Assembly: GCA_965219455.1 (NCBI GenBank)
Contig: OZ244744.1
Span: forward strand, 480,001-544,000
Direction of reading: 5' to 3'
Length of the DNA stretch: 64,000 nucleotides
Source of the DNA: Candidatus Latescibacterota bacterium
GTDB lineage: Bacteria; Latescibacterota; UBA2968; GCA-2709665
The notes beneath the pieces were generated by a model. That model saw only the letters and a program-made list of their open reading frames with translations. It was not told where the DNA came from and searched no databases. Both the position numbers and the translations under genes were made by a program. Shown one piece after another: positions 1 through 64,000 of the stretch. The stretch's first letter is position 1, and each line of letters starts with the position of its first letter.

Positions 1-2036
1 TTGTAGGCGACTTCGTCACCGTGGGCAACCGCGCCGTATGTGATTCTGCCGTTTTCAAACGACACGACGCAAAGCCGTCCTCTAAAGCTGAGATCTCCAC
101 ACCGGACCCGATCTCCTTCCCCAGTTCCATAGACGATCAGATCCGTGCGGCGGTTCCGCTCCACCCGGATACCACGGGCCAGATGCAACGGCGCTCTGCG
201 CCCGTTTACCTGCACCGGCACCCGGGCGACGCCCACCCGTGACGGGGTCTTTCGGAATGGCACCAGGGCAACGTCGTAATTCATGGAAAACTGGTTCCGG
301 CTGGAAATCCACTTCTGAAACCCGATCCAGTACCGGTTCGGGTACGGATGCGGCGCCCCGTCGGATTCCTCGTAGGAAACGCCCTGGCGAACGTACCGGA
401 TCTCGGAGGGTCTGGCGGGAACAACCTGAAGTCCAGGACCTCCGCCGGCGAGCGACCGGCGTTTTCCAGCCTTCCACCTGAACGGAGCGTGAAGGTACCA
501 CGTGTACGCGTGGTGTCGCTCGGTCTCCAGAATGGTATCGGAGATCAGGAAGTAACGCGGTTTCAGAAACACGATCCGGCGTTCGAGGATCACGCCGAAT
601 TCCTTCTCGTAACCCCCGTGCCTGGCGGAGAAATAGTCCACCTCTTTTCCGGATACCCACTCGACGTCCTCGCCTCGATGGTTCACCCTGTCCAGCGGCG
701 CGTCGTTCACGACAACCTGATTGTGGGCCCGGGGAGACCGGAAGTAGTGATTCAGAGGATTGTCGTAGGATCCCCAGCGGGTCGTCTCGATCGCCAGGGG
801 TTTCCCAAACGCATACATCGAGAAATCCAGCAGATCGTTGTGGCTGTGGCCCCCACCCCATGCGCCGTAGTTGATGACCATATACAGGGCATCGCGGTCC
901 CAGCCAGACCGCATCACGGCGTACCCGGAAGGCGCGAGGTTGATCGACGAAAAAGATGGCTTCTCCGGACGGACCCTGTCAATGGATGGGATCCGGTCGC
1001 GTACGGGCCAGAGATAGCGCCCGGAGCCCGTAAACCGGACCGCTTCCTCCAGAAGGTCGTCCTGGCGGGCAAAACCGCCGTCGTTGAAGCCGATGGATTC
1101 GCCCAGCGGCGTCGCGGTTGCCAGAAACCATTCGTACATTTCCGCGAGGCGGGATCTCACGGGCTCCGGCAATCGGACGTGTGGATTCAGGTCTGCAAAG
1201 TCCACCGTACGTTGAACGCAACGGAGGCTCACGACGCCATAGCCGGCCGTACGCTCGGAGTGGCAGCCGTCCGCAAAGAAATCCTTTTCCGCATGTTCGG
1301 CAATTCGCCGCATTCCGATCTCGATCCAGTCCCCGGCTTCGCGGAATTCATGAAAGAGCCCCCCGCAGTAGACAAGGGCGAATGAACCGGTCAACTGCCA
1401 GTTTCCGCTCACGTATCCTTCACGTTCGAGCAAGTCGAGCCATCGGCATCCGCCCAGAATGGTCTTAAGGATGCGTTCGTGAGTTCGCCACCCGAAAACG
1501 CCGGCGTTCCGGTACTCGCAATAGTGGTCCACAAACTGGGGATTCCTGCCTCCAATCCCAAGTTCATAGAAGATCACGTCGAGGTGCGGAATGGTATTTT
1601 CGATGTCATCCCGCTGGTCATACCACTGATTGAACAACTCCTGGAAACACTCGGCGAATTTCAATTCTCCCGTTTTCGCGTAGGCCACACGAAGCGGGTC
1701 GCTCCAGAACCAGTAGTGCATGCCGTATTTGCCGCTCTGGCCCCAGTCGGCGTTGAAGTCGACCCGTTTTCCGAATCGGTAGGTGGGCGTCTGCCACCCC
1801 TGATACGTGATTTCGTGCTTTACCAATCGTTCCGCCTGCTCGATCGCGTCGGGGCCGGGCCGCCTCTCAAAGCGGTCAACCAGATTTCTCCCGGTTTTTC
1901 TCCCTGCGAAGTAGGCGCCCCAGGCGGAACAGGCATCCTTCCAGCGGCCCGTCGTTGCCGCTTCCCGGACGGCCTCGAGACCGGGCAGATCCAGGTTTAA
2001 CGCGGCGAAGAGATCCTTCTGAGAGATATGGCGCAT
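1..2036 (-). CDS. Heparinase II/III-like polysaccharide lyase (partial, C-terminus runs off left edge; not in ORF track)
   Basis: Manual translation of minus frame from ATG 2036 is open to position 1 (MRHISQKDLFAALNLDLPGLEAV...). Motifs GNWQL, DGCHSERTAGYG, SGYAVMRSGW, GGGHSHNDLLDF and AHNQVVVN are typical of Hepar_II_III-type lyases. Confidence 0.8.
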   Translation of the reverse strand, partial: MRHISQKDLFAALNLDLPGLEAVREAATTGRWKDACSAWGAYFAGRKTGRNLVDRFERRPGPDAIEQAERLVKHEITYQGWQTPTYRFGKRVDFNADWGQSGKYGMHYWFWSDPLRVAYAKTGELKFAECFQELFNQWYDQRDDIENTIPHLDVIFYELGIGGRNPQFVDHYCEYRNAGVFGWRTHERILKTILGGCRWLDLLEREGYVSGNWQLTGSFALVYCGGLFHEFREAGDWIEIGMRRIAEHAEKDFFADGCHSERTAGYGVVSLRCVQRTVDFADLNPHVRLPEPVRSRLAEMYEWFLATATPLGESIGFNDGGFARQDDLLEEAVRFTGSGRYLWPVRDRIPSIDRVRPEKPSFSSINLAPSGYAVMRSGWDRDALYMVINYGAWGGGHSHNDLLDFSMYAFGKPLAIETTRWGSYDNPLNHYFRSPRAHNQVVVNDAPLDRVNHRGEDVEWVSGKEVDYFSARHGGYEKEFGVILERRIVFLKPRYFLISDTILETERHHAYTWYLHAPFRWKAGKRRSLAGGGPGLQVVPARPSEIRYVRQGVSYEESDGAPHPYPNRYWIGFQKWISSRNQFSMNYDVALVPFRKTPSRVGVARVPVQVNGRRAPLHLARGIRVERNRRTDLIVYGTGEGDRVRCGDLSFRGRLCVVSFENGRITYGAVAHGDEVAY

Positions 2037-2089
2037 CTTTGACCGGCTGACACCTGGAGGCATAGGCAGTCCCTTTCAGTCGTTTGCCC

Positions 2090-2118
2090 TTGACATCCCC
2101 GTGAGGAGGTCGAATATT
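2090..2118 (+). promoter_or_regulatory. Putative sigma70 promoter
   Basis: TTGACA-N17-AATATT upstream of the oxidoreductase at 2246. Confidence 0.45.
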
Positions 2119-2245
2119 ACCGATCCCGCGCCTGAAAACGCTCGATGAAGCAGGTGGACATCCAGTGCGGCGAGGTTTCGACCGGTCCACCCGCGAAAGT
2201 CCTTCACGGCTCCGAGAAAACCCGGAAGAAAGGATAAGGCAAACG

Positions 2246-3322
2246 ATGAAAATCTATAGAGCCGCGCTTGTCGGATGCAGCCGGATGGGCGCCTTTATCG
2301 ACAACGAAGTACCGGATTCCAGGAGCGCCTATTCGCATGCGGCGGGATACGAGGCGTGCAAACGCACGGAAATGATCGCCTGTTCGGATTTACGCGTCGA
2401 AGCGATGAGACAGGTCGGACTCCGTTATGGCGTGCCTGACGACAAGCAGTACATCGACTACAGAGATATGATCGAACGCGAGCGACCGGATATCGTCAGC
2501 GTAGCCACCCAGCCCGAGCAGCGCGCTGCAATCGTCGTCGATGCGGTCGACCGGGGAGTCCGCGCGATCTATGGTGAAAAGGCTATGGCCGCATCGCTCG
2601 ACGAAGCGGACGCGATGGTGGATGCGATCGAGCGTAACGGCGCCATTTTCAACCTGGGCACAAACCGCCGCTGGGATCCTGGATACGACGCGATGAAGGA
2701 CGTGATCGACAGCGGACGGATAGGCAGGTTGCGTTCGCTTATCGTCCATCAGACCGGACCCCTCTTCAATGGAGCGAGTCACAGCTTCGACGTGCTCACG
2801 AGGCTCAACAGCGACAATCCCGTGTCGTGGGTTCAGGCCCATCTGCCGAACGGGGATCAGGTGATCGACGGCGAACGCCTGACTGAGGACCCTGTCGGAC
2901 ACGGCATCCTGCAATTCGAAAACGGCGTTACCGCATACGCGCTGAATTCAGGAAGGGGCATGGAAGTGGAGGCGGTGGGCGACAGTGGCGTGGTCACGGG
3001 CATGTGCAACGGGGTGGAATGGCTCGTGCGCGAACACGGCGCCGTGGACCATCGCGGTCGGTCTGTGCTGGAACCGCGGAAATTTCCGGCCTTCGAGCCG
3101 GCCAGTTCAACCGTTCGGCTGATCGAAGACCTCGTCCACTCGCTGGACACCGGCGAACCGCCGCGCGGCGGCGTGAGCACGGCGCGCGCCAATACCGAAC
3201 TCATCTTCGCGTTTGTCGAATCCCATGTTCGGGGCGGGACACGGGTCGAATTGCCGCTGACCGGGAGCCGGTACCGTTTGAACAGAAACAGGCCGCCGCG
3301 GCAACCGAAATATCAACGTTAA
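2246..3322 (+). CDS. Gfo/Idh/MocA family oxidoreductase
   Basis: Rossmann VGCSRMG, PDIVSVAT and EKAMA motifs; ATG 2246 after a purine-rich RBS. Confidence 0.85.
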   Translation: MKIYRAALVGCSRMGAFIDNEVPDSRSAYSHAAGYEACKRTEMIACSDLRVEAMRQVGLRYGVPDDKQYIDYRDMIERERPDIVSVATQPEQRAAIVVDAVDRGVRAIYGEKAMAASLDEADAMVDAIERNGAIFNLGTNRRWDPGYDAMKDVIDSGRIGRLRSLIVHQTGPLFNGASHSFDVLTRLNSDNPVSWVQAHLPNGDQVIDGERLTEDPVGHGILQFENGVTAYALNSGRGMEVEAVGDSGVVTGMCNGVEWLVREHGAVDHRGRSVLEPRKFPAFEPASSTVRLIEDLVHSLDTGEPPRGGVSTARANTELIFAFVESHVRGGTRVELPLTGSRYRLNRNRPPRQPKYQR

Positions 3323-3379
3323 GATTGGATCGGCCGGGTATTGGGTCCGGCGTGACCGTCAATTCGGTCGGCCCGGATG

Positions 3380-3763
3380 TTACAAGGGCAAAGGCCGGTA
3401 CACAATCTGCAGCAGATTGCCTTCGGGATCCGCGAGGAAGTTGAACCGGGTCCCCGTTGACGTCTCGCGGTACGGCCCCACAAATCCGGCGCCACGTCTC
3501 TCCAGCATCCGGCACGCCGAATCGAAGTCATCCACGGCGAGCGCAATATGCCGGATACCCGCATCGTCGGCGGCGCTTTCCGCGGGCGGCCGTTGGTTCG
3601 ACGGCAGGAACTCCAGAATGCCTCCGCCTGGAAGGCGCAAGAAATAGGTCTGGCTCTCGTCGTTTTCAAGGATCATCTCAAAACCCAGGATGTCGCAGTA
3701 CCACCGTGCGAGCGTATTGGAATCGGCCGCAACAATTGCAATATGCTCGATCGATCGGATCAT
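3380..3763 (-). CDS. VOC/glyoxalase family protein
   Basis: IEHIAIV...WYCDILGF...LEF...IRHIAL...DPEGNLLQI; overlaps the upstream gene stop (ATGA coupling). Confidence 0.85.
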   Translation of the reverse strand: MIRSIEHIAIVAADSNTLARWYCDILGFEMILENDESQTYFLRLPGGGILEFLPSNQRPPAESAADDAGIRHIALAVDDFDSACRMLERRGAGFVGPYRETSTGTRFNFLADPEGNLLQIVYRPLPL

Positions 3764-4788
3764 GCATCCCCCATCGGTGAAATGGTGATCTCGCAGCCCG
3801 CCTTCAGCGAGGCATCGACCGCAGAGGCGATCCGGACGACCGCCAGCCCGTCCCGGGATGTGATCAGCGGCTCCCACAAGTTCCGTACCACCCCCGCAAA
3901 GTGCCGGATCAGCGAACGTGACGTGCCCTCAGTCTGGCCATGAACGTCGGGTGCGACGGATGTATCGGGATACACGATGTCTTCGGCGCCGTAAATCGAG
4001 AGTCCGTTTTCGTACGGAAGGACCTCTACGGCCCCGGCCGTGCCGCGTACGGTGAAGAGTTGGTTCTGTGGCCGTCCATCCCGGATGGGCGAACCCCATA
4101 CATTTTCCAGAACGGCAACCGCGCCGCATTCAAAGGTGAGGACGGCGACGATCAGGTCCTGCCGGCGCCGCCCGCCGGATCGTGCGTAGGCCATGACCCG
4201 CGTGACCGCGCTTCGGGACGTCCAGAGCGCCAGATCGATGTCGTGCGGCAGCAACCAATAGGCCAGCGGAAACCGGCCGAGCACCCTGTCCACTGCCGCC
4301 GGTTGGGACGACCTGCGGCTGTACACATGGAGAACCTCGCCGATATGGCCACGGGCTACCGCCTTCCGCATAGCGGCGAATCGAGGATCGAAACGCAGGC
4401 TGTGACATACCATCAGGTGCACGTCGTTCCGGTCCGCCTCATGCACCATTCGGACGGCGTGGGAAGGAGACGTTGCCATCGGCTTTTCTACGAGGACATG
4501 CTTCCCGGACTCCAGACAGGCCGCAACGGGATCCGCGTGCGCCCATTCGGAGGTGGCCACAACGACTGCTTCGATCTGCGGATGGTCGGAGAGCATGTCG
4601 CGGTAGCGAGCGCCGGTATAGCCCGGCACACCGATTTCCGTCGCCACGTTCCGGGCGGTGGCCTCCCCCTGACCGCAGACGGCAACCAGCCTCGTCAGCG
4701 CCGACTGATCGAGGAGTCGAGCGTAAAGACCGCCCATCCGGCCCGGGCCGATAACGGCGACGTCTACGGGTTGAACTGTTTCCACCAT
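3760..4788 (-). CDS. Gfo/Idh/MocA family oxidoreductase
   Basis: VIGPGRMG, GKHVLVEKPMA and HDID motifs. Confidence 0.85.
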   Translation of the reverse strand: MVETVQPVDVAVIGPGRMGGLYARLLDQSALTRLVAVCGQGEATARNVATEIGVPGYTGARYRDMLSDHPQIEAVVVATSEWAHADPVAACLESGKHVLVEKPMATSPSHAVRMVHEADRNDVHLMVCHSLRFDPRFAAMRKAVARGHIGEVLHVYSRRSSQPAAVDRVLGRFPLAYWLLPHDIDLALWTSRSAVTRVMAYARSGGRRRQDLIVAVLTFECGAVAVLENVWGSPIRDGRPQNQLFTVRGTAGAVEVLPYENGLSIYGAEDIVYPDTSVAPDVHGQTEGTSRSLIRHFAGVVRNLWEPLITSRDGLAVVRIASAVDASLKAGCEITISPMGDA

Positions 4789-4886
4789 AGGATTCCTCGG
4801 CCCGTGTCCGCAGGATGCGGAGCGAAACTCCCTTCCTGCCGCCAACCCTAACCTGAGACTTCATCGACGACGACAAAGGAGGAGTT

Positions 4887-6323
4887 ATGCTGCGTTTGCC
4901 AGCCAGCTTCCTGCTGTGCGCCTTGTTTGCCCTTTGCAGCCCCCCGCTTGCGGCCGACGAACCGTCGTCCGACGGCCAGACCCTCTATGGCCAGTATTGC
5001 TCGGCCTGCCACGCGCAGAACCTGGAGGGCATCAACGCGCCCAGCCTGATTGACGGCGTCTGGATTTACGGCGGACGCGGGAATATTGCTCGGAACATCA
5101 GGTTCGGCATCGTCCAGCAGGGAATGCCGGCGTTCGGGGAAGTCCTCACGCGGGACCAGATCAACGCCATCTCGGCATATATCCGGGAGGCCGAAAAATC
5201 CGCCGGCGCCACCAAACCGCCCATTCCGGACACCCTCGAAACCTACGACTATCGGATCCGCGTTGAACGCTGGGTGGAAGGCCTGCGGATTCCCTGGTCG
5301 ATAGCCTTCCCGGATACCGCCACCGCACTCATCACCGAGCGACCCGGGAGGCTTCGCGTGGTTAAGAACGGCGTGCTTCGGCCCGAACCCGTGTCGGATA
5401 CACCTCAGGTTCTGCACCAGGGTCAGGGCGGCCTGATGGACGTGGCCGTAGATCCCGCTTATTCGGAAAACGGCTGGGTCTACCTGTCTTACAGCCATGC
5501 GCTCAGAGACACCGCCAACAGCGACCGTGCACCCGCCATGACGCGACTGGTACGGGGTCGTCTGAAAAACAACGTCTGGACCGATCAGCAGGTCATCTAC
5601 GAAGCCCCGCACGAGACCTATGGCAGAACCCGGCACCACTACGGCTGCCGCATTGTCTTCGATAAGGCGGGCTACCTCTACTTCCCGATCGGAGACAGGG
5701 GAATTCCCCGGCATGCGCAGGACCTGAGCCGGCCCGGCGGCAAAATTCACCGCATCCACCGGAGCGGCCGGATTCCAAGTGACAACCCCTTCCTGGAGCG
5801 GGAAGGCGCCCTCCCCACCGTCTTCAGCTTCGGCCAGCGTAACCCGCAGGGCCTGGCGGTCCATCCGCTTACCGGCGCTTTATGGGAAAGCGAGCACGGA
5901 CCGATGGGTGGCGACGAAATCAACCTCATCCGGGCAGGAATCAACTACGGCTGGCCGACAATCACCTATGGCCGGAACTACAACGGGACCCTCGTCTCGG
6001 AGTTCGAGCGCAACCCCGGCCTGGAACAACCCGTTCTGTTCTGGCGGCCCTCCATCGCCGTGTGCGGAATCGACTTCTACCGAGGCAGCCTTTTTCCGCG
6101 GTGGAAGAACCGCCTGCTCGTCGGCGCCCTCGCGTACGAGGAAGTCCGTATCCTCACGGTCGAAAACGGACGTGTGATATACCAGGAAACTATCCTGAAA
6201 AATGCCGGCCGCGTGCGCGACGTAGCGAGCGGACCGGGCGGCGCCCTCTACGTCGTTTTAAACAGCCCCGGAACCGTACTGCGTCTCACACCGATCGCGA
6301 ATAACAACGCGGGCGAATTCTGA
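4887..6323 (+). CDS. PQQ-dependent glucose/sorbosone dehydrogenase family protein with N-terminal c-type cytochrome
   Basis: Signal peptide, CSACH heme motif, GQGGLMDV, HYGCRI, RNPQG, EHGPMGGDEIN, GRVRDV; AGGAG RBS. Confidence 0.85.
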   Translation: MLRLPASFLLCALFALCSPPLAADEPSSDGQTLYGQYCSACHAQNLEGINAPSLIDGVWIYGGRGNIARNIRFGIVQQGMPAFGEVLTRDQINAISAYIREAEKSAGATKPPIPDTLETYDYRIRVERWVEGLRIPWSIAFPDTATALITERPGRLRVVKNGVLRPEPVSDTPQVLHQGQGGLMDVAVDPAYSENGWVYLSYSHALRDTANSDRAPAMTRLVRGRLKNNVWTDQQVIYEAPHETYGRTRHHYGCRIVFDKAGYLYFPIGDRGIPRHAQDLSRPGGKIHRIHRSGRIPSDNPFLEREGALPTVFSFGQRNPQGLAVHPLTGALWESEHGPMGGDEINLIRAGINYGWPTITYGRNYNGTLVSEFERNPGLEQPVLFWRPSIAVCGIDFYRGSLFPRWKNRLLVGALAYEEVRILTVENGRVIYQETILKNAGRVRDVASGPGGALYVVLNSPGTVLRLTPIANNNAGEF

Positions 6324-6445
6324 TCCCGACCGGATGCACGCGGACGGAATCTCATTGGCACCGGAACATCCCGTCTATCGAATATCGTGGACACCGTAAT
6401 CAGGATTCCGGACGGCGCCGGGTGCGCTGCATAGCGCCTGGGGTC

Positions 6446-7273
6446 TCATCCCGTGGCAAGGCCCTCGAGTATTCCCTTCAGGTAGCCTATGCTGCGTGCG
6501 GCAATCGTCTCCGGGTCCGGTTCGAAATCGAACACTTCTACAGATACATATCCGTTGTAACGCAGATCCTGGAGCGCTTTCAGGATGGGCGTAAATTGAA
6601 GCTCGCCAAATCCGGGTCCGCGCAGGTTCGGGTCGTTTACATGCACGTGCCGCATGGCTTTTCCGGCCTGGACGATGACCTCGGAATGGGATCTGACCTC
6701 CGTGGCCGCGGCCCGACAGTCCACCATCGTCTGAAAATTCGGATGCCCCACCGCTTCAACCAGCTCCAATGCTTCGGCCACACCGGTCACGAAATTGGTC
6801 TCCTGATCCGTAAGCGGCTCGATGCAATACGTTACGCCCCGATCGGCCATGAGGTCCAAGCACCCCGCGAAGAGTTCCACTGCCCGGGCAAAACAGTCGT
6901 CAGTATTCCATCCCTCTTGAATATTCCGCTGTTGCGGCGAGCCGTGAATCATCACGCTTCCCCCGAGGTCGCCGCAGAAATCAATCAGCGCCTTCACGTA
7001 ATCCTGCGTGCGTTGCCAGACCTGCCGGTCCGGATGGTTGATGTATAACCCGGCGGGTGTTACCAGCAACCAGTGCAGCCCGACGATCTCCACGCCCGCC
7101 GCTTCAGCCGCCCGGCGAATGTCTCGTCGGCTTCCGGATGAAATGCCCTGGACCGACTCCGCCAGTGTGAATGGCGCAATCTCCACCCCGTCGCATCCGA
7201 TTTGCGCGGCATAGTCGAACACCCGCCCGATCTCCCAACCTTCAAAGAACTCATTGCAGACCGCAAGCTTCAT
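6446..7273 (-). CDS. Sugar phosphate isomerase/epimerase (ketose 3-epimerase-like TIM barrel)
   Basis: IEPL..ETNF, HVHVND.N..GPG.G and VSVEVF motifs; GGAGG RBS 8 nt before ATG 7273. Confidence 0.85.
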   Translation of the reverse strand: MKLAVCNEFFEGWEIGRVFDYAAQIGCDGVEIAPFTLAESVQGISSGSRRDIRRAAEAAGVEIVGLHWLLVTPAGLYINHPDRQVWQRTQDYVKALIDFCGDLGGSVMIHGSPQQRNIQEGWNTDDCFARAVELFAGCLDLMADRGVTYCIEPLTDQETNFVTGVAEALELVEAVGHPNFQTMVDCRAAATEVRSHSEVIVQAGKAMRHVHVNDPNLRGPGFGELQFTPILKALQDLRYNGYVSVEVFDFEPDPETIAARSIGYLKGILEGLATG

Positions 7274-7501
7274 AGCCGACACCTCCAGGCGTCCAACCGG
7301 AACTTCAACCGATTATCGGCCGCCGTGATTTAACGCTGCAATCGGACCCTCCCGGCCTCGCACCGTGACGACACGCATCGCCAATCGAAATCGGCTATTG
7401 CAAGTGGAGATTCGGGCAACCGAACCGTTCCGGCACACAAGGTAGCAAACGGGTTTCGCGGCCCGGTCGGATACCGCACCGGCTCCCTGTTGACAAAACC
7501 C

Positions 7502-7530
7502 TTGACAGGAGCCCCGATTTTCTCTAACAT
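7502..7530 (+). promoter_or_regulatory. Putative sigma70 promoter
   Basis: TTGACA-N17-TAACAT upstream of the ABC ATPase. Confidence 0.55.
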
Positions 7531-7578
7531 AAGCGAGCTATCTTCAAAATCCAAGAAAAACGTTCAGGAGAAGCCACT

Positions 7579-8367
7579 ATGGCGTCGGCGCCCGATGCCG
7601 GATCCGCAGATCCCGCAAATGAAGATCACATCATCGAGGTGCATGACGTCTGGAAAACCTATACAATGGGAGACCAGGAGGTCCATGCGCTACGCGGCGT
7701 CTCTCTGAACGTCATCCGAGGAGAATACCTCTCCATCATGGGCCCTTCCGGCTCCGGAAAAACAACGCTTTTCAACATGGTTGGCGCCCTGGATCGCCCC
7801 ACCAAGGGTACGGTCGTGGTCAACGCGATTGAAATGGGCACCCTGAGCCAGGCGCAAATTGCCTACCTGCGCTGCCACAATATCGGTTATATCTTCCAGA
7901 GTTTCAACCTGATACCCGTAATGACCGCCCTGGATAACGTCGCGCTGCCCATGGTTTTTTCGGGAATGAAGAAAACAGAATACGAAGAAAAGGCAGCTCT
8001 CAAACTCTCAATGGTGGGTCTTGGTGAACGCCTTCACCACAACCCGTACGAACTCTCGGGAGGCCAGCAGCAACGTGTGGCCATCGCACGCGCCATCGCC
8101 AACGACCCCGACCTGGTTCTGGCAGATGAACCCACGGGCAACCTCGACCTCAAAACCGGCCAGGAAATCATCGAGTTGCTGCAAAGACTCCAGTCGGAAA
8201 GTGGCGTTACCATCGTCACCAACACACATGACCACAAGATGCTGGTCGCATCCGACCGCGTTGTGGACTTGCGCGACGGACAGGTGGAACTGGTGCGGAG
8301 GCGGGACGAAATCGACATTCAGGAAGGCCGGATCGAAGGGCTGGATATCGAAGAACTGAGCAACTGA
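7579..8367 (+). CDS. ABC transporter ATP-binding protein (LolD/MacB type)
   Basis: Walker A GPSGSGKT, LSGGQQQRVAIARA, LADEPTGNLD, H-loop THD. Confidence 0.92.
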   Translation: MASAPDAGSADPANEDHIIEVHDVWKTYTMGDQEVHALRGVSLNVIRGEYLSIMGPSGSGKTTLFNMVGALDRPTKGTVVVNAIEMGTLSQAQIAYLRCHNIGYIFQSFNLIPVMTALDNVALPMVFSGMKKTEYEEKAALKLSMVGLGERLHHNPYELSGGQQQRVAIARAIANDPDLVLADEPTGNLDLKTGQEIIELLQRLQSESGVTIVTNTHDHKMLVASDRVVDLRDGQVELVRRRDEIDIQEGRIEGLDIEELSN

Positions 8368-8387
8368 TCCGTGACATCGAACACCAC

Positions 8388-8428
8388 AGGAATAGGCGTC
8401 CGTCAGAACGACGAACGCCTATTCCTTT
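8388..8428 (+). terminator. Hairpin/intrinsic terminator between convergent genes
   Basis: AGGAATAGGCGT...ACGCCTATTCCT inverted repeat after the ATPase stop. Confidence 0.55.
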
Positions 8429-8500
8429 ACCCGGTGTTTTGGATGCGTGTCCTGCCGCGGGTTCGGGAGTCATCCCGCCACCAGATTGACGGAGGGCCGT

Positions 8501-8562
8501 TCGTGTCCCGTCCCCGAAATATGTCACCATTCAGGCAATCTATTTCCGGGACAGAACACTAG
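8501..8562. mobile_element. IS630-like MITE copy 1
   Basis: GTGTCCCGTCCC.GAAATA ... TATTTCCGGGACAGAACACTAG terminal inverted repeats shared with 5 other loci. Confidence 0.7.
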
Positions 8563-8741
8563 CGCTTTTCCTTTTTATGAAGCAAATCGTAATAACCGTT
8601 CTGCTCCAGTCGGCGGATCATATCGCGAATGATCGCGGGGTCGACGCGAAACATCTCCGCAATCTGTGCGGGCGTCCGGCCGTCTTGAACCCATTCAATC
8701 AGGCGATCGCGACTCACGATGTATTCGGGAACAGCCATCAT
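8559..8741 (-). CDS. Small helix-turn-helix protein (60 aa)
   Basis: GRTPAQIAEMFRVDPAIIRDMIRRL resembles an HTH; GGAGG RBS upstream. Confidence 0.6.
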   Translation of the reverse strand: MMAVPEYIVSRDRLIEWVQDGRTPAQIAEMFRVDPAIIRDMIRRLEQNGYYDLLHKKEKR

Positions 8742-8871
8742 TGCCCTCCGGGCCCGGAAAATCGCTTCGTCCCCCGGATAAAACCGGCGCCCGCCGCATC
8801 ATTGAGGGTTACCGCGGGCCTTGTTGCCGGGGAAGATGGAAGGTAGACCGGATATTCTTGCACTGAAAAAG

Positions 8872-8947
<76 letters not shown>

Positions 8948-9114
8948 TCCATTCCACGGGAGAACGCAACATTCCCGTTGTGCGACAAGCGCGGAAATCT
9001 AACAAAACCTCCTGCGGATGTCAAGACTCTCGCGCAGAGAACAACACGGATCACGCGGACTGAACGCCTTTTATCCGCGGAAACCGCCCGACCTCTTCTT
9101 CCGAACTCCGAGCC

Positions 9115-11121
9115 ATGGCCAGTCCCCAAAGAAACGTAAAGTCCGGCAAAACGGACGAAGTCCCCACCGAAGGGTCCCGAGGCGTCACGGTCCGATCCGT
9201 CGTTTCGGGCCTGGTCCTGGTCGTCGGTCTGGACGCCCTGGCGATCCACCTGCGGTACGTCGTGCATGGCTCGTTAATGACCTACAGCCATGTCCCGATG
9301 GCCTTGCTCATTGGGTTTACGCTGATGATCCTCATCGGCGCGCTGATCGTACGTTTTTCCGGATGGAAGCTCTCACCGGCGGAATGGCATACCATCCTGG
9401 CCATGGGCGTTGTCGGCGCCGCCATACCCGGCTTCGGCATCAGCGGATACCTGATCGGTTACATCGCAACCCCCTATTATTTCGCCACCGAAGTCAACGA
9501 ATGGACCACTTACCTGCATCCTTATATGAATCCGTGGCTTATCCCCACGGACGAAAACAAAGCGGTCACCTGGTTCTTCGAGGGAATCCCCAGGGGCGCG
9601 CCGATTCCCTGGGGCGCATGGGTCCTTCCGCTGCTATGGTGGACCACGTTCATCGTGGCCGCATTTGTCGTTTTGGCCTGTGTCGCCGTCGTTTTTCGCA
9701 AACAATGGGTACAAAACGAGCGACTGGCTTTTCCCGCTATGGCGCCCCTGATCAACATGGCGGAGAATCCGGGCAGAGGTAAATTCGCGCTGCCGGATTT
9801 CACCAGGAATTACCTGTTCTGGATCGGGTTCGGACTGGCCTTCGGGATGATCGCGTGGAACTGCATCAACTACTTCCTGCCCGGCTTTCCGCGGTTTCCC
9901 ATCTACCGTGGAAGTTGGTACTGGATCGACAGGCAGCATCCGCCAGTGTTTCGTTTCCTGGGACTCTTCACCATCTTTTTTTCTTATTTCGCCAGCCTGG
10001 ACGTACTCTTCAGCATCTGGTTTTTTGACCTGTTGTTTATCTTCGAAGGCGGCTGGCTGCACCGGCGGGGATTTACGGCCATATCCCCCTACTATTATCG
10101 CGGCGTCTACTATTGGCAGACCAAGGGCGCATTCGTGGTTCTGACGGCCTCGGTTTTCTGGGTTGCCAGACGGCACATAAGGGATGTGATCCGCAAAGCC
10201 TGGCGCAAGAGCGATCCCCTGGACGACCGGGACGAACCGCTCTCCTATCGGACGGCTGTTATCGCCATGCTCGTGGGCCTGGCCTACATGTTGCTCTGGC
10301 TCACGCGCATCGGCTTTGATCCACTGCTGGCCGCCCTCCTCCTACCGGCGGTGATCTTTACCTACGTTGGCATGGCCAAGATTCTCGCCGAAACCGGCAT
10401 GCCTTACACGAACGTCCCCGCCGGCCCCTGGGGCCTCGTGGCGCCCTTTCTCGAGGGACCCACAGTCAACGCAAGCACACGAGTCGCCCTCCGGTTCGCC
10501 TCCAGGATTACTTCCCATTTCAAGGGTCTCTTCCTGCCCGCGCTTGCCCACGCGGGGCGCGTGGCGGAAGGCGTTCGGGGCGACCGCAGGAAGCTCATGC
10601 TGGCCGTCGGGATGGCCTTTGTGACCAGCTACGGCGTGAGCGTATTGCTCACGATCCACATGGGATACCGCGACGGTGCATACAACTTCAACTCATGGGA
10701 GATCGTACGCGCGGGGCCCAAACATTTCGAAGGCACCGCGACTTCCGTCAAGAACCTCCTCGCAAAAAAGCCGAATCCGCCCGTTTACCGTGAGCACCCT
10801 GAACAGGTCGTGTTTTTCGGCCTGGGCGGCCTGGTCACGCTCCTGCTCATTTACTTGCGACATCGATTCGTCTGGTGGCCGCTACATCCCGTTGGAATGG
10901 CAATCTCCGGCTCCTATCTTGCCCGCCGGACCGGCATGACCATCCTTCTTGCCTGGCTCGTCAAATTGGTGATGCTCAAAGTGGGGGGGCCTTCGTTTTT
11001 CAGAAAGTCACGCCCCCTCTTCATCGGCCTGCTCACCGGCTATGTATTGGGAGTTGCCCTCTCCGCTTTCATCGACATCCTGTGGTTCCCCGAGCGCGGC
11101 CACAGCGTTCATCGATATTAA
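9115..11121 (+). CDS. Polytopic membrane protein, DUF6785/DUF6784-like (OPT-related)
   Basis: Many TM helices; motifs YFATEVNEW, PWGAWVLPLLWW, RKQWVQNERLAFP, WWPLHPVG; paralog at 62692. Confidence 0.75.
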   Translation: MASPQRNVKSGKTDEVPTEGSRGVTVRSVVSGLVLVVGLDALAIHLRYVVHGSLMTYSHVPMALLIGFTLMILIGALIVRFSGWKLSPAEWHTILAMGVVGAAIPGFGISGYLIGYIATPYYFATEVNEWTTYLHPYMNPWLIPTDENKAVTWFFEGIPRGAPIPWGAWVLPLLWWTTFIVAAFVVLACVAVVFRKQWVQNERLAFPAMAPLINMAENPGRGKFALPDFTRNYLFWIGFGLAFGMIAWNCINYFLPGFPRFPIYRGSWYWIDRQHPPVFRFLGLFTIFFSYFASLDVLFSIWFFDLLFIFEGGWLHRRGFTAISPYYYRGVYYWQTKGAFVVLTASVFWVARRHIRDVIRKAWRKSDPLDDRDEPLSYRTAVIAMLVGLAYMLLWLTRIGFDPLLAALLLPAVIFTYVGMAKILAETGMPYTNVPAGPWGLVAPFLEGPTVNASTRVALRFASRITSHFKGLFLPALAHAGRVAEGVRGDRRKLMLAVGMAFVTSYGVSVLLTIHMGYRDGAYNFNSWEIVRAGPKHFEGTATSVKNLLAKKPNPPVYREHPEQVVFFGLGGLVTLLLIYLRHRFVWWPLHPVGMAISGSYLARRTGMTILLAWLVKLVMLKVGGPSFFRKSRPLFIGLLTGYVLGVALSAFIDILWFPERGHSVHRY

Positions 11122-11226
11122 TCTGCGCGCACGCGAGGCCTTCGCCGAACGGCGCACGCAGCGTGTGTCTTTGTGGCAACACAGCCCATCAATCGCAGTC
11201 TTACAGGAGCTTTTGCGTATTTTCCA

Positions 11227-14200
11227 ATGAAAAGCCGCCGTATCTTACCCTTCGTGGCGCTCTTGCTCACCGCCGCCGCCTTTATCGGCCTGGCGGTGGG
11301 CCCGGAACGCATCAACCCGCTTCTTTCCTCCCTGTTGGGTCTGCAGGCGCCCCGACCCACGCCGTCCATGCCGGTCCCGGGAGCCAGCGAAACATCGGTC
11401 CGCGTCCTGGATACCGTCTCGCATGACGGCGTGCGGGCCCACATGGCCCGCTTTACGGGACACGGCTCACGAATACCGGGATATCCCGGCCACAACGCCG
11501 CCGCAGACTATATCCGCCAAGCTTTCGAACGCGCCGGACTCCAGGACGTCCGCGCCGAGCCCTTCAACGTTACCGCCCCAATCGACAAAGGCGGCAAACT
11601 GACCCTCTTGCGCGACAAAACCACGTTTCCCATTCACGCCATCTGGCCGAACCTGGTCAAGACGTCCACGCTGCCGCGGGGAGGGGTTCGCACGCGCCTG
11701 ATCTACGGGGCGAACGGCGAATTTTCCGACTTCAACGGTCACGCGCTCGACGGTGCGGCCGTCCTGATGGAATTCAACACCCGCAACAGCTGGCTCAACG
11801 CGGCCACCCTCGGGGCGGGACAAATCATTTTCATTGAACCGGACTCCACCTTTTACACCGAAGCCGAACAGAAATTCCTGCAGGTGCCCAACAGCGTTGA
11901 ACGCTTCTGGATCGACAAACAGTCCGGGCAGGCCCTCAAGCGGTTGCTGGCACAGTACAGCGAACTGCAAATCGAACTGACCGCGAGAATGGATTGGGAG
12001 AGCCACACCGCCCACAATATTCTAGGCTTTCTGCCGGGCACGGATCCGGATCTTCGGGACCAGATCGTCGTGATCAACGCGTACTACGACGCCATGTCCG
12101 TTGTACCTGCCCTCGCCCCGGGCGCTGAGATGGCCAGCGGCGCCGTCGCACTGCTAGAACTGGTCAACTACTTCCAGCGATATCCGACGGGGCGCACGGT
12201 GCTTTTTCTGGCCACGTCCGCCCACCACCTGGGCTTTCGCGGGATCTGCGATTTTCTGGGCCGCCACGCCCGTAAGGAACGACACTTTGCCGCCCTGATG
12301 ACCGATCCCATAGACATTCGGCTCTTCATCGGACTGGACCTCTCCAGCCAGACCTCTCAGATCGGAGTCTGGAACAGCACGCGCAACTTCTATTACAATC
12401 GGTTCTTCACGCCGTTCGGCAAGAAATTCGTCAGGATCTCCAAAGCCATCGCGCCCGGCTTCGGGCTCGATCCCGAGCATGCGCTGCTGGACGGCATCAA
12501 TCCCACGGGCGGAATGACCTGGGACATGTATATTCCCGGCGCCAACCTGAAGACCGATGGCGAAGTGGTTCTCGAAGCAGGCACGCTCGCCCTGTCTCTG
12601 GTCACGTTGAACGATGCCCGTTTTCGCGTCGATACGCCGCTGGACCGACCGGATAGGGTCAACCTTGAAAACCTCACCAGACAAATCCGCCTGATCACCG
12701 GCGTTCTCGACATTGCCCTGAACGACCCCTCGCTTATCCCTGATTACCGACTCAACCCGGACGACCGCATGCGCGGCCTTAAGGGATTCGTGCGGACCTA
12801 TCCCAGGCGCAGCATCGTACCCGACCGCCCCAAAGCCGGCGCAATCGCCGCGCTTCGCATGGGCATCGACAAATCGGTCAAGGGCGTACGCCGCATCTAT
12901 TACGACCTCGCAGACGAAAACGGCGAATTCTACATGCCCGGTATCGCCGAAAGGCGCGTGTCCGTCAGCGCGTACTACCAGGATCGGGACACCGGCGAAA
13001 TCACCTACGCCCCCAACTTTGGACAACAGGCGCGCATCTACCGGGGCGACTTCGATATGGACTGGTGGATCTCCAAGCGAAATCTCATTTTATTCCCCTG
13101 CGTCACCACGGACTTTTACGATACCGTCGATCCACGATACCTCACCAAACTCTCGCAGATCAGTGTTTACGGAAGCGGCAACGTCACGCCGCAGGAATAC
13201 GGTTACGCCATCGGATTCGGTCCGACGGAACCCGTAGGCACGCTGTTCACCCAACCCGGCGAGAGGGTCAAAATCGCCATGCGCTCGGGCGACGTCACCG
13301 CAGGTTCAGGCGACATCGGCATCCGGTACCTGCTGCTGAACGCCAACAGCGCGGAGAGTGAGGAAATTGCCCGTGGCCGGGGGTATCCCACCTTCACCCA
13401 CGGTTCGTTTCCACGCACATCCTTTCGGGCCGCCCGGGACATGTGGTTCCTGAACGAAGCCCGCAAACGGGAGATGAAGAAATACGCCATTGAAAACCAG
13501 CGCCTGGACTTCCTCCACAGCCAGGCCAGGCACCACCTCAACATGGCTGAGGAAGCGATGTCCGCAAAACGCTGGGATGGCTTTATGAAACACACGCGGG
13601 CGGCGCTCGGCATCGAGTCCCGCGCCTATCCGGACGTCAAAGACACACAGAACGACGTGGTCCGCGGCATCATTTTCTTTATGGCCCTGGTTATCCCCTG
13701 CGCGTTTTTTGCCGAACGCCTTATCTTCACCGCCGTGGATATCCGGAGACAAATCGTCGGATTTGCGGGCATATTTTTCGTCATCTGGCTCTTTCTTTCA
13801 AGAGTACATCCGGCATTCGAAATCTCCAATCCGTTGGTCGTCCTGCTCGCCTTCATAATTCTGGCGCTTGCGGCATTTGTCATTACGCTGGTCTTCAAGC
13901 GCTTCAACGAGAACATGCGGCGGCTGCGCGTCCCGGAAGTACTTCTGCACGAAACCGACGTCGGCCGAATATCTGCATCGATGGCGGCCTTCCAGCTAGG
14001 TATAGCGAACATGAAACGACGCAAACTGCGCACGGTACTTACGTTTACCACGCTGTTGCTGCTCACCTTCACCGTTCTCTCGTTCACATCCATCAAGTCG
14101 GTCATGGAATATCCCCGGATTCCGAAAGGCACCGAGGGCGCCTATCCGGGCATGCTCATCCGCAGCAAATTCTGGGGCGCGCTCGAAGACGTCGTTTATG

Positions 14201-15762
14201 ATTACGCCTTCACGCAATTCGGGGAATCCGCCATAACCGCCCCTCGGAGCTGGTACTACACGCGGGAAAAGAAGATCATTCCCGTGAAGTCCGAGACCCA
14301 TTCGACCCACGCTCTGGGCGTCCTGGGAATGACGCCCCAGGAGGCTGACGTTACCGGCGTCCACCTCACCCTCAAGACCGGCCGCTGGTTCCGTCCGGGC
14401 GAGACCGCCTGCATCCTGTCCCAAAAGATGGCGGACCTTCTCGGCGTTGACCCGGGACGCCTGGGGGCGTCTCGCATCCGGATTTTCGGCGAATCCCTTC
14501 CGGTTATCGCCCTGATCGACGCCGAGGCATTCAATGGGCTTAAAGACCTGGATGGGGAAACCCTCAGTCCCGCGGATTTCAAGCTCACCGACGAGGAAGC
14601 CATCGCCCAGATGACGACCCAGGAAACACGGGAAAAACAGGGCCTCGAACAACCGGAAGTTGAAATCATGCCCTTTGAACACATCAACCCGGACGATATC
14701 CTGATTGTGCCCTACCAATTCCTGCGCCAGGTAGGAAGCCCGCTGCAATCGGTTGCGCTGCGTTTTGACGCTGGGGCAAACGTGGAGGCCCACGTCAAGG
14801 AACTCCTCACCAGACTCTCGGTGGTGCTCTTTGCAGGATTGCCGGGCGCGGACGGGCGTATCAACGTCTCCGTCTTCAGTTCGCTCGGCGACACGTCGAT
14901 CCGCGGGTTGAGCAACCTCTTTATCCCCATTCTCATTGCATCCCTTATCGTGCTGAACACCATGATGGGATCGGTTTACGAACGTTTCCGTGAAATCGGC
15001 GTCTATTCCGCGGTGGGCCTGGCTCCGGTCCACGTTGCCTTTCTTTTTATTGCCGAAGCGTGCGTCTACGCGGTCCTCGGCACGGTGAGCGGCTACCTGA
15101 TGGGCCAGGGCGTTGCCAAGTTGCTGCTGTGGCAGGACTGGCTCTCCGGCATCTCGCTGAACTACTCCGCCCGCTCCGCGGTTGCCGCGTCTATCCTGGT
15201 CATGGCCGTTGTGATCCTGTCAACCATCTATCCGGCGCGCCAGGCCTCTCGGATGGCCGTGCCGGACGTGTCCCGTCGGTGGAAAATCCCCGAGCCGGAA
15301 GGCGACGACTGGCGGTTCGAATTCCCCTTTACAGTTGGCGGCAATGACGTGTTCGGACTCTGCGTCTTTCTCACGGACTACTTCCAGTCCCACAGCGGCG
15401 AAGCTATTGGGGCATTTTACACGGACGGAGCCGACTTATACAGGATCGGAAACGCGAACGACCCGGAGGGGTACGCCATCCACACAACCCTTTGGCTGGC
15501 TCCCTTCGATCTGGGTGTGAGCCAGGAGCTTCGTTTCGAGGCGGAAGCTACCGGCGAATTCAACATCTACACCCTGACGCTCTCACTCAGGCGCCTCTCC
15601 GGTGAAGTCGCGTCGTGGCGCCGGGTCAACCAGGGGTTCATGAACACCCTGCGCAAACAGTTTCTCATATGGCGTACCGTCGGTCCCGACGACAAAGCGG
15701 CTTACCGCGAAAAAGGCTTGCGGATGCTGACCTCCGGCGAACAGGCGGCGAAACCCGCATAA
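11227..15762 (+). CDS. Large M28-peptidase-like/PA-domain + FtsX-like ABC permease fusion
   Basis: N-terminal TM; GSRIPGYPGH...AADYI, NILGFLPG, AYYD, APGA..ASG (M28 fold); RRKLRTVLT and YERFREIGVYSAVG (FtsX/MacB permease). Start could be 11173. Confidence 0.75.
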   Translation: MKSRRILPFVALLLTAAAFIGLAVGPERINPLLSSLLGLQAPRPTPSMPVPGASETSVRVLDTVSHDGVRAHMARFTGHGSRIPGYPGHNAAADYIRQAFERAGLQDVRAEPFNVTAPIDKGGKLTLLRDKTTFPIHAIWPNLVKTSTLPRGGVRTRLIYGANGEFSDFNGHALDGAAVLMEFNTRNSWLNAATLGAGQIIFIEPDSTFYTEAEQKFLQVPNSVERFWIDKQSGQALKRLLAQYSELQIELTARMDWESHTAHNILGFLPGTDPDLRDQIVVINAYYDAMSVVPALAPGAEMASGAVALLELVNYFQRYPTGRTVLFLATSAHHLGFRGICDFLGRHARKERHFAALMTDPIDIRLFIGLDLSSQTSQIGVWNSTRNFYYNRFFTPFGKKFVRISKAIAPGFGLDPEHALLDGINPTGGMTWDMYIPGANLKTDGEVVLEAGTLALSLVTLNDARFRVDTPLDRPDRVNLENLTRQIRLITGVLDIALNDPSLIPDYRLNPDDRMRGLKGFVRTYPRRSIVPDRPKAGAIAALRMGIDKSVKGVRRIYYDLADENGEFYMPGIAERRVSVSAYYQDRDTGEITYAPNFGQQARIYRGDFDMDWWISKRNLILFPCVTTDFYDTVDPRYLTKLSQISVYGSGNVTPQEYGYAIGFGPTEPVGTLFTQPGERVKIAMRSGDVTAGSGDIGIRYLLLNANSAESEEIARGRGYPTFTHGSFPRTSFRAARDMWFLNEARKREMKKYAIENQRLDFLHSQARHHLNMAEEAMSAKRWDGFMKHTRAALGIESRAYPDVKDTQNDVVRGIIFFMALVIPCAFFAERLIFTAVDIRRQIVGFAGIFFVIWLFLSRVHPAFEISNPLVVLLAFIILALAAFVITLVFKRFNENMRRLRVPEVLLHETDVGRISASMAAFQLGIANMKRRKLRTVLTFTTLLLLTFTVLSFTSIKSVMEYPRIPKGTEGAYPGMLIRSKFWGALEDVVYDYAFTQFGESAITAPRSWYYTREKKIIPVKSETHSTHALGVLGMTPQEADVTGVHLTLKTGRWFRPGETACILSQKMADLLGVDPGRLGASRIRIFGESLPVIALIDAEAFNGLKDLDGETLSPADFKLTDEEAIAQMTTQETREKQGLEQPEVEIMPFEHINPDDILIVPYQFLRQVGSPLQSVALRFDAGANVEAHVKELLTRLSVVLFAGLPGADGRINVSVFSSLGDTSIRGLSNLFIPILIASLIVLNTMMGSVYERFREIGVYSAVGLAPVHVAFLFIAEACVYAVLGTVSGYLMGQGVAKLLLWQDWLSGISLNYSARSAVAASILVMAVVILSTIYPARQASRMAVPDVSRRWKIPEPEGDDWRFEFPFTVGGNDVFGLCVFLTDYFQSHSGEAIGAFYTDGADLYRIGNANDPEGYAIHTTLWLAPFDLGVSQELRFEAEATGEFNIYTLTLSLRRLSGEVASWRRVNQGFMNTLRKQFLIWRTVGPDDKAAYREKGLRMLTSGEQAAKPA

Positions 15763-15824
15763 GTAGAGACCCGCCCCGGATCGGGCAACTTCGGGTTTTC
15801 CGAATGCGCAAACAGGAAATTGTC

Positions 15825-15853
15825 TTTGCAAATCCGGCCGTTGTATGTATAAT
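15825..15853 (+). promoter_or_regulatory. Putative sigma70 promoter
   Basis: TTTGCA-N17-TATAAT upstream of ATG 15890. Confidence 0.5.
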
Positions 15854-15889
15854 TCCGGCCCGTCAACCCTCACATCTCGATAGAGTTCC

Positions 15890-18310
15890 ATGGCGTTATT
15901 AAACCGGTTTCTCAAACGAAAAACCAATCCGTTCCAGGAGATCGAAGAATACCGGGATCTGCTTGAAGTCCCAAAGGAATTCGACGAGGGCTTCAACTCC
16001 AAGACCATTCTCGGCGCGCTCTTCGTCTCCATTATTATGGTTCCGGGGAACATCTACCTGGAACTGATGGTGGGCCAAACGGTTGGCGCCGCGGCACAGT
16101 GGGTGACGATCATACTGTTCCTGGAACTGGCCAAGCGCTCGTTCACCGTGCTGAAGAAACAGGAACTTTATCTTCTCTTTTATGTCACCAGCGCCCTGGT
16201 TGCCCGAGAAACCGGCGCATTCGAGGGCCTGCTCTGGCACCAGTACTACGTTCAGTCACCCGCCGCCAAACAGTTCGGCATCTCGCACCTCATCCCCCGC
16301 TGGTGGGCGCCCCCACCCGACTCCCCCGCCCTGATCGACCGCACCTTCCTGCACGCGGACTGGCTCCTTCCCATCTCCCTGCTCGTCCTGGGAACAATTA
16401 TGGTCCGCATCCAGTGGTTCACCGCCAGTTACGTGCTCTTCCGCATCACCTCGGACTACGAACGCCTGCCCTTTCCGTTCGCCCCCATCAACGCCCAGGC
16501 CGCCATGGCGCTTGCGGAAGAGAGCAGCGGGCAATACACATGGAAGTGGCGCGTCTTCAGTATCGGCGCCGTCATCGGTGTGGTATGGGGGGCCGTTTAC
16601 GTGGCCGTGCCCGCCATCACCGGCGCGTTTATGGAAAACCCGCTTCAACTCATCCCCATTCCATGGGTGGATTTTACCCAGTACACGGGTTATTTTCTAG
16701 AGGCCACGCCGATGGGATTCACGCTCCACCTGGCGCCCATTTTCGCCGGCCTTCTGGCCCCCTTCTGGGCCGTCATGGGTGCATTCATCGGCGTCGTCAT
16801 CCATACCGCGGCCAGCCCCATTCTTTACCGACACGGTTACATGCCCCACTGGTTCATGGGCATGGATACCATCATGACGCACTTTGTCACCGGCATCGAC
16901 TTCTGGATGAGCTTCGGGATCGGCATCACTCTAGCCATCGCAATTATCGGGTTCTACCAGGTCTGGACCGGGGTTCGCACCGCCCGGCGGGAAAAGAGCG
17001 AAAAGGGGAGCTGGACGCCACCACCCGGAAGGGGCGACTTCCGCATATGGATCTGCATCGTGCTTTTCTGCCTTTCCAGCATGTACACCATCATCCTGGC
17101 CAAGATTCTCTTTCCCGACCTGGTTGGAAAGGTTCTGCTCACCTTCTTTTTCATCTTCGCTTTTGTCTACACCCCGCTGATCTCCTTTGTCAACGCCCGG
17201 CTCGACGGCCTGGTCGGACAAAACGTCAATATCCCGTATATCAAGGAAGCCACCATCTTTCTGAGCGGGTTCAGGGGCATCGAAATCTGGTTTGTGCCGT
17301 TCCCGCTGGCAAACTGGGGGGCGGAAGCCGAACGTTTCCGGCAGATCGAACTCACGGGCACGAGATTTACGGGGATCCTGAAAGCCGAGCTTTTCATGGT
17401 TCCCCTCATTTTTGTTACCAGCTTCATGTACTGGTCCTACATCTGGAAGCTGGCACCCATACCCTCGGCCTCCTACCCGTACGTACAGCTGATGTGGCCG
17501 CTCAGGGCGCTGCAGAGCAGCGTCTGGTTCACTGGCACCATGCAGGGTGAGGTGGAAACCGATGTGTCCTCCGGAACGGTGTCCTTCCAGCCCAGCAATC
17601 TGCCAGACGGCAACTGGTGGTACTGGCGCGCACGCGCCTCGGCCGACGTCGACATCGAAGATCACGAACAACGCGCCTACGGACCGTGGTCCCGGGTCGG
17701 GTACTTTTATACGAACTTCGAGGATTCGGAACGCCCGTTAACGCCTTCGTTCCCCCTGGACCGTGCAGAACCGGACATTTCCGATGCCCTTCAACAAGGG
17801 CTGCCTTCGGCGCCCGTGTTGAGAAGTCCTTCAGACGAAAGCCACGCGGACAACCCCAACCCCAACATGATCGTTCTCGAAGCCCGGGACCCGCAGGGGC
17901 GGGAAATGGTATACCAGTTCGAAGTAGACCAGGTACCCTCCTTCGACGGTTCTTTTCTTCAGAGTTCCGACGACGTGCCGATCCTGTTCGAGGCCCTCAA
18001 GAAAGAGGTTATCTTCATTGGACTCGCCGTCGGCCTGTTCTCGTTCGTGGTTCTGTCCGTCTTCGGCCTGCCCATACTGCTCATTTTCGGGTACATGCGG
18101 AGCCTGACCAGCATTCCGCACCTCCTCATCACTGAAATCATCGGCGCGCTCCTTGCGCGGTTCTATTTCTGGAAACGCTTCGGCAAACAGCAATGGCGCC
18201 TCTATGCGGCGGTACTTTACGTCGGGTTTTCGGTGGGGATGTCCCTGGTGGGCATGGCCTCCGTCTCCATTGCCATGATCCAGAAAGCGGTCTCGGTACT
18301 GTTGTTCTGA
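15890..18310 (+). CDS. OPT-superfamily-like membrane protein with inserted FN3/Ig-like domain
   Basis: Multi-TM protein with ERLPFP and APIPSASYP motifs; hydrophilic insert containing WYWRARA...GPWS and PSAPVLRSP. Confidence 0.7.
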   Translation: MALLNRFLKRKTNPFQEIEEYRDLLEVPKEFDEGFNSKTILGALFVSIIMVPGNIYLELMVGQTVGAAAQWVTIILFLELAKRSFTVLKKQELYLLFYVTSALVARETGAFEGLLWHQYYVQSPAAKQFGISHLIPRWWAPPPDSPALIDRTFLHADWLLPISLLVLGTIMVRIQWFTASYVLFRITSDYERLPFPFAPINAQAAMALAEESSGQYTWKWRVFSIGAVIGVVWGAVYVAVPAITGAFMENPLQLIPIPWVDFTQYTGYFLEATPMGFTLHLAPIFAGLLAPFWAVMGAFIGVVIHTAASPILYRHGYMPHWFMGMDTIMTHFVTGIDFWMSFGIGITLAIAIIGFYQVWTGVRTARREKSEKGSWTPPPGRGDFRIWICIVLFCLSSMYTIILAKILFPDLVGKVLLTFFFIFAFVYTPLISFVNARLDGLVGQNVNIPYIKEATIFLSGFRGIEIWFVPFPLANWGAEAERFRQIELTGTRFTGILKAELFMVPLIFVTSFMYWSYIWKLAPIPSASYPYVQLMWPLRALQSSVWFTGTMQGEVETDVSSGTVSFQPSNLPDGNWWYWRARASADVDIEDHEQRAYGPWSRVGYFYTNFEDSERPLTPSFPLDRAEPDISDALQQGLPSAPVLRSPSDESHADNPNPNMIVLEARDPQGREMVYQFEVDQVPSFDGSFLQSSDDVPILFEALKKEVIFIGLAVGLFSFVVLSVFGLPILLIFGYMRSLTSIPHLLITEIIGALLARFYFWKRFGKQQWRLYAAVLYVGFSVGMSLVGMASVSIAMIQKAVSVLLF

Positions 18311-18460
18311 GCCCCGCCCGGAGAGCGCGCAGCGCATCGTTTCCTCGCAGGACGGCACGCTGTCGGACTCCTTCCAGACTTCCCTCCTCCCCAGGCCGAT
18401 TTCCTGAAGAAACGGATCCCGCCACGCGGAACCAATGCCGCCATTGTGGGTCGATAACCC

Positions 18461-18489
18461 TTGACTTCGGTTCGGACGGTAACTATTTT
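18461..18489 (+). promoter_or_regulatory. Putative sigma70 promoter of BMC operon
   Basis: TTGACT-N17-TATTTT. Confidence 0.5.
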
Positions 18490-18523
18490 GTCCGGTCGAG
18501 TGATTCGCTCCGGACCGTTCGAC

Positions 18524-18585
18524 CTAATGTCCCGTCCCAGAAATATGTCACCATCCGGCAATCTATTTCCGGGACAGAACACTAA
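18524..18585. mobile_element. IS630-like MITE copy 2 (in 5' leader of BMC operon)
   Basis: CTAATGTCCCGTCCCAGAAATATGTCACCAT...GGCAATCTATTTCCGGGACAGAACACTAA. Confidence 0.7.
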
Positions 18586-18603
18586 CGCCACCGGGACGGA
18601 CGT

Positions 18604-19161
18604 ATGTCAGTCGCAATCGGCATGATCGAAGTCGAAGGCGTCGCCGGCATTATTCTCGCGTCGGATGCCGCCTGTAAAACCGCCGGCGTGGATCTCCTGG
18701 GCTGGGAGTCCATCGGCGGATTCACCACCGTTTTCTTCGGTGGTTCCGTCAGCAAGGTCGCAACGGCGCTAAAGAGCGGCGAAGAGGCGGCCAGAGAGGT
18801 CGTGAGCCACGTGGTGGTGGCGCCGATGACACGACCCGAACCCATCTGTCGGGATTACGTCTCGAATGCCCGGGCTCCGGAGCGGCGAACACCGTCCGGC
18901 GCATTGGGTCTGATCGAAACCAGGGGATATGGCGCTCACATCACCGCCAACGACCACATGGTAAAAGCCGCCGACGTCCAGGTCTATAACGTGCTTACCG
19001 TACACAACCGGGTCGTCTGCTCCCTTATACTGGGCGACGTGGCCTCCGTGAGCGAAGCCCTGCCTGTCGGCCGCGCGTGCGTTGAAGCCGGGGAAAACTT
19101 TCTCTGCGACGCGCTGATCCCTCAACCCCTGCCCGAAGTCCTCCGGGCATTCGGCCCCTGA
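18604..19161 (+). CDS. BMC shell protein with two BMC domains
   Basis: AIGMIEVEG...DAACKTAGV...G.V..V..A and ALGLIETRG...DHMVKAADV...GDVASV. Confidence 0.88.
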   Translation: MSVAIGMIEVEGVAGIILASDAACKTAGVDLLGWESIGGFTTVFFGGSVSKVATALKSGEEAAREVVSHVVVAPMTRPEPICRDYVSNARAPERRTPSGALGLIETRGYGAHITANDHMVKAADVQVYNVLTVHNRVVCSLILGDVASVSEALPVGRACVEAGENFLCDALIPQPLPEVLRAFGP

Positions 19162-19170
19162 GCGGCAGCC

Positions 19171-20331
19171 GTGAACGCACGAAATCGTGCCCTTGGTATT
19201 CTCGAAACCCGTGGCATGACCGCGCTCATCGCGGCCCTGGACGCCATGCTGAAAACCGTGGACGTCAGGGTTCTCGGACGACATGGCGTGGGTTCCGGTT
19301 GGGTAACCGTTGTCGTTGAGGGCGCCGTTTCGGATGTCGAAGCCGCCGTCCACATAGGGAGAACCGAGGCCGAAAACCACGGCGACCTCATCACCGCCGA
19401 CGTCATCCCGGGTCCCGACGCACGCGCCCTGGAACCCATGCCTCACATGACGGGCGCAACCTCGGCAAGGCCGGTCGGACCCCTGGCCTTGGGTATCCTC
19501 GAAACCCGCGGCATGGTACCCCTCATCCGCGGCGCGGACGCCATGATCAAAAGCGCGCCCGTCCACGTTGCCGGCTGGACATCCATCGGCGGCGCACTGG
19601 TTCATCTCCTGGTAAGGGGCGATATAGCGTCGGTCCGGATCGCCGTTCAGGCCGGCAAAGCGTGTGCGGGTGAGGTCGGAGAGGTCTACGCCGCGCTGGA
19701 CATTCCCAGTCCTGAAGCGGGCATCGCGACACTGCTTCCCCATACATCGATAACGAACGCGCCGGAGACCGACGTCGGCGCGCTGGGCGTTCTTGAAACA
19801 ACGGGTTATGCGTGTGCGGTCGGCGGTTGCGACGCGATGGTCAAAGCGGCCGGCGTTGATCTGGTGCGCCTCGTCATTGCCAGCGGAGGACGCGTCGACG
19901 CGCTGGTGAAAGGCGCCCTCGACGCGGTCCAGGCGGCCGTTCAGGCCGGTGTCGATGGCGCGCAGGAGGCCGGGGAATTGAATGCATCCTGCGTCGTTTC
20001 CCGTCCATCTTCCGAAATCCTGGCCTGTTTTGGCGGCAGCAACGCAGGGAGACCCGCGAGCCGGAATCAGGCGATGGGCCTGATCGAAACGCGTAGCACC
20101 GTCGCCCTGGTCAAAGCCGTGGATCAGATGTTGAAATCAGCAGACGTGGAATACGAGGGACGTTACAAGGTGGGTTACTTTCTCACTGCAAGCGTTGTCC
20201 GGGGAGACGTTGGTGCGGTGCGCACGGCGCTGGGAGTCGGCGCCGCGGAAGCCGAGAAATATGGTGAACTGGTGTCCGCCCTTCTCATCCCCCACCCCTT
20301 TCGTGCCCTGGAAGAACGCTTGATTCACTGA
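19171..20331 (+). CDS. BMC shell protein with four tandem BMC domains
   Basis: Four repeats: ALGILETRG..DAMLK, ALGILETRG..DAMIK, ALGVLETTG..DAMVK, AMGLIETRS..DQMLK, each followed by G[AD][VIL]..V..A. Confidence 0.9.
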   Translation: MNARNRALGILETRGMTALIAALDAMLKTVDVRVLGRHGVGSGWVTVVVEGAVSDVEAAVHIGRTEAENHGDLITADVIPGPDARALEPMPHMTGATSARPVGPLALGILETRGMVPLIRGADAMIKSAPVHVAGWTSIGGALVHLLVRGDIASVRIAVQAGKACAGEVGEVYAALDIPSPEAGIATLLPHTSITNAPETDVGALGVLETTGYACAVGGCDAMVKAAGVDLVRLVIASGGRVDALVKGALDAVQAAVQAGVDGAQEAGELNASCVVSRPSSEILACFGGSNAGRPASRNQAMGLIETRSTVALVKAVDQMLKSADVEYEGRYKVGYFLTASVVRGDVGAVRTALGVGAAEAEKYGELVSALLIPHPFRALEERLIH

Positions 20332-20370
20332 TCGGCCGCCGAACGCCCTGTCCCTCAACCGAGGAAATCG

Positions 20371-21540
20371 ATGATCCGTATTGACGATCCGGTCGTTACC
20401 GAACAGCTACTCAAGGACAGACTTGGCACGCAGCGTGAGGTCGAAATCTGCCCGCGGGCAAAGCTGACTCCGCTGGCGCTGGACTACCTGGCGGCCAACC
20501 GCGTGGAAGTGACGAGGAAAGACGCCGCGCCCGCCGGCCCGCGGACTTCGGCGCCGTCGCGCCATAACAACTCTGGCGCAAAAAAGGAATTCAAAGGCAT
20601 CTTCTGTCCCAACATCGTCATCTTCGACCGAAACGATCGCATCAACTACGCGGAAATGGAGCGCTACGTCAACTGGCTCATCGAGGCCGGCATCCACGGG
20701 TTATATCCCAATGGCAGCACGGGCGAATTCGTGCGCCTGTCCAGCAACGAGCGCAAGGAAGTGGTGCGCGTTGTCACAAACGTCAACCAGGGGCGGGTGC
20801 CGGTTCTGGCCGGCGCGAGTGAAGCAAACCTCCGCGACGTGCTCAAAATGAGCGAATACTACGCCGGCGTTGACGTCGACGCCATCTCTCTCGTACCCCC
20901 CTATTATTACGAGATATCCGACACGAGTCTCTTCGAATACTTCGCCGAAATCGCCAGACAGACGCCTCTCGACCTTCTCCTCTACAATATCCCCCAGTTC
21001 ACGCAGGAACTCACGCTGGACATCATGGAACGGTTGCTGGCATTCGAGCGCATTATGGGTACCAAAGACTCCAGCCGGGACATGCCGCGCCTGATCAACA
21101 CCATGCACCGGCTGCGCGCACAACGTCCCGACTACGTGGTCCTGGTCGGCTGCGAAGAAATCCTCTGTCCCTCCATCATGATGGGCGCCAGCGGCGGCAC
21201 GATCGCGACATCCGGCATCGTTCCCGAAGTCATCGTGGACATCTACGAAAAAACCCTGGCCGGCGATATCGAAAACGCGCGCGACATGCAATACCGCATT
21301 CTGGAACTCATCAACCTTATGCTGCTGGGAGTCAACTTCCCGGAAGGCTTTAAAACGGGCGTGGCCGTGCGGGGTTTCGACGTGGGTCCGCCACGCCAGG
21401 CCATGAGTAGCCAGGAGAAGGAATATCTACTCAAGCTTGAAGCGCAGATCAGCTGTATCCTCAAAGATATGGGTTATGCGATCAAAGGTCCGAGAGCCTG
21501 TCCCGTAACCAACCTGCCGTCAATTGTCGAACGGACCTGA
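20371..21540 (+). CDS. DHDPS/NAL-family class I aldolase with N-terminal BMC-associated extension
   Basis: GSTGE, LYNIP and KDSS (Schiff-base Lys); N-terminal ~50 aa with LTPLALDYL motif and a Pro/Ala linker. Confidence 0.85.
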   Translation: MIRIDDPVVTEQLLKDRLGTQREVEICPRAKLTPLALDYLAANRVEVTRKDAAPAGPRTSAPSRHNNSGAKKEFKGIFCPNIVIFDRNDRINYAEMERYVNWLIEAGIHGLYPNGSTGEFVRLSSNERKEVVRVVTNVNQGRVPVLAGASEANLRDVLKMSEYYAGVDVDAISLVPPYYYEISDTSLFEYFAEIARQTPLDLLLYNIPQFTQELTLDIMERLLAFERIMGTKDSSRDMPRLINTMHRLRAQRPDYVVLVGCEEILCPSIMMGASGGTIATSGIVPEVIVDIYEKTLAGDIENARDMQYRILELINLMLLGVNFPEGFKTGVAVRGFDVGPPRQAMSSQEKEYLLKLEAQISCILKDMGYAIKGPRACPVTNLPSIVERT

Positions 21541-21600
21541 TGAGCGACCCGCGCGCGACGGAATCGATTCTGTCGTTCGGTTTTGTTAAGGAGAATGGCA

Positions 21601-22545
21601 ATGGCCGAAAACACACCTGGACGCAACCTGGTCAATCCTTTCAACCTGAATTCCGACGACGGATATGTCTGGCTGAAAGGCAACCTCCACTCCCACACGA
21701 CGAATTCCGACGGCAAAGCGTCGCCCCAGGAACGCCTGGACGGGTATGTCAGACAGGGATACGACTTTCTCTGCCTTTCGGACCACCGTAAAATCACCCG
21801 GATCGATTCCGTGGAATGTCCGGACGACTTTGTCCTCATTCAGGGCGCCGAACTGCATCCGGACAACCCGTTCGGCGGGCAGAAGCACCATTTCCTCTGT
21901 CTGAACATCCACGAAGACATCGACTCGGAGAACATGCCGCCTCAGCACGTTATCGACGCCGTCCGGGACCAGGGCGGCTGCACGTGGCTGGCCCACCCCT
22001 ACTGGAGTTCGGTCAATATCCTGAGAGACACCCTGCCCCTCACGGGAATGGCCGGCGTGGAAGTATTCAACACAACGTGCCGATGCGCGGGACGGGGTGA
22101 ATCCGGCGTGCATTGGGACGATTGGATGGACCTGGAAAACAGGCTGTATCCCGCCCTGGCCAACGACGATTCCCACGCCCTCGAATCCCAAAATCGCGAC
22201 ACCTACCGGGGCTGGACGATGGCGCGCGTGAAAAACCGCTCCCCGCAGGCCATTGTCGACGCACTGGCAAAGGGCACGAGCTATTCGAGCACGGGCGTAA
22301 AAATTCACAACATCAGCCTGCACAAGACCACGGGGGAGCCCGCGGCGGTGAATGCCACCGTAGAATGCTCCGAATCCCGGTGTATCCTTGCCATTTGCGA
22401 TACCTTCGGAACCGAATACAGAGGTTCCGGGAAACCCTTTACCAGGGCAACCCTCACCCTTCGCCCCGGCGCGCGCTGGGTCCGTTTCGAAGTCATCGGA
22501 ACGGACGGCACGAAAGCCTGGTCCAATCCATTCGACCTCACTTGA
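21601..22545 (+). CDS. PHP-domain metallohydrolase (CehA/McbA-like)
   Basis: WLKGNLHSHT..SDG, SDH, AHP, VEVFN, DDSH, WSNP. Confidence 0.8.
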   Translation: MAENTPGRNLVNPFNLNSDDGYVWLKGNLHSHTTNSDGKASPQERLDGYVRQGYDFLCLSDHRKITRIDSVECPDDFVLIQGAELHPDNPFGGQKHHFLCLNIHEDIDSENMPPQHVIDAVRDQGGCTWLAHPYWSSVNILRDTLPLTGMAGVEVFNTTCRCAGRGESGVHWDDWMDLENRLYPALANDDSHALESQNRDTYRGWTMARVKNRSPQAIVDALAKGTSYSSTGVKIHNISLHKTTGEPAAVNATVECSESRCILAICDTFGTEYRGSGKPFTRATLTLRPGARWVRFEVIGTDGTKAWSNPFDLT

Positions 22546-22558
22546 TGCGGAAGCCGCA

Positions 22559-23296
22559 ATGGGACTCGCCCTGACACCCGAGCAGGCGGCAGCGTATCGC
22601 GCAAACGGCTTCGTCCAGGTACCCGATCTGCTCACCCCGCGTGAGATCGGCACCTTCCTGGAAGAGGAGGCAGAAACGAAGCCTCCGGAAATCCTGGAAC
22701 TCGGCCTGCGCAGGCACACCGCGGACCCGCAGTGGCGTTATCTGGCGTCACACCCACGCGTCGCAGGTTTCGCGGCCCAACTGCTGGGCGGGCCGCCGAT
22801 GATCGTTCAGACCATGTACATGGCAAAGGCGCCGAAAGGCGGCGCCGGCATCGCGCTGCACCAGGACGCTCACTATATCCGGAACGAGCCCGGCACCCTC
22901 ATGGCCTGCTGGATTGCATTGAGCGATACCGACAGAAACAACGGCGGTCTTTGCGTCGCCGCTGGCAGCCACCTGGCCCCGCTCCGGAAAACCCGCCCCC
23001 CCAAAAACAGCAGTGAACACGCCTCGTGGGTGAAAGACTATGCCATGCGCGGGCCCGACGGACACGAATGGTCCGAAACCATGCACTCGCACGAAGTCGC
23101 CGGCGTGCATCCCGATGAACTCACCTTTCTTACGGTTCCGCGAGGGTCGGGCGTCTTCTTTACCGGCGGAACCATCCACGGTTCTTACGCAAACCGATCC
23201 CTGGGCAGGCCCCGGCTGGCGTTCGCCACACACTACGTAAGAGAGGGCACATGGGTATTTCGCCGCGACATCCAGGATCTTACTCCGGTCGAATAA
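22559..23296 (+). CDS. Phytanoyl-CoA dioxygenase (PhyH) family Fe(II)/2OG dioxygenase
   Basis: LHQD, CWIAL.D...NGGL..GSH, IHGS..N.S..PR. Confidence 0.85.
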   Translation: MGLALTPEQAAAYRANGFVQVPDLLTPREIGTFLEEEAETKPPEILELGLRRHTADPQWRYLASHPRVAGFAAQLLGGPPMIVQTMYMAKAPKGGAGIALHQDAHYIRNEPGTLMACWIALSDTDRNNGGLCVAAGSHLAPLRKTRPPKNSSEHASWVKDYAMRGPDGHEWSETMHSHEVAGVHPDELTFLTVPRGSGVFFTGGTIHGSYANRSLGRPRLAFATHYVREGTWVFRRDIQDLTPVE

Positions 23297-23408
23297 CCGG
23301 CTTTTCCGAAGCGTACAACCGGAGAGGCGGAGTCGAGCGGTTCTCAACCTCGTTATTCAAGTTGTTTTCGTCCAACCCTTTCGATGTTTCACATTTGGGA
23401 ACCCCATC

Positions 23409-24377
23409 ATGAAACGCGTTGCAAAGCCGGAAGGCGAATACAATATCGTAATCGAAGACGTTCCAATACCTGAAATTGAGCCCACCCAGGTCCTGATCCG
23501 GGCAGAATGCAGCCTGATCAGCCGGGGTTCCGAAATCTGGCGGCGTTACATCCGTCCCGAGTCCATCGACCATCAGAGCATGGGCTACTCATTCGTGGGG
23601 GACGTCGTCGAGGTCGGTGCGCGCGTTGACGGCTTCTCTATGGGAGACCGTGTGGCCGCGATTGCGCCACACGCGGAGTACGTTGCCGTCGAAATCGTGG
23701 GTTCCCGCCACAAAGATCCTGTAGTGCACCTTCCGGACGCGGTCTCCTCGGAAGCCGCCACCTTCTGGCCGCTGAGCACCAGTTCGGTCCTGTGGATGTG
23801 GGAAATCGATGCACACAAAGAAGACACGGTCGTCATTCTCGGACAGGGTCTGGTGGGCTCCCTCTGCATGCAGGCGCTCAAGGCAGACGTGAACCCCAGG
23901 GTTATCGCGGTTGACGCGCTTCCCCTCAGGTGCGAACTGGCCGAACGCCTCGGAGCAGACCACGTGGTGGACGCATCCCGGGACGATCCGGTGAGGGCGG
24001 TCCGACGGTTGACGGAGGGCGCCGGCGCAGCCGTCGTGGTTGAGGCGGTGGGCGGTCGCGCGGGCGCGGGCGCCTTCGTACAGGCTCAGGATATGGTGAA
24101 AAGCCGGGGGCTTATCCAGGTCATCGGCTTATATGAGGACGAGCCGCTTCCCCTCGACTCCGGGAAGATCCAGGGCCGGCGCATCGTCGGCGGTTATTCG
24201 GACGGCGGCAAACGCTCCCTGGGGTCGGACCGCGCGCTGCAGCTGCTTGCCCAGAAAAAGATCCGGTCCGAAGAGATGATTACCCACCGCTTTCCCTTCC
24301 AGGAAGCTTCTGAAGCTTTTGACTTGCTTTACACGCGGCTGGGCGAGACGATGGGCGTGGTGCTGGTGTGGAAGTAA
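23409..24377 (+). CDS. MDR-superfamily (zinc-binding dehydrogenase-like) oxidoreductase
   Basis: SLISRGSE, GYS.VG.V, GQGLVG Rossmann motif, ITHRF. Confidence 0.82.
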   Translation: MKRVAKPEGEYNIVIEDVPIPEIEPTQVLIRAECSLISRGSEIWRRYIRPESIDHQSMGYSFVGDVVEVGARVDGFSMGDRVAAIAPHAEYVAVEIVGSRHKDPVVHLPDAVSSEAATFWPLSTSSVLWMWEIDAHKEDTVVILGQGLVGSLCMQALKADVNPRVIAVDALPLRCELAERLGADHVVDASRDDPVRAVRRLTEGAGAAVVVEAVGGRAGAGAFVQAQDMVKSRGLIQVIGLYEDEPLPLDSGKIQGRRIVGGYSDGGKRSLGSDRALQLLAQKKIRSEEMITHRFPFQEASEAFDLLYTRLGETMGVVLVWK

Positions 24378-24458
24378 GGGGTACGGGCGTCGGTATCGGG
24401 GTTTGCCGGATTCATGCCCCGAAACGCCGACGCCCGAATCACGTTTAACGGAGGATTC

Positions 24459-25355
24459 GTGAAGAACGATTTTTACAAGGGTCACGGTCTTGGCAACGAC
24501 TACATCGTGATGGATCCGGCCCAACTCGACTTTGAACTCACTCCGGAAAATATCCGATATATCTGCGACCGCAACCGGGGCATCGGCGGTGACGGCATCC
24601 TCACCCTGGAACCCGCAACAGGCGCCGACTACGGCCTGCGCATATTCAACCCCGATGGCAGCGAAGCTGAAAAGTCGGGCAACGGTCTTCGCATTTTCGC
24701 GCGGTTTCTCCACGCCACCCGGCGGACGCGTAAGCGTGACTTTACCGTAGACACCCTGGGCGGACTTGTGGAGATCCAGGTTCACATCGACCGTTACGGA
24801 GACGCCAGCCTGGCAACCGTAGAGATGGGACAGGCCGACTTCACTCCGGATGCCCTCCCGTGCACGCTGGCGGGCGATGAACTCATCGATTGTCCGATAA
24901 CCGCCGCCGGCCACGACCTGAAATTCACCGGCGTTAGCGTGGGAAACCCCCACTGTGTTATCTTCAAACCCTCGAACCAGGCCTGGACGCGCGAGGAACT
25001 GCTCAGCCTGGGTCCCTCTCTGGAAAATCACGAACTCTTTCCCAATCGCATCAACGTGCAACTGGCCGTACCCACGGGTCCGAAGGAAATCTTCATCCTC
25101 ATCTGGGAGCGAGGCGCGGGAGAAACACAGGCATCGGGATCGTCGTCCTGCGCGGCGGCATGCGCCGCCGTTCGCCACGGGCTGGTGGAATCGCCGGTAA
25201 CCGTCAACGCTCCGGGCGGCGCCCTCTACGTCGCCGTTGACTCCGAATTCCGCCTTACCATGAAGGGTCCCGTCGCGGAGGTCGGGCAGGGCGCCCTGAG
25301 CCCGGCGTTCGTCAGGGAACTTCAGGACGTAAACCGGGTCTCTTCCGGCGGGTGA
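24459..25355 (+). CDS. dapF: Diaminopimelate epimerase-like protein, Ser/Ser active-site variant
   Basis: KGHGLGNDY, GIGGDG, NPDGSEAEKSGNG, VGNPH, WERGAGETQASGSS; GTG after GGAGG. Confidence 0.8.
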   Translation: MKNDFYKGHGLGNDYIVMDPAQLDFELTPENIRYICDRNRGIGGDGILTLEPATGADYGLRIFNPDGSEAEKSGNGLRIFARFLHATRRTRKRDFTVDTLGGLVEIQVHIDRYGDASLATVEMGQADFTPDALPCTLAGDELIDCPITAAGHDLKFTGVSVGNPHCVIFKPSNQAWTREELLSLGPSLENHELFPNRINVQLAVPTGPKEIFILIWERGAGETQASGSSSCAAACAAVRHGLVESPVTVNAPGGALYVAVDSEFRLTMKGPVAEVGQGALSPAFVRELQDVNRVSSGG

Positions 25356-25366
25356 ACGGATGTCTA

Positions 25367-26479
25367 TTACGCCACACGGTACTTCGCCACGGTGTTCTCG
25401 TCGATCGTCACGCCCAGCCCCGGGCCTTCGGGAACCGTGACGTACCCGTCGGCAAGTTCGAAGCGCTGGTGGGTCAGTTCGTGGCGCAGTGGAGATTCCG
25501 ACATACAATACTCGAACATCTCCCCGCCCGGTATCGCGGCGAGCGCATGAAGCGACGCCGCGATCGTTATCCCGCTCTTGAAGCTGTGATTCACCACCCC
25601 TGTATGGTGGCGGTGCGCCATCCTTCCCACCTCCACCATGGTCGAAATGCCGCACCGCCCCGGATCAGGCTGCACCCAATCCAGTCCGCCATCCGACACC
25701 AGGCGCTCGAAAGCGTCGAGACGCGCTTCCGCTTCCCCCGCGGCAATGGGCAGGGGGCTCTCCGCCGTCAGCCGGGAGTAACCACGCAGGTCGCCCGGTT
25801 GCAGAGGCTCCTCGAGCCAGAACGGGCGGAACTCCGCGAACTGGCGCGCCCGTTTCAGCGCCGTCTTCCAGTCCCATACCTGCCCCGCGTCGATCAGCAA
25901 ATCCACCCCGTCTCCCACGCCGCGCCGCGCTTCCCTTACCAGGGCGATATCGGTCTCTTCGTCCCCTCCCATCGGCCCCCAGCCGAACTTGACCGCCGTA
26001 AAACCCTCCCCCGCGAACCTCCGCCCCAGTTCTCCGGTCTGAGCCGGCGTATCTCCGAACAGAATCGAACAATACGCACGGAAACGCTTCCGGAAGGGTC
26101 CCCCCAGAAGCCGGTATACCGGCCGGTCACATGCTTTGCCCGCAATATCCCATAGCGCAATATTGACGCCCGCCATGGCGTGCAGCGCCACGCCCCCTCC
26201 GCCGTAGTAGTGTGCCGCGTCCAACATACGATGCGTACAGACTTCCACCGCGAGCGGATCTTCGTTGCGAAGCGCGTTAGCCAGACCGTTGCAGATCTGG
26301 TGTGACAGCGGCGCGTCCACAATTGACTTGACGGCCATCGGACAGGAATCCACCTCGCCCCAACCCGTGAGGCCGGCGTCGGTTTCGACCCTGATCAGAC
26401 AGGTATCCTGCGTACCGTCGCAGGTATCAGTGACATGGGGCAGCCGCAACACCATTGCGGTTACACGGGTTATTTTCAT
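25367..26479 (-). CDS. Mandelate racemase/muconate lactonizing enzyme family (enolase superfamily)
   Basis: ALWDIAGK, D-A-G, WLEEP, AAGE, QPD, GPGLG. Confidence 0.88.
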   Translation of the reverse strand: MKITRVTAMVLRLPHVTDTCDGTQDTCLIRVETDAGLTGWGEVDSCPMAVKSIVDAPLSHQICNGLANALRNEDPLAVEVCTHRMLDAAHYYGGGGVALHAMAGVNIALWDIAGKACDRPVYRLLGGPFRKRFRAYCSILFGDTPAQTGELGRRFAGEGFTAVKFGWGPMGGDEETDIALVREARRGVGDGVDLLIDAGQVWDWKTALKRARQFAEFRPFWLEEPLQPGDLRGYSRLTAESPLPIAAGEAEARLDAFERLVSDGGLDWVQPDPGRCGISTMVEVGRMAHRHHTGVVNHSFKSGITIAASLHALAAIPGGEMFEYCMSESPLRHELTHQRFELADGYVTVPEGPGLGVTIDENTVAKYRVA

Positions 26480-26621
26480 TTCAAACCTCCGATCATCGAA
26501 TCAGTCGGCGCCACGGCATCGAGACCGGGCGCAATCGCGCGCGAACAGTGGTTCCCGGTTCCGCATGATACCCACCCGCGTCTGGTCTGTCAATCCTCAC
26601 GCGCGGGATCGGCCGCCGGCT

Positions 26622-26673
26622 TTAGTGTCCGGTCCCGTAAATAGATTGCCTGATTTCCGGGACAGAACACCAG
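26622..26673. mobile_element. IS630-like MITE copy 3 (short, inverted)
   Basis: TTAGTGTCCGGTCCCGTAAATAGATTGCCTGATTTCCGGGACAGAACACCAG. Confidence 0.65.
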
Positions 26674-26748
26674 AAACGGGTTGCACCCGTGTGCCATTCA
26701 CCGTAGATTATCCGCCATCTGCTCTGGCCCTAAACCGGGGATTCCGCT

Positions 26749-27510
26749 ATGCCCGCCGTCGAGCACCTGCGCGAATACTATGAAGCCAATGGCGTGCTGC
26801 CTCGAATCGACGTCTTCTCCGAAAACGAGATCGACGCATTCAGGTCGCAGTTCGACGAGCTCGAATCCAGAGAAGGCAGAGAAATCTGCCAGATCGGCCT
26901 CCAGTCCCGCCATTTCGAAGAAGAATTCATCTGGAGGCTCTCCACCGATGCCCGTATTCTCGACGTGATGGAACAGGCCATGGGTGGAGAAATCCTGCTT
27001 CTGGCCACGCATTTTTTTTGCAAGTACCCCGACAGAACGGAGAAACATTTCGTGGCGTGGCACCAGGATGTCACTTACTGGGGTCTGGAGCCGCCGCTGG
27101 CGCATACGGCCTGGATCGCCATAGACGACAGCGACGCGGAGAACGGCTGTATGCGGGTTATACCGGGTTCCCACAAGAGCGGTATCGTTACCCACGGCAC
27201 TTCGGAAAGGAAGGGGAATCTACTGAGCATCAACCAGGAAATCCCGGACGAATTCGTGGACACCAGCCGTGCGATAGACCTGGAACTCAGCGCAGGACAG
27301 ATGTCAGTCCATCACGGCCAGCTATTCCACGCCAGCATGCCCAATACCTCGAACAGGCGGCGTTGCGGCCTTACCGTCCGCTTTATCCCGCCGGAAGCCA
27401 GACAGGTCGAAGCCAACTCGATCGGCCGGGACTGGCGGCCCATCCTGCTCAGGGGCGAGAACCGGTACACGCACCACCCCGGAATCCCAATGCCCTTTCC
27501 ACTACAGTAA
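26749..27510 (+). CDS. PhyH family dioxygenase
   Basis: WHQD, AWIAIDD...NGCM..PGSH, HASMPN.S..RR. Confidence 0.88.
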   Translation: MPAVEHLREYYEANGVLPRIDVFSENEIDAFRSQFDELESREGREICQIGLQSRHFEEEFIWRLSTDARILDVMEQAMGGEILLLATHFFCKYPDRTEKHFVAWHQDVTYWGLEPPLAHTAWIAIDDSDAENGCMRVIPGSHKSGIVTHGTSERKGNLLSINQEIPDEFVDTSRAIDLELSAGQMSVHHGQLFHASMPNTSNRRRCGLTVRFIPPEARQVEANSIGRDWRPILLRGENRYTHHPGIPMPFPLQ

Positions 27511-27521
27511 AGGAAATTCCA

Positions 27522-28391
27522 ATGGCGAAACCCAGGGTAGTCGTTACTGGCGCAGCCGGATATATAGCGGGACGGAGCCTGCCCGTCCTCAGGGAGCGCT
27601 ATAACCTCGGCCTGCTGGACGTCCGAAAAACCGACAGATACGGCAATGGTGTGGAGGGCATCATCCACGCCGATCTCCTCAACCGGGACAGGGATGCGTA
27701 CAGGGAGCATTTCAGGGACACAGACGCCGTGATACATTGCGGCTTCACCCGGGCGAAAGAGCCGGAGGATCAATACTGGGCCGAATCCGACAACATCGCC
27801 ATGGCGCATAACGTCTACCAGACCTGTCTCGAAGAGGACGTCCGCCGGGTGGTTGTAATCAGTTCCAACCACGCCGCCGACTTCTACGAGACGCTCATCT
27901 GGTCCGGCGGCATGGAATTTGTCACGCCGGACATGCGCCCGCTTTCGGACAACTTCTACGGCTGGGCCAAGGCCGCTTACGAACTGCTGGGGTTCGCCTT
28001 TGCCGCGGGCAGGATAGGCAACGGAAGGAAGCTTCAGAATATCCAGCTGCGCATCGGCGGGCCGCGCGACACCGTTGCCGACAACCTGAGTCCGGAAAAC
28101 CCGAAGGGCATGCACCGCGGCCTGGGGGCCTACCTGAGCGCGCGGGACCAGACCCAACTCCTGATCAAGAGCATCGAAACGGAGAATATCGAAGACGAGA
28201 ACGGCATCCCGTTTCAGATTTTCTACGGCATCAGCGGAAACAGCCACAATTTCTGGAGCATCGCCAACGCCCGGAAGATCATCGGCTACGATCCGGAAGA
28301 CAACAGTCAGATCCGGTTCGCGGACAAAATTGCCCCCGTTATCGCCGCCGCGCAACGGGAAAACCACCCGGGTGGAAGGGCCGGCCGCTGA
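27522..28391 (+). CDS. NAD-dependent epimerase/dehydratase (uronate dehydrogenase-like SDR)
   Basis: TGAAGYIA, SSNHA, YGWAK, LRIG, YGISGN. Confidence 0.82.
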   Translation: MAKPRVVVTGAAGYIAGRSLPVLRERYNLGLLDVRKTDRYGNGVEGIIHADLLNRDRDAYREHFRDTDAVIHCGFTRAKEPEDQYWAESDNIAMAHNVYQTCLEEDVRRVVVISSNHAADFYETLIWSGGMEFVTPDMRPLSDNFYGWAKAAYELLGFAFAAGRIGNGRKLQNIQLRIGGPRDTVADNLSPENPKGMHRGLGAYLSARDQTQLLIKSIETENIEDENGIPFQIFYGISGNSHNFWSIANARKIIGYDPEDNSQIRFADKIAPVIAAAQRENHPGGRAGR

Positions 28392-28514
28392 ACCCTTCGG
28401 GTCCCGTTCGGCGCGCGGTCGGGTGAATCGCTCGCGCCGGGCTCGATAACGGACGCACACGCCCGACAATCCGTGAACAACGGGTCGTCGGATTTTCCGT
28501 TGAGGTCAACCCAA

Positions 28515-29639
28515 ATGAAAATCACCCGCCTCGAAACCATCCCTGTCGGGCAGCGGTTCCTCGTGCTGAAAATGCACACCGACGAGGGCATCGTCGGCTT
28601 TGGCGAACCCTTGGACTATACGCACTGGCGGATCGTCGCGCGCGCCATGGACGACTTGGCCGAATACCTCATCGGCAAGGACCCGCTCCAGATCGAAGAC
28701 CACTGGCAGACCTTTTTCCGCTCCACTTACAGCCGCAGCATGCCCATCATTATTGGCGCGCTCAGCGGAGTGGACATGGCCATGTGGGACATCATGGGCA
28801 AGGTTCTGAACGTGCCCGTGTGGCGACTTCTGGGGGGGTCGGTTCGAGACCGGGTGCGCGTCTACGCCCACGCCGGCGGGAATACCCCGGAATCCTGTGC
28901 GAAACAAGCGCGCGAGCGCGTCGAAGACGGATTCACGGCCATCAAAATGGGCGTTTCCGTCAAACCCGTCCGATATGTGGACACGGCAAAAACGGTAGAC
29001 GAAATGGTCGACCGCGTGGCCGCTGTCCGCGAGGCCGTGGGCGACGACGTCGACATTGCGGTGGATCTGCACCGCCGCCTCAGCCCCCGGATGGCCATTA
29101 TCACAGTCAAAGCGCTCGAGCCCTATAATCTGCTTTTTGCGGAAGAGCCCTGCCATCCTGAAAACAACGACGCCCTGCTCACCCTTTCCCGTTCAACCCC
29201 CACGCCCATCGCAACCGGGGAACGCCACCTCACGCGCTGGAGTTTCTGGGACATTGTGGAAAAGCAGGCCTGCGCCGTTCTGCAGCCGGATATCCGGCAC
29301 GTGGGCGGCATCTCGGAAATGAAAAAAATCGCCACACTGGCTGAAATCCGGGATATTGCCCTGGCGCCGCACAACGCTGCCGGTCCCATTGGCGTCGTCG
29401 CGTCGATCCATACCATGGCCACGGTCCCGAATTTCCTGATCTGCGAAGGCGGCACCGTCCGCGGCGACGGTCTTCTTCTACCGCCTCTCACCTTCAAAGA
29501 CGGCTTCATCGACCTGCCCACCGGGCCCGGCCTCGGATTCGACATTGACGACGACGCCCTCGATGCGATGCGAGACGAACGCTTTCGCTTCCGCGGTATG
29601 TGGCGATCCGAAGAAGATGGATCTTTCGTGGATTACTAG
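28515..29639 (+). CDS. Galactonate dehydratase-like enolase superfamily protein
   Basis: TDEGIVGFGE, DMAMWDIMGK, VDLHRR, EEP, ATGER, QPD..H.GG, APHN..GP. Confidence 0.82.
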   Translation: MKITRLETIPVGQRFLVLKMHTDEGIVGFGEPLDYTHWRIVARAMDDLAEYLIGKDPLQIEDHWQTFFRSTYSRSMPIIIGALSGVDMAMWDIMGKVLNVPVWRLLGGSVRDRVRVYAHAGGNTPESCAKQARERVEDGFTAIKMGVSVKPVRYVDTAKTVDEMVDRVAAVREAVGDDVDIAVDLHRRLSPRMAIITVKALEPYNLLFAEEPCHPENNDALLTLSRSTPTPIATGERHLTRWSFWDIVEKQACAVLQPDIRHVGGISEMKKIATLAEIRDIALAPHNAAGPIGVVASIHTMATVPNFLICEGGTVRGDGLLLPPLTFKDGFIDLPTGPGLGFDIDDDALDAMRDERFRFRGMWRSEEDGSFVDY

Positions 29640-29796
29640 TGTTCTGTCCCAGAAATAGGTTGCCTAAATTCGGCCGTCGAGTCGCCCGGCTCGCAAGGCG
29701 CCACCGACCTGCGTAAGTTCGGCGAGCGAAGGCAACGCCGCGAGACGGGATGAATCGGCGGGAGAATGGTTAGATATTTTTGGGACAGGACACTAG
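29636..29796. mobile_element. IS630-like MITE copy 4 (longest, 161 bp, CTAG at both ends)
   Basis: CTAGTGTTCTGTCCCAGAAATA ... TATTTTTGGGACAGGACACTAG; left CTAG contains the upstream gene's stop codon. Confidence 0.78.
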
Positions 29797-29847
29797 GATC
29801 GGGTGGCCGCTTGTGAATGGACTCCCAACACGCTGGAGACAACCCCA

Positions 29848-31095
29848 ATGTACCGGTCGCGAAACCGATGGCTGACCTCGCTCGCGCTGGCCGTATTGCC
29901 CTGGGCGTTAGCCGAAGTCCCCGGCGCCGAGGCAGTCGGGTCCTCCTCGGCGGATCGCAGCCTGATTTCCATTCGCCAGGAATATAACGCGGTCTCGGCA
30001 CGGATCGACAGCCTGGTTCGCGTGATGAGAGCAGCAGACCCCGGCGCCATCGACGACAGACGCCTTCCCGAATCCGCCGACGTCCTGCGTCTTCCGAAAG
30101 GGACCTCAGTTGTCTGCATCTTCTGGGCCGATGACGAGGCACGGGTGTGGCTCAACGACTTCCTCGTCGGCGAAACTCGCCTCACACCGGTGGAGATCGA
30201 AATCCCGCACATCTATTTGAAAAGCAGAAATCGGATCCGCGCCCGATGCTGGGACACGGACCACGTGGAAAGCGGATTCCTCTTCGGTCTCTATCTGAAG
30301 GACGCAAACGGCGCAATGCACCCGATTCTGGTCTCCGACGATACCTGGCAGACAACAGACGGTCCGGCCCACGAGATCACCTATGCGCATCCCGTGCCGG
30401 ACATTTCCACGGCCAAGGTCATTTGGCACACCCGGTTATTCGGGCAGGCGGAATTCGTGAAACGCTTCAGTCGCCGGGAGATCGAGCGGGCCCTGTCAAA
30501 AGCGCCGCGGACACGCGCATCGAGCACCAGGCAGAAACGAATGGACTACCACAGCTTTCTGCAGAGTCTGATTTCCCTCCAGGAAACACGCGCCGGACTC
30601 GGACGTCAGCTTCGGGAGTCCGCGGACCCGGTACTTCAGTCCGCTTACAAAGGACATCGGAATCGGGAAATCAGCTTCACGCTGGGCAAGGCGGGACCAC
30701 TCAATGAAGAGACGTCACTCACCTTCGCCAAGGAAGTCGAATTGTGGGCGGAGAAACTGGCCGAGACTGAAAAACGCCTCGTTTACCCCCGAAAACGCAC
30801 CCTTAAGGGTGAGGGCGCCGCCATTGCGGCGGCGGGAACGGCAGCGTCCGGCGCGGAAAGCGGCGACCGTCTGGACGCCTATCGCCCGCCCGAGGAACGG
30901 TCTCCCGGTGAACAATCGGTTTCCGGAAAGCGTGGCAGAGAAGGAGAATCCGCCTCAACCGAATCCGGTGGACGAGGAGGAAGCGGAGGGAGCAGCGGAC
31001 GCGGGTCGCGCGCGGGGTTGCTGGTTCCCACCGTTGTTATCGCCGCGTACGTGGGGTTTGTCATTTCGAAGAGCAGGGATGTATTTCGTGATTGA
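29848..31095 (+). CDS. Exported protein with beta-sandwich (lectin-like) domain and Gly-rich linker/C-terminal TM anchor
   Basis: Signal peptide; ADDEARVWLN and LVSDDTWQ motifs; GGRGGSGGSSG followed by a hydrophobic helix and basic tail. Confidence 0.6.
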   Translation: MYRSRNRWLTSLALAVLPWALAEVPGAEAVGSSSADRSLISIRQEYNAVSARIDSLVRVMRAADPGAIDDRRLPESADVLRLPKGTSVVCIFWADDEARVWLNDFLVGETRLTPVEIEIPHIYLKSRNRIRARCWDTDHVESGFLFGLYLKDANGAMHPILVSDDTWQTTDGPAHEITYAHPVPDISTAKVIWHTRLFGQAEFVKRFSRREIERALSKAPRTRASSTRQKRMDYHSFLQSLISLQETRAGLGRQLRESADPVLQSAYKGHRNREISFTLGKAGPLNEETSLTFAKEVELWAEKLAETEKRLVYPRKRTLKGEGAAIAAAGTAASGAESGDRLDAYRPPEERSPGEQSVSGKRGREGESASTESGGRGGSGGSSGRGSRAGLLVPTVVIAAYVGFVISKSRDVFRD

Positions 31096-31119
31096 ATTTT
31101 CCCGACGGGAGAATGCGCC

Positions 31120-31917
31120 GTGGAGAGTTTAACCAGGATCGAAATCCTCACATCGATCCTTTTCATATCCGCCTGCGCAATGGCAGGCGCGCTCACCCTG
31201 ATGCAGGACATGGCGGCAATCCGCCGGGAAGAACACCGGTACGGACTGCCGGCAAACCACGCGAATCTCACCAGCGCCGCGCTCGGCGGCCTTGCGGGAC
31301 TGGGCATCGCCCTGCTGGGCATCTACTATTACATGTTCGTCCCGCCACCTCAAAGCTGGATCGAGTGGGTAGGCCGGTCTTCATATGCGCTCATCGTGGC
31401 AGCGTCCGCGGCGCATCTTTCTCTCGTCGGCCATATGTGGATGCGTATTCGGGCTGAAGAGAAAGCCCTGCGCTCCCCGGCAACCGGCCACCGCCTGGGC
31501 ACCCTTCTTTCACGTCGAAATGAGGGCCTGAAAAAACTGGAGCATGATACGGACACGTACCCGGATCTGAAAGTCCGGGACGACGAACTGATCACAGACC
31601 TGATCGGCGTTATTGGCGAACGGCTGCTCCTCGGCCACCGCGCCCTCGGCCGTATTCCCTTTTATGGCTATCTGGGGACGGTTTGCGGTATCCTGCTCAT
31701 GGCGCAGGAACTCGCTCGGCTGGACGAAGCCACCGAGACGTTCAAGGTCCTCAGGGACATGGCCGATGGGCTGACCCTGGCCTTCAAGACAACCCTGATT
31801 GCCTTGCTGGCCTACCTGCCACTAAGGAAGTGCTTCGACATATTGCTCAGCAGGGTCGGCGCCCTGGAGCGGGCGTGGCTGGCCCTGAGAGATGACCGGG
31901 GGAGCGAAATCCGGTGA
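31120..31917 (+). CDS. MotA/TolQ/ExbB proton-channel family protein
   Basis: IPFYGYLGTVCGI...GLTLAFKTTLIAL C-terminal helix pair; three extra N-terminal TMs. Confidence 0.75.
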   Translation: MESLTRIEILTSILFISACAMAGALTLMQDMAAIRREEHRYGLPANHANLTSAALGGLAGLGIALLGIYYYMFVPPPQSWIEWVGRSSYALIVAASAAHLSLVGHMWMRIRAEEKALRSPATGHRLGTLLSRRNEGLKKLEHDTDTYPDLKVRDDELITDLIGVIGERLLLGHRALGRIPFYGYLGTVCGILLMAQELARLDEATETFKVLRDMADGLTLAFKTTLIALLAYLPLRKCFDILLSRVGALERAWLALRDDRGSEIR

Positions 31918-32336
31918 AAGACCGATTTTTACAGCGCGCCGCCGCGCAGGCGGAAGAACACGACATCAGCAAGGAACTGTTCCTTGGAATCATGATGCTC
32001 ATGCTTACCCTGGGCATTATGATCCTCAACGTTGCGCAACCGGTCTGGCGCGTACACCACCACAACCCCAGGTCAGCGGACCTGGTCCTTATCTACACGG
32101 CAAAGGGCCCCGGGCTCTCCAGCGACGGAAAATCCGTCGAACGCCTGCTCCGGCCGGGGGAGTTTGAGCGCCTCACTGGCGGGCTTATCGCCCACCCCGA
32201 ACGCAACCTCCACCTGTTCCTCCGCGGCGGCAGCCGGGACTATATGGTCAGCCACGCGGCATACGCCGACTCGCTGCTCTCCACGTCCCCGACGGGCAGA
32301 AAAGTCAGGCCCGCGGTGTTCGTCCATATGTGGTAG
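31914..32336 (+). CDS. ExbD/TolR-like single-pass membrane protein
   Basis: GTGA overlap with the ExbB-like gene; single TM then a small alpha/beta domain. Confidence 0.5.
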   Translation: MKDRFLQRAAAQAEEHDISKELFLGIMMLMLTLGIMILNVAQPVWRVHHHNPRSADLVLIYTAKGPGLSSDGKSVERLLRPGEFERLTGGLIAHPERNLHLFLRGGSRDYMVSHAAYADSLLSTSPTGRKVRPAVFVHMW

Positions 32337-32371
32337 TCCGCTGCCTCGCGGACGTGGCCGAGGGCGCACCC

Positions 32372-32403
32372 AAAAAAAACCGGCCATCGCACTGGACGGC
32401 CGG
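32372..32403 (-). terminator. Intrinsic terminator
   Basis: CCGGCCGTC...GATGGCCGG stem followed by T8 on the minus strand. Confidence 0.7.
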
Positions 32404-32429
32404 CCTGGTAGAACATCCGGGTCCTTCGC

Positions 32430-33296
32430 CTATTTTTCTTTAAGCACTGCCAGCACGCGCTGACCCACCAGCGTTGAATCCCAGAATGTGACCATCGTCT
32501 GCCCCTCGGGCCCTTTACTGGCCCGATATTCATTTTGTTTGCTCAGCTTGCCGTGCCGGTCACAAAGAGCCGCCAGTTCGCCCGGAACCGCGATTGTCTC
32601 ACCGATAGACACCCTCTTGATGGCATCCAGATTCTGCTCGTCGGTAACGTCGGGAAAACCGACGAGTTTGTAATTCTTCCTGATTGTAAACCCCCGCGAC
32701 GTCTTCAGGTACCCTACCTTTTTCAGGCTATCTTCCGTACCGATATAGACCAGCACGGAGGTTGCGGTTTCCTGCATGGTCTGCGCCTGTTCGACGGCCT
32801 CCTTCATGCTGGATTCCAGCCTGATCAGTCGAGTTGTTTTGTCGTGCAGCAATTTGTTCAGCGTGTCGACCTCCATCTTCAACTCCCGAACCGCAGCGGT
32901 TGCCACATCCTTCTCACCCTTCAACTGTACGAGCTGTGTAACCAGCTTTTCGTTCATCGCCCTTTGTTTCCTGTATAGCGCCTGATACTCCTTCATTTCG
33001 CTCGTGACTCTGTGAAGCGAAGTCAGGAGCTTCCGGTTGGACACTTTTGCGCTATCGACATGGGCGCGCATCGCATTGATACGGGAATCCATTTCATCCA
33101 CCAACGCATTCAGCGAATCGATCTGGCCCGTATAGAGCGCGATATCGCTTTCCAGTTGCACAACCTGCGGATCGACTTCCGGACCCGTCTCGGGCTTCCA
33201 GATCGTCAACAGGAGAACAACCAGAATTGCCGCCAGAAAGCCGACAACAATAACGATGCGCTTCTTTTCGCCGGATGAATCGGGTTCTTTGTTCAC
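32430..33296 (-). CDS. Single-pass membrane protein with long coiled coil
   Basis: N-terminal TM (IVIVVGFLAAILVVLLL), heptad-rich middle, globular C-terminus (YIGTEDSLKKVG); GGAGG RBS. Confidence 0.72.
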   Translation of the reverse strand: MNKEPDSSGEKKRIVIVVGFLAAILVVLLLTIWKPETGPEVDPQVVQLESDIALYTGQIDSLNALVDEMDSRINAMRAHVDSAKVSNRKLLTSLHRVTSEMKEYQALYRKQRAMNEKLVTQLVQLKGEKDVATAAVRELKMEVDTLNKLLHDKTTRLIRLESSMKEAVEQAQTMQETATSVLVYIGTEDSLKKVGYLKTSRGFTIRKNYKLVGFPDVTDEQNLDAIKRVSIGETIAVPGELAALCDRHGKLSKQNEYRASKGPEGQTMVTFWDSTLVGQRVLAVLKEK

Positions 33297-33392
33297 GAGC
33301 AGCCTCCGAAGTGCGCGGATTCACGCCGGGTGAACCGCGATGGTGTGTGTGGCTGATAACCGGAGCGGCGTAACTTTCCGTCCCGTTTCAGG

Positions 33393-34178
33393 TTACGGAT
33401 TCCGCGGGCGCTTCATCACCTTAACGTAGATGGAGTCCACGGCAGCCTGCAGGGTATTCACATCCTCAAGCTGCCGGACCAGCATCGTGCTGAGTTCATT
33501 CTGTGCCGCAGATGCATTCCTCAGCGCTTCCCGAACCCGCTGCTCCGCGCGTTGCAAGGATGTGCGCAGCAGGGCCAGTTCGTTTTTCTGCCGGTCCGCG
33601 CGCGCCTCGGCGCTCGCGAGGCTTTCGCGCACACGGGAGAGATTCTTGAGGGTCGTTTTATGGCGCGCCTCTTCCCGGGCCAGGCGCGTCTGAGAATCCC
33701 GCCTCAGTGCGCGTTCCGTATTCAAGCTGTCCGCATAGGCGCTGTGAGCATTCGTTTCTCTTGTGAGTTCCGTCTGCGTGTCCCGAAGCCGAATCCGCAT
33801 GTCCTGGAGGTCCGCTTTTGTGCGCGCATGGCGCGACTGCTCCTCCTGCAAGTCTGCCCGCACTTCCCATTCCGACTTGGTCAGATCCACCTTCTCCATG
33901 GTTCGGTCCAGCAGTTTCGCACCCTGCTCATTCAGCTTCTCACGGAACGTCTCGACCGTCTTGTCCAAACGCTCGCGGGTATCTTTCATCGCGACGTCCT
34001 GCTGCTGGAGTGCCGTCTGAATCACCAGGAGAATCATCATGCATGTCACGACGCTCACATAACCGCCAAAGCCCAGCAGGTGCTTTTGCGACAATGGTTT
34101 CACCCAATGAATCAGCGCAAAAATCCCGCCCCATATCAAGACCAGGGCGCCGAGAATCGCAAAAACAATGACCAACAC
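33393..34178 (-). CDS. Two-TM membrane protein with long coiled coil
   Basis: Two hydrophobic helices then ~200 aa of heptads; GTG 34178 after GAGG. The ORF-track start 34301 lies inside the MITE. Confidence 0.68.
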   Translation of the reverse strand: MLVIVFAILGALVLIWGGIFALIHWVKPLSQKHLLGFGGYVSVVTCMMILLVIQTALQQQDVAMKDTRERLDKTVETFREKLNEQGAKLLDRTMEKVDLTKSEWEVRADLQEEQSRHARTKADLQDMRIRLRDTQTELTRETNAHSAYADSLNTERALRRDSQTRLAREEARHKTTLKNLSRVRESLASAEARADRQKNELALLRTSLQRAEQRVREALRNASAAQNELSTMLVRQLEDVNTLQAAVDSIYVKVMKRPRNP

Positions 34179-34270
34179 AGGCAGACGGCCTCGCGAAAAT
34201 GTGAAAAGCGGTGCGAATGAACATAAGTTGAAGCATTTCCCGCGATTCGTCAAGAGCAAACGTCCGGAAA

Positions 34271-34367
34271 CCAGTGTTCCGTCCCAGAAATATGTCACCA
34301 TTCATCCGCCGGGTTGCCCGGCTCGGCGGCCGAATTCAGGCAATCTATTTCAGGGACGGAACACCAG
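34271..34367. mobile_element. IS630-like MITE copy 5
   Basis: CCAGTGTTCCGTCCCAGAAATATGTCACCATTC...GGCCGAATTCAGGCAATCTATTTCAGGGACGGAACACCAG. Confidence 0.72.
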
Positions 34368-34413
34368 CGGCGACGTACGGAACCTGTGGGTTTTTCCGTG
34401 AATTCATCCGTTT

Positions 34414-34449
34414 AAAAAAGACGGGGCCGCAACGCTTCCGCGACCCGTT
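34414..34449 (-). terminator. Intrinsic terminator of sigma factor gene
   Basis: ACGGGTCGCG...CGGCCCCGT stem plus T6 on the minus strand. Confidence 0.55.
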
Positions 34450-34501
34450 CATATGGACGTCGATCTGCTATTCCTGACCCGAGACCGCCCTCGATACCGC
34501 T

Positions 34502-35356
34502 CTATAGATACGCCTCCAGACGTTTCCGTACCGAAGGCTGCCTCAACCTTCCGAATGCATCCTCTTTCAACTGCCTCACCCGTTCCCGGCTGATACCCAG
34601 CCGGCGGCCAATCTCCTGGTACGTCGCCGGTTTGTCTCCGTGCATCCCGAAATAAAGCCCAAGGATCTTACGGTGCCGTTCGGAAAGCCCATCCAGCGAT
34701 TCCTTTACGGCGCGATTTCTGCATCGCTCATCGAAAATCTCGTCCGGCAGTGGGGCGTGCCGGTCTGGCAGTGTTTCCGCAAAACTGAGGCTGCCTTCGG
34801 CACCGATCGTGTCCAGCGAAATGGCGTTTGCGCCTGCATCCAGACAGCGGTTCAGCCTCTTCACCGGTAAACCGGACTGCGCGGCGATTTCCTCCCGCGC
34901 GGGATTGCGTGCCAGGTGTTGCACAAGACGGTCTTCAGTCTTGCGCAGGCGGCCGAGATCGTTCATGACACTGGCGGGCAAGCGGACAGTACGGGTTTGA
35001 ACGTCGAGCGCCTTGAGTATATGCTGGCGGATCCACCAGACTGCGTACGTAATGAACCTGCAACCCTTGCGCCGATCAAACTTGCGAGCAGCGGTCAACA
35101 ACCCGTAATTGCCCTCGTTGACGAGATCTCCCATCGGCAGGCCCTGATTTCGGAACCCCCTGGCAATATGAATGACAAAACGAAGGTTGGCATTTACAAG
35201 CGCCTCGAGCGCCTCGTCGTCCCCCGCTTCAATTCTGGCTGCAAGAACCCTTTCTTCGTCCGAATCGATCCGTGGATGTCGATCGACCTCTCTGTAATAG
35301 TATTCCAGCGACCTGTCTTCAACCGTGGGACGATCTCCAGACGTTTCAGCAGACAT
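34502..35356 (-). CDS. Sigma-70 family RNA polymerase sigma factor (RpoD/RpoS-like, no region 1.1)
   Basis: ANLRFVIHIA, DLVNEGNYGL..AA.KFD, FITYAVWWIRQ, RTVRLP, ISRERVRQ; GGAGG RBS before ATG 35356. Confidence 0.9.
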   Translation of the reverse strand: MSAETSGDRPTVEDRSLEYYYREVDRHPRIDSDEERVLAARIEAGDDEALEALVNANLRFVIHIARGFRNQGLPMGDLVNEGNYGLLTAARKFDRRKGCRFITYAVWWIRQHILKALDVQTRTVRLPASVMNDLGRLRKTEDRLVQHLARNPAREEIAAQSGLPVKRLNRCLDAGANAISLDTIGAEGSLSFAETLPDRHAPLPDEIFDERCRNRAVKESLDGLSERHRKILGLYFGMHGDKPATYQEIGRRLGISRERVRQLKEDAFGRLRQPSVRKRLEAYL

Positions 35357-35443
35357 GAACGAACCTCCGTGAACTGAAGTAACCCGACCTTTTGCGAAGA
35401 AGTGACACGCCATGGGTAAATGTAGTGTTCTCCAGTACTCCAT

Positions 35444-35472
35444 AATATACTGAACATTTGTTCAGTATTCAA
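35444..35472 (-). promoter_or_regulatory. Sigma70 promoter with embedded perfect palindrome (LexA/SOS-box-like GAAC-N4-GTTC)
   Basis: Minus strand TTGAAT-N17-TATATT; palindrome ATACTGAACA-TT-TGTTCAGTAT at 35447-35468. Confidence 0.7.
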
Positions 35473-35588
35473 GAAGAAACTTCTTGTTTTCGTGACTTTT
35501 TTTTCCTACTTTTCGCGCCCGCAGCCGCGGGAAGGTGCCCGCATCCATCGTCGAGCGTAATCGTGCAGATGTTTTGAGGAGACATGCC

Positions 35589-36608
35589 ATGAAAAAAATC
35601 CGAGTCGGTCTGATCCGCTGTGACATGCACGGTATGTATTATGGCGCGCTGATGGCCGAACACGCACCCCTGCGCCTGCAGAAACCCATGGAAGACAGCG
35701 CCGGGGCGCCGTACACCTGGATGAGCGGCGGGGCCCACTTCTATTTTTATACGTTCTACAGCGACCCCACCCTCATGACCGTTCCCTTTCTGCACGAATT
35801 CGAAATCGCACGCGTCTGGGACGAACACCCCGGCGTCGGCGATATCTTCGCGCAGGTCTTCACGTCCAGTACGCGGGTATGCGACCATTTTCACGAAGTC
35901 TCGGACGACGTGGACCTTGTTCTGGTGGCAGACTGCAATTACGATGGCGCCGACCATCTCGAACTGGCCGCGCCCGGCCTCGAAAAAGGGGTGCCCACGT
36001 TTATCGACAAACCGCTTGCGAACAACCTGGACAACGCGAACGCGATCGTCGGCCTGGCGCAAAAACACAATGCCCCGCTGCTTTCACGGTCCATCCTGAA
36101 CACCCTCCCCCAGGCCGCGCAATTCGCCGCCCGCTTTCCGGAAGTCGGCAACCTTGAATTCGTCTCCATCCGTGGAGGAGGTCCCTCCATGGCCGGTCAG
36201 ATCCACGCCATCTGCCTGGCTCAGAACCTGTTTGGACCCGGGGTGCGGGCCGTGGAATCCATGGGGAAAAACGCGGGCGGCTTCATGCACCTCATCTACC
36301 CGGACGAACCCCGCTTTCCCCGATGCGGCGCAATGCTTGGCTGCGACACGGGAGAAACCTACCACTGCGCGTTCTACGCCAGCGCCTTCGGCAACATGGG
36401 CGATATACATTCAGCGCCTCTTGGCGACTATGTCTTCCCCTACGGCGCCTACGAGAACATCAAACTGATCAGGAAGCTGGTGGAAAGCCGCCAACCCCCG
36501 GTTCCCTATACGGAAATCCTGGAAAGCGTCGCAGTTTCCACCGCAGCCTGCAAAGCGCACAATGCCGGAAAACAGGTCACGCTGAGCGACATCGGATATG
36601 TAGCCTGA
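35589..36608 (+). CDS. Gfo/Idh/MocA-like oxidoreductase
   Basis: IRVGLI.CD.HG, DHLELA.P.L.KGVPTFIDKPLA. Confidence 0.72.
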   Translation: MKKIRVGLIRCDMHGMYYGALMAEHAPLRLQKPMEDSAGAPYTWMSGGAHFYFYTFYSDPTLMTVPFLHEFEIARVWDEHPGVGDIFAQVFTSSTRVCDHFHEVSDDVDLVLVADCNYDGADHLELAAPGLEKGVPTFIDKPLANNLDNANAIVGLAQKHNAPLLSRSILNTLPQAAQFAARFPEVGNLEFVSIRGGGPSMAGQIHAICLAQNLFGPGVRAVESMGKNAGGFMHLIYPDEPRFPRCGAMLGCDTGETYHCAFYASAFGNMGDIHSAPLGDYVFPYGAYENIKLIRKLVESRQPPVPYTEILESVAVSTAACKAHNAGKQVTLSDIGYVA

Positions 36609-36615
36609 TGCAAAT

Positions 36616-36652
36616 GAAGAGGGGACGCAACCCCAGGTTGCGTCCCCTCTTC
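36616..36652. terminator. Strong hairpin between convergent genes
   Basis: GAAGAGGGGACGCAACC-CCA-GGTTGCGTCCCCTCTTC perfect 17-bp stem. Confidence 0.6.
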
Positions 36653-36764
36653 GGCGGCTCATTCCGAACTGGCCTGATTCGGATCCGGCCACAATCCGGA
36701 AACAACTGTTTTTCACCGCCCAGGTGCCCATCTATCCCCAGGGCGCGTCCTGATTACGTCCCAC

Positions 36765-37538
36765 TCAGACTTCCACGATGAATCGCGTCAGTTGCATCGC
36801 CCGCGCCGACAGGCCATCGTACACGGCCCGGAGCAAGGGATTCTCCTTCCTTTGCCACAGGAACCACGGCGCCCCATAACCCACGCTGGTCATCGGGCGG
36901 ATCTCATCCGACCGGTTGGCCGTGCCCCCGTGCCAGCAACGGATGTCACGTATGACCGCCCCGCCGGAGGTCCCGCACACGATCGACCGTTTCATCCAAT
37001 CCGGTTCCTCCTCGAGCCCGGGCGTCGGATGCCGGGTACGGTGCGTGCCGGGAACAAACCGCGTTGCGCCATTGACTTCTGAGAAATCCACCATCGGGAA
37101 ATTCACGACGATAACCGGCGTGGGCAGATCCATCACGGTCACCTGTCCCTGTGGATCGCGGAGCATGTCGACGATATCCGCGTGCAGTTTCTGAATTCTG
37201 GCGCCGGGCAGCGAGTAATCTCCGCCGCCGCCCCAGCAATGGAAATCGCCGCTTGCCCAGATCGCTTCCAGAACCGGCAAAACCGTCTGCAAATCAATCA
37301 GTTGCGCCCACTCCGGGTGGTGGAGTTGAGAGCCGAAGGAGTAGCGCGCATACCCGCGGTTCGCATCCTCCAGAGGAATGGCCGCCGTCTGCTGTGCGAT
37401 CACGCGCTCCGCCCCCGACCTTGCATAAGCCAGTTGCTCAGTCGTCAATGCATTTCGCATTACGACAAATCCGTCCCGGTGAAAGATCCGGGCCGCTTTG
37501 TCCACTTCAGCAGGCTCCACAAACTCAACATCCAGCAT
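36765..37538 (-). CDS. PhyH family dioxygenase
   Basis: FHRDGFVV, LHAD, NGATRFVPGTH, WHGGTANRS..IRPM. Confidence 0.85.
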   Translation of the reverse strand: MLDVEFVEPAEVDKAARIFHRDGFVVMRNALTTEQLAYARSGAERVIAQQTAAIPLEDANRGYARYSFGSQLHHPEWAQLIDLQTVLPVLEAIWASGDFHCWGGGGDYSLPGARIQKLHADIVDMLRDPQGQVTVMDLPTPVIVVNFPMVDFSEVNGATRFVPGTHRTRHPTPGLEEEPDWMKRSIVCGTSGGAVIRDIRCWHGGTANRSDEIRPMTSVGYGAPWFLWQRKENPLLRAVYDGLSARAMQLTRFIVEV

Positions 37539-37652
37539 GGGCACCTCCCGCTTAATACGCACGCGCCGGCGCACCGCTGTACGCCCTCAGCGCACGCTCC
37601 GACAGGCTCGAAGCGCGCGGCACATTCCCCGCGCGAAACGGCGACGCATAGG

Positions 37653-37794
37653 AAAAAAAAAGCGCCTAACCTACCAGGTGCCGAAAATTATTGACGAAGT
37701 TCCACAGTAACCTGTGGAATAACTTCCGGTTGGGTCACCCTTACGTAGATTCAAGGCACTTTTAGAGGTTGAATCCTGAAGATCCAGCCTCCAC
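37653..37794 (-). ncRNA. Candidate small RNA or attenuator leader
   Basis: Promoter TTGCGT-N17-TATATT (37828-37800), several hairpins, ends in hairpin plus T9; no convincing ORF. Confidence 0.45.
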
Positions 37795-37857
37795 GAAAAA
37801 ATATAATCATTCCGTCCTGAAAACGCAAGCAGAACTCTGCGAATTGCCGGCGAGAAC

Positions 37858-37886
37858 TTGACATCCTTCCCCCTCCTGCATACATT
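37858..37886 (+). promoter_or_regulatory. Putative sigma70 promoter of hisN
   Basis: TTGACA-N17-TACATT. Confidence 0.6.
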
Positions 37887-37984
37887 CCAGCCACGAACGC
37901 ACCTGCACCGGTTCAATTCCGCCGTACGAAGGCAGACAACCCGACAGAGGTATTGTACCCCGCGGAACAGAGAAAGGAACGCCC

Positions 37985-38755
37985 GTGGCAGAGCCTTCTC
38001 TCCAGGATCTCCTGGCCTTCAGCACCCACGCGGCCTGGCAGGCAGGCCGCATTACCCTGCGGCACTTTCAGTCCGGTGTGCACGTTGACAAAAAATCTGA
38101 CAATAGCCCCGTTACCGAAGCCGACCGCGCCTCGGAACGAAGGATCGCCGAGTTGATACAAGGCCGTTTCCCGGACGATGCCGTCGTCGGAGAGGAATTC
38201 GGCGACCGGGCCGGCCGGACCGCCCGTCGGTGGATCATCGACCCGATCGACGGCACCAAGTCCTTCGTGCACGGCGTACCACTCTACGGCGTGATGATCT
38301 GCGTGGAAATCGACGGCGTCCCGTCCGTGGGCGTGGTCAATCTTCCTGCCATGAACGAGATGGTCTGCGCCGCCAGGGGCTCAGGCTGCACCTGGAACGG
38401 CCGGCCGGCAAGCGTATCCGGGGTCTCCCGTCTGGAAGACGCCCTTCTGTGCGCCACCGACTTCGAATCGTTTGCCGAATACGGCAAAGATGGCGCGTAC
38501 CGGAACCTTGCAGAAAAGGTCGCCTACTGCCGGGGATGGGGCGATTGTTACGGTCACATCCTGGTCGCCACGGGCCGTGCGGAAATCATGCTGGACCCCG
38601 TTATGGAGGTGTGGGACTGCGCCGCATTGCAGCCCATTCTGGAGGAAGCGGGAGGCACGTTTACGGACTGGAGTGGAAACCCGACCGTTCGGGGCGGAGA
38701 AGCCATTTCAACCAACGGTGTCCTGTTTGAAGAGGTCCTGCGGAACGTCGCGTAG
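37985..38755 (+). CDS. hisN: Histidinol-phosphatase (inositol monophosphatase family)
   Basis: K.DNSPVTEAD, GEEFG, WIIDPIDGTKSFVHGVP, WGDCYG, WDCAA. Confidence 0.8.
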   Translation: MAEPSLQDLLAFSTHAAWQAGRITLRHFQSGVHVDKKSDNSPVTEADRASERRIAELIQGRFPDDAVVGEEFGDRAGRTARRWIIDPIDGTKSFVHGVPLYGVMICVEIDGVPSVGVVNLPAMNEMVCAARGSGCTWNGRPASVSGVSRLEDALLCATDFESFAEYGKDGAYRNLAEKVAYCRGWGDCYGHILVATGRAEIMLDPVMEVWDCAALQPILEEAGGTFTDWSGNPTVRGGEAISTNGVLFEEVLRNVA

Positions 38756-38824
38756 TGTCCCCTCCCACCTGTCCGAGTTTGCGTCCGGAGCGCATCCCTC
38801 CCGGACAACCCGATCCCGGGTTTC

Positions 38825-40282
38825 TCAATAGTAATACCCCAGCATGATGCACATTTCGTCGTTCTCAGCCGTAAATCCGAATCGAATGGTGAAATCTTTG
38901 TCATCGTTTTCGTGGGTACACTCGAATCTCACCCTTTCTCCTGCCTTGACCTCAAGCGCGGGATTGAACACGAGTGCCACTGGCTCGTCCCACTCCTCGC
39001 TCCGGTAGATCCGTTCGTCGCCCAGGAAGATATCGAACCGCCGGCCGTGGCGATGCATGTGCGAGGACAGCATGACCACGTTGACGTCGCGTTGCAGCGT
39101 CCAGTCGTTACCGGTGGTCACCGTCTGACCCGGCGGAACCCGAATGCCGAAATTGCTGACAAAGATGGGTTTTGTCATCGTTTTGACGCTGTCGGCCGGT
39201 ATGGTATGCAGATTGACGTAAACCTCGCCGATGAGGGTATTCTCACCCGACGTATTCACGAAATGAGAGTTCAGTTCGTACACCGCATCCGCGGGCATCG
39301 GAATCGCGATGCCCTCCGGAAACTCGAACACGGCCTTCGTCGACTGGCTGCCCACGATAAACCGTTTGTTGAAGATCCCGAGAGCCTGCAAAGGATCGGT
39401 CGGGTCCAGGTCTCGAATGCCCGGCGGCGGCGGGTTCTCGTCCGTTGCCCGATAGATGATGAAATGATGGCTTCCCTCCGGCTGCACCACTTCGATTTTG
39501 TTTACCATCAGGTCTTCGGCCGCACCCAGCCGTATCGTCGAAAAAATCTCCCGCTCCGACCGTGGCGCGATCGCAAATGGCCTCAGGTGTAGCTGTACAC
39601 CCCGCGTGGGCGGCGCAGGCGGTTCAAAATAAAACTCCGTCCTGTGCAGCACCCGGTCCAGGTCCGGTGCATTCGCCACCACGCTATCCCGGTGAGCCCC
39701 CGCCGCGATCCAGGCCCGAATCGCGTCGATCGCGACACCGCTCAGACTGGAATACGACCTGGGCATCGGATCGCCGTAGCCTACCCCGGACCCGGACAGC
39801 TTTGTCATTAGAAAACTCTGTTTGGGATCCCCCGCCTTGATCAGCAGCATTCCCTCTTCCCGCGCCGTCGCGTTCTGCGGTATCCGCCCAACCAGTTGGT
39901 CGTATGCCACGTCCGGTTCGAGCGAGAGTCCCGCGGCCGCCCACGCCGAACTGTGGCAGGAACTGCTGATGCAACTTTCGTTGAATATATGGTCCTGTAT
40001 CGCCTCAAACGTCGACCGTTCCCCCCCGACCTCCGTCTCCCCCTCCTCGTGCGTGACCTTGCCGTAGTCCGCCGCGAACCTTAGAAAATCATCGAAATCC
40101 ACCTTGTCGTCGTCGTTCAGATCGAACCGGGCGTTTGTGGACCCGTACGATTTGGCGAACAGAAGGAAATCCGAAAACCCCACCTCTCCGTCCCCGTCAA
40201 AATCCGCTCCCAGGCTGTGAGCGATACCCACAACTGGAATCATCAAGAGAACCATCGTGCCTTTGAACACGCGGCGGCACAT
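38825..40282 (-). CDS. Exported dockerin-like/EF-hand + heme-motif + copper type II ascorbate-dependent monooxygenase-like protein
   Basis: DFDGDGEVGFSDF and DLNDDDKVDFDDF; CISSSCH; SHHF, NSHF, SHMH and DEMC copper ligands. Confidence 0.7.
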   Translation of the reverse strand: MCRRVFKGTMVLLMIPVVGIAHSLGADFDGDGEVGFSDFLLFAKSYGSTNARFDLNDDDKVDFDDFLRFAADYGKVTHEEGETEVGGERSTFEAIQDHIFNESCISSSCHSSAWAAAGLSLEPDVAYDQLVGRIPQNATAREEGMLLIKAGDPKQSFLMTKLSGSGVGYGDPMPRSYSSLSGVAIDAIRAWIAAGAHRDSVVANAPDLDRVLHRTEFYFEPPAPPTRGVQLHLRPFAIAPRSEREIFSTIRLGAAEDLMVNKIEVVQPEGSHHFIIYRATDENPPPPGIRDLDPTDPLQALGIFNKRFIVGSQSTKAVFEFPEGIAIPMPADAVYELNSHFVNTSGENTLIGEVYVNLHTIPADSVKTMTKPIFVSNFGIRVPPGQTVTTGNDWTLQRDVNVVMLSSHMHRHGRRFDIFLGDERIYRSEEWDEPVALVFNPALEVKAGERVRFECTHENDDKDFTIRFGFTAENDEMCIMLGYYY

Positions 40283-40320
40283 ATACCCACCCCCTATCTA
40301 CTGCCTTGATCCACATCAAT

Positions 40321-41082
40321 TCAGCAAGGAGAGTCCATTTCGCCGGCCGTCCTGCCATATTCACGCCGGGCGCGATCCAACGCTTCGGGACTCCCGATAT
40401 CCATCGCCGAACCCTGAATCCTGTGCGCATACACGGGCTCCACCTGACAGAGCCACTCGACAAAGTGCCCCGGCGCATCTGGCGTCCGTCCGCTGTCGAT
40501 GTATTCGTCGAACCGCTTCAGCGTGGATGCCGGGTATACGTAAAAGGCCGCCGAGCCCCACGACGACTCCGGTTTATCGGGTTTTTCCGAAAACCTCACC
40601 ACCCGGTTCCCGGCATCCAGCACCGCAATGCCACGCCTCCTGCGATCCTCCGGATCGTCCACGTGACACACGCAGATGTGCGCCACCGGATTGGCGCGGA
40701 AGTCCGCCACCAGATCCTTCAGACGAAACCGGAGCAGATTGTCCGACCCGCATACCAGTACATCATCGGAAATAGCCCGCGCCCGAATGGCGAACCCGAT
40801 GTCCCCCACCGCGCCCAGCCGATTTTCGTTGGACGTGGTCCCGTCGTCGATCACGTCGATGTCCAGACGGCCGTTCCACCCGGCCGACCACCGCTCGAAA
40901 TGCCCGGCGAACCGCCTGTTGGTTATCAGATAGACCCCATCCAGGCCGGGAACGGACTCGATCTGATCCATCAGATAATCCACGATAGCGCGCCCGCCTA
41001 CCTCGAGGAGACCCTTCGGGAAATTTCTCGTCAGCGGGTACAGCCGGGTGGCGTATCCCGCCGCAATGACGATTGCTTTCAT
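40321..41082 (-). CDS. Sugar-phosphate nucleotidyltransferase
   Basis: MKAIVIAAGYATRLYPLT..PK.LL, EKP, DIGS. Confidence 0.85.
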   Translation of the reverse strand: MKAIVIAAGYATRLYPLTRNFPKGLLEVGGRAIVDYLMDQIESVPGLDGVYLITNRRFAGHFERWSAGWNGRLDIDVIDDGTTSNENRLGAVGDIGFAIRARAISDDVLVCGSDNLLRFRLKDLVADFRANPVAHICVCHVDDPEDRRRRGIAVLDAGNRVVRFSEKPDKPESSWGSAAFYVYPASTLKRFDEYIDSGRTPDAPGHFVEWLCQVEPVYAHRIQGSAMDIGSPEALDRARREYGRTAGEMDSPC

Positions 41083-41381
41083 CTTCTTCCAGGGCGCGCG
41101 TCCGACCACTCAAGGCGCGGACCGCTGACTGTGCGGTACCACTTTGGCACCGCTTGTTGGACAAAGTGTATTGGCCTTCCGAACAGCGCGGCAGTTCCAG
41201 GGCCGAGACAACCCGGCATCGCCATCCCGTTTCTTCGCTGGCGGGGACGAAATCTGCTGACATTTCATCGTAAGTTAATTATATATGGGTCCTATTGCGG
41301 GGGCAAGGGAAATATCCGCAAAAACGCTCGCGCCAATTGGTTCCCGCACTGTACAGGATGCTTCATTCGGGAGAACATGCG

Positions 41382-42215
41382 ATGACGCCTTCCGAGCTTA
41401 CGAACCGCCTGGGACCGCCCTGCCCGGCCCTTGACGTCCACGTCCATCCGCTGGACTGTTTCGGTCTTTACAGGATAGCCGACGCCAGAGAAGACGCGAG
41501 GCTCATTATCGAATCCGCCACGCGTGCCGGGGTGGAAAAGATGTGCCTCTTTTCGCTGTACACCACCTGCCCGAGAGAACCGACGGTTGAGCAGTGCAGG
41601 CAGGCCAATGACTATGCCCTCGCCATGCGCGATCTCGCACCGGACGTTTTCATCCCCTTCTGTTACGTCAATCCGATGTACCCCGCGGAATCCGTTGCCG
41701 AAATCGACCGCTGCATCGAAAGCGAGCGTATGGGGGGCATCAAGTTGTGGGTCGCCCGCCGCGCCACCGATCCGGGTCTGGATCCCATCCTGGAACGCGC
41801 CGTACAATTCGGTGTTCCGGTGTTGCAACATGCGTGGATTAAAACAGACGGCAATCTGGTGGGCGAATCGTTTCCCGCCGACGTGGCCCACCTGGCGCGG
41901 CGCCACCCGAGGGCGAACATCATCATGGCTCACATGAATGGCTGCGGGCTTGCAGGCATGGAAGACGTGGCGGGCTGTCCCAACATCTACGTAGACACCT
42001 CCGGAGGAGACCCGGACAGCGGAATCGTCGAAGCGGCCGTATCAACCATCGGACCTGAGCGCATCGTCTATGGCTCCGACGCCCCGATCCGCCACTTCGG
42101 GGTACAACTCGGCAAGACGCTCGGCACCGATCTTCCGGACACTGTGAAGAAAGAGATCCTGTGGAATAACACAGCCCGCCTTCTGCCGGCGTGGGCCGGA
42201 GTCGAAACCCTCTGA
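41382..42215 (+). CDS. Amidohydrolase_2 family metallohydrolase (paralog A)
   Basis: DVHVH, GIKL, LQH, IMAH, YGSD. Confidence 0.85.
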   Translation: MTPSELTNRLGPPCPALDVHVHPLDCFGLYRIADAREDARLIIESATRAGVEKMCLFSLYTTCPREPTVEQCRQANDYALAMRDLAPDVFIPFCYVNPMYPAESVAEIDRCIESERMGGIKLWVARRATDPGLDPILERAVQFGVPVLQHAWIKTDGNLVGESFPADVAHLARRHPRANIIMAHMNGCGLAGMEDVAGCPNIYVDTSGGDPDSGIVEAAVSTIGPERIVYGSDAPIRHFGVQLGKTLGTDLPDTVKKEILWNNTARLLPAWAGVETL

Positions 42216-42287
42216 CCGATCGTTGCGTACCGGGAGCGTCGGGACCCTCTCGCCTGATATGAATACAATTTACGCACGGAGAACCTT

Positions 42288-43040
42288 ATGATTATCGACA
42301 TCAACGCCTACACCGGACACTGGCCATCCCATCCCGTTGCGGGCGCCCTGGACCGCGTACGCGCTTCCCTCACGGAATACGGCGTGGAACGCATCTGCGT
42401 GTCACCCCTCGACGCCGCGTGGTGCCGCAACCCCCATCGATTCAACGACGACCTCTACGCCGCCTCGGGCGCCACCGACGACGTCTTTCCCGTACCCGTC
42501 CTGGATCCGACCATCGCCACGTGGCGCGACGAACTCGATAGGGCGAGAGCGCAGCCCCGTGTCAGGCTGGTCAAGCTCCTGCCCGCCTATTCCGGATACG
42601 ATATGGACTTCGCGTCCGACCTGTTCACGTCCCTCGCCGGCGCCGGGCTGGGTGTCATCGTCCAGACCCGTCTCGAGGATCCCCGGCGACAGCATCCGCT
42701 CGCCCAGGTACCCGACGTCCCGGCCGCCGAAATCGCGGATGCGGCGAAACGCCACCCCGATCTTCTCGTCATCATCGGCGGCCCCCGCACGGGTGAAATC
42801 AGGGCACTTAAGGACAGGCTTCTTGACCTGCCCAACCTCTACGCGGACGTCTCCCAGTCGGACGGCATGGATGCGGTAAAGGTTCTGGTCGAAGACGGCC
42901 TGAGAGGCAAATTGCTGTTCGGCACTCACGCTCCGCTCTTCATACCATACTCGGCCGTTTCGCGCGTGGTCACCGACCTCTCCGACGACGACGCAGCGGC
43001 CATTCTCGGCGGGAACGCCGAGCGAATCGTCAACTGGTAA
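42288..43040 (+). CDS. Amidohydrolase-fold protein with degenerate metal site
   Basis: DINAY replaces DxHxH; LLFGTH replaces FGSD; ILGGNA terminus. Confidence 0.72.
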   Translation: MIIDINAYTGHWPSHPVAGALDRVRASLTEYGVERICVSPLDAAWCRNPHRFNDDLYAASGATDDVFPVPVLDPTIATWRDELDRARAQPRVRLVKLLPAYSGYDMDFASDLFTSLAGAGLGVIVQTRLEDPRRQHPLAQVPDVPAAEIADAAKRHPDLLVIIGGPRTGEIRALKDRLLDLPNLYADVSQSDGMDAVKVLVEDGLRGKLLFGTHAPLFIPYSAVSRVVTDLSDDDAAAILGGNAERIVNW

Positions 43041-43052
43041 GAGGGTACAGGC

Positions 43053-43889
43053 GTGAACCTATCGACGTTGAGAGACAGGCTGAAACCACCCTGTGACGTC
43101 CTGGACGTGCACGTCCACCCTCTCGGCCCCCGCGCGGCCTCCGTGAAAACCGACGCTCAGAAAATCCTGGAAGCCGCCAAACGTGCCGGGATTACGAAAA
43201 TGTGCATCTTTCTGCTGCATCCCGCATCCGGCGCAGGCAGCAGTCTTCACGAACCCGCCATGCAACACTGCCGGGACGGCAACGACTACAACCTGCGGAT
43301 GCGAGACCGGGCGCCGGAGGCCTTCCTGCCCTTCTGCTACGTCAACCCTGCCTATCCCGATGAGTCCGTCGACGAAATAGACCGCTGCATCATAGACGAG
43401 CGCATGTGCGGCATCAAGCTCTGGGTGGCGCGCCGTGCCACCGACCCCGGCCTGGATCCGATTATGCAACGGGCCGCCGAACTGGACGTCCCCGTTCTGC
43501 AACACGCGTGGGACAAAACCACCGGCAACCTGCCCGGCGAATCCTTTCCCCGGGACGTGGCCGACCTGGCGCGCAGAAACCCCGGCGCGAAAATCATCAT
43601 GGCCCACCTGAACGGATGCGGGCTCAGGGGCATCGAGCACGTCGTGGACTGCCCCAACCTGGTGGTGGACACCGGCGGCGGCGACCCCGAGGCCGGCATC
43701 GTCGAAACCGCCGTGGACGCCCTGGGAGGCGGGCGCGTCGTCTTCGCGTCGGACCTGCCGGTCCGCCTGTTCGGCCAATGCCTTGGAAAGACCCTGGGCG
43801 CCAATCTTCCCGAAAAGACCATGAGAGACATTCTCTGGAACAATGCCGCCGGACTCCTTCCCGAATGGGCCAATGTCAAGCCTTTGTAA
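43053..43889 (+). CDS. Amidohydrolase_2 family metallohydrolase (paralog B)
   Basis: DVHVH, GIKLWVARRATDPGLDPI, IMAH, FASD; close paralog of the 41382 gene. Confidence 0.85.
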   Translation: MNLSTLRDRLKPPCDVLDVHVHPLGPRAASVKTDAQKILEAAKRAGITKMCIFLLHPASGAGSSLHEPAMQHCRDGNDYNLRMRDRAPEAFLPFCYVNPAYPDESVDEIDRCIIDERMCGIKLWVARRATDPGLDPIMQRAAELDVPVLQHAWDKTTGNLPGESFPRDVADLARRNPGAKIIMAHLNGCGLRGIEHVVDCPNLVVDTGGGDPEAGIVETAVDALGGGRVVFASDLPVRLFGQCLGKTLGANLPEKTMRDILWNNAAGLLPEWANVKPL

Positions 43890-43929
43890 GACCCGACCGC
43901 ACGGGTTTATCACCCCTCATCGACAACGT

Positions 43930-43970
43930 CAGGCAGGCGGGAAGACCGCTGGGGGAATTAAGACAGCTTC
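43930..43970 (+). repeat. 41-bp direct repeat of the 6S 3' end/rny upstream region
   Basis: 38/41 identical to 51481-51521. Confidence 0.85.
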
Positions 43971-43988
43971 TTGGATGAAGGGCTTCAC

Positions 43989-44711
43989 GTGCAAAAAAAG
44001 AAAATCCTCATCACAGGCGCTGCCGGAAGAATCGGCCGCGTTCTGCGAGAGGGATTGAAGGACGACTACCGCCTCAGACTTCTATGCCACAACACCGTCC
44101 TGCCGGCCCGCCCCGACGAAGAGGTCCGTATTTCAAGTATTGCGGATATGGACAAAGTGGTTGACGCGGTTGATGGCGTGGACGCCGTTGTCCACATGGC
44201 CGGGAATCCTAACGGAAACGCCTCCTTTGAAGACATCCTTGAGGCCAACATCCGCGGCACGTACACCGTTTACGAAGCAGCCCGCCGGACAGGCGTCGAC
44301 CGCGTCGTGTTTGCCAGCAGCAACCACGTAACGGGATACTACGAAAAAAAAGGCATCGGCACCACGACCGAGGTGAACGCGCGGCCGGACAGTTTCTATG
44401 GTGCCAGCAAAGCCTACGGAGAAGACCTGGGCCGGTACTACGCGGACGCCTTCGGACTTTCGGTTATCTGTCTGCGCATCGGCTCCTTTCAGCCCGCTGA
44501 CTCGGTCATCAACCGTACGAGCGACCGGATCCTCGCCTCCTGGCTCAGCCACCGTGACACCGTTCAACTCGTGCGGCGCAGCATCGAAACCAATATACAT
44601 TTTGGAATCTACTACGGCATATCGAACAATACACGCGCATACTGGGACCTCCGAAACGCCCGCGAGGAACTCGGTTACGCCCCCGAAGACGACGCCGAGA
44701 CCTACGCCTGA
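43989..44711 (+). CDS. NAD-dependent epimerase/dehydratase (uronate dehydrogenase-like)
   Basis: ITGAAGRIG, ASSNH, RPDSFYGASK, LRIGS, WLSHRD. Confidence 0.85.
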   Translation: MQKKKILITGAAGRIGRVLREGLKDDYRLRLLCHNTVLPARPDEEVRISSIADMDKVVDAVDGVDAVVHMAGNPNGNASFEDILEANIRGTYTVYEAARRTGVDRVVFASSNHVTGYYEKKGIGTTTEVNARPDSFYGASKAYGEDLGRYYADAFGLSVICLRIGSFQPADSVINRTSDRILASWLSHRDTVQLVRRSIETNIHFGIYYGISNNTRAYWDLRNAREELGYAPEDDAETYA

Positions 44712-44757
44712 CGGCCGGATCCGAAGCGGCCATTTCCATCCCGGGGCGCCGCCGAAT

Positions 44758-45438
44758 TCAAAAATACCGTAACGCGTCCGTCAGTCCGGCGAGGACGAAA
44801 TCGGCGGCGCCGTGGTGCTGACGCGCGGTGAAGAAATTCGGCACTGCAAACACGGTCATCGCGGCGGCTTTGCCGGCTCTGACGCCCGCCTCGCTATCTT
44901 CGATTACCGCACATCGCTCCGGGTCGACTTTCAATTTCCCGGCCGCCATCAGGTAGATATCCGGCGCCGGTTTCAGCCGTTCCACGTCGCTGCCCGACAG
45001 CATGACGTCAAACACCTCGGCCAGGTCGCTCACGGCATCCATTCTGGATAACAAGCCGCTGCTCAGTGTCTTCATCATCCGGCCGCGCTGCGTAGACGAG
45101 GCCACGGCGAGCGGGTAGCCGCCAGACCGGACGTGCGCCAGCAGTTCCTCGAATCCCGGCATCAACATCACCCGGTCGGAATCCAGGATCGCTTCCTCGA
45201 ATCGACCCATCCAGATCTCTCGGAAAACGGCGGGCGTCACATCCAATCCGAATCTTTCGACGGCGTACGCGCTGTTTTCTTCCACCGGATGGCCCACGCA
45301 AACCGCATAATCGATCCGGCTTATCCCTGCGCCGTAATCCTCCAGCGTCCGGTTGAACGTCTGGCAGTACACCGCCTCGGAATCCACAATCACACCGTCC
45401 ATATCGAATATCACCGCATCATATGTCCGATCTGCCAC
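44758..45438 (-). CDS. HAD-superfamily phosphatase (beta-PGM-like)
   Basis: FDMDGVIVDSE, VASS, KPAPDIY, IEDS..G. Confidence 0.88.
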   Translation of the reverse strand: MADRTYDAVIFDMDGVIVDSEAVYCQTFNRTLEDYGAGISRIDYAVCVGHPVEENSAYAVERFGLDVTPAVFREIWMGRFEEAILDSDRVMLMPGFEELLAHVRSGGYPLAVASSTQRGRMMKTLSSGLLSRMDAVSDLAEVFDVMLSGSDVERLKPAPDIYLMAAGKLKVDPERCAVIEDSEAGVRAGKAAAMTVFAVPNFFTARQHHGAADFVLAGLTDALRYF

Positions 45439-45715
45439 GCATTGACCCTTTAAGTACGCCGCGAACCGCAACGCTCCGGAAAGAATCCTGATCGACGCGC
45501 CCGCGGGAACGACGGACGCCGGGCGATTTCGTCACAAAAAAAACGGAGCGTCTCCCGGTGGATGCCCCGAACGGTCGACAATATTGATAGCGTATTGGCC
45601 GATGTCAAGGATTTTCCTTGTCTATTTTCCCTATTTTCCATTAGTTCTCTCTTGTCGGACACAACCCCATCACGCCGATCGCCCGGAGCCTGTCTTGTCA
45701 CCCAGAGATCCCGAT

Positions 45716-46348
45716 ATGCTGGAAGGCGTCCCTCCCGCGCCAGCCGACCGGATGCCGCTCTGGCGCGAAGAAGGCCAGACGCTGCAGATTAACGAGATCT
45801 TCTACTCTATCGAAGGAGAGGGACTGCGCGTCGGCCAGCCCACCACTTTCGTACGCCTGGCCAGATGCAACCTGCGCTGCTTCTTCTGTGACACCGAATT
45901 CGATACGCATACCGAACTCGATATTGGCGGAATTCTGGCCGAAGTCAGCCGCCACACCGCCTCATGGGTCTGCCTGACGGGAGGCGAACCCCTCGGCCAG
46001 AACATTGGGCCGCTCTGCCGGGAACTCCGAACCGAGCACTACCGCATCCATATCGAAACCAACGGCGCCACCGAGCCGGATCCCGACCTTTACGACCTCA
46101 TCGAGCACTGGACAGTCTCCCCCAAGAGAAAAACCATTGCAAGCGGTCTCAAGAACATCACCGAACTCAAATACGTGGTCGGAAAAAACTTCCACGAAAG
46201 CATCGTGGAAGAAGGCCGAGCCGAATATGTCTACCTCCAACCCGAGTCGAGCAAGCCCGAGTATCTGAGCAAGACCCTCGACATCCTTAAACGCCACCCT
46301 GCATGGCGCCTGTCCTGTCGGATCCACAAGATGCTCGGCCTCCCGTAA
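45716..46348 (+). CDS. queE: 7-carboxy-7-deazaguanine synthase (radical SAM)
   Basis: EIFYSIEGEG, FVRLARCNLRCFFCDT, TGGEP, IETNG, VSPK, YLQP, HK. Confidence 0.85.
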   Translation: MLEGVPPAPADRMPLWREEGQTLQINEIFYSIEGEGLRVGQPTTFVRLARCNLRCFFCDTEFDTHTELDIGGILAEVSRHTASWVCLTGGEPLGQNIGPLCRELRTEHYRIHIETNGATEPDPDLYDLIEHWTVSPKRKTIASGLKNITELKYVVGKNFHESIVEEGRAEYVYLQPESSKPEYLSKTLDILKRHPAWRLSCRIHKMLGLP

Positions 46349-46477
46349 CGATGCCGCACGCATGCCCGAAAGAGCGTTGGCCGAATGCACAAACGGGAAA
46401 AAATGGACCCGTCACCGGAGGCATTTTCCGCGAGAAGAATCTGCGCCGAATTGCGCTTCCGTAGCAGGAGTTTTCCC

Positions 46478-46506
46478 TTGACAATCCGTTCCGGTTAATT
46501 TAAATT
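46478..46506 (+). promoter_or_regulatory. Sigma70 promoter upstream of thrS leader
   Basis: TTGACA-N17-TAAATT. Confidence 0.6.
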
Positions 46507-46598
46507 TGTTGGATGTCATAAGTATATGCCCACCAACCTACTTGCGGAGGAGTGTCAACGGAAAGGATCGTTTGTCACCTGGTGCTTTGCAGAATACG

Positions 46599-46629
46599 AC
46601 GCGCAAGTAGACAGGTCGCGCGTTTTTTT
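46599..46629 (+). terminator. Terminator/attenuator in thrS leader
   Basis: ACGCGC-loop-GCGCGT followed by a T run; 5' arm overlaps CGCAAGTAG, which is complementary to upstream CTACTTGCG. Confidence 0.55.
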
Positions 46630-46752
46630 ATTATGCGAAAGAGAGGCCGCACGCCCACGGTCGCGGCGGCCCTGGCAAAGCAGCGATCCCACTTCTTAAA
46701 AAAACATACATCGATTGATTGTTATTGACGTTTCCGCCGATACGTCTCGTTA

Positions 46753-48711
46753 ATGGTGAAAGCTTCAAATACGATGCCTGAAAACGGCAACATAGCGGTC
46801 ACTTTGCCCGACGGCTCCCGAAAGGGCTATTGCACGGGCGTTACCATCCTGCAGGTAGCCGAATCCATTGGCTCCGGCCTTGCCCGCGCTGCACTTGCCG
46901 GCAAGGTCAACGGCCGCGCCGTGGATCTCTCATGTGCACTGGACGACAGCGTCGGACTGGAAATTCTCACCTTCTCCAGCGATGCCGGAAAAGAAGTCTA
47001 CTGGCACAGCACCGCGCATATCATGGCGCAGGCGGTACAGGATCTGTTTCCGGACGTGAAAGTCACACTGGGCCCGCCTATCGAGAATGGCTTTTACTAC
47101 GACTTCGATCGGGAAAAACCGTTCACGCCGGACGAATTGCACCGGATCGAAGTCCGCATGCGGGAACTCATTGCGGAAGCCCAGCCCTTTGAGCGCCAGG
47201 AAATTACCCGCGAAGCCGCGATCGACCTCTTCAGAGAGCGCGGCGAATCCTACAAACTGGAAATCCTGGAGGAGATCGAACCCGGCGAAACCATCAGCAT
47301 CTATAAAAATGCGGACAAATGGCTGGACCTCTGTCGGGGGCCGCATGTTCCGGACACCGGCCGCATCAAGGCGGTCAAATTGCTGAGTTCATCGGGCGCA
47401 TACTGGCGGGGAGACGAAAACAACGTGATGCTCCAGCGCATCTACGGCATCTCCTTTCCGGGCCAGAAAGACCTCAATGCCTATCTCGAGTACCTTGAAG
47501 AAGCCAGAAATCGGGACCACCGCACCCTCGGTGGCCGGCTCGATCTTTTCTCGATCAACGATACCGCCGGTCCCGGTCTCGTTCTCTGGCACCCCAAGGG
47601 TGCGCGGATCAGAAATCAGATTGAAGATTTCTGGCGCGAAGCGCATTACGGCGGCGGGTACGACCTGGTCTGTTCGCCCCATATTGGCCGGTCCCGACTC
47701 TGGGAAACCAGTGGACACCTGGATTTCTTTCACGAGAGTATGTACCCCCCAATGGATATCGACGGTCAGGCGTATTTCGCCAAACCGATGAATTGTCCCT
47801 TCCATAGCCTCATCTACAAGTCCCGGAGGCGCAGCTATCGGGAGCTTCCCTTTCGGTGGGCCGAACTGGGTACTGTCTATCGCTACGAAATGGTAGGCAC
47901 GTTACACGGGCTGTTGCGGGTGCGCGGATTCACCCAGGACGACGCCCATATCTTCTGTCGTCCGGATCAGGTGGAGGACGAAGTCGCCCGCGTTATCGAC
48001 TTTACGTTGTTCATCCTTAAGTCCTTTGGATTTGAAGACTTCAACGTCTACATCTCAACCCGGCCCGGAAAAGCGGTTGGAGATCCGGCCGACTGGGAAA
48101 GGGCCACCGACGCTCTCAGGCGCGCGGTTGACAGGCAGAAGCTGCCCTACCGGATCGACGCCGGTGCCGGCGCCTTCTATGGACCCAAGATCGACGTAAC
48201 CATCAACGATGCGCTGAACCGGGAATGGCAGTGCACCACCATCCAGTTCGACTTCAACCTTCCGGAACGCTTCGACCTTAGCTTTGTCGGATCCGACGGA
48301 AAATTCCACCGGCCGTACATGGTCCATCGCGCCCTATTGGGTGCCATGGAACGGTTCTTCGGCCTGCTGATCGAACACTACGCGGGAAACTTCCCGCTCT
48401 GGCTGGCGCCCGTGCAAGCCGTTGTACTTCCGGTTTCCGATCCCTTCGCCGACTATGCCATAGAGGTCGCCGGCCATCTTGAAAATGCGGGGCTCCGCGC
48501 CGAAGTCGACCCCCAGGACGCCAAACTCGGTTTCAAGATTCGCGAGGCGGAAGTTCAGAAGATTCCATACATGGTCATCGTGGGCAAACAGGAAGTCGAC
48601 GCAAAATCCATCTCGGTTCGCAGGCATGGCGCCGGTGACCTGGGAAGCATGTCGACGATCGACCTGATTGCCAGGATGCAGAAGGAAATAGAGACGAAAA
48701 GCGCCGCGTAA
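46753..48711 (+). CDS. thrS: Threonine--tRNA ligase
   Basis: TGS domain, HSTAH, DLCRGPH, AYWRGD, RDHR, KPMNCP, RVRGFTQDDAH, FYGPKID. Confidence 0.97.
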   Translation: MVKASNTMPENGNIAVTLPDGSRKGYCTGVTILQVAESIGSGLARAALAGKVNGRAVDLSCALDDSVGLEILTFSSDAGKEVYWHSTAHIMAQAVQDLFPDVKVTLGPPIENGFYYDFDREKPFTPDELHRIEVRMRELIAEAQPFERQEITREAAIDLFRERGESYKLEILEEIEPGETISIYKNADKWLDLCRGPHVPDTGRIKAVKLLSSSGAYWRGDENNVMLQRIYGISFPGQKDLNAYLEYLEEARNRDHRTLGGRLDLFSINDTAGPGLVLWHPKGARIRNQIEDFWREAHYGGGYDLVCSPHIGRSRLWETSGHLDFFHESMYPPMDIDGQAYFAKPMNCPFHSLIYKSRRRSYRELPFRWAELGTVYRYEMVGTLHGLLRVRGFTQDDAHIFCRPDQVEDEVARVIDFTLFILKSFGFEDFNVYISTRPGKAVGDPADWERATDALRRAVDRQKLPYRIDAGAGAFYGPKIDVTINDALNREWQCTTIQFDFNLPERFDLSFVGSDGKFHRPYMVHRALLGAMERFFGLLIEHYAGNFPLWLAPVQAVVLPVSDPFADYAIEVAGHLENAGLRAEVDPQDAKLGFKIREAEVQKIPYMVIVGKQEVDAKSISVRRHGAGDLGSMSTIDLIARMQKEIETKSAA

Positions 48712-48770
48712 CCCCCTCTATTTTCCAATTTGGCCGACAACGGCCCGGATCAAATTCGGAGGTGATCGGT

Positions 48771-49307
48771 ATCAACAGAGGTCCTAGAGGTCTTCGAGAT
48801 CGAAAGCAGGAAAAAGCACCTCGAGTAAACGACCAAATCCGCATTCCGCAGATTCGCCTGGTCGACAACGAGGGCGAACAGGTCGGTATCGTTGAAACCC
48901 GGAAGGCAATTGAAATGGCAATGGAGGCCGGCCTCGACCTGGTCGAAGTTGCTCCCAACGCCCGACCTCCGGTATGCCGGATCATGAATTACGGCAAGTA
49001 CCGATATGAGCAGAGCAAAAAGCAGAAAAAGGGCAAAAAAAGCGGGTCGCAATTGAAAGAGATTCGCCTGGGTCCCAGAATCAGCGATCACGATTACGAT
49101 TTCAAGATCCGCCATGCCGAGAATTTTTTGCAGCACCGCCACAAAGTCAGGATTTCCGTGGAGTTTCGCGGTCGCCAGAACATGTACCGCGCACAGGGCA
49201 GAGTGCTTCTTGAACGCGCGGTGGAAGACCTTCAGGACAACGGCGTGGCCGAACTGCCCATCAAAGACGAAGGCCGAAACATCATCATCATCATCGCGCC
49301 GAAATAA
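48771..49307 (+). CDS. infC: Translation initiation factor IF-3 (probable ATC start)
   Basis: RVNDQIR, LDLVEVAPNARPPVC, HDYDFK; SD GGAGGTGA precedes in-frame ATC 48771. Confidence 0.93.
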   Translation: MNRGPRGLRDRKQEKAPRVNDQIRIPQIRLVDNEGEQVGIVETRKAIEMAMEAGLDLVEVAPNARPPVCRIMNYGKYRYEQSKKQKKGKKSGSQLKEIRLGPRISDHDYDFKIRHAENFLQHRHKVRISVEFRGRQNMYRAQGRVLLERAVEDLQDNGVAELPIKDEGRNIIIIIAPK

Positions 49308-49440
49308 CATCCACCAATAACGCCCGGAGCAGGAACACAAGAGGCAGGGAAATTCGAATCGCGCCTTTTTCTTCGCTCCAGGTTGCCCGTTTGCTGTTTC
49401 CATTCGGATGGCATAAACGAATATTGCCAAGGAGTTGAAC

Positions 49441-49635
49441 GTGCCCAAAATGAAAACACACCGAGGGGCCGCGAAACGGTTCAAGCGCCGGAAATCCGGT
49501 GTGATTGGTCGCAAGAAGTCAACAGCCACGCATAACCTGACAAACAAGAGCAGCAAACGCAAGATGCATCTGCGCAAACCCGCCGCGGTACACAAATCCG
49601 ACCAGGACCGCGTACAGCGCCTGCTTCCGCGCTGA
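49441..49635 (+). CDS. rpmI: 50S ribosomal protein L35
   Basis: [15 protein letters not shown]; GTG start after AAGGAG. Confidence 0.95.
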
Positions 49636-49765
49636 CGGGCCGTTACGCTTTCATTTTGAAAGTTCCTTTCCGGCCAGCGTACAGGGGATTTTCAATAGAG
49701 GCCATGGCGGACCGGCGGCAACGCCGGCACGCAACACTGCCAGGCGCTACCAGGAGACCAACAGC

Positions 49766-50119
49766 ATGCCCAGATCAACGAATAGCGTCGCTTCGCGACG
49801 GAGGCGGAAAAAAGTACTTAAAGCCGCGCGCGGATACCGGGGCGGACGCAGCAAGCTGTACCGCACTGCGGACGACGCCGTCCACCGGGCGCTTTCCTAT
49901 GCATACAGGGACCGCCGTCAGAAAAAGAGAAGTTTCCGCTCTCTTTGGATCGTTCGAATCAACGCCGCCGCCCGGCTTAACGGGCTTTCCTACAGCAACC
50001 TGATCAACGGCCTGAAAAAGGCCGATATTTCCGTTGACAGGAAAGTTCTGGCCAACCTCGCCGTCACGGATGCAGCGGCGTTCTCAGCGCTGGCGGAACA
50101 GGCCCGGCAACACGCGTAA
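49766..50119 (+). CDS. rplT: 50S ribosomal protein L20
   Basis: [43 protein letters not shown]. Confidence 0.97.
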
Positions 50120-50211
50120 ATTGCCCTCCAAGTCACGGAATCCAAAAAAAAGCGTCCCCTCGCATTCATTCCCTTTCCGTTTTCGCTCCCCGTGCGTCAG
50201 GTATCCCACCC

Positions 50212-50240
50212 TTGACTTTAAGCCATGGAGGTATTACATT
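50212..50240 (+). promoter_or_regulatory. Putative sigma70 promoter
   Basis: TTGACT-N17-TACATT. Confidence 0.55.
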
Positions 50241-50327
50241 GCGTAGAGTATGGCTACGCAAATATTTTGTTGTTCCCTCTCTGCAAAAAACTGATCGAGA
50301 ATCCGTCAGCCATGAAAGGGTGAATAC

Positions 50328-50801
50328 ATGGAAGCGCAAGATCGGATAAACGAACAATTGGAGTCGGGGATTCGAGACGACGAGCCGTTCGAAACCGTCG
50401 ACCGGACGGACGAACAGACGGAATCGGGCGATCCGGGAGAAACGCAGGTCGATCTGCAGGATCAGGCAGACGGACAAGCGGAAACCGACGACCGGGAAGA
50501 GGAACGGCTGGAGTCGGAAAATCGGGTGTCGGAACAGCTGGATCTCCTTATTGGTGAGATCGATCGCGCCGTCGATATTGTCCAGCAGTTACGACAGGAG
50601 ATCGCCGAACTCGAGCAGAGAAACCAGGAACTTCATGAACGCCTGGAAAACCAGGACCATGTCATCTCCGGATTGCGGGCCGAACGAGAGCGACTCCGGT
50701 CCATTTATGACAATAATGCTTCACTGATTGAGAACAAGGAGGAAATCCAACGCAAAATCGAAACCATGATCTCGCGTCTGGATTCAGTGAATACAGCGTA
50801 A
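50328..50801 (+). CDS. Coiled-coil protein, ZapB-like, with acidic N-terminal extension
   Basis: Heptads LDLLIGEIDRAVDIVQQLR...IQRKIETMISRLD; immediately upstream of zapA. Confidence 0.6.
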   Translation: MEAQDRINEQLESGIRDDEPFETVDRTDEQTESGDPGETQVDLQDQADGQAETDDREEERLESENRVSEQLDLLIGEIDRAVDIVQQLRQEIAELEQRNQELHERLENQDHVISGLRAERERLRSIYDNNASLIENKEEIQRKIETMISRLDSVNTA

Positions 50802-50870
50802 AACAGCACCGCCGACATCCACACCGAACCTCAGAGTTTCACATATTGCCTCCGGATGTCCCGAGGTTTC

Positions 50871-51155
50871 ATGTCTGAACAACCGGTAATACGCGCCCGG
50901 ATCTTCGGCACCGAATACAACATCTACGCGGAAGGCGACCCGGAACACGCCCGAGCCGTGGCCCAGTACGTCGACCGGAAAATGCGTGAGGTCGCGAACT
51001 ACATTTCCCTCCGTTCGGTTGCCAAGATTGCAGTCGTTGCGGCCGTTAATCTCGCCCATGAGCTGCTCAAAGAGGAAGAAGCCAGTCGCAAGTTGGGAAA
51101 GACCCTGACGGAACAGACTCACAATCTGGCGTCTTTCACAAACCGGATTGCGTAG
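50871..51155 (+). CDS. zapA: Cell division protein ZapA
   Basis: IFGTEYNI, VAQYVDRKMREV, KIAVVAAVNLAHEL. Confidence 0.9.
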   Translation: MSEQPVIRARIFGTEYNIYAEGDPEHARAVAQYVDRKMREVANYISLRSVAKIAVVAAVNLAHELLKEEEASRKLGKTLTEQTHNLASFTNRIA

Positions 51156-51353
51156 AGACAACCTCAAACAGAAAGGGCGTGCCAGCGATTTCCGGCGCCC
51201 CTGCCGGATTAGCGATTCCGGTGTTGCCTGCTGCGTTCATCTGTAACCATCCGGAGCGATCATTTTAAACCGGACGGGATGTACGGAACCGGATGAATGC
51301 AAGCGGGTTTTTTTGTTCATGAATTACATAAGAAGCTGTTTTTACATTCACGG

Positions 51354-51512
51354 TGAGTTCCCGAGCGCGAGCGAAAAGGCGGCGTTCAAGGCGGTAGAAC
51401 GCGCCCGTATCTTTGAGATATGGGTGGGTTTTACCAACGCCGACCGACGCATTTGAAGCCGCCTGCCATGCCTGCGGCAGCAGGCAGGCGCGAAGACCGC
51501 TGGGGGTTTTAA
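51354..51512 (+). ncRNA. ssrS: 6S RNA (approximate ends)
   Basis: Canonical position between zapA and rny; long rod pairing AGGCGGC-TTCAA/TTGAA-GCCGCCT, GGTAGAAC/GTTTTACC, GCCCGTATCT/AGATATGGGT. Confidence 0.7.
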
Positions 51513-51539
51513 GACAGCTTCCAAAATGGGGAGACAAAA

Positions 51540-53126
51540 ATGAACCTGCCGATAGACACGACCATGGAAGTCGTGACGGTTATGATTCTGTCGGCCGGCC
51601 TGCTTATACTGGGTTATATCCTGGGATGGCTGATCAGCGGCAAGATTGCGCAGAGTAAGATCCATCGCGCCGAACTCTCCGCGGAGAAGACTCTTGAAGA
51701 TGCCCAGACCGAAGCGGATGCAATGAAGCGGACGGCGGTCCTGGAAGCCAAAGACAGGATACAGCAGGAGCGGCTCCGGTTTGAACAGGAATTGGAAGAA
51801 AAACGTGATCGGTCCGCCAGGGAAGAAATGAAGCTGAGCAGCCTGAGACGGCAGCTTGACAAACGTGCGGACCTGTTGAACGACAAGGAAAAACTGGCTA
51901 CCGAGGAAAGTGAGCAACTCCGTTTGCTGGAGGAGCAACTCGCTGGCCGGGAACTGGAACTGGAAGAAAGTCGGCTGAGGCAGAACAGGCGCCTGGAACA
52001 GATCGCAGGACTCACGAAGGAAGAGGCAAAACGTGTCCTGATGGCCAATATGGAAGCAGAGGCGGAACGCGACTCGGAATGGCGGCTTAAGGAAATTCGC
52101 GACGACGCCCTCGTACGCGCTAACGATGAAGCCCGGGAAATCATCGCCGGAGCGATTCAACGATTGGCCGCGGACCATACGATCGAATCCACCGTTGCGC
52201 TGGTACGCCTGCCTTCCGACGAGATGAAGGGGCGAATTATCGGACGAGAGGGGCGGAACATCCGCGCCTTTGAAATGGCTACGGGCGTGGATGTCACTAT
52301 CGACGACACGCCGGAAGCAGTCATCCTGTCGGGGTTCGACCCCATACGTCGGGCCATTGCCCAGATTGCCATGGAACAACTGATTCTGGACGGACGCATC
52401 CACCCTGGCCGAATCGAAGAAGTCGCGCAGAAGTCGAGGGAGTCGATTCAGGAGGTAATGCACGATGCCGGGGTGCAGGCGGCATTCGACGTTGGCGTGC
52501 CGGGCTTGCACGATCGTCTCATTGCCTGCCTGGGCCGTCTCAAATACCGTACGAGCTACGGTCAGAATGTACTGAATCACAGTAAGGAAGTGGCCTTTCT
52601 TTCGGGCATGATGGCCACGTCGCTCGGCCTGGACGCCCAGTTGGCCAAACGCGCCGGATTGCTTCACGACATTGGCAAGGGTCTGCCGCACGAAGCCGAG
52701 GGCACGTACGGAGAAAACGGCGCGGACCTGGCGCGCAAATATGGTGAAGACGCGATCGCGATAAACGCGATCGAGGCCCACCACGGAGATGCGGACCCCG
52801 TTTCGCCGGTCGCCGTGCTTGTCGACGCAGCCGATTCCATATCCCGGTCCCGGCCTGGCGCGCAGCGTGAACAGATCGAGAATTACGTTCGACGGTTGGA
52901 ACGATTGGAGTCCATTGCCAAGATGGTACAGGGCGTAGAATCGGTCTTCGCCATCAAGGCCGGACAGGAAGTCCGTGTGGTCGCGGACTCCGATATGATG
53001 AGCGACGCAGACACGGAACGTCTGGCCACGCAGATCGTCTCGCGGCTTACCGAAGACGCCACCTGTCCGGGGCCTGTCAAGGTAACCGTCATCAGAGAAA
53101 CGCGCTCGGTGGATTTTGCACGCTGA
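51540..53126 (+). CDS. rny: Ribonuclease Y
   Basis: N-terminal TM, coiled coil, KH MKGRIIGREGRNIRA, RTSYGQN, HD LLHDIGK, SRPGA. Confidence 0.96.
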   Translation: MNLPIDTTMEVVTVMILSAGLLILGYILGWLISGKIAQSKIHRAELSAEKTLEDAQTEADAMKRTAVLEAKDRIQQERLRFEQELEEKRDRSAREEMKLSSLRRQLDKRADLLNDKEKLATEESEQLRLLEEQLAGRELELEESRLRQNRRLEQIAGLTKEEAKRVLMANMEAEAERDSEWRLKEIRDDALVRANDEAREIIAGAIQRLAADHTIESTVALVRLPSDEMKGRIIGREGRNIRAFEMATGVDVTIDDTPEAVILSGFDPIRRAIAQIAMEQLILDGRIHPGRIEEVAQKSRESIQEVMHDAGVQAAFDVGVPGLHDRLIACLGRLKYRTSYGQNVLNHSKEVAFLSGMMATSLGLDAQLAKRAGLLHDIGKGLPHEAEGTYGENGADLARKYGEDAIAINAIEAHHGDADPVSPVAVLVDAADSISRSRPGAQREQIENYVRRLERLESIAKMVQGVESVFAIKAGQEVRVVADSDMMSDADTERLATQIVSRLTEDATCPGPVKVTVIRETRSVDFAR

Positions 53127-53162
53127 TGCGGCATGCGTTGAATATCTTTTACAGGTGACCAT

Positions 53163-53951
53163 TTGAATATCTTGTTTGTCGGCGATATCTACGGTAGGCC
53201 GGGCAGAAAAGCGGCCGCGGATCTGATTCCCCGGCTCAAGGAGAGCCACCGGATCGATTTCTGTATAGTCAATGGCGAAAATGCCGCCGGGGGCTTCGGC
53301 ATCACCGAGAATATCGCGAAGAAACTCTTCGCCTACGGGGCCGACGTGATCACCACGGGAAACCACGTCTGGGATCGCAAAGACGACATCCCGTTTATAC
53401 TGGGCGCCAGCCGCGTTCTGCGTCCGGCGAATTTCCCGGAGAGTGTCGGCGGCGCCGGCTACGGTATCTTCACCGCCCCAAACGGCATCCGTATAGGTGT
53501 TGTCTGCATCCAGGGCCGCGTGAATATGCTCGACCTGGACTGTCCCTTCCGGGTCGGTAGAGATATTGTGGACCGCCTCCGCCTGGAGACACAGGTGATT
53601 GTCATCGATTTTCACGCGGAAGCAAGTTCCGAAAAAATCGCATACGGATGGTTTATGGACGGCCGCGCCAGCGCCGTTCTTGGCACGCACACCCACGTAC
53701 AGACCGCCGATGAGCACATACTGCCGGGCGGTACCGCCTACGTGTCGGATGCGGGCATGACCGGCCCCCACGACTCCGTGATCGGCGCACGGAAGGAGGC
53801 CGTGATCCATCGGTTTCTGGATCGGACGCCGGTCCGGTTTGAACCGGCTGAAAACGACATCAAGCTCTGCGGCGTCATCGTAGAAGTCGAAGACGAATCC
53901 GGAAAAGCCACCCGCATCGAACGGCTGCGCATCGACTGGCAGGAGCCCTGA
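53163..53951 (+). CDS. ymdB: YmdB/TIGR00282 metallophosphoesterase
   Basis: GDIYG.PGR, NGENAAGG.G, GNH, DFHAEA.SEK, GTHTHV, GMTG. Confidence 0.9.
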   Translation: MNILFVGDIYGRPGRKAAADLIPRLKESHRIDFCIVNGENAAGGFGITENIAKKLFAYGADVITTGNHVWDRKDDIPFILGASRVLRPANFPESVGGAGYGIFTAPNGIRIGVVCIQGRVNMLDLDCPFRVGRDIVDRLRLETQVIVIDFHAEASSEKIAYGWFMDGRASAVLGTHTHVQTADEHILPGGTAYVSDAGMTGPHDSVIGARKEAVIHRFLDRTPVRFEPAENDIKLCGVIVEVEDESGKATRIERLRIDWQEP

Positions 53952-53953
53952 AC

Positions 53954-55165
53954 GTGGCGGAACGGCCCTATACCGTTACAGAGATAACGCAGGCAATCCG
54001 GCAGAACCTCGAAGCGGAATTCCCCGTTCTCTGGATCGTGGGTGAAATTTCCCAGTACAATCAGGCTGCCTCCGGCCATCGTTATTTCACCCTGATCGAC
54101 CCAAACTGTCAGCTTCGCTGCGTGATGTGGCGGTCCGCGGCTCCGGCTTTCAGACCCGAGACCGGCGTTAAGGTACTCGCCCGTGGGCGAATTACGGTCT
54201 ACGAACGCAACGGCGAGTACCAATTGAACGTCACACAGCTTTTTCCTGCGGGCAGCGGCCAGCAACAACTGGCCCTGGAAGCGTTGAAACGCAAACTCCA
54301 GGAAGAAGGTCTGTTCGACCAGGCGCGGAAACGATCTCTGCCGGCGTTCCCGCTCTCAGTCGGTGTGGTCACCTCGCGAACGGGAGCAGCGATTCGAGAC
54401 ATTCTGAATGTGTTGGAAAGGCGGTTCCGCGGGGTCAACATCTTACTCCGGCCGGCGCTGGTTCAGGGCGCAGGCGCCCCCGAAGACATCGCGCTGGCCA
54501 TAGACGAATTGAACGCCCACGGAAAGGTCGACGTACTGATTGTGGGTCGCGGGGGGGGTTCCGCGGAAGATCTGGCCGCATTCAACACCGAGATCGTCGT
54601 TCGAGCCATTTGCGGCTCCAATATCCCCGTGATTTCCGCCGTAGGCCACGAAATCGACGTCACGCTGGCCGACCTGGCCGCCGATTGCAGGGCGCCCACG
54701 CCGTCCGCGGCGGCCGAACTGGCCGTTCGCGACGCCAGCGAGTTACGCGCCCGGATTCACAACCTCGCCAGGCGTTCCTACGTCGCGCTGAATCGTTACC
54801 TGAAAGAAAACGAAGATGTGCTCGACAGTTACCTGGGCAGGTACGGTTTGCGGAAGGTGGAAGACAACATCTTCCAGAACATACAGGCAGTCGACGACCT
54901 TCATAAGGGCCTTCAGAATAGCGTCCGGCGCATATTCGACACGCACCTGGAATCGTACCGCCGCCGCACCGGCGAACTTGGAGCGCTCAGCCCGCTGTCG
55001 GTCCTGAGCCGCGGGTACAGCCTCACGCACCGGGCGGATAACAATGAACTGGTCACCCGTGCCGAAACCCTTTCCGAAGGCGAACAGGTCCGCATTCGCC
55101 TGTCGGAGGGAGAAATAAACTGTACGGTGGACCGTATTCTGGCTAGAAGCCGGACGAATCATTGA
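53954..55165 (+). CDS. xseA: Exodeoxyribonuclease VII large subunit
   Basis: GEIS...SGH.YF, TS.TGAAIRD, RGGGS.EDL..FN, SAVGHEID, APTPSAAAE. Confidence 0.95.
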   Translation: MAERPYTVTEITQAIRQNLEAEFPVLWIVGEISQYNQAASGHRYFTLIDPNCQLRCVMWRSAAPAFRPETGVKVLARGRITVYERNGEYQLNVTQLFPAGSGQQQLALEALKRKLQEEGLFDQARKRSLPAFPLSVGVVTSRTGAAIRDILNVLERRFRGVNILLRPALVQGAGAPEDIALAIDELNAHGKVDVLIVGRGGGSAEDLAAFNTEIVVRAICGSNIPVISAVGHEIDVTLADLAADCRAPTPSAAAELAVRDASELRARIHNLARRSYVALNRYLKENEDVLDSYLGRYGLRKVEDNIFQNIQAVDDLHKGLQNSVRRIFDTHLESYRRRTGELGALSPLSVLSRGYSLTHRADNNELVTRAETLSEGEQVRIRLSEGEINCTVDRILARSRTNH

Positions 55166-55222
55166 ACAGGACCCAGTCGAAATCCGGCCCACGATGAGCC
55201 ATTCAACCCCATGAGGAGTCCA

Positions 55223-55468
55223 ATGGCCGAAGAAGATCCCACATTCGAAGAGGCGCTCAAGCAGTTGGAAACTGCGGTCGAGACCCTGGAAGGCGGAAAT
55301 CTGCCCCTGGCAGAAGCGCTCCGCCTCTTTGAAGAGGGACTGAAAGCGTCAAACCTGTGTCGTGCGCGGCTGGAAGAAGCCAAACAGCGTGTCGAAATCC
55401 TGGCCACCGAGAGCGGGAACGACTTCCAGCTCACGGAACTGGATGCCGTTGAGGAATCCGGGGACTGA
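55223..55468 (+). CDS. xseB: Exodeoxyribonuclease VII small subunit
   Basis: FEEALKQLE..V..LE.G.L.L..AL..FEEG; GAGGAG RBS. Confidence 0.93.
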   Translation: MAEEDPTFEEALKQLETAVETLEGGNLPLAEALRLFEEGLKASNLCRARLEEAKQRVEILATESGNDFQLTELDAVEESGD

Positions 55469-55596
55469 TGTTCCGACCCGGATGAATCGCCGCCTTTCCC
55501 TGTCTGCGTGTGTGAGGCAGCACGCACAGGCAGGCGCCGATTCATCCCGTCTCGCCGGCCGAATTACCGGGATCTATTTCCGGAACCGAATACTGG
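55465..55596. mobile_element. Degenerate IS630-like MITE copy 6
   Basis: Decayed ends (CTGATGTTCCGACCC / ATCTATTTCCGGAACCGAATACTGG); internal CGCCGATTCATCCCGTCTCGC matches the reverse complement of copy 4. Confidence 0.55.
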
Positions 55597-55684
55597 CGCG
55601 GGCAACACCGATTCCAGGAACCTGGAATTCGGACTCCATTAATACAGTTCAATTGATCAATCTTCCCACTGGCTCCCGGTCCTC

Positions 55685-56551
55685 ATGAAACGCATTGGCA
55701 TACTTGCATTTATCGAACGGGACGGCATCGGTCCCATCGTCCAGAATTTCGTGCGGCTTGCGCGCGACCAGGGAATCGAGCCCATTCTGGAGGAACCGTT
55801 AAGGGAGATCTGTGTCTCCAACGAGGTCACGTTCCGCCCTGCCGCCGACCTCGCCGGCCACTCGGATATTGTGGTTGCCCTGGGTGGAGACGGCACCATA
55901 CTCCGGGCGGCCAAACTGGTCGGATCCACACAAAAACCCATTCTGGGCGTCAACCTCGGCCGGCTCGGGTTTCTGGCGGGGGCTGCGCCCGAAGAGTTGC
56001 GGGAGAGTCTGGGCAAATTGAAGCGGGGGGAGTATCAGCTCGAAGAACGCATGGCCCTGGAAGCGGAGATCGGTAAGAAAACTTTCTTTGCCCTCAACGA
56101 AGTCGTCATCGAAAAAAGGGTGCTCGCCCGCCTGGTCCAGGTGAAGACGTGGATTTCCGACACGCCGTTCAGTTCCTTTTTCGGGAACGGCATTATCGTA
56201 TCCACCCCGACCGGATCAACCAGCTACAGCCTCTCGGCGGGTGGTCCCATCCTCCATCCGGATCTGCAGGCATTCATTGTCACGCCCATCTGCGCGCATT
56301 CGCTCTCGATGCGCCCCGCGGTCATCCCGGGCAATCAGTCGATCACCGTCCAGGTGATTGCCGAACACAGCGATATCATGGTAACCGCCGACGGCAAGAT
56401 CGTCTCGCCCATACAGCCCGAAGAACGCGTTCACATCCGACAGGCCGCCCATAACACCCGTCTGATCAACCTCCAGGGCCTTTCCTTCTATCAGTTGCTC
56501 AGCCGAAAACTGGATTGGAGCCTTGACCGGCGCGAACCTCAGGAGTCCTGA
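55685..56551 (+). CDS. nadK: NAD+ kinase
   Basis: LGGDGTIL, GVNLGRLGFL, ALNE, STPTGST.YSLSAGGP. Confidence 0.93.
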   Translation: MKRIGILAFIERDGIGPIVQNFVRLARDQGIEPILEEPLREICVSNEVTFRPAADLAGHSDIVVALGGDGTILRAAKLVGSTQKPILGVNLGRLGFLAGAAPEELRESLGKLKRGEYQLEERMALEAEIGKKTFFALNEVVIEKRVLARLVQVKTWISDTPFSSFFGNGIIVSTPTGSTSYSLSAGGPILHPDLQAFIVTPICAHSLSMRPAVIPGNQSITVQVIAEHSDIMVTADGKIVSPIQPEERVHIRQAAHNTRLINLQGLSFYQLLSRKLDWSLDRREPQES

Positions 56552-56553
56552 CC

Positions 56554-58254
56554 GTGCTTTGCCGACTGCTTGTCGTCAACTACGCGTTGATCGACAAAGT
56601 TGAAATCGAATTCGGTCCCGGGTTGAACATCATTACAGGCGAAACCGGCGCGGGCAAATCCATTCTCATCGGCGCCCTGGGTCTGGTTCTCGGAATGCGG
56701 GCGAGCCCGGAAGTGATACGGACCAGCGAGAAACGGTGTCTTGTCGAGGCTATTTTCCAGTTGCAACCCCATCACCGGTGTCTGCCGCTTCTGGACGCCA
56801 TGGGCATCGATGCCGAGCAGGGCGAACTCATCGTCCGCCGGGAGGTCGTCGCGAATGGCCGAAGCCGCTGTTTCGTCAATGGTCTCGCCGTAACCGTCCG
56901 CAGCCTGCTCGAACTGGCCAGAGCCCTGGTTGACCTTCATGGACAACACGATCACCAATCTCTTCTTTATACGGAACGTCATATCGACTTTTTGGATGGG
57001 TTCGGCAACCTGGAAAAACTCCGGGAATCGGTCGGTATTGCGCACAGTCGTCTGTCCGACCTCCTCGCAAAGCGGGAAAACGCCGATGCCGAAGCGCAAC
57101 GGATGCGCGATCGGCGGGAACTTCTTGAATTTCAGATCGAGGAAATCGTTTCGGTGGACCCGGAACCGGACGAGGACGAGCGCCTCCTGCAGGAACGATC
57201 GCTGCTTACCCATGCCGAACGCCTCATCGAAACCGCCATCCACCTGGAAGCCCTGCTCTACCAGGGCGACGACTCCATCGTGGATCGTCTGGGCGCGGCA
57301 GAGCATCTCCTGAAAGACGCCGTACAGATGGACGAATCGCTTCGCCTTCAAGCCGATGAATTGGCCGTCCAGCGCTATGCCATTGAAGAACTGGCCCGTT
57401 TTTTTTCGGACTATGCACGCAGCGTCGAGCACAACCCGGAACGCCTGGCGGAGGTCACCGGGCGCCTGGATCTCCTGGCCCACCTGAAAAAGAAACACGG
57501 CGGAAGCCTCGAGACGGTAATTGAGTATCGCGAGAACGCGGAAGAGGAACTGGCGCAATCGGAGCAACTGGACCGCTCGCTGGCTGAGATCGAAACGGAA
57601 ATCGATTCGGCCCGCGCCAGCCTGGCGCACCTGTGCGCCGGGCTTTCCAAAGCGCGTGAAGCCGCCGCGCACGACCTCTCCCGCGAAACAACGGAGGCGC
57701 TCGGCGACCTGGGGATTCCGCGGGCAGATTTTCGCGTTGAACTCATCCGGGACGAGTCGCCCGACGGTTGGGTAAGCCTGGACAACCGGCGATTTCGTGT
57801 GGGCCCGAAGGGCATTGAGCGCGTCGAGTTCCACATTTCCACGAACCCTGGCGAAGCCCTCAGGCCGCTGGTCAAGGTGGCTTCCGGCGGCGAGGTGTCC
57901 CGGATCATGCTTGCCCTGAAATCCGTGCTCTCCCAATCCGATCCGGTACAGGTCCTCATCTTCGACGAGATCGACATTGGCATCTCCGGCCGCATCGCCG
58001 ACGTGGTGGGCAGGAAGCTCAAGAGCCTGTCGCGTGCGCGCCAGACCATCTGTATAACCCATCTCCCTCAAATCGCCAGAATGGCGGATACCCATCTGGC
58101 CGTGCATAAGACCGTATCGAATGGCCGCACCGTCACCCGGGTAATCGAGCTGGAGGAAGATGAGCGCGCGCGGGAACTTGCGAAACTTCTGGGCGGGGAG
58201 AAAATATCGGCCCTTACCATGGAACACGCGCGCGAAATGCTAAGTCAGAATTGA
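56554..58254 (+). CDS. recN: DNA repair protein RecN
   Basis: TGETGAGKS, HGQHDHQ.L, ASGGE.SR.ML, FDEID, ITHLPQIA. Confidence 0.96.
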   Translation: MLCRLLVVNYALIDKVEIEFGPGLNIITGETGAGKSILIGALGLVLGMRASPEVIRTSEKRCLVEAIFQLQPHHRCLPLLDAMGIDAEQGELIVRREVVANGRSRCFVNGLAVTVRSLLELARALVDLHGQHDHQSLLYTERHIDFLDGFGNLEKLRESVGIAHSRLSDLLAKRENADAEAQRMRDRRELLEFQIEEIVSVDPEPDEDERLLQERSLLTHAERLIETAIHLEALLYQGDDSIVDRLGAAEHLLKDAVQMDESLRLQADELAVQRYAIEELARFFSDYARSVEHNPERLAEVTGRLDLLAHLKKKHGGSLETVIEYRENAEEELAQSEQLDRSLAEIETEIDSARASLAHLCAGLSKAREAAAHDLSRETTEALGDLGIPRADFRVELIRDESPDGWVSLDNRRFRVGPKGIERVEFHISTNPGEALRPLVKVASGGEVSRIMLALKSVLSQSDPVQVLIFDEIDIGISGRIADVVGRKLKSLSRARQTICITHLPQIARMADTHLAVHKTVSNGRTVTRVIELEEDERARELAKLLGGEKISALTMEHAREMLSQN

Positions 58255-58319
58255 AGTTGCGTCGACGGACCCGCCCCAGGCGGGTTGTTACCGTCCGCCC
58301 CAACGAGAAGGATTCCCCG

Positions 58320-59471
58320 GTGAAACCGAAAATTCCGAGCGAACTCAACGACATCTTCGAGAAAGTTATCGCCGGCGAACGCCTCTCCGCCGCCGACGGC
58401 ATACGGCTTTACAGTACGTCGAGTCTCAACGCGGTGGGGTACATGGCCAATATCGTACGCGAGCGACTATGCGGCAACGTGGCCTGGTACGTGCGGAACC
58501 AGCACATCAACTATACCAACATCTGCAACAAGCTCTGCAAATTCTGTTCCTTCTACGTGCCGCCGAAAGACCGTAGGGGATATGTCCTCTCGCCGGAAGA
58601 TATCCAGGAACGCGTGAGACAATATCTGCACGTTCCCATCTCCGAAATCCACATGGTGGCGGGAATCAACCCCAAACTGCCCTATTCCTACTATATCGAC
58701 ATCGTGCACGCCGTGAAAGAAATCCGCCCGGAGGTCGCCGTAAAGGCTTATACGGCGATCGAATGGATTCAGATCGCCAGGGCCGCAAAAAAACCGCTCC
58801 GGGAAGTCATGCAGGAACTCAAAGCGGCGGGCGTGTCGTCGATCCCGGGCGGCGGCGCCGAAGTCTTCAGCGATCGGGTCCAGGCGGAGATGTTCTGGAC
58901 CAAGGCCGACTCCGACGAATGGATGCGCGTTGCCCGTACCGCACACGAAGTGGGCCTGCCCACCAACGCCACGATGCTCTACGGCCACATCGAGAATCCG
59001 GATGAACGGGTTCAGCATCTGGTCAGTCTCCGGGAACTCCAGGACGAGACCCGCGGTTTTCTGGCCTACATCCCGCTTTCCTTCCACCCCGAACGCACCG
59101 AACTGGAACACCTGCCCGCTCCCACCGGCGAAGCCGACCTGCGCGAAATCGCCGTCGCTCGACTCATGCTGGACAATTTCCTGCATATCAAATCGTTCTG
59201 GATAATGAACACCATCGAAATCTCGCAGGTCGCCCTATGGTACGGCGCGGACGACATCGACGGCACCATCCAGGAGTACGAAATCACGAGGCGCACGTAC
59301 GAGGAAACCCGCCAGGTGCTCACCCGGAAACAACTGGTGGAACGCATAATCGAAGCCGGACGGGAACCCGCGGAACGCGACAATCTCTACAACGAACTCC
59401 GCACGGAACGGGAGATCCCGGAAGACGAGGACCCCGTCGCCATCCGTGGCGAGTTGCCCGTGCTTCCGTGA
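58320..59471 (+). CDS. mqnE: Aminofutalosine synthase (radical SAM)
   Basis: NYTNICNKLCKFCSF, PGGGAEVF, NATMLYGHIE, LRELQDET.GF, HIKSFW, DGTI. Confidence 0.85.
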   Translation: MKPKIPSELNDIFEKVIAGERLSAADGIRLYSTSSLNAVGYMANIVRERLCGNVAWYVRNQHINYTNICNKLCKFCSFYVPPKDRRGYVLSPEDIQERVRQYLHVPISEIHMVAGINPKLPYSYYIDIVHAVKEIRPEVAVKAYTAIEWIQIARAAKKPLREVMQELKAAGVSSIPGGGAEVFSDRVQAEMFWTKADSDEWMRVARTAHEVGLPTNATMLYGHIENPDERVQHLVSLRELQDETRGFLAYIPLSFHPERTELEHLPAPTGEADLREIAVARLMLDNFLHIKSFWIMNTIEISQVALWYGADDIDGTIQEYEITRRTYEETRQVLTRKQLVERIIEAGREPAERDNLYNELRTEREIPEDEDPVAIRGELPVLP

Positions 59472-59568
59472 AGCAGGTCGGGGGCCGTGCGATCTACACT
59501 GCACCCGTTCCGGAGAATCGCCAATTCGATACAGCTGTGACGACAGATACGGATTGGAGAAATGACCG

Positions 59569-60669
59569 ATGATCGATGATATCGTCGAAAAAATCAACGC
59601 GCAAACGCGTATCTCGGTAGACGATGCCCGCCGGCTCATGGCCCATCCCAACGTCACGGAACTGGGCATGCTTGCGGACGCCGTGCGCAGGCGCAAATGG
59701 CCGGAAGACGTGGTGACCTACAATATCGGCCGTAACATCAATTACACCAACGTCTGCTGGGTGCGGTGCGACTTTTGTGCGTTCTACCGCCCTCCCGGGT
59801 CCGCCGAGGGATACGTCCTGCCCCGGGACCGGATCTTCGGGAAAATCGACGAATTGATCGCCGCGGGCGGGAAAACTTCCAAATCGAACGAAATTCTCAT
59901 GCAGGGCGGCCTGAATCCCAGGCTGCGCATCGACTATTATGAAGACCTCTTCTCCAGCATTCGGGACCGCTATCCGTCCGTCCACCAGCATTGCCTCTCG
60001 GCCACCGAGATTATCTATATCGCGCACATCTCGCGTCTGTCCATCCCGGACTGCATCCGCCGTCTGCGGGACGCCGGCCTGGATTCCATTCCCGGCGCCG
60101 GCGCCGAGATTCTCTCGGACGAGGTTCGCGACATTATCGGTTTTCGAAAGGACCGGGTGCACGAATGGCTGGAGGTGCATCGCGCCGCCCACGAATTGGG
60201 CATGCACACCACCGCCACCATGATGTACGGCCACGTCGAATCCGTCGATCAGCGCCTCGAACACCTGAAACACATCCGGGACCTCCAGGACGACACCGGC
60301 GGCCTGACCGCTTTCATTGCGTGGAATTTTCAGCCCGACGACACCGACCTGGCCGCGGACAATGCCCGCTGGAACGGGAAGAAAGCCACCGGCTACGACT
60401 ACCTGCGCACCATTGCCGTCTCCCGCCTCTTCCTGGACAATGTGCCAAGTTTTCAGGCCTCGTGGGTGACACAGGGTCCCAAAATCGCCCAGGTTGGCCT
60501 CAAATATGGCGTTAACGACTTTGGCAGCACCATGATGGAGGAGAATGTCGTCTCCGCCGCCGGCACCAGCCACACCGATGACATGAGTCTTCCTACCATG
60601 TTACGCCTCATCCGGGGCGCCGGCTACAGGCCGGCAAGACGCAACACCCGGTACGAAATTGTGAACTGA
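59569..60669 (+). CDS. mqnC: Cyclic dehypoxanthinyl futalosine synthase
   Basis: RNINYTNVC..CDFCAFYR, MQGG, PGAGAEIL, QASWVTQG, DFGSTMMEENVV.AAG. Confidence 0.9.
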   Translation: MIDDIVEKINAQTRISVDDARRLMAHPNVTELGMLADAVRRRKWPEDVVTYNIGRNINYTNVCWVRCDFCAFYRPPGSAEGYVLPRDRIFGKIDELIAAGGKTSKSNEILMQGGLNPRLRIDYYEDLFSSIRDRYPSVHQHCLSATEIIYIAHISRLSIPDCIRRLRDAGLDSIPGAGAEILSDEVRDIIGFRKDRVHEWLEVHRAAHELGMHTTATMMYGHVESVDQRLEHLKHIRDLQDDTGGLTAFIAWNFQPDDTDLAADNARWNGKKATGYDYLRTIAVSRLFLDNVPSFQASWVTQGPKIAQVGLKYGVNDFGSTMMEENVVSAAGTSHTDDMSLPTMLRLIRGAGYRPARRNTRYEIVN

Positions 60670-60680
60670 GAACCGTGCGA

Positions 60681-61481
60681 ATGGCAACCCGCCTCGGTGT
60701 CGTCTCTTTCCTGAACACCCATCCGCTGGTGCACGCTCTGGAAACCGGTCGCATCGAACACCGCTTCGATTTCACCTACGACGTGCCGTCCCGCTGCGCG
60801 GAACGCCTTCACAGCCGCGAAACCGACGTGGCCCTCATCCCGTCCATCGAAATCGCCCGCGGCCCCGATCCATACAGCGTCGTACCCGAAGTCAGTATCT
60901 CTTCCCGGGGCCCGGTCCGAAGCGTACTGCTTCTGCACCGAAAGGAACCGCCCGATATTCAGACGCTCGCCCTCGACGTCAACTCCCGAACGTCCACCGT
61001 CCTCAGCCGTCTCGTGCTGCGAAGACAATACGGATGCAAACCCGAGATTTCCCACCATCCCCCCGACGCCGAGCGCATGCTCGATCACGCAGATGGCGCC
61101 GTCATCATCGGAGACGCGGCGCTCGCCCTGGATACGACGTCCTATCGTGTCGTGGACCTGGGTGAAGCCTGGACCGTGCTTACGGGGCTTCCGTTTGTCT
61201 ACGCCTGTTGGACGGGGCGGCCCGACGCGCTGAATCCCGATCAGACCCGGCAATTGATCCGCGCCAGGGCCCTGGGCGTAAGGGAGATCCCCCTTATTGC
61301 GGCGACCTATGCCTCGGCGCATCCCTGTTCGGCGGGGTTCTACGCCGACTACCTCGGTAAAAAGATCCGCTACGACTTTGGCGGGGCCGAACAGGAGGGC
61401 CTTCACCGTTTCTACGGATACGCCTTCGAAATGGGCTGCATCGAATACATCCCGAAACTTCGTTTCTACGCGCATTCCTGA
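60681..61481 (+). CDS. mqnA: Chorismate dehydratase
   Basis: VSFLNTHPL, GPVRSV, SRTS..L, IGD.AL, DLGEAW...TGLPFVYA.W. Confidence 0.9.
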   Translation: MATRLGVVSFLNTHPLVHALETGRIEHRFDFTYDVPSRCAERLHSRETDVALIPSIEIARGPDPYSVVPEVSISSRGPVRSVLLLHRKEPPDIQTLALDVNSRTSTVLSRLVLRRQYGCKPEISHHPPDAERMLDHADGAVIIGDAALALDTTSYRVVDLGEAWTVLTGLPFVYACWTGRPDALNPDQTRQLIRARALGVREIPLIAATYASAHPCSAGFYADYLGKKIRYDFGGAEQEGLHRFYGYAFEMGCIEYIPKLRFYAHS

Positions 61482-61567
61482 CGCACCCACCACGTTTTCG
61501 CGCGCGCTCGGGAACGCACCAGGAATTTAAAACTGCTTCTGAAAGCTCCGGAGGGAGGAATTGTCTT

Positions 61568-62620
61568 ATGTCCCGAACCGGTCGCGCCTCGGTCATGGTC
61601 GGCGAACGATTTGAAATCCGGGAGTATCCCGTCCCGGAACCGGCACCCGGAACGGTCCTGTTGAGACAGGAACTGGCCGGCATCTGCGGTACCGACCTGC
61701 ACAACTGGGAATACCAGAGAATGGAAGACGAGATCGTTCTGGGGCACGAGAACGTGGGGATTATCGATCGACTGGGCGCAGGCGTGACCCACGACCACCT
61801 GGGGCGCCCGCTCAAAACCGGTGATCGGATCGCCCTCGTTCCCGGTACGTCTCAGGGCGCCTACGGTTTCATCCCAGCCGGAGAACAGCCCTATCTTCGC
61901 GGCGGCTTCGCCGAATACATCTATCTCTGGAATCCCGAGACCGTTTTCTTCAAGACCGATCTGCCCGCGGAGGTCGCAGTCCTGCTCGAGCCGTTCACGA
62001 TCGGCGTACACGGCGTTATGCGTGCCGGGATTCAATTCGGAGACACCGTCGTTGTACAGGGTTCCGGCGCCATCGGCCTTGTGACACTCATCTGCGCGAA
62101 AGTCAGCGGAGCCGGCCGCCTCATTATGGTCGGGGGCCCGCCGGGACGCCTGGATCTCGCGCGCGAAATCGGCGCGGACCTCACCGTCGACATCGCTGAA
62201 GTCCCGGACCCGGAAGTACGAAAACGAATGGTTCGAGACGGCACCCCGAGGGGAGCCGGCGCCGACGTTGTCTTTGAGTGCGCGGGTTTTCTGCCCGCCA
62301 TACCCGAGGGCGTGGACTACCTTCGGCAAGACGGCACATACGTCGAAATGGGCCATTTCGTCGACGTCGGGTCATTCGAATGCAACCCCAATCGGATGTT
62401 CATGCGAAAGAATCTGCGCTTCGAAGCCGTCTGGGCGAGTTCCCCCGATCACTTCGTGCGCGGCCTTCCCATCCTGGAAAAAAACGAATTCCCGTTTGCC
62501 GATATGGTCAGCCACACCATTCCGCTGGACCGGGTGCCCGAAGGCTTCAATGCCCTTGCGGGCAGCTACCGTCTGGATGGAAAAGACGCCATAAAAATCG
62601 CCGTATCGGGAAGCCTGTAG
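61568..62620 (+). CDS. Zinc-binding alcohol dehydrogenase
   Basis: GICGTD.H, LGHE, EP, GSGAIG, FECAG. Confidence 0.88.
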   Translation: MSRTGRASVMVGERFEIREYPVPEPAPGTVLLRQELAGICGTDLHNWEYQRMEDEIVLGHENVGIIDRLGAGVTHDHLGRPLKTGDRIALVPGTSQGAYGFIPAGEQPYLRGGFAEYIYLWNPETVFFKTDLPAEVAVLLEPFTIGVHGVMRAGIQFGDTVVVQGSGAIGLVTLICAKVSGAGRLIMVGGPPGRLDLAREIGADLTVDIAEVPDPEVRKRMVRDGTPRGAGADVVFECAGFLPAIPEGVDYLRQDGTYVEMGHFVDVGSFECNPNRMFMRKNLRFEAVWASSPDHFVRGLPILEKNEFPFADMVSHTIPLDRVPEGFNALAGSYRLDGKDAIKIAVSGSL

Positions 62621-62691
62621 ACCCGCCTCCGCGTCAACGGGACTTCTGAAGGCCAGCCGTAACCCGTTCCCGAAACCCGACGGTGGACGAC

Positions 62692-64000
62692 ATGACGCTG
62701 CGCGCACTCATCGTTGGTCTGGCCATGGCCGTGTGGGTCAACCTCTGGCCCACCTACTCCAGCCTCATCGCGCATTCTTCCCGGGCCGACTACGCGCACC
62801 TTTCGGTTGCCCTGCTCATTCCCTTCATTTGCCTGCTCGGACTCAATCTGCCGCTGTATCGGCGCGGTCGTGGCCTTTCGGCGTCGGAATTGCTGGCCAT
62901 CTGCTGTATCGGAATGGTTTCTGCAACCATGCAGGGAGAATGGCTCTCGGGATATCTTCTGGGTGTGGTTACAGCACCCACCTACTTCGCAACCCCCGAG
63001 AATCAATGGGCAGACCACCTGCTCGCCAGGGTCCCCTCCTGGGCGATTGTCGCGGATCCGGCGGCCACCACCGGCTTCTACGAGAGCCTGTTCAAAGGCC
63101 AGAAATTTCCGTGGGCAGCCTGGACGCCGCCATTTTTATGGTGGGCCGGATTTCTCGGATCCGTGCTCACCGTCAGCTTCTGTCTCGTCGTCATCCTGCG
63201 GAAACAGTGGGTGGACAACGAACGCCTGACGTTCCCGATCGCCGCCGCCGTGCTTGAACTCACGGGCGTTTCCGGCACGGAAGGCAGCCTGGCGACCCTG
63301 GTCCGGTCGCGCCTGTTTCGATTCGGATTCTGGCTGATCGTCGCCATCTTCTGCTGGAACATCGCGACCTGGTTTGTAAGGGGCATACCCGTCCTGGATG
63401 TACCCATGACCGTGCTCAGCCGCAAGGTTATCCGCATCGGCCAGGGCTTCCCCTACTTTGCCTTTTCCGTTCATCCGATGACAATCGCCTTCGCGTACTT
63501 CACCGAATCCAGCGTGCTGTTCAGTATCTGGCTCTTCCACCTGCTGGCCATCCTGCAGGTCGGCGTCTTCAACCGCACCGGCTTCAGCATCGGCAGTTCG
63601 GATATGTGGTGCTCCTTCGATCCCGCCATCGGCTGGCAGAGTTTCGGCGGTCTCGCTGTTTTTACCGGCTGGGGCCTCTGGGTTGCCCGGAGCCATCTGG
63701 CCGCCGTATTCAGGAAAGCCTTCGCGAGTACGGCGCGTGTCAGACGCGATGGCGCAGGCGACCTCATCGACGACTCAAACGAACTCATCTCCTACCGTAC
63801 GGCCGTGTACCTGCTCCTGGCCGGTTGCGCGTACCTCGTCGTGTGGCTCTTCCGCGCCGGAATGGACGCCGGCCCTCTGCTCGCCTTCTGGTTCGCCACC
63901 CTCGTTCTCTACCTGGGTCTGGCGCGTATCATCGTCGAGAGCGGCCTCGTGTATCTGCGCGGCCCTATCACGGCCCAGGCATTCACGTGGCACCTCTTCG
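62692..64000 (+). CDS. DUF6785-like polytopic membrane protein (partial, runs off right edge; not in ORF track)
   Basis: Manual translation MTLRALIVGLAMAVWVNLW...YFATPENQW...PWAAWTPPFLWW...RKQWVDNERLTFP; paralog of 9115-11121. Confidence 0.78.
   Translation, partial: MTLRALIVGLAMAVWVNLWPTYSSLIAHSSRADYAHLSVALLIPFICLLGLNLPLYRRGRGLSASELLAICCIGMVSATMQGEWLSGYLLGVVTAPTYFATPENQWADHLLARVPSWAIVADPAATTGFYESLFKGQKFPWAAWTPPFLWWAGFLGSVLTVSFCLVVILRKQWVDNERLTFPIAAAVLELTGVSGTEGSLATLVRSRLFRFGFWLIVAIFCWNIATWFVRGIPVLDVPMTVLSRKVIRIGQGFPYFAFSVHPMTIAFAYFTESSVLFSIWLFHLLAILQVGVFNRTGFSIGSSDMWCSFDPAIGWQSFGGLAVFTGWGLWVARSHLAAVFRKAFASTARVRRDGAGDLIDDSNELISYRTAVYLLLAGCAYLVVWLFRAGMDAGPLLAFWFATLVLYLGLARIIVESGLVYLRGPITAQAFTWHLF

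Follow-up and report, generated by a model that had tools for sequence, protein, structure and literature searches.

Adjacent two-domain and four-domain BMC genes as a candidate heterodimeric pseudohexameric shell tile in uncultured bacteria

Described hexagonal tiles and their nearest relatives

In the excerpted text of the shell protein catalogue (Sutter 2021, PMC8217296), five hexagonal shell building blocks are listed, all of them homo-oligomers of one- or two-domain chains, and BMC-T is presented as a two-domain fusion that forms homotrimers with three-fold symmetry. The BMC-T^s proteins (such as PduT, CcmO, and Haliangium BMC-T1) share with the pair of genes studied here, A and B, the non-permuted PF00936 domains, linkers of ~15 aa and six domains per hexagonal tile, and residues 204-384 of B, which cover its last two domains (B3-B4), can be aligned with PduT. 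However, A and B are a two-domain and a four-domain chain that are predicted to combine 1:1 and without symmetry; A alone has the two-domain composition of a BMC-T^s protein, whereas the four-domain B and the A/B unit do not. A hexagonal tile made from more than one gene product is represented by the CcmK3/CcmK4 hetero-hexamers of beta-carboxysomes which, according to the excerpted text of PMC6788708, are built from single-domain paralogues, while in A/B covalent linkage and a dedicated pair of genes would set both the composition and the order. The best structural match of B, and also its best PDB sequence match, is 6NER, a tandem BMC-H fusion from the synthetic Haliangium shell (TM 0.89-0.92, target-normalised, over ~180-193 aligned columns with 37-39% identity), but this protein is an engineered two-domain chain that assembles as a homotrimer. 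Finally, a cassette of tile plus enzyme extending a main BMC, as is proposed below for A, B and the aldolase that follows them, has a counterpart in the 'EUT module' satellites (EutA/B/C plus an EutL-type BMC-T^sp), in which the dedicated tile is thought to admit the substrate of its enzyme (excerpted text of Sutter 2021, PMC8217296). The set described here differs from them in the enzyme family, in the two-chain tile, and in the probable targeting by a folded N-terminal domain (NTD) instead of a short helix.

A departure from the rule of one or two domains is also seen in the three-domain BMC proteins (283-308 aa) of public metagenomes, which showed three PF00936 stretches in 7/7 tested; one three-domain protein comes from an Elusimicrobiota MAG. 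Unlike A/B, they include no four-domain chain, and a ring would be complete with two copies of one protein or with a 3+3 pair; the nine loci found in a metagenome scan with the three-domain P0141 all carry ordinary one- or two-domain genes. Among the best 60 of 61 PDB matches, no chain has the length required for three or more BMC domains; 3gv2, the one that is longer (342 aa), carries a fused viral capsid protein. In the article texts searched we have found no description of a natural three- or four-domain BMC protein and, in line with the original prediction, none of a 2+4 two-chain BMC tile.

The A and B genes and their conservation

The window analysed here (the whole stretch of DNA, 64,000 nucleotides) comes from a group of uncultured, widespread bacteria which the records label as Latescibacterota or Gemmatimonadota. 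Gene A (18604-19161, + strand, ATG start) encodes P0001, a BMC shell protein of 185 aa with domains A1 (18613-18822) and A2 (18901-19128), and gene B (19171-20331, + strand, GTG start) encodes P0002, of 386 aa, with domains B1 (19189-19416), B2 (19486-19713), B3 (19780-20007), and B4 (20071-20298), all on the same strand. Pfam PF00936, with a gathering cut-off of 24.5 bits, matched A in two stretches (114.7 bits) and B in four (246.6 bits), which confirms the predicted 2 + 4 domains. The start of B is fixed because only three open codons lie upstream of its GTG (open frame 389). All six domains align with PF00936 positions 1-73/75 in the normal order and therefore none of them is circularly permuted, so that the circular permutation which is a feature of BMC-T^dp and BMC-T^sp is absent from every A and B domain in this alignment. 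Around these genes, the small ORFs at 18193-18585, 21540-21791, and 21816-22100 were rejected as genes on their Arg/Pro-rich translations without family matches, and Rfam gave only sub-threshold miRNA-like matches for a hairpin repeat upstream.

A four-domain frame could in principle arise from an annotation or assembly artefact that fuses two two-domain genes. No point in support of this was found, and the idea, which is next to inconceivable, is refuted by the B frame being intact and free of stops in 78 of the 83 genomes that carry it, down to 47% identity (the other five are cut at contig ends), and by DNA contigs of independent runs, from two further studies, that span B (X13, 18559-21700; X5, 18664-20506). 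The protein collection also lists more than 120 clusters (at 90% identity) of the four-domain length, 366-424 aa. In two runs of one study, the A/B junction is crossed by contigs from RNA libraries (18575-19883 and 18452-19611), and a single one crosses the junction between B and the aldolase gene (20178-20493), with DNA carry-over being possible in both cases.

B is present in 83 of the 168 genomes of the phylum, every one in a single class. Orthologues of A, taken at E<=1.4e-49 (the following class of matches has E of at least 1.5e-26), were found in 84 of the 168, namely all 83 B-bearing genomes and one more (G095) where a contig end truncates A, so B was never seen without its partner. In 78/78 full-length loci, B is immediately preceded by a co-directional two-domain gene, as the original prediction would have it. 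After start trimming, the distance from the A stop to the B start was -13 to +12 nt in 76/77 loci and the two genes overlapped in 53/77. This adjacency and overlap fit a coupled and equimolar synthesis of both chains. The pair was found in none of the five genomes of the related genera g2, g3, and g5, which keep only two BMC-H genes; as A/B are missing where only BMC-H genes remain, they would be an accessory tile and not a core one.

The six domains are distinct from each other, as had been proposed. When 129 domains from 16 loci were placed on a tree, A1, A2, B1, B2, B3, and B4 each formed one branch (SH-aLRT 95-100); domains of one class share 58-69% identity, and those of different classes 23-39%. 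A D-x-x-x-K motif, which we take to be the tile-edge motif with its edge lysine by comparison with PduA/CcmK structures, is conserved in 90% or more of the sequences of each of the six classes (D21/K25, D117/K121, D24/K28, D123/K127, D221/K225, and D318/K322 are invariant in the alignments). Regarding their origin, the best-match identities and the best tree of A/B domains only (A2+B3, 78.8; B1+B4, 77.4; A1+B2, 0.9) fit a doubling of a three-domain unit (T1-T2-H twice), but the alternative of three two-domain units is not rejected, having a p-AU of 0.65 and a constrained tree of higher likelihood.

The predicted ring and its alternatives

In B, the domains are joined by linkers with median lengths of 16, 15, and 15 aa (11-20 overall), compared with a median of 15 aa (12-20) for the linker of two-domain proteins. 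As the B linkers are as short as this intra-ring linker, the four B domains should occupy neighbouring positions of a ring. AlphaFold2 gave a model of B alone with pLDDT 91.1 and pTM 0.89, in which neighbouring domains superpose on 6NER (TM 0.91). The complex model of A and B scored 0.78 (runs of 0.78, 0.77, and 0.79), against 0.00 for the best of three controls, which were unrelated proteins and not other BMC proteins; the score mark was reached by 58/80 solved complexes and by 2/110 mismatched pairs. The runs agreed in at least 96% of contacts, with a partner pLDDT of at least 89. In the model A sits between the first and last domains of B, with B domain 1 (residues 8-92) contacting A domain 2 (107-138) and B domain 4 (308-365) contacting A domain 1 (7-87), giving one closed ring in the order A1-A2-B1-B2-B3-B4. 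The passing score may reflect the likeness to the abundantly solved BMC hexamers and trimers and not A/B specificity. MI-APC covariation over 78 A/B pairs (Neff 26, thus of low power) gave no excess of pairs in the predicted interface, with 0 interface pairs in the top 100 (1.4 expected) and 4 in the top 500 (7.2 expected).

Taken with the model, the most likely reading is that A and B assemble 1:1 into a heterodimeric pseudohexamer, a shell tile of a novel variety, in support of the asymmetric pseudohexamer of the original prediction. One A and one B chain would be an obligate heterodimer whose six domains, all different, complete one hexagonal ring, and the tile would be a pseudohexameric facet piece without internal symmetry and with one unique pore; the closure of this ring is what we infer from the predicted complex. 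The six pore loops all differ and each one is conserved, in agreement with the six different pore residues that had been anticipated. In the predicted ring, A1, B1, and B2 would contribute small pore residues, A2 His-Asn-Arg, B3 Arg, and B4 Tyr-Phe.

One caution for the 1:1 reading is that A, with the length and layout of an ordinary BMC-T, could form trimers by itself. A and B could then belong to separate tiles, A as a BMC-T homotrimer, similar in size and two-domain layout to proteins such as PduT, and three B chains as twelve domains (3 x 4, which arithmetic allows) in two rings that are either stacked or linked as neighbours. We consider this unlikely, although A does match the CcmO/PduT-type models, below the cut-offs of those models. 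The B linkers are no longer than the intra-ring linker of two-domain proteins and the B domains are not permuted, while stacked double trimers are described only for the permuted BMC-T^dp class in the excerpted text of Sutter 2021 (PMC8217296), and these two features disfavour the double ring of three B chains that had been put forward as the alternative in the original prediction. Furthermore, two linked rings need extra domain interfaces, such as B2 beside B1 or B4 beside B3, and separate tiles leave unexplained the constant pairing of B with A.

Another way of completing the ring would be that B is a fixed four-sixths of it and that the last two places are taken variably by A or by two BMC-H proteins of the main locus, resulting in tiles of mixed composition. 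BMC-H paralogues have been recorded to form hetero-hexamers in the case of CcmK3/CcmK4 (excerpted text of PMC6788708), and the controls of the complex model did not include BMC-H. Against such a variable filling, which seems to us quite improbable, genes A and B always lie next to each other and overlap in many loci, and A1 and A2 are conserved lineages of their own with 23-36% identity to the other domain classes. It is also conceivable, but very unlikely, that the pair is not a shell component at all and has another role, such as that of a scaffold, of a nanotube or of a partner that binds the aldolase in the cytosol. This would agree with the distance between the pair and the BMC-P genes in the source genome, but not with the edge motifs being retained on all six domains nor with family f4, in which the A/B pair sits within a full BMC locus (L055) in the order aldehyde dehydrogenase, PTAC, BMC-T, BMC-H, small protein, A, B, DHDPS, FAD oxidase, and second DHDPS.

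The downstream aldolase and the probable microcompartment of the pair

The gene that follows B (20371-21540, + strand) encodes P0123, of 389 aa, a probable cargo that by its sequence belongs to the DHDPS/NAL family of class I aldolase-type enzymes. PF00701 matched residues 74-361 with 197.9 bits, and the motifs GSTGE, YNIP, and GTKDSS, conserved in 45 orthologues, are presumably the Schiff-base lysine and Tyr/Thr motifs of DHDPS/NAL; no NCBIfam equivalog reached its cut-off with P0123. The aldolase lies directly 3' of B on the same strand in 72/77 loci, aligned from residue 1. A terminator-like hairpin on the + strand (21555-21576; a 9-pair stem and then a T-rich tail), 15 nt past the aldolase stop, is a possible end of a three-gene A-B-aldolase operon, terminator-like sites in the region being not above shuffles (7 vs 4.7).

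P0123 is composed of an NTD (residues 1-50), a disordered linker (~53-70), and a barrel from ~74. The NTD (20371-20532, + strand), a candidate shell-docking domain of ~54 aa with likeness to the N-terminus of P0124 (39% identity, E 2e-9), is predicted by AlphaFold2 to fold as beta-alpha-beta-alpha-beta over residues 1-50 (pLDDT 87-90), with residues 53-70 having pLDDT below 50. It is also found on a Cys-rich protein of ~150 aa in related loci, with six conserved cysteines, and a gene bearing it is present in 78/78 loci, including five without the aldolase. The NTD had no Pfam match at E<=10 and a weak match to TIGR02536 (E 0.19 for P0123 and 2e-4 for P0124); a 0.78 Atlas match to a EutQ-fragment cluster is a lead only.

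The aldolase could be carried into the shell by the small NTD and the flexible linker. The pore would pass its anionic keto-acid substrate or its pyruvate product, and the aldehyde formed inside would go to the aldehyde dehydrogenase of the organelle. A tile without symmetry would have exactly one copy of every surface, and because an NTD-bearing gene is found in 78/78 loci while the domain occurs nowhere else in the source genome, we tentatively propose that the A+B tile is a single-site portal in which the NTD docks at one unique place, holding an enzyme or metal centre over the asymmetric pore, a possibility that we regard as doubtful.

The main microcompartment locus of the source genome (C1:3.738-3.746 Mb) contains two BMC-H and three BMC-P (PF03319) genes together with a class II aldolase (PF00596), an aldehyde dehydrogenase, a PTAC, and an acetate kinase, the gene content of a PVM-like metabolosome. 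The A/B pair lies >2.5 Mb away and appears to be a satellite of this locus. Its tile is predicted to be incorporated into the PVM-like metabolosome shell and would arrive as an add-on module together with the downstream aldolase. Where the original prediction named a candidate for a new system, our data suggest instead a novel type of tile in an organelle that is already known. Altogether, we find it rather probable that a 1:1 pseudohexamer of A and B belongs to a PVM-like shell, to which it came with its aldolase cargo as an add-on.

If this is true, the pair would be the sixth hexagonal building block, and the first whose six positions all differ and follow a set order, with a pore of unique chemistry and a single copy of each surface per tile. 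The gain in pore selectivity and the placement of cargo at a defined point of the shell would become directly testable, and the tile would be a natural engineering scaffold in which one site per tile can be changed. The DHDPS-family aldolase is, moreover, a candidate aldehyde-producing cargo in widespread uncultured bacteria. If the tile were in addition a single-site portal, the substrate would be handed directly through the shell to the docked enzyme and, together with the three-domain proteins, the six-domain ring would be divisible as 6x1, 3x2, 2x3, and 4+2.

Adjacent genes with two and four BMC domains

Gene A (18604-19161, forward strand, ATG start) encodes protein A (P0001, 185 aa) and is followed after a gap of 9 nt by gene B (19171-20331, forward strand, GTG start), an open reading frame for protein B (P0002, 386 aa). 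According to Pfam PF00936 (BMC, cut-off 24.5 bits), A contains two stretches of this domain (114.7 bits) and B four (246.6 bits), which confirms the original prediction of neighboring two- and four-domain genes. In a whole-genome search all six domains (A1, A2, and B1-B4, numbered along each chain) spanned PF00936 positions 1-73/75 in the normal order, and they are therefore not circularly permuted. The NCBIfam models for CcmO, EutM, CsoS1, and PduT matched A and B below threshold only, which places both proteins outside the named families.

B is present in 83 of the 168 genomes of this phylum (search at E ≤ 1e-40): the genome of the window and 15 of 21 others in family f1, 2 of 31 in f2, and 65 of 76 in f4, with no match outside that one class among the 168. 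Full-length, stop-free copies number 78, with identity down to 47%, and five more are truncated by contig ends. Contigs that cover all four domains also come from two additional DNA studies. An assembly or annotation artefact, which had been considered for the fusion, is excluded by these intact copies and spanning contigs. More than 120 B-like clusters of 366-424 aa were found among the matches listed from the protein collection, and the few names attached to them are MAGs labelled Gemmatimonadota or Latescibacterota. As a representative library of 1.84 billion proteins yields only one full-length four-domain representative (P0107) plus fragments, the four-domain form is confined to this lineage.

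We have compared the window with all 77 other full-length B loci, using an HMM derived from the six BMC domains of the window to scan them. In all 78 loci B is immediately preceded, on its own strand, by a two-domain gene; such co-occurrence is what the original prediction proposed to test. After trimming starts to the nearest start codon, the distance from the A stop to the B start was -13 to +12 nt in 76/77 loci, and the genes overlap in 53/77 (37 at -8, 12 at -1, three at -4, and one at -13); the 175 nt found in locus L087 probably result from a mis-picked start. The phylum search with A was two-peaked: at E ≤ 1.4e-49 it gave 85 matches (46-100% identity), spread over 84 genomes, and all remaining ones lay at E ≥ 1.5e-26 (identity ≤ 41%). 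These 84 genomes are the 83 B-positive ones plus G095, whose A is truncated by a contig end. Given this agreement and the constant adjacency, each chain is seen only together with the other, as far as the assemblies permit judgement.

A predicted asymmetric six-domain ring

Identity among the six domains is 58-69% inside a class and 23-39% between classes, and in a tree built with 129 domains of 16 loci every class formed one branch (SH-aLRT 95-100). A D-x-x-x-K motif, which from PduA and CcmK structures we take to be the tile-edge lysine motif, is present in at least 90% of the sequences of all six classes (per-class consensus), as expected if each domain gives one outer edge of the hexagon. 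The loop aligned with that of BMC-H, presumably the pore loop of these domains, is conserved inside each class and unlike in all six, its per-class consensus being S-I-G-G in A1, T-V-H-n-R-V-V-C in A2, G-S-G-W in B1, G-G-A-L-c-H in B2, S-G-G-R in B3, and K-V-G-Y-f in B4. At the level of aligned sequence, this bears out the proposal of six different sets of pore residues. The median lengths of the three B linkers are 16, 15, and 15 aa (range 11-20), and that of the linker in the 140 two-domain proteins of these loci is 15 aa (12-20); linkers as short as these argue that the four domains of B would take four neighboring places in one ring.

AlphaFold2 modelled B alone with a mean pLDDT of 91.1 and a pTM of 0.89. 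The structurally closest PDB entry found with Foldseek is 6NER, a synthetic tandem BMC-H fusion (TM 0.89-0.92, target-normalised, over ∼180-193 columns). By sequence, none of the 60 PDB matches listed for B, out of 61, includes a chain that could accommodate a third BMC domain; a single longer chain, 3gv2 (342 aa), is a fusion with a viral capsid protein. The A+B complex model, from input alignments of 52 rows each, scored 0.78 (runs 0.78, 0.77, and 0.79) against 0.00 for the best of three controls; that mark is reached by 58/80 solved complexes and 2/110 mismatched pairs. The runs share at least 96% of contacts, with a partner pLDDT of at least 89. In the model, B domain 1 contacts A domain 2 and B domain 4 contacts A domain 1, which would close a ring in the order A1-A2-B1-B2-B3-B4. 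Because the controls were unrelated, non-BMC proteins and the solved structures include many BMC rings, this pass shows that the ring layout is possible, but does not show a preference for A over other BMC proteins. The alignment was too shallow for a covariation scan to add weight to the model. Co-occurrence, linkers, and the modelled ring support the predicted asymmetric pseudo-hexamer of one A and one B, that is, a 2+4 one-ring tile.

The closest known class is BMC-T^s, from which B and the predicted assembly differ in its defining two domains and homotrimer. Hetero-hexamers of CcmK paralogues are mixed tiles already on record, but their order is not fixed. For the 2021 catalogue (PMC8217296), its preprint, and the 2014 taxonomy, a BMC-T is a fusion of two domains, and their accessible text makes no mention of a three- or four-domain chain, although supplementary tables may list such genes; literature phrase searches for such chains also found no description. 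The representative library does contain three-domain proteins of 283-308 aa, seven of which (P0139, P0140, P0141, P0142, P0158, P0171, and P0174; 286-308 aa) have three PF00936 stretches each; all seven come from public metagenomes, the source of P0140 being an Elusimicrobiota MAG. P0141 is colinear with its paralogue P0144 (39% identity), and both were reported on contigs of the same two lengths (520,993 and 5,151), a hint of a 3+3 pair. Their loci did not turn up in a metagenome scan. Exceptions to the two-domain rule thus occur beyond this lineage, and A-B is a novel form of an already known sort of shell component.

Genomic setting of the pair

Apart from A and B, the genome, a single 5.84-Mb contig, has shell genes at one place only, C1:3.738-3.746 Mb (two BMC-H and three BMC-P), which makes A-B a satellite. 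This main locus, adjoined by acetate kinase, a class II aldolase (PF00596), aldehyde dehydrogenase, and PTAC, encodes a PVM-like metabolosome; for Latescibacteria, an organelle for fucose/rhamnose has been proposed in the accessible text of PMC4454575. The tile is accessory, since genera g2, g3, and g5 keep two BMC-H and lack A and B (0/5 genomes). In f4 the module sits inside a complete BMC locus, in L055 with the order aldehyde dehydrogenase, PTAC, BMC-T, BMC-H, small protein, A, B, aldolase, FAD-dependent oxidase, and a second DHDPS-like gene.

Upstream of A-B, 57/78 loci (L042-L101, e.g., L055:5121-5681 and the following gene) carry a second conserved shell pair, a two-domain protein of 185-187 aa and then a BMC-H of 87-88 aa. 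Its domains are 83-86% identical inside a class and are the best, though weak, matches to those of A and B, in the pattern T1-T2-H twice. In the window, 9115-18310 (forward strand) encodes a DUF6785/DUF6784 protein of 668 aa, a 1529-aa FtsX-like permease-domain protein, and an 806-aa protein that matches nothing in Pfam; the latter two are kept beside the pair in 14/77 loci only, in genera g1 and g4. A hairpin repeat of ∼55 nt (18528-18585) lies 20 nt upstream of A (folding dG -17.4 kcal/mol, z -3.3). Further copies are found at window 8504-8565 and at C1:3742002-3742052 and C1:3747417-3747475 of the same genome (G000), two copies occupying intergenic gaps of the main microcompartment locus. 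The repeat has at least 52 genome matches (with 40 of 179 candidates scored), its depth in public runs is 20-40x that of its flanks, and many contigs end there. Such a repeat might represent a REP/MITE-like element, or else a regulatory hairpin common to the satellite and main loci.

The downstream aldolase and a putative role for the tile

A DHDPS/NAL-family protein of 389 aa (PF00701 at residues 74-361) is encoded 39 nt downstream of B. This aldolase gene lies 3' of B on the same strand at -3 to 143 nt in 72/77 loci, and those 72 proteins align from residue 1 with 60-94% identity. Orthologues occur in 77/83 B-positive genomes (all except G094, G096, G099, G101, G106, and G107), and two genomes have the aldolase without B, G049 (the gene opens a contig) and G127 (58% complete). 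One in-frame TGA is found in each of the g4 orthologues G043:C9:14905-16068 and G044:C389:3072-4229, and one in-frame TAG in G068:C74:8314-9528; the TGA, the same in both g4 genomes, could reflect recoding, a common pseudogene, or a split gene. Genomes G031-G036 (families f13 and f14), which bear BMC genes, have DHDPS homologues ∼50% identical to the aldolase without its N-terminal domain, the alignments beginning at residues 43-71.

In the AlphaFold2 model, aldolase residues 1-50 form a small beta-alpha-beta-alpha-beta domain (pLDDT 87-90), followed by a disordered stretch at 53-70 (pLDDT <50) and the barrel. This layout of domain, floppy linker, and enzyme resembles the N-terminal extension reported for BMC-associated DERA in the accessible text of PMC11585597. 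The ∼54-aa domain also opens a small protein of ∼150 aa (39% identity, E 2e-9), located just before A in f4; at L055:5962-6411 (forward strand) it ends 3 nt before A, and counterparts occur in 60/78 loci. After this domain come six conserved cysteines (C-x-C, C-x2-C, C-x2-C) and a C-terminal helix-like tail. The small protein could bind metal or Fe-S as a partner of the tile. With jackhmmer, a gene with the N-terminal domain was found in 78/78 loci: the aldolase carries it in 73 and the small protein in 60 (in 55 loci both do), with the small protein alone in the five without aldolase. The window's genome lacks the small protein and has the domain on the aldolase only.

We propose that A and B would be synthesised together, closing one asymmetric ring that would be built into metabolosome facets, with the aldolase carried in via its N-terminal domain. 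The single pore of the tile, lined by small residues plus His/Asn/Arg, Arg, and Tyr/Phe, could serve the aldolase's acidic substrate or pyruvate. None of the equivalog models reaches its cut-off with the aldolase. Window 22388-29639 (forward strand) encodes two PhyH-type dioxygenases, a Zn-dependent dehydrogenase, a DAP-epimerase-family protein, an NAD epimerase/dehydratase, and an MR/MLE enolase-superfamily enzyme; this set, found in this genus only (12-15/77 loci), could be a pathway making the aldolase's substrate. In the stretch of ∼0.85 kb at 21541-22400, which separates the aldolase from the first PhyH gene, there are only Arg/Pro-rich ORFs, on both strands, with no family matches. The PhyH, DAP-epimerase-family, and MR/MLE genes, together with the FAD oxidase neighbor in f4, hint at a 4-hydroxy-2-oxo acid derived from a hydroxy-amino acid. 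The other candidate is a 2-keto-3-deoxy sugar acid. The DHDPS family includes L-2-keto-3-deoxyfuconate aldolase. In the non-phosphorylating fucose route, as described in the accessible text of PMC11199699, an aldolase splits L-2-keto-3-deoxyfuconate into pyruvate and L-lactaldehyde. If such a sugar acid were cleaved here, the same aldehyde would be fed as by the PVM-type class II aldolase.
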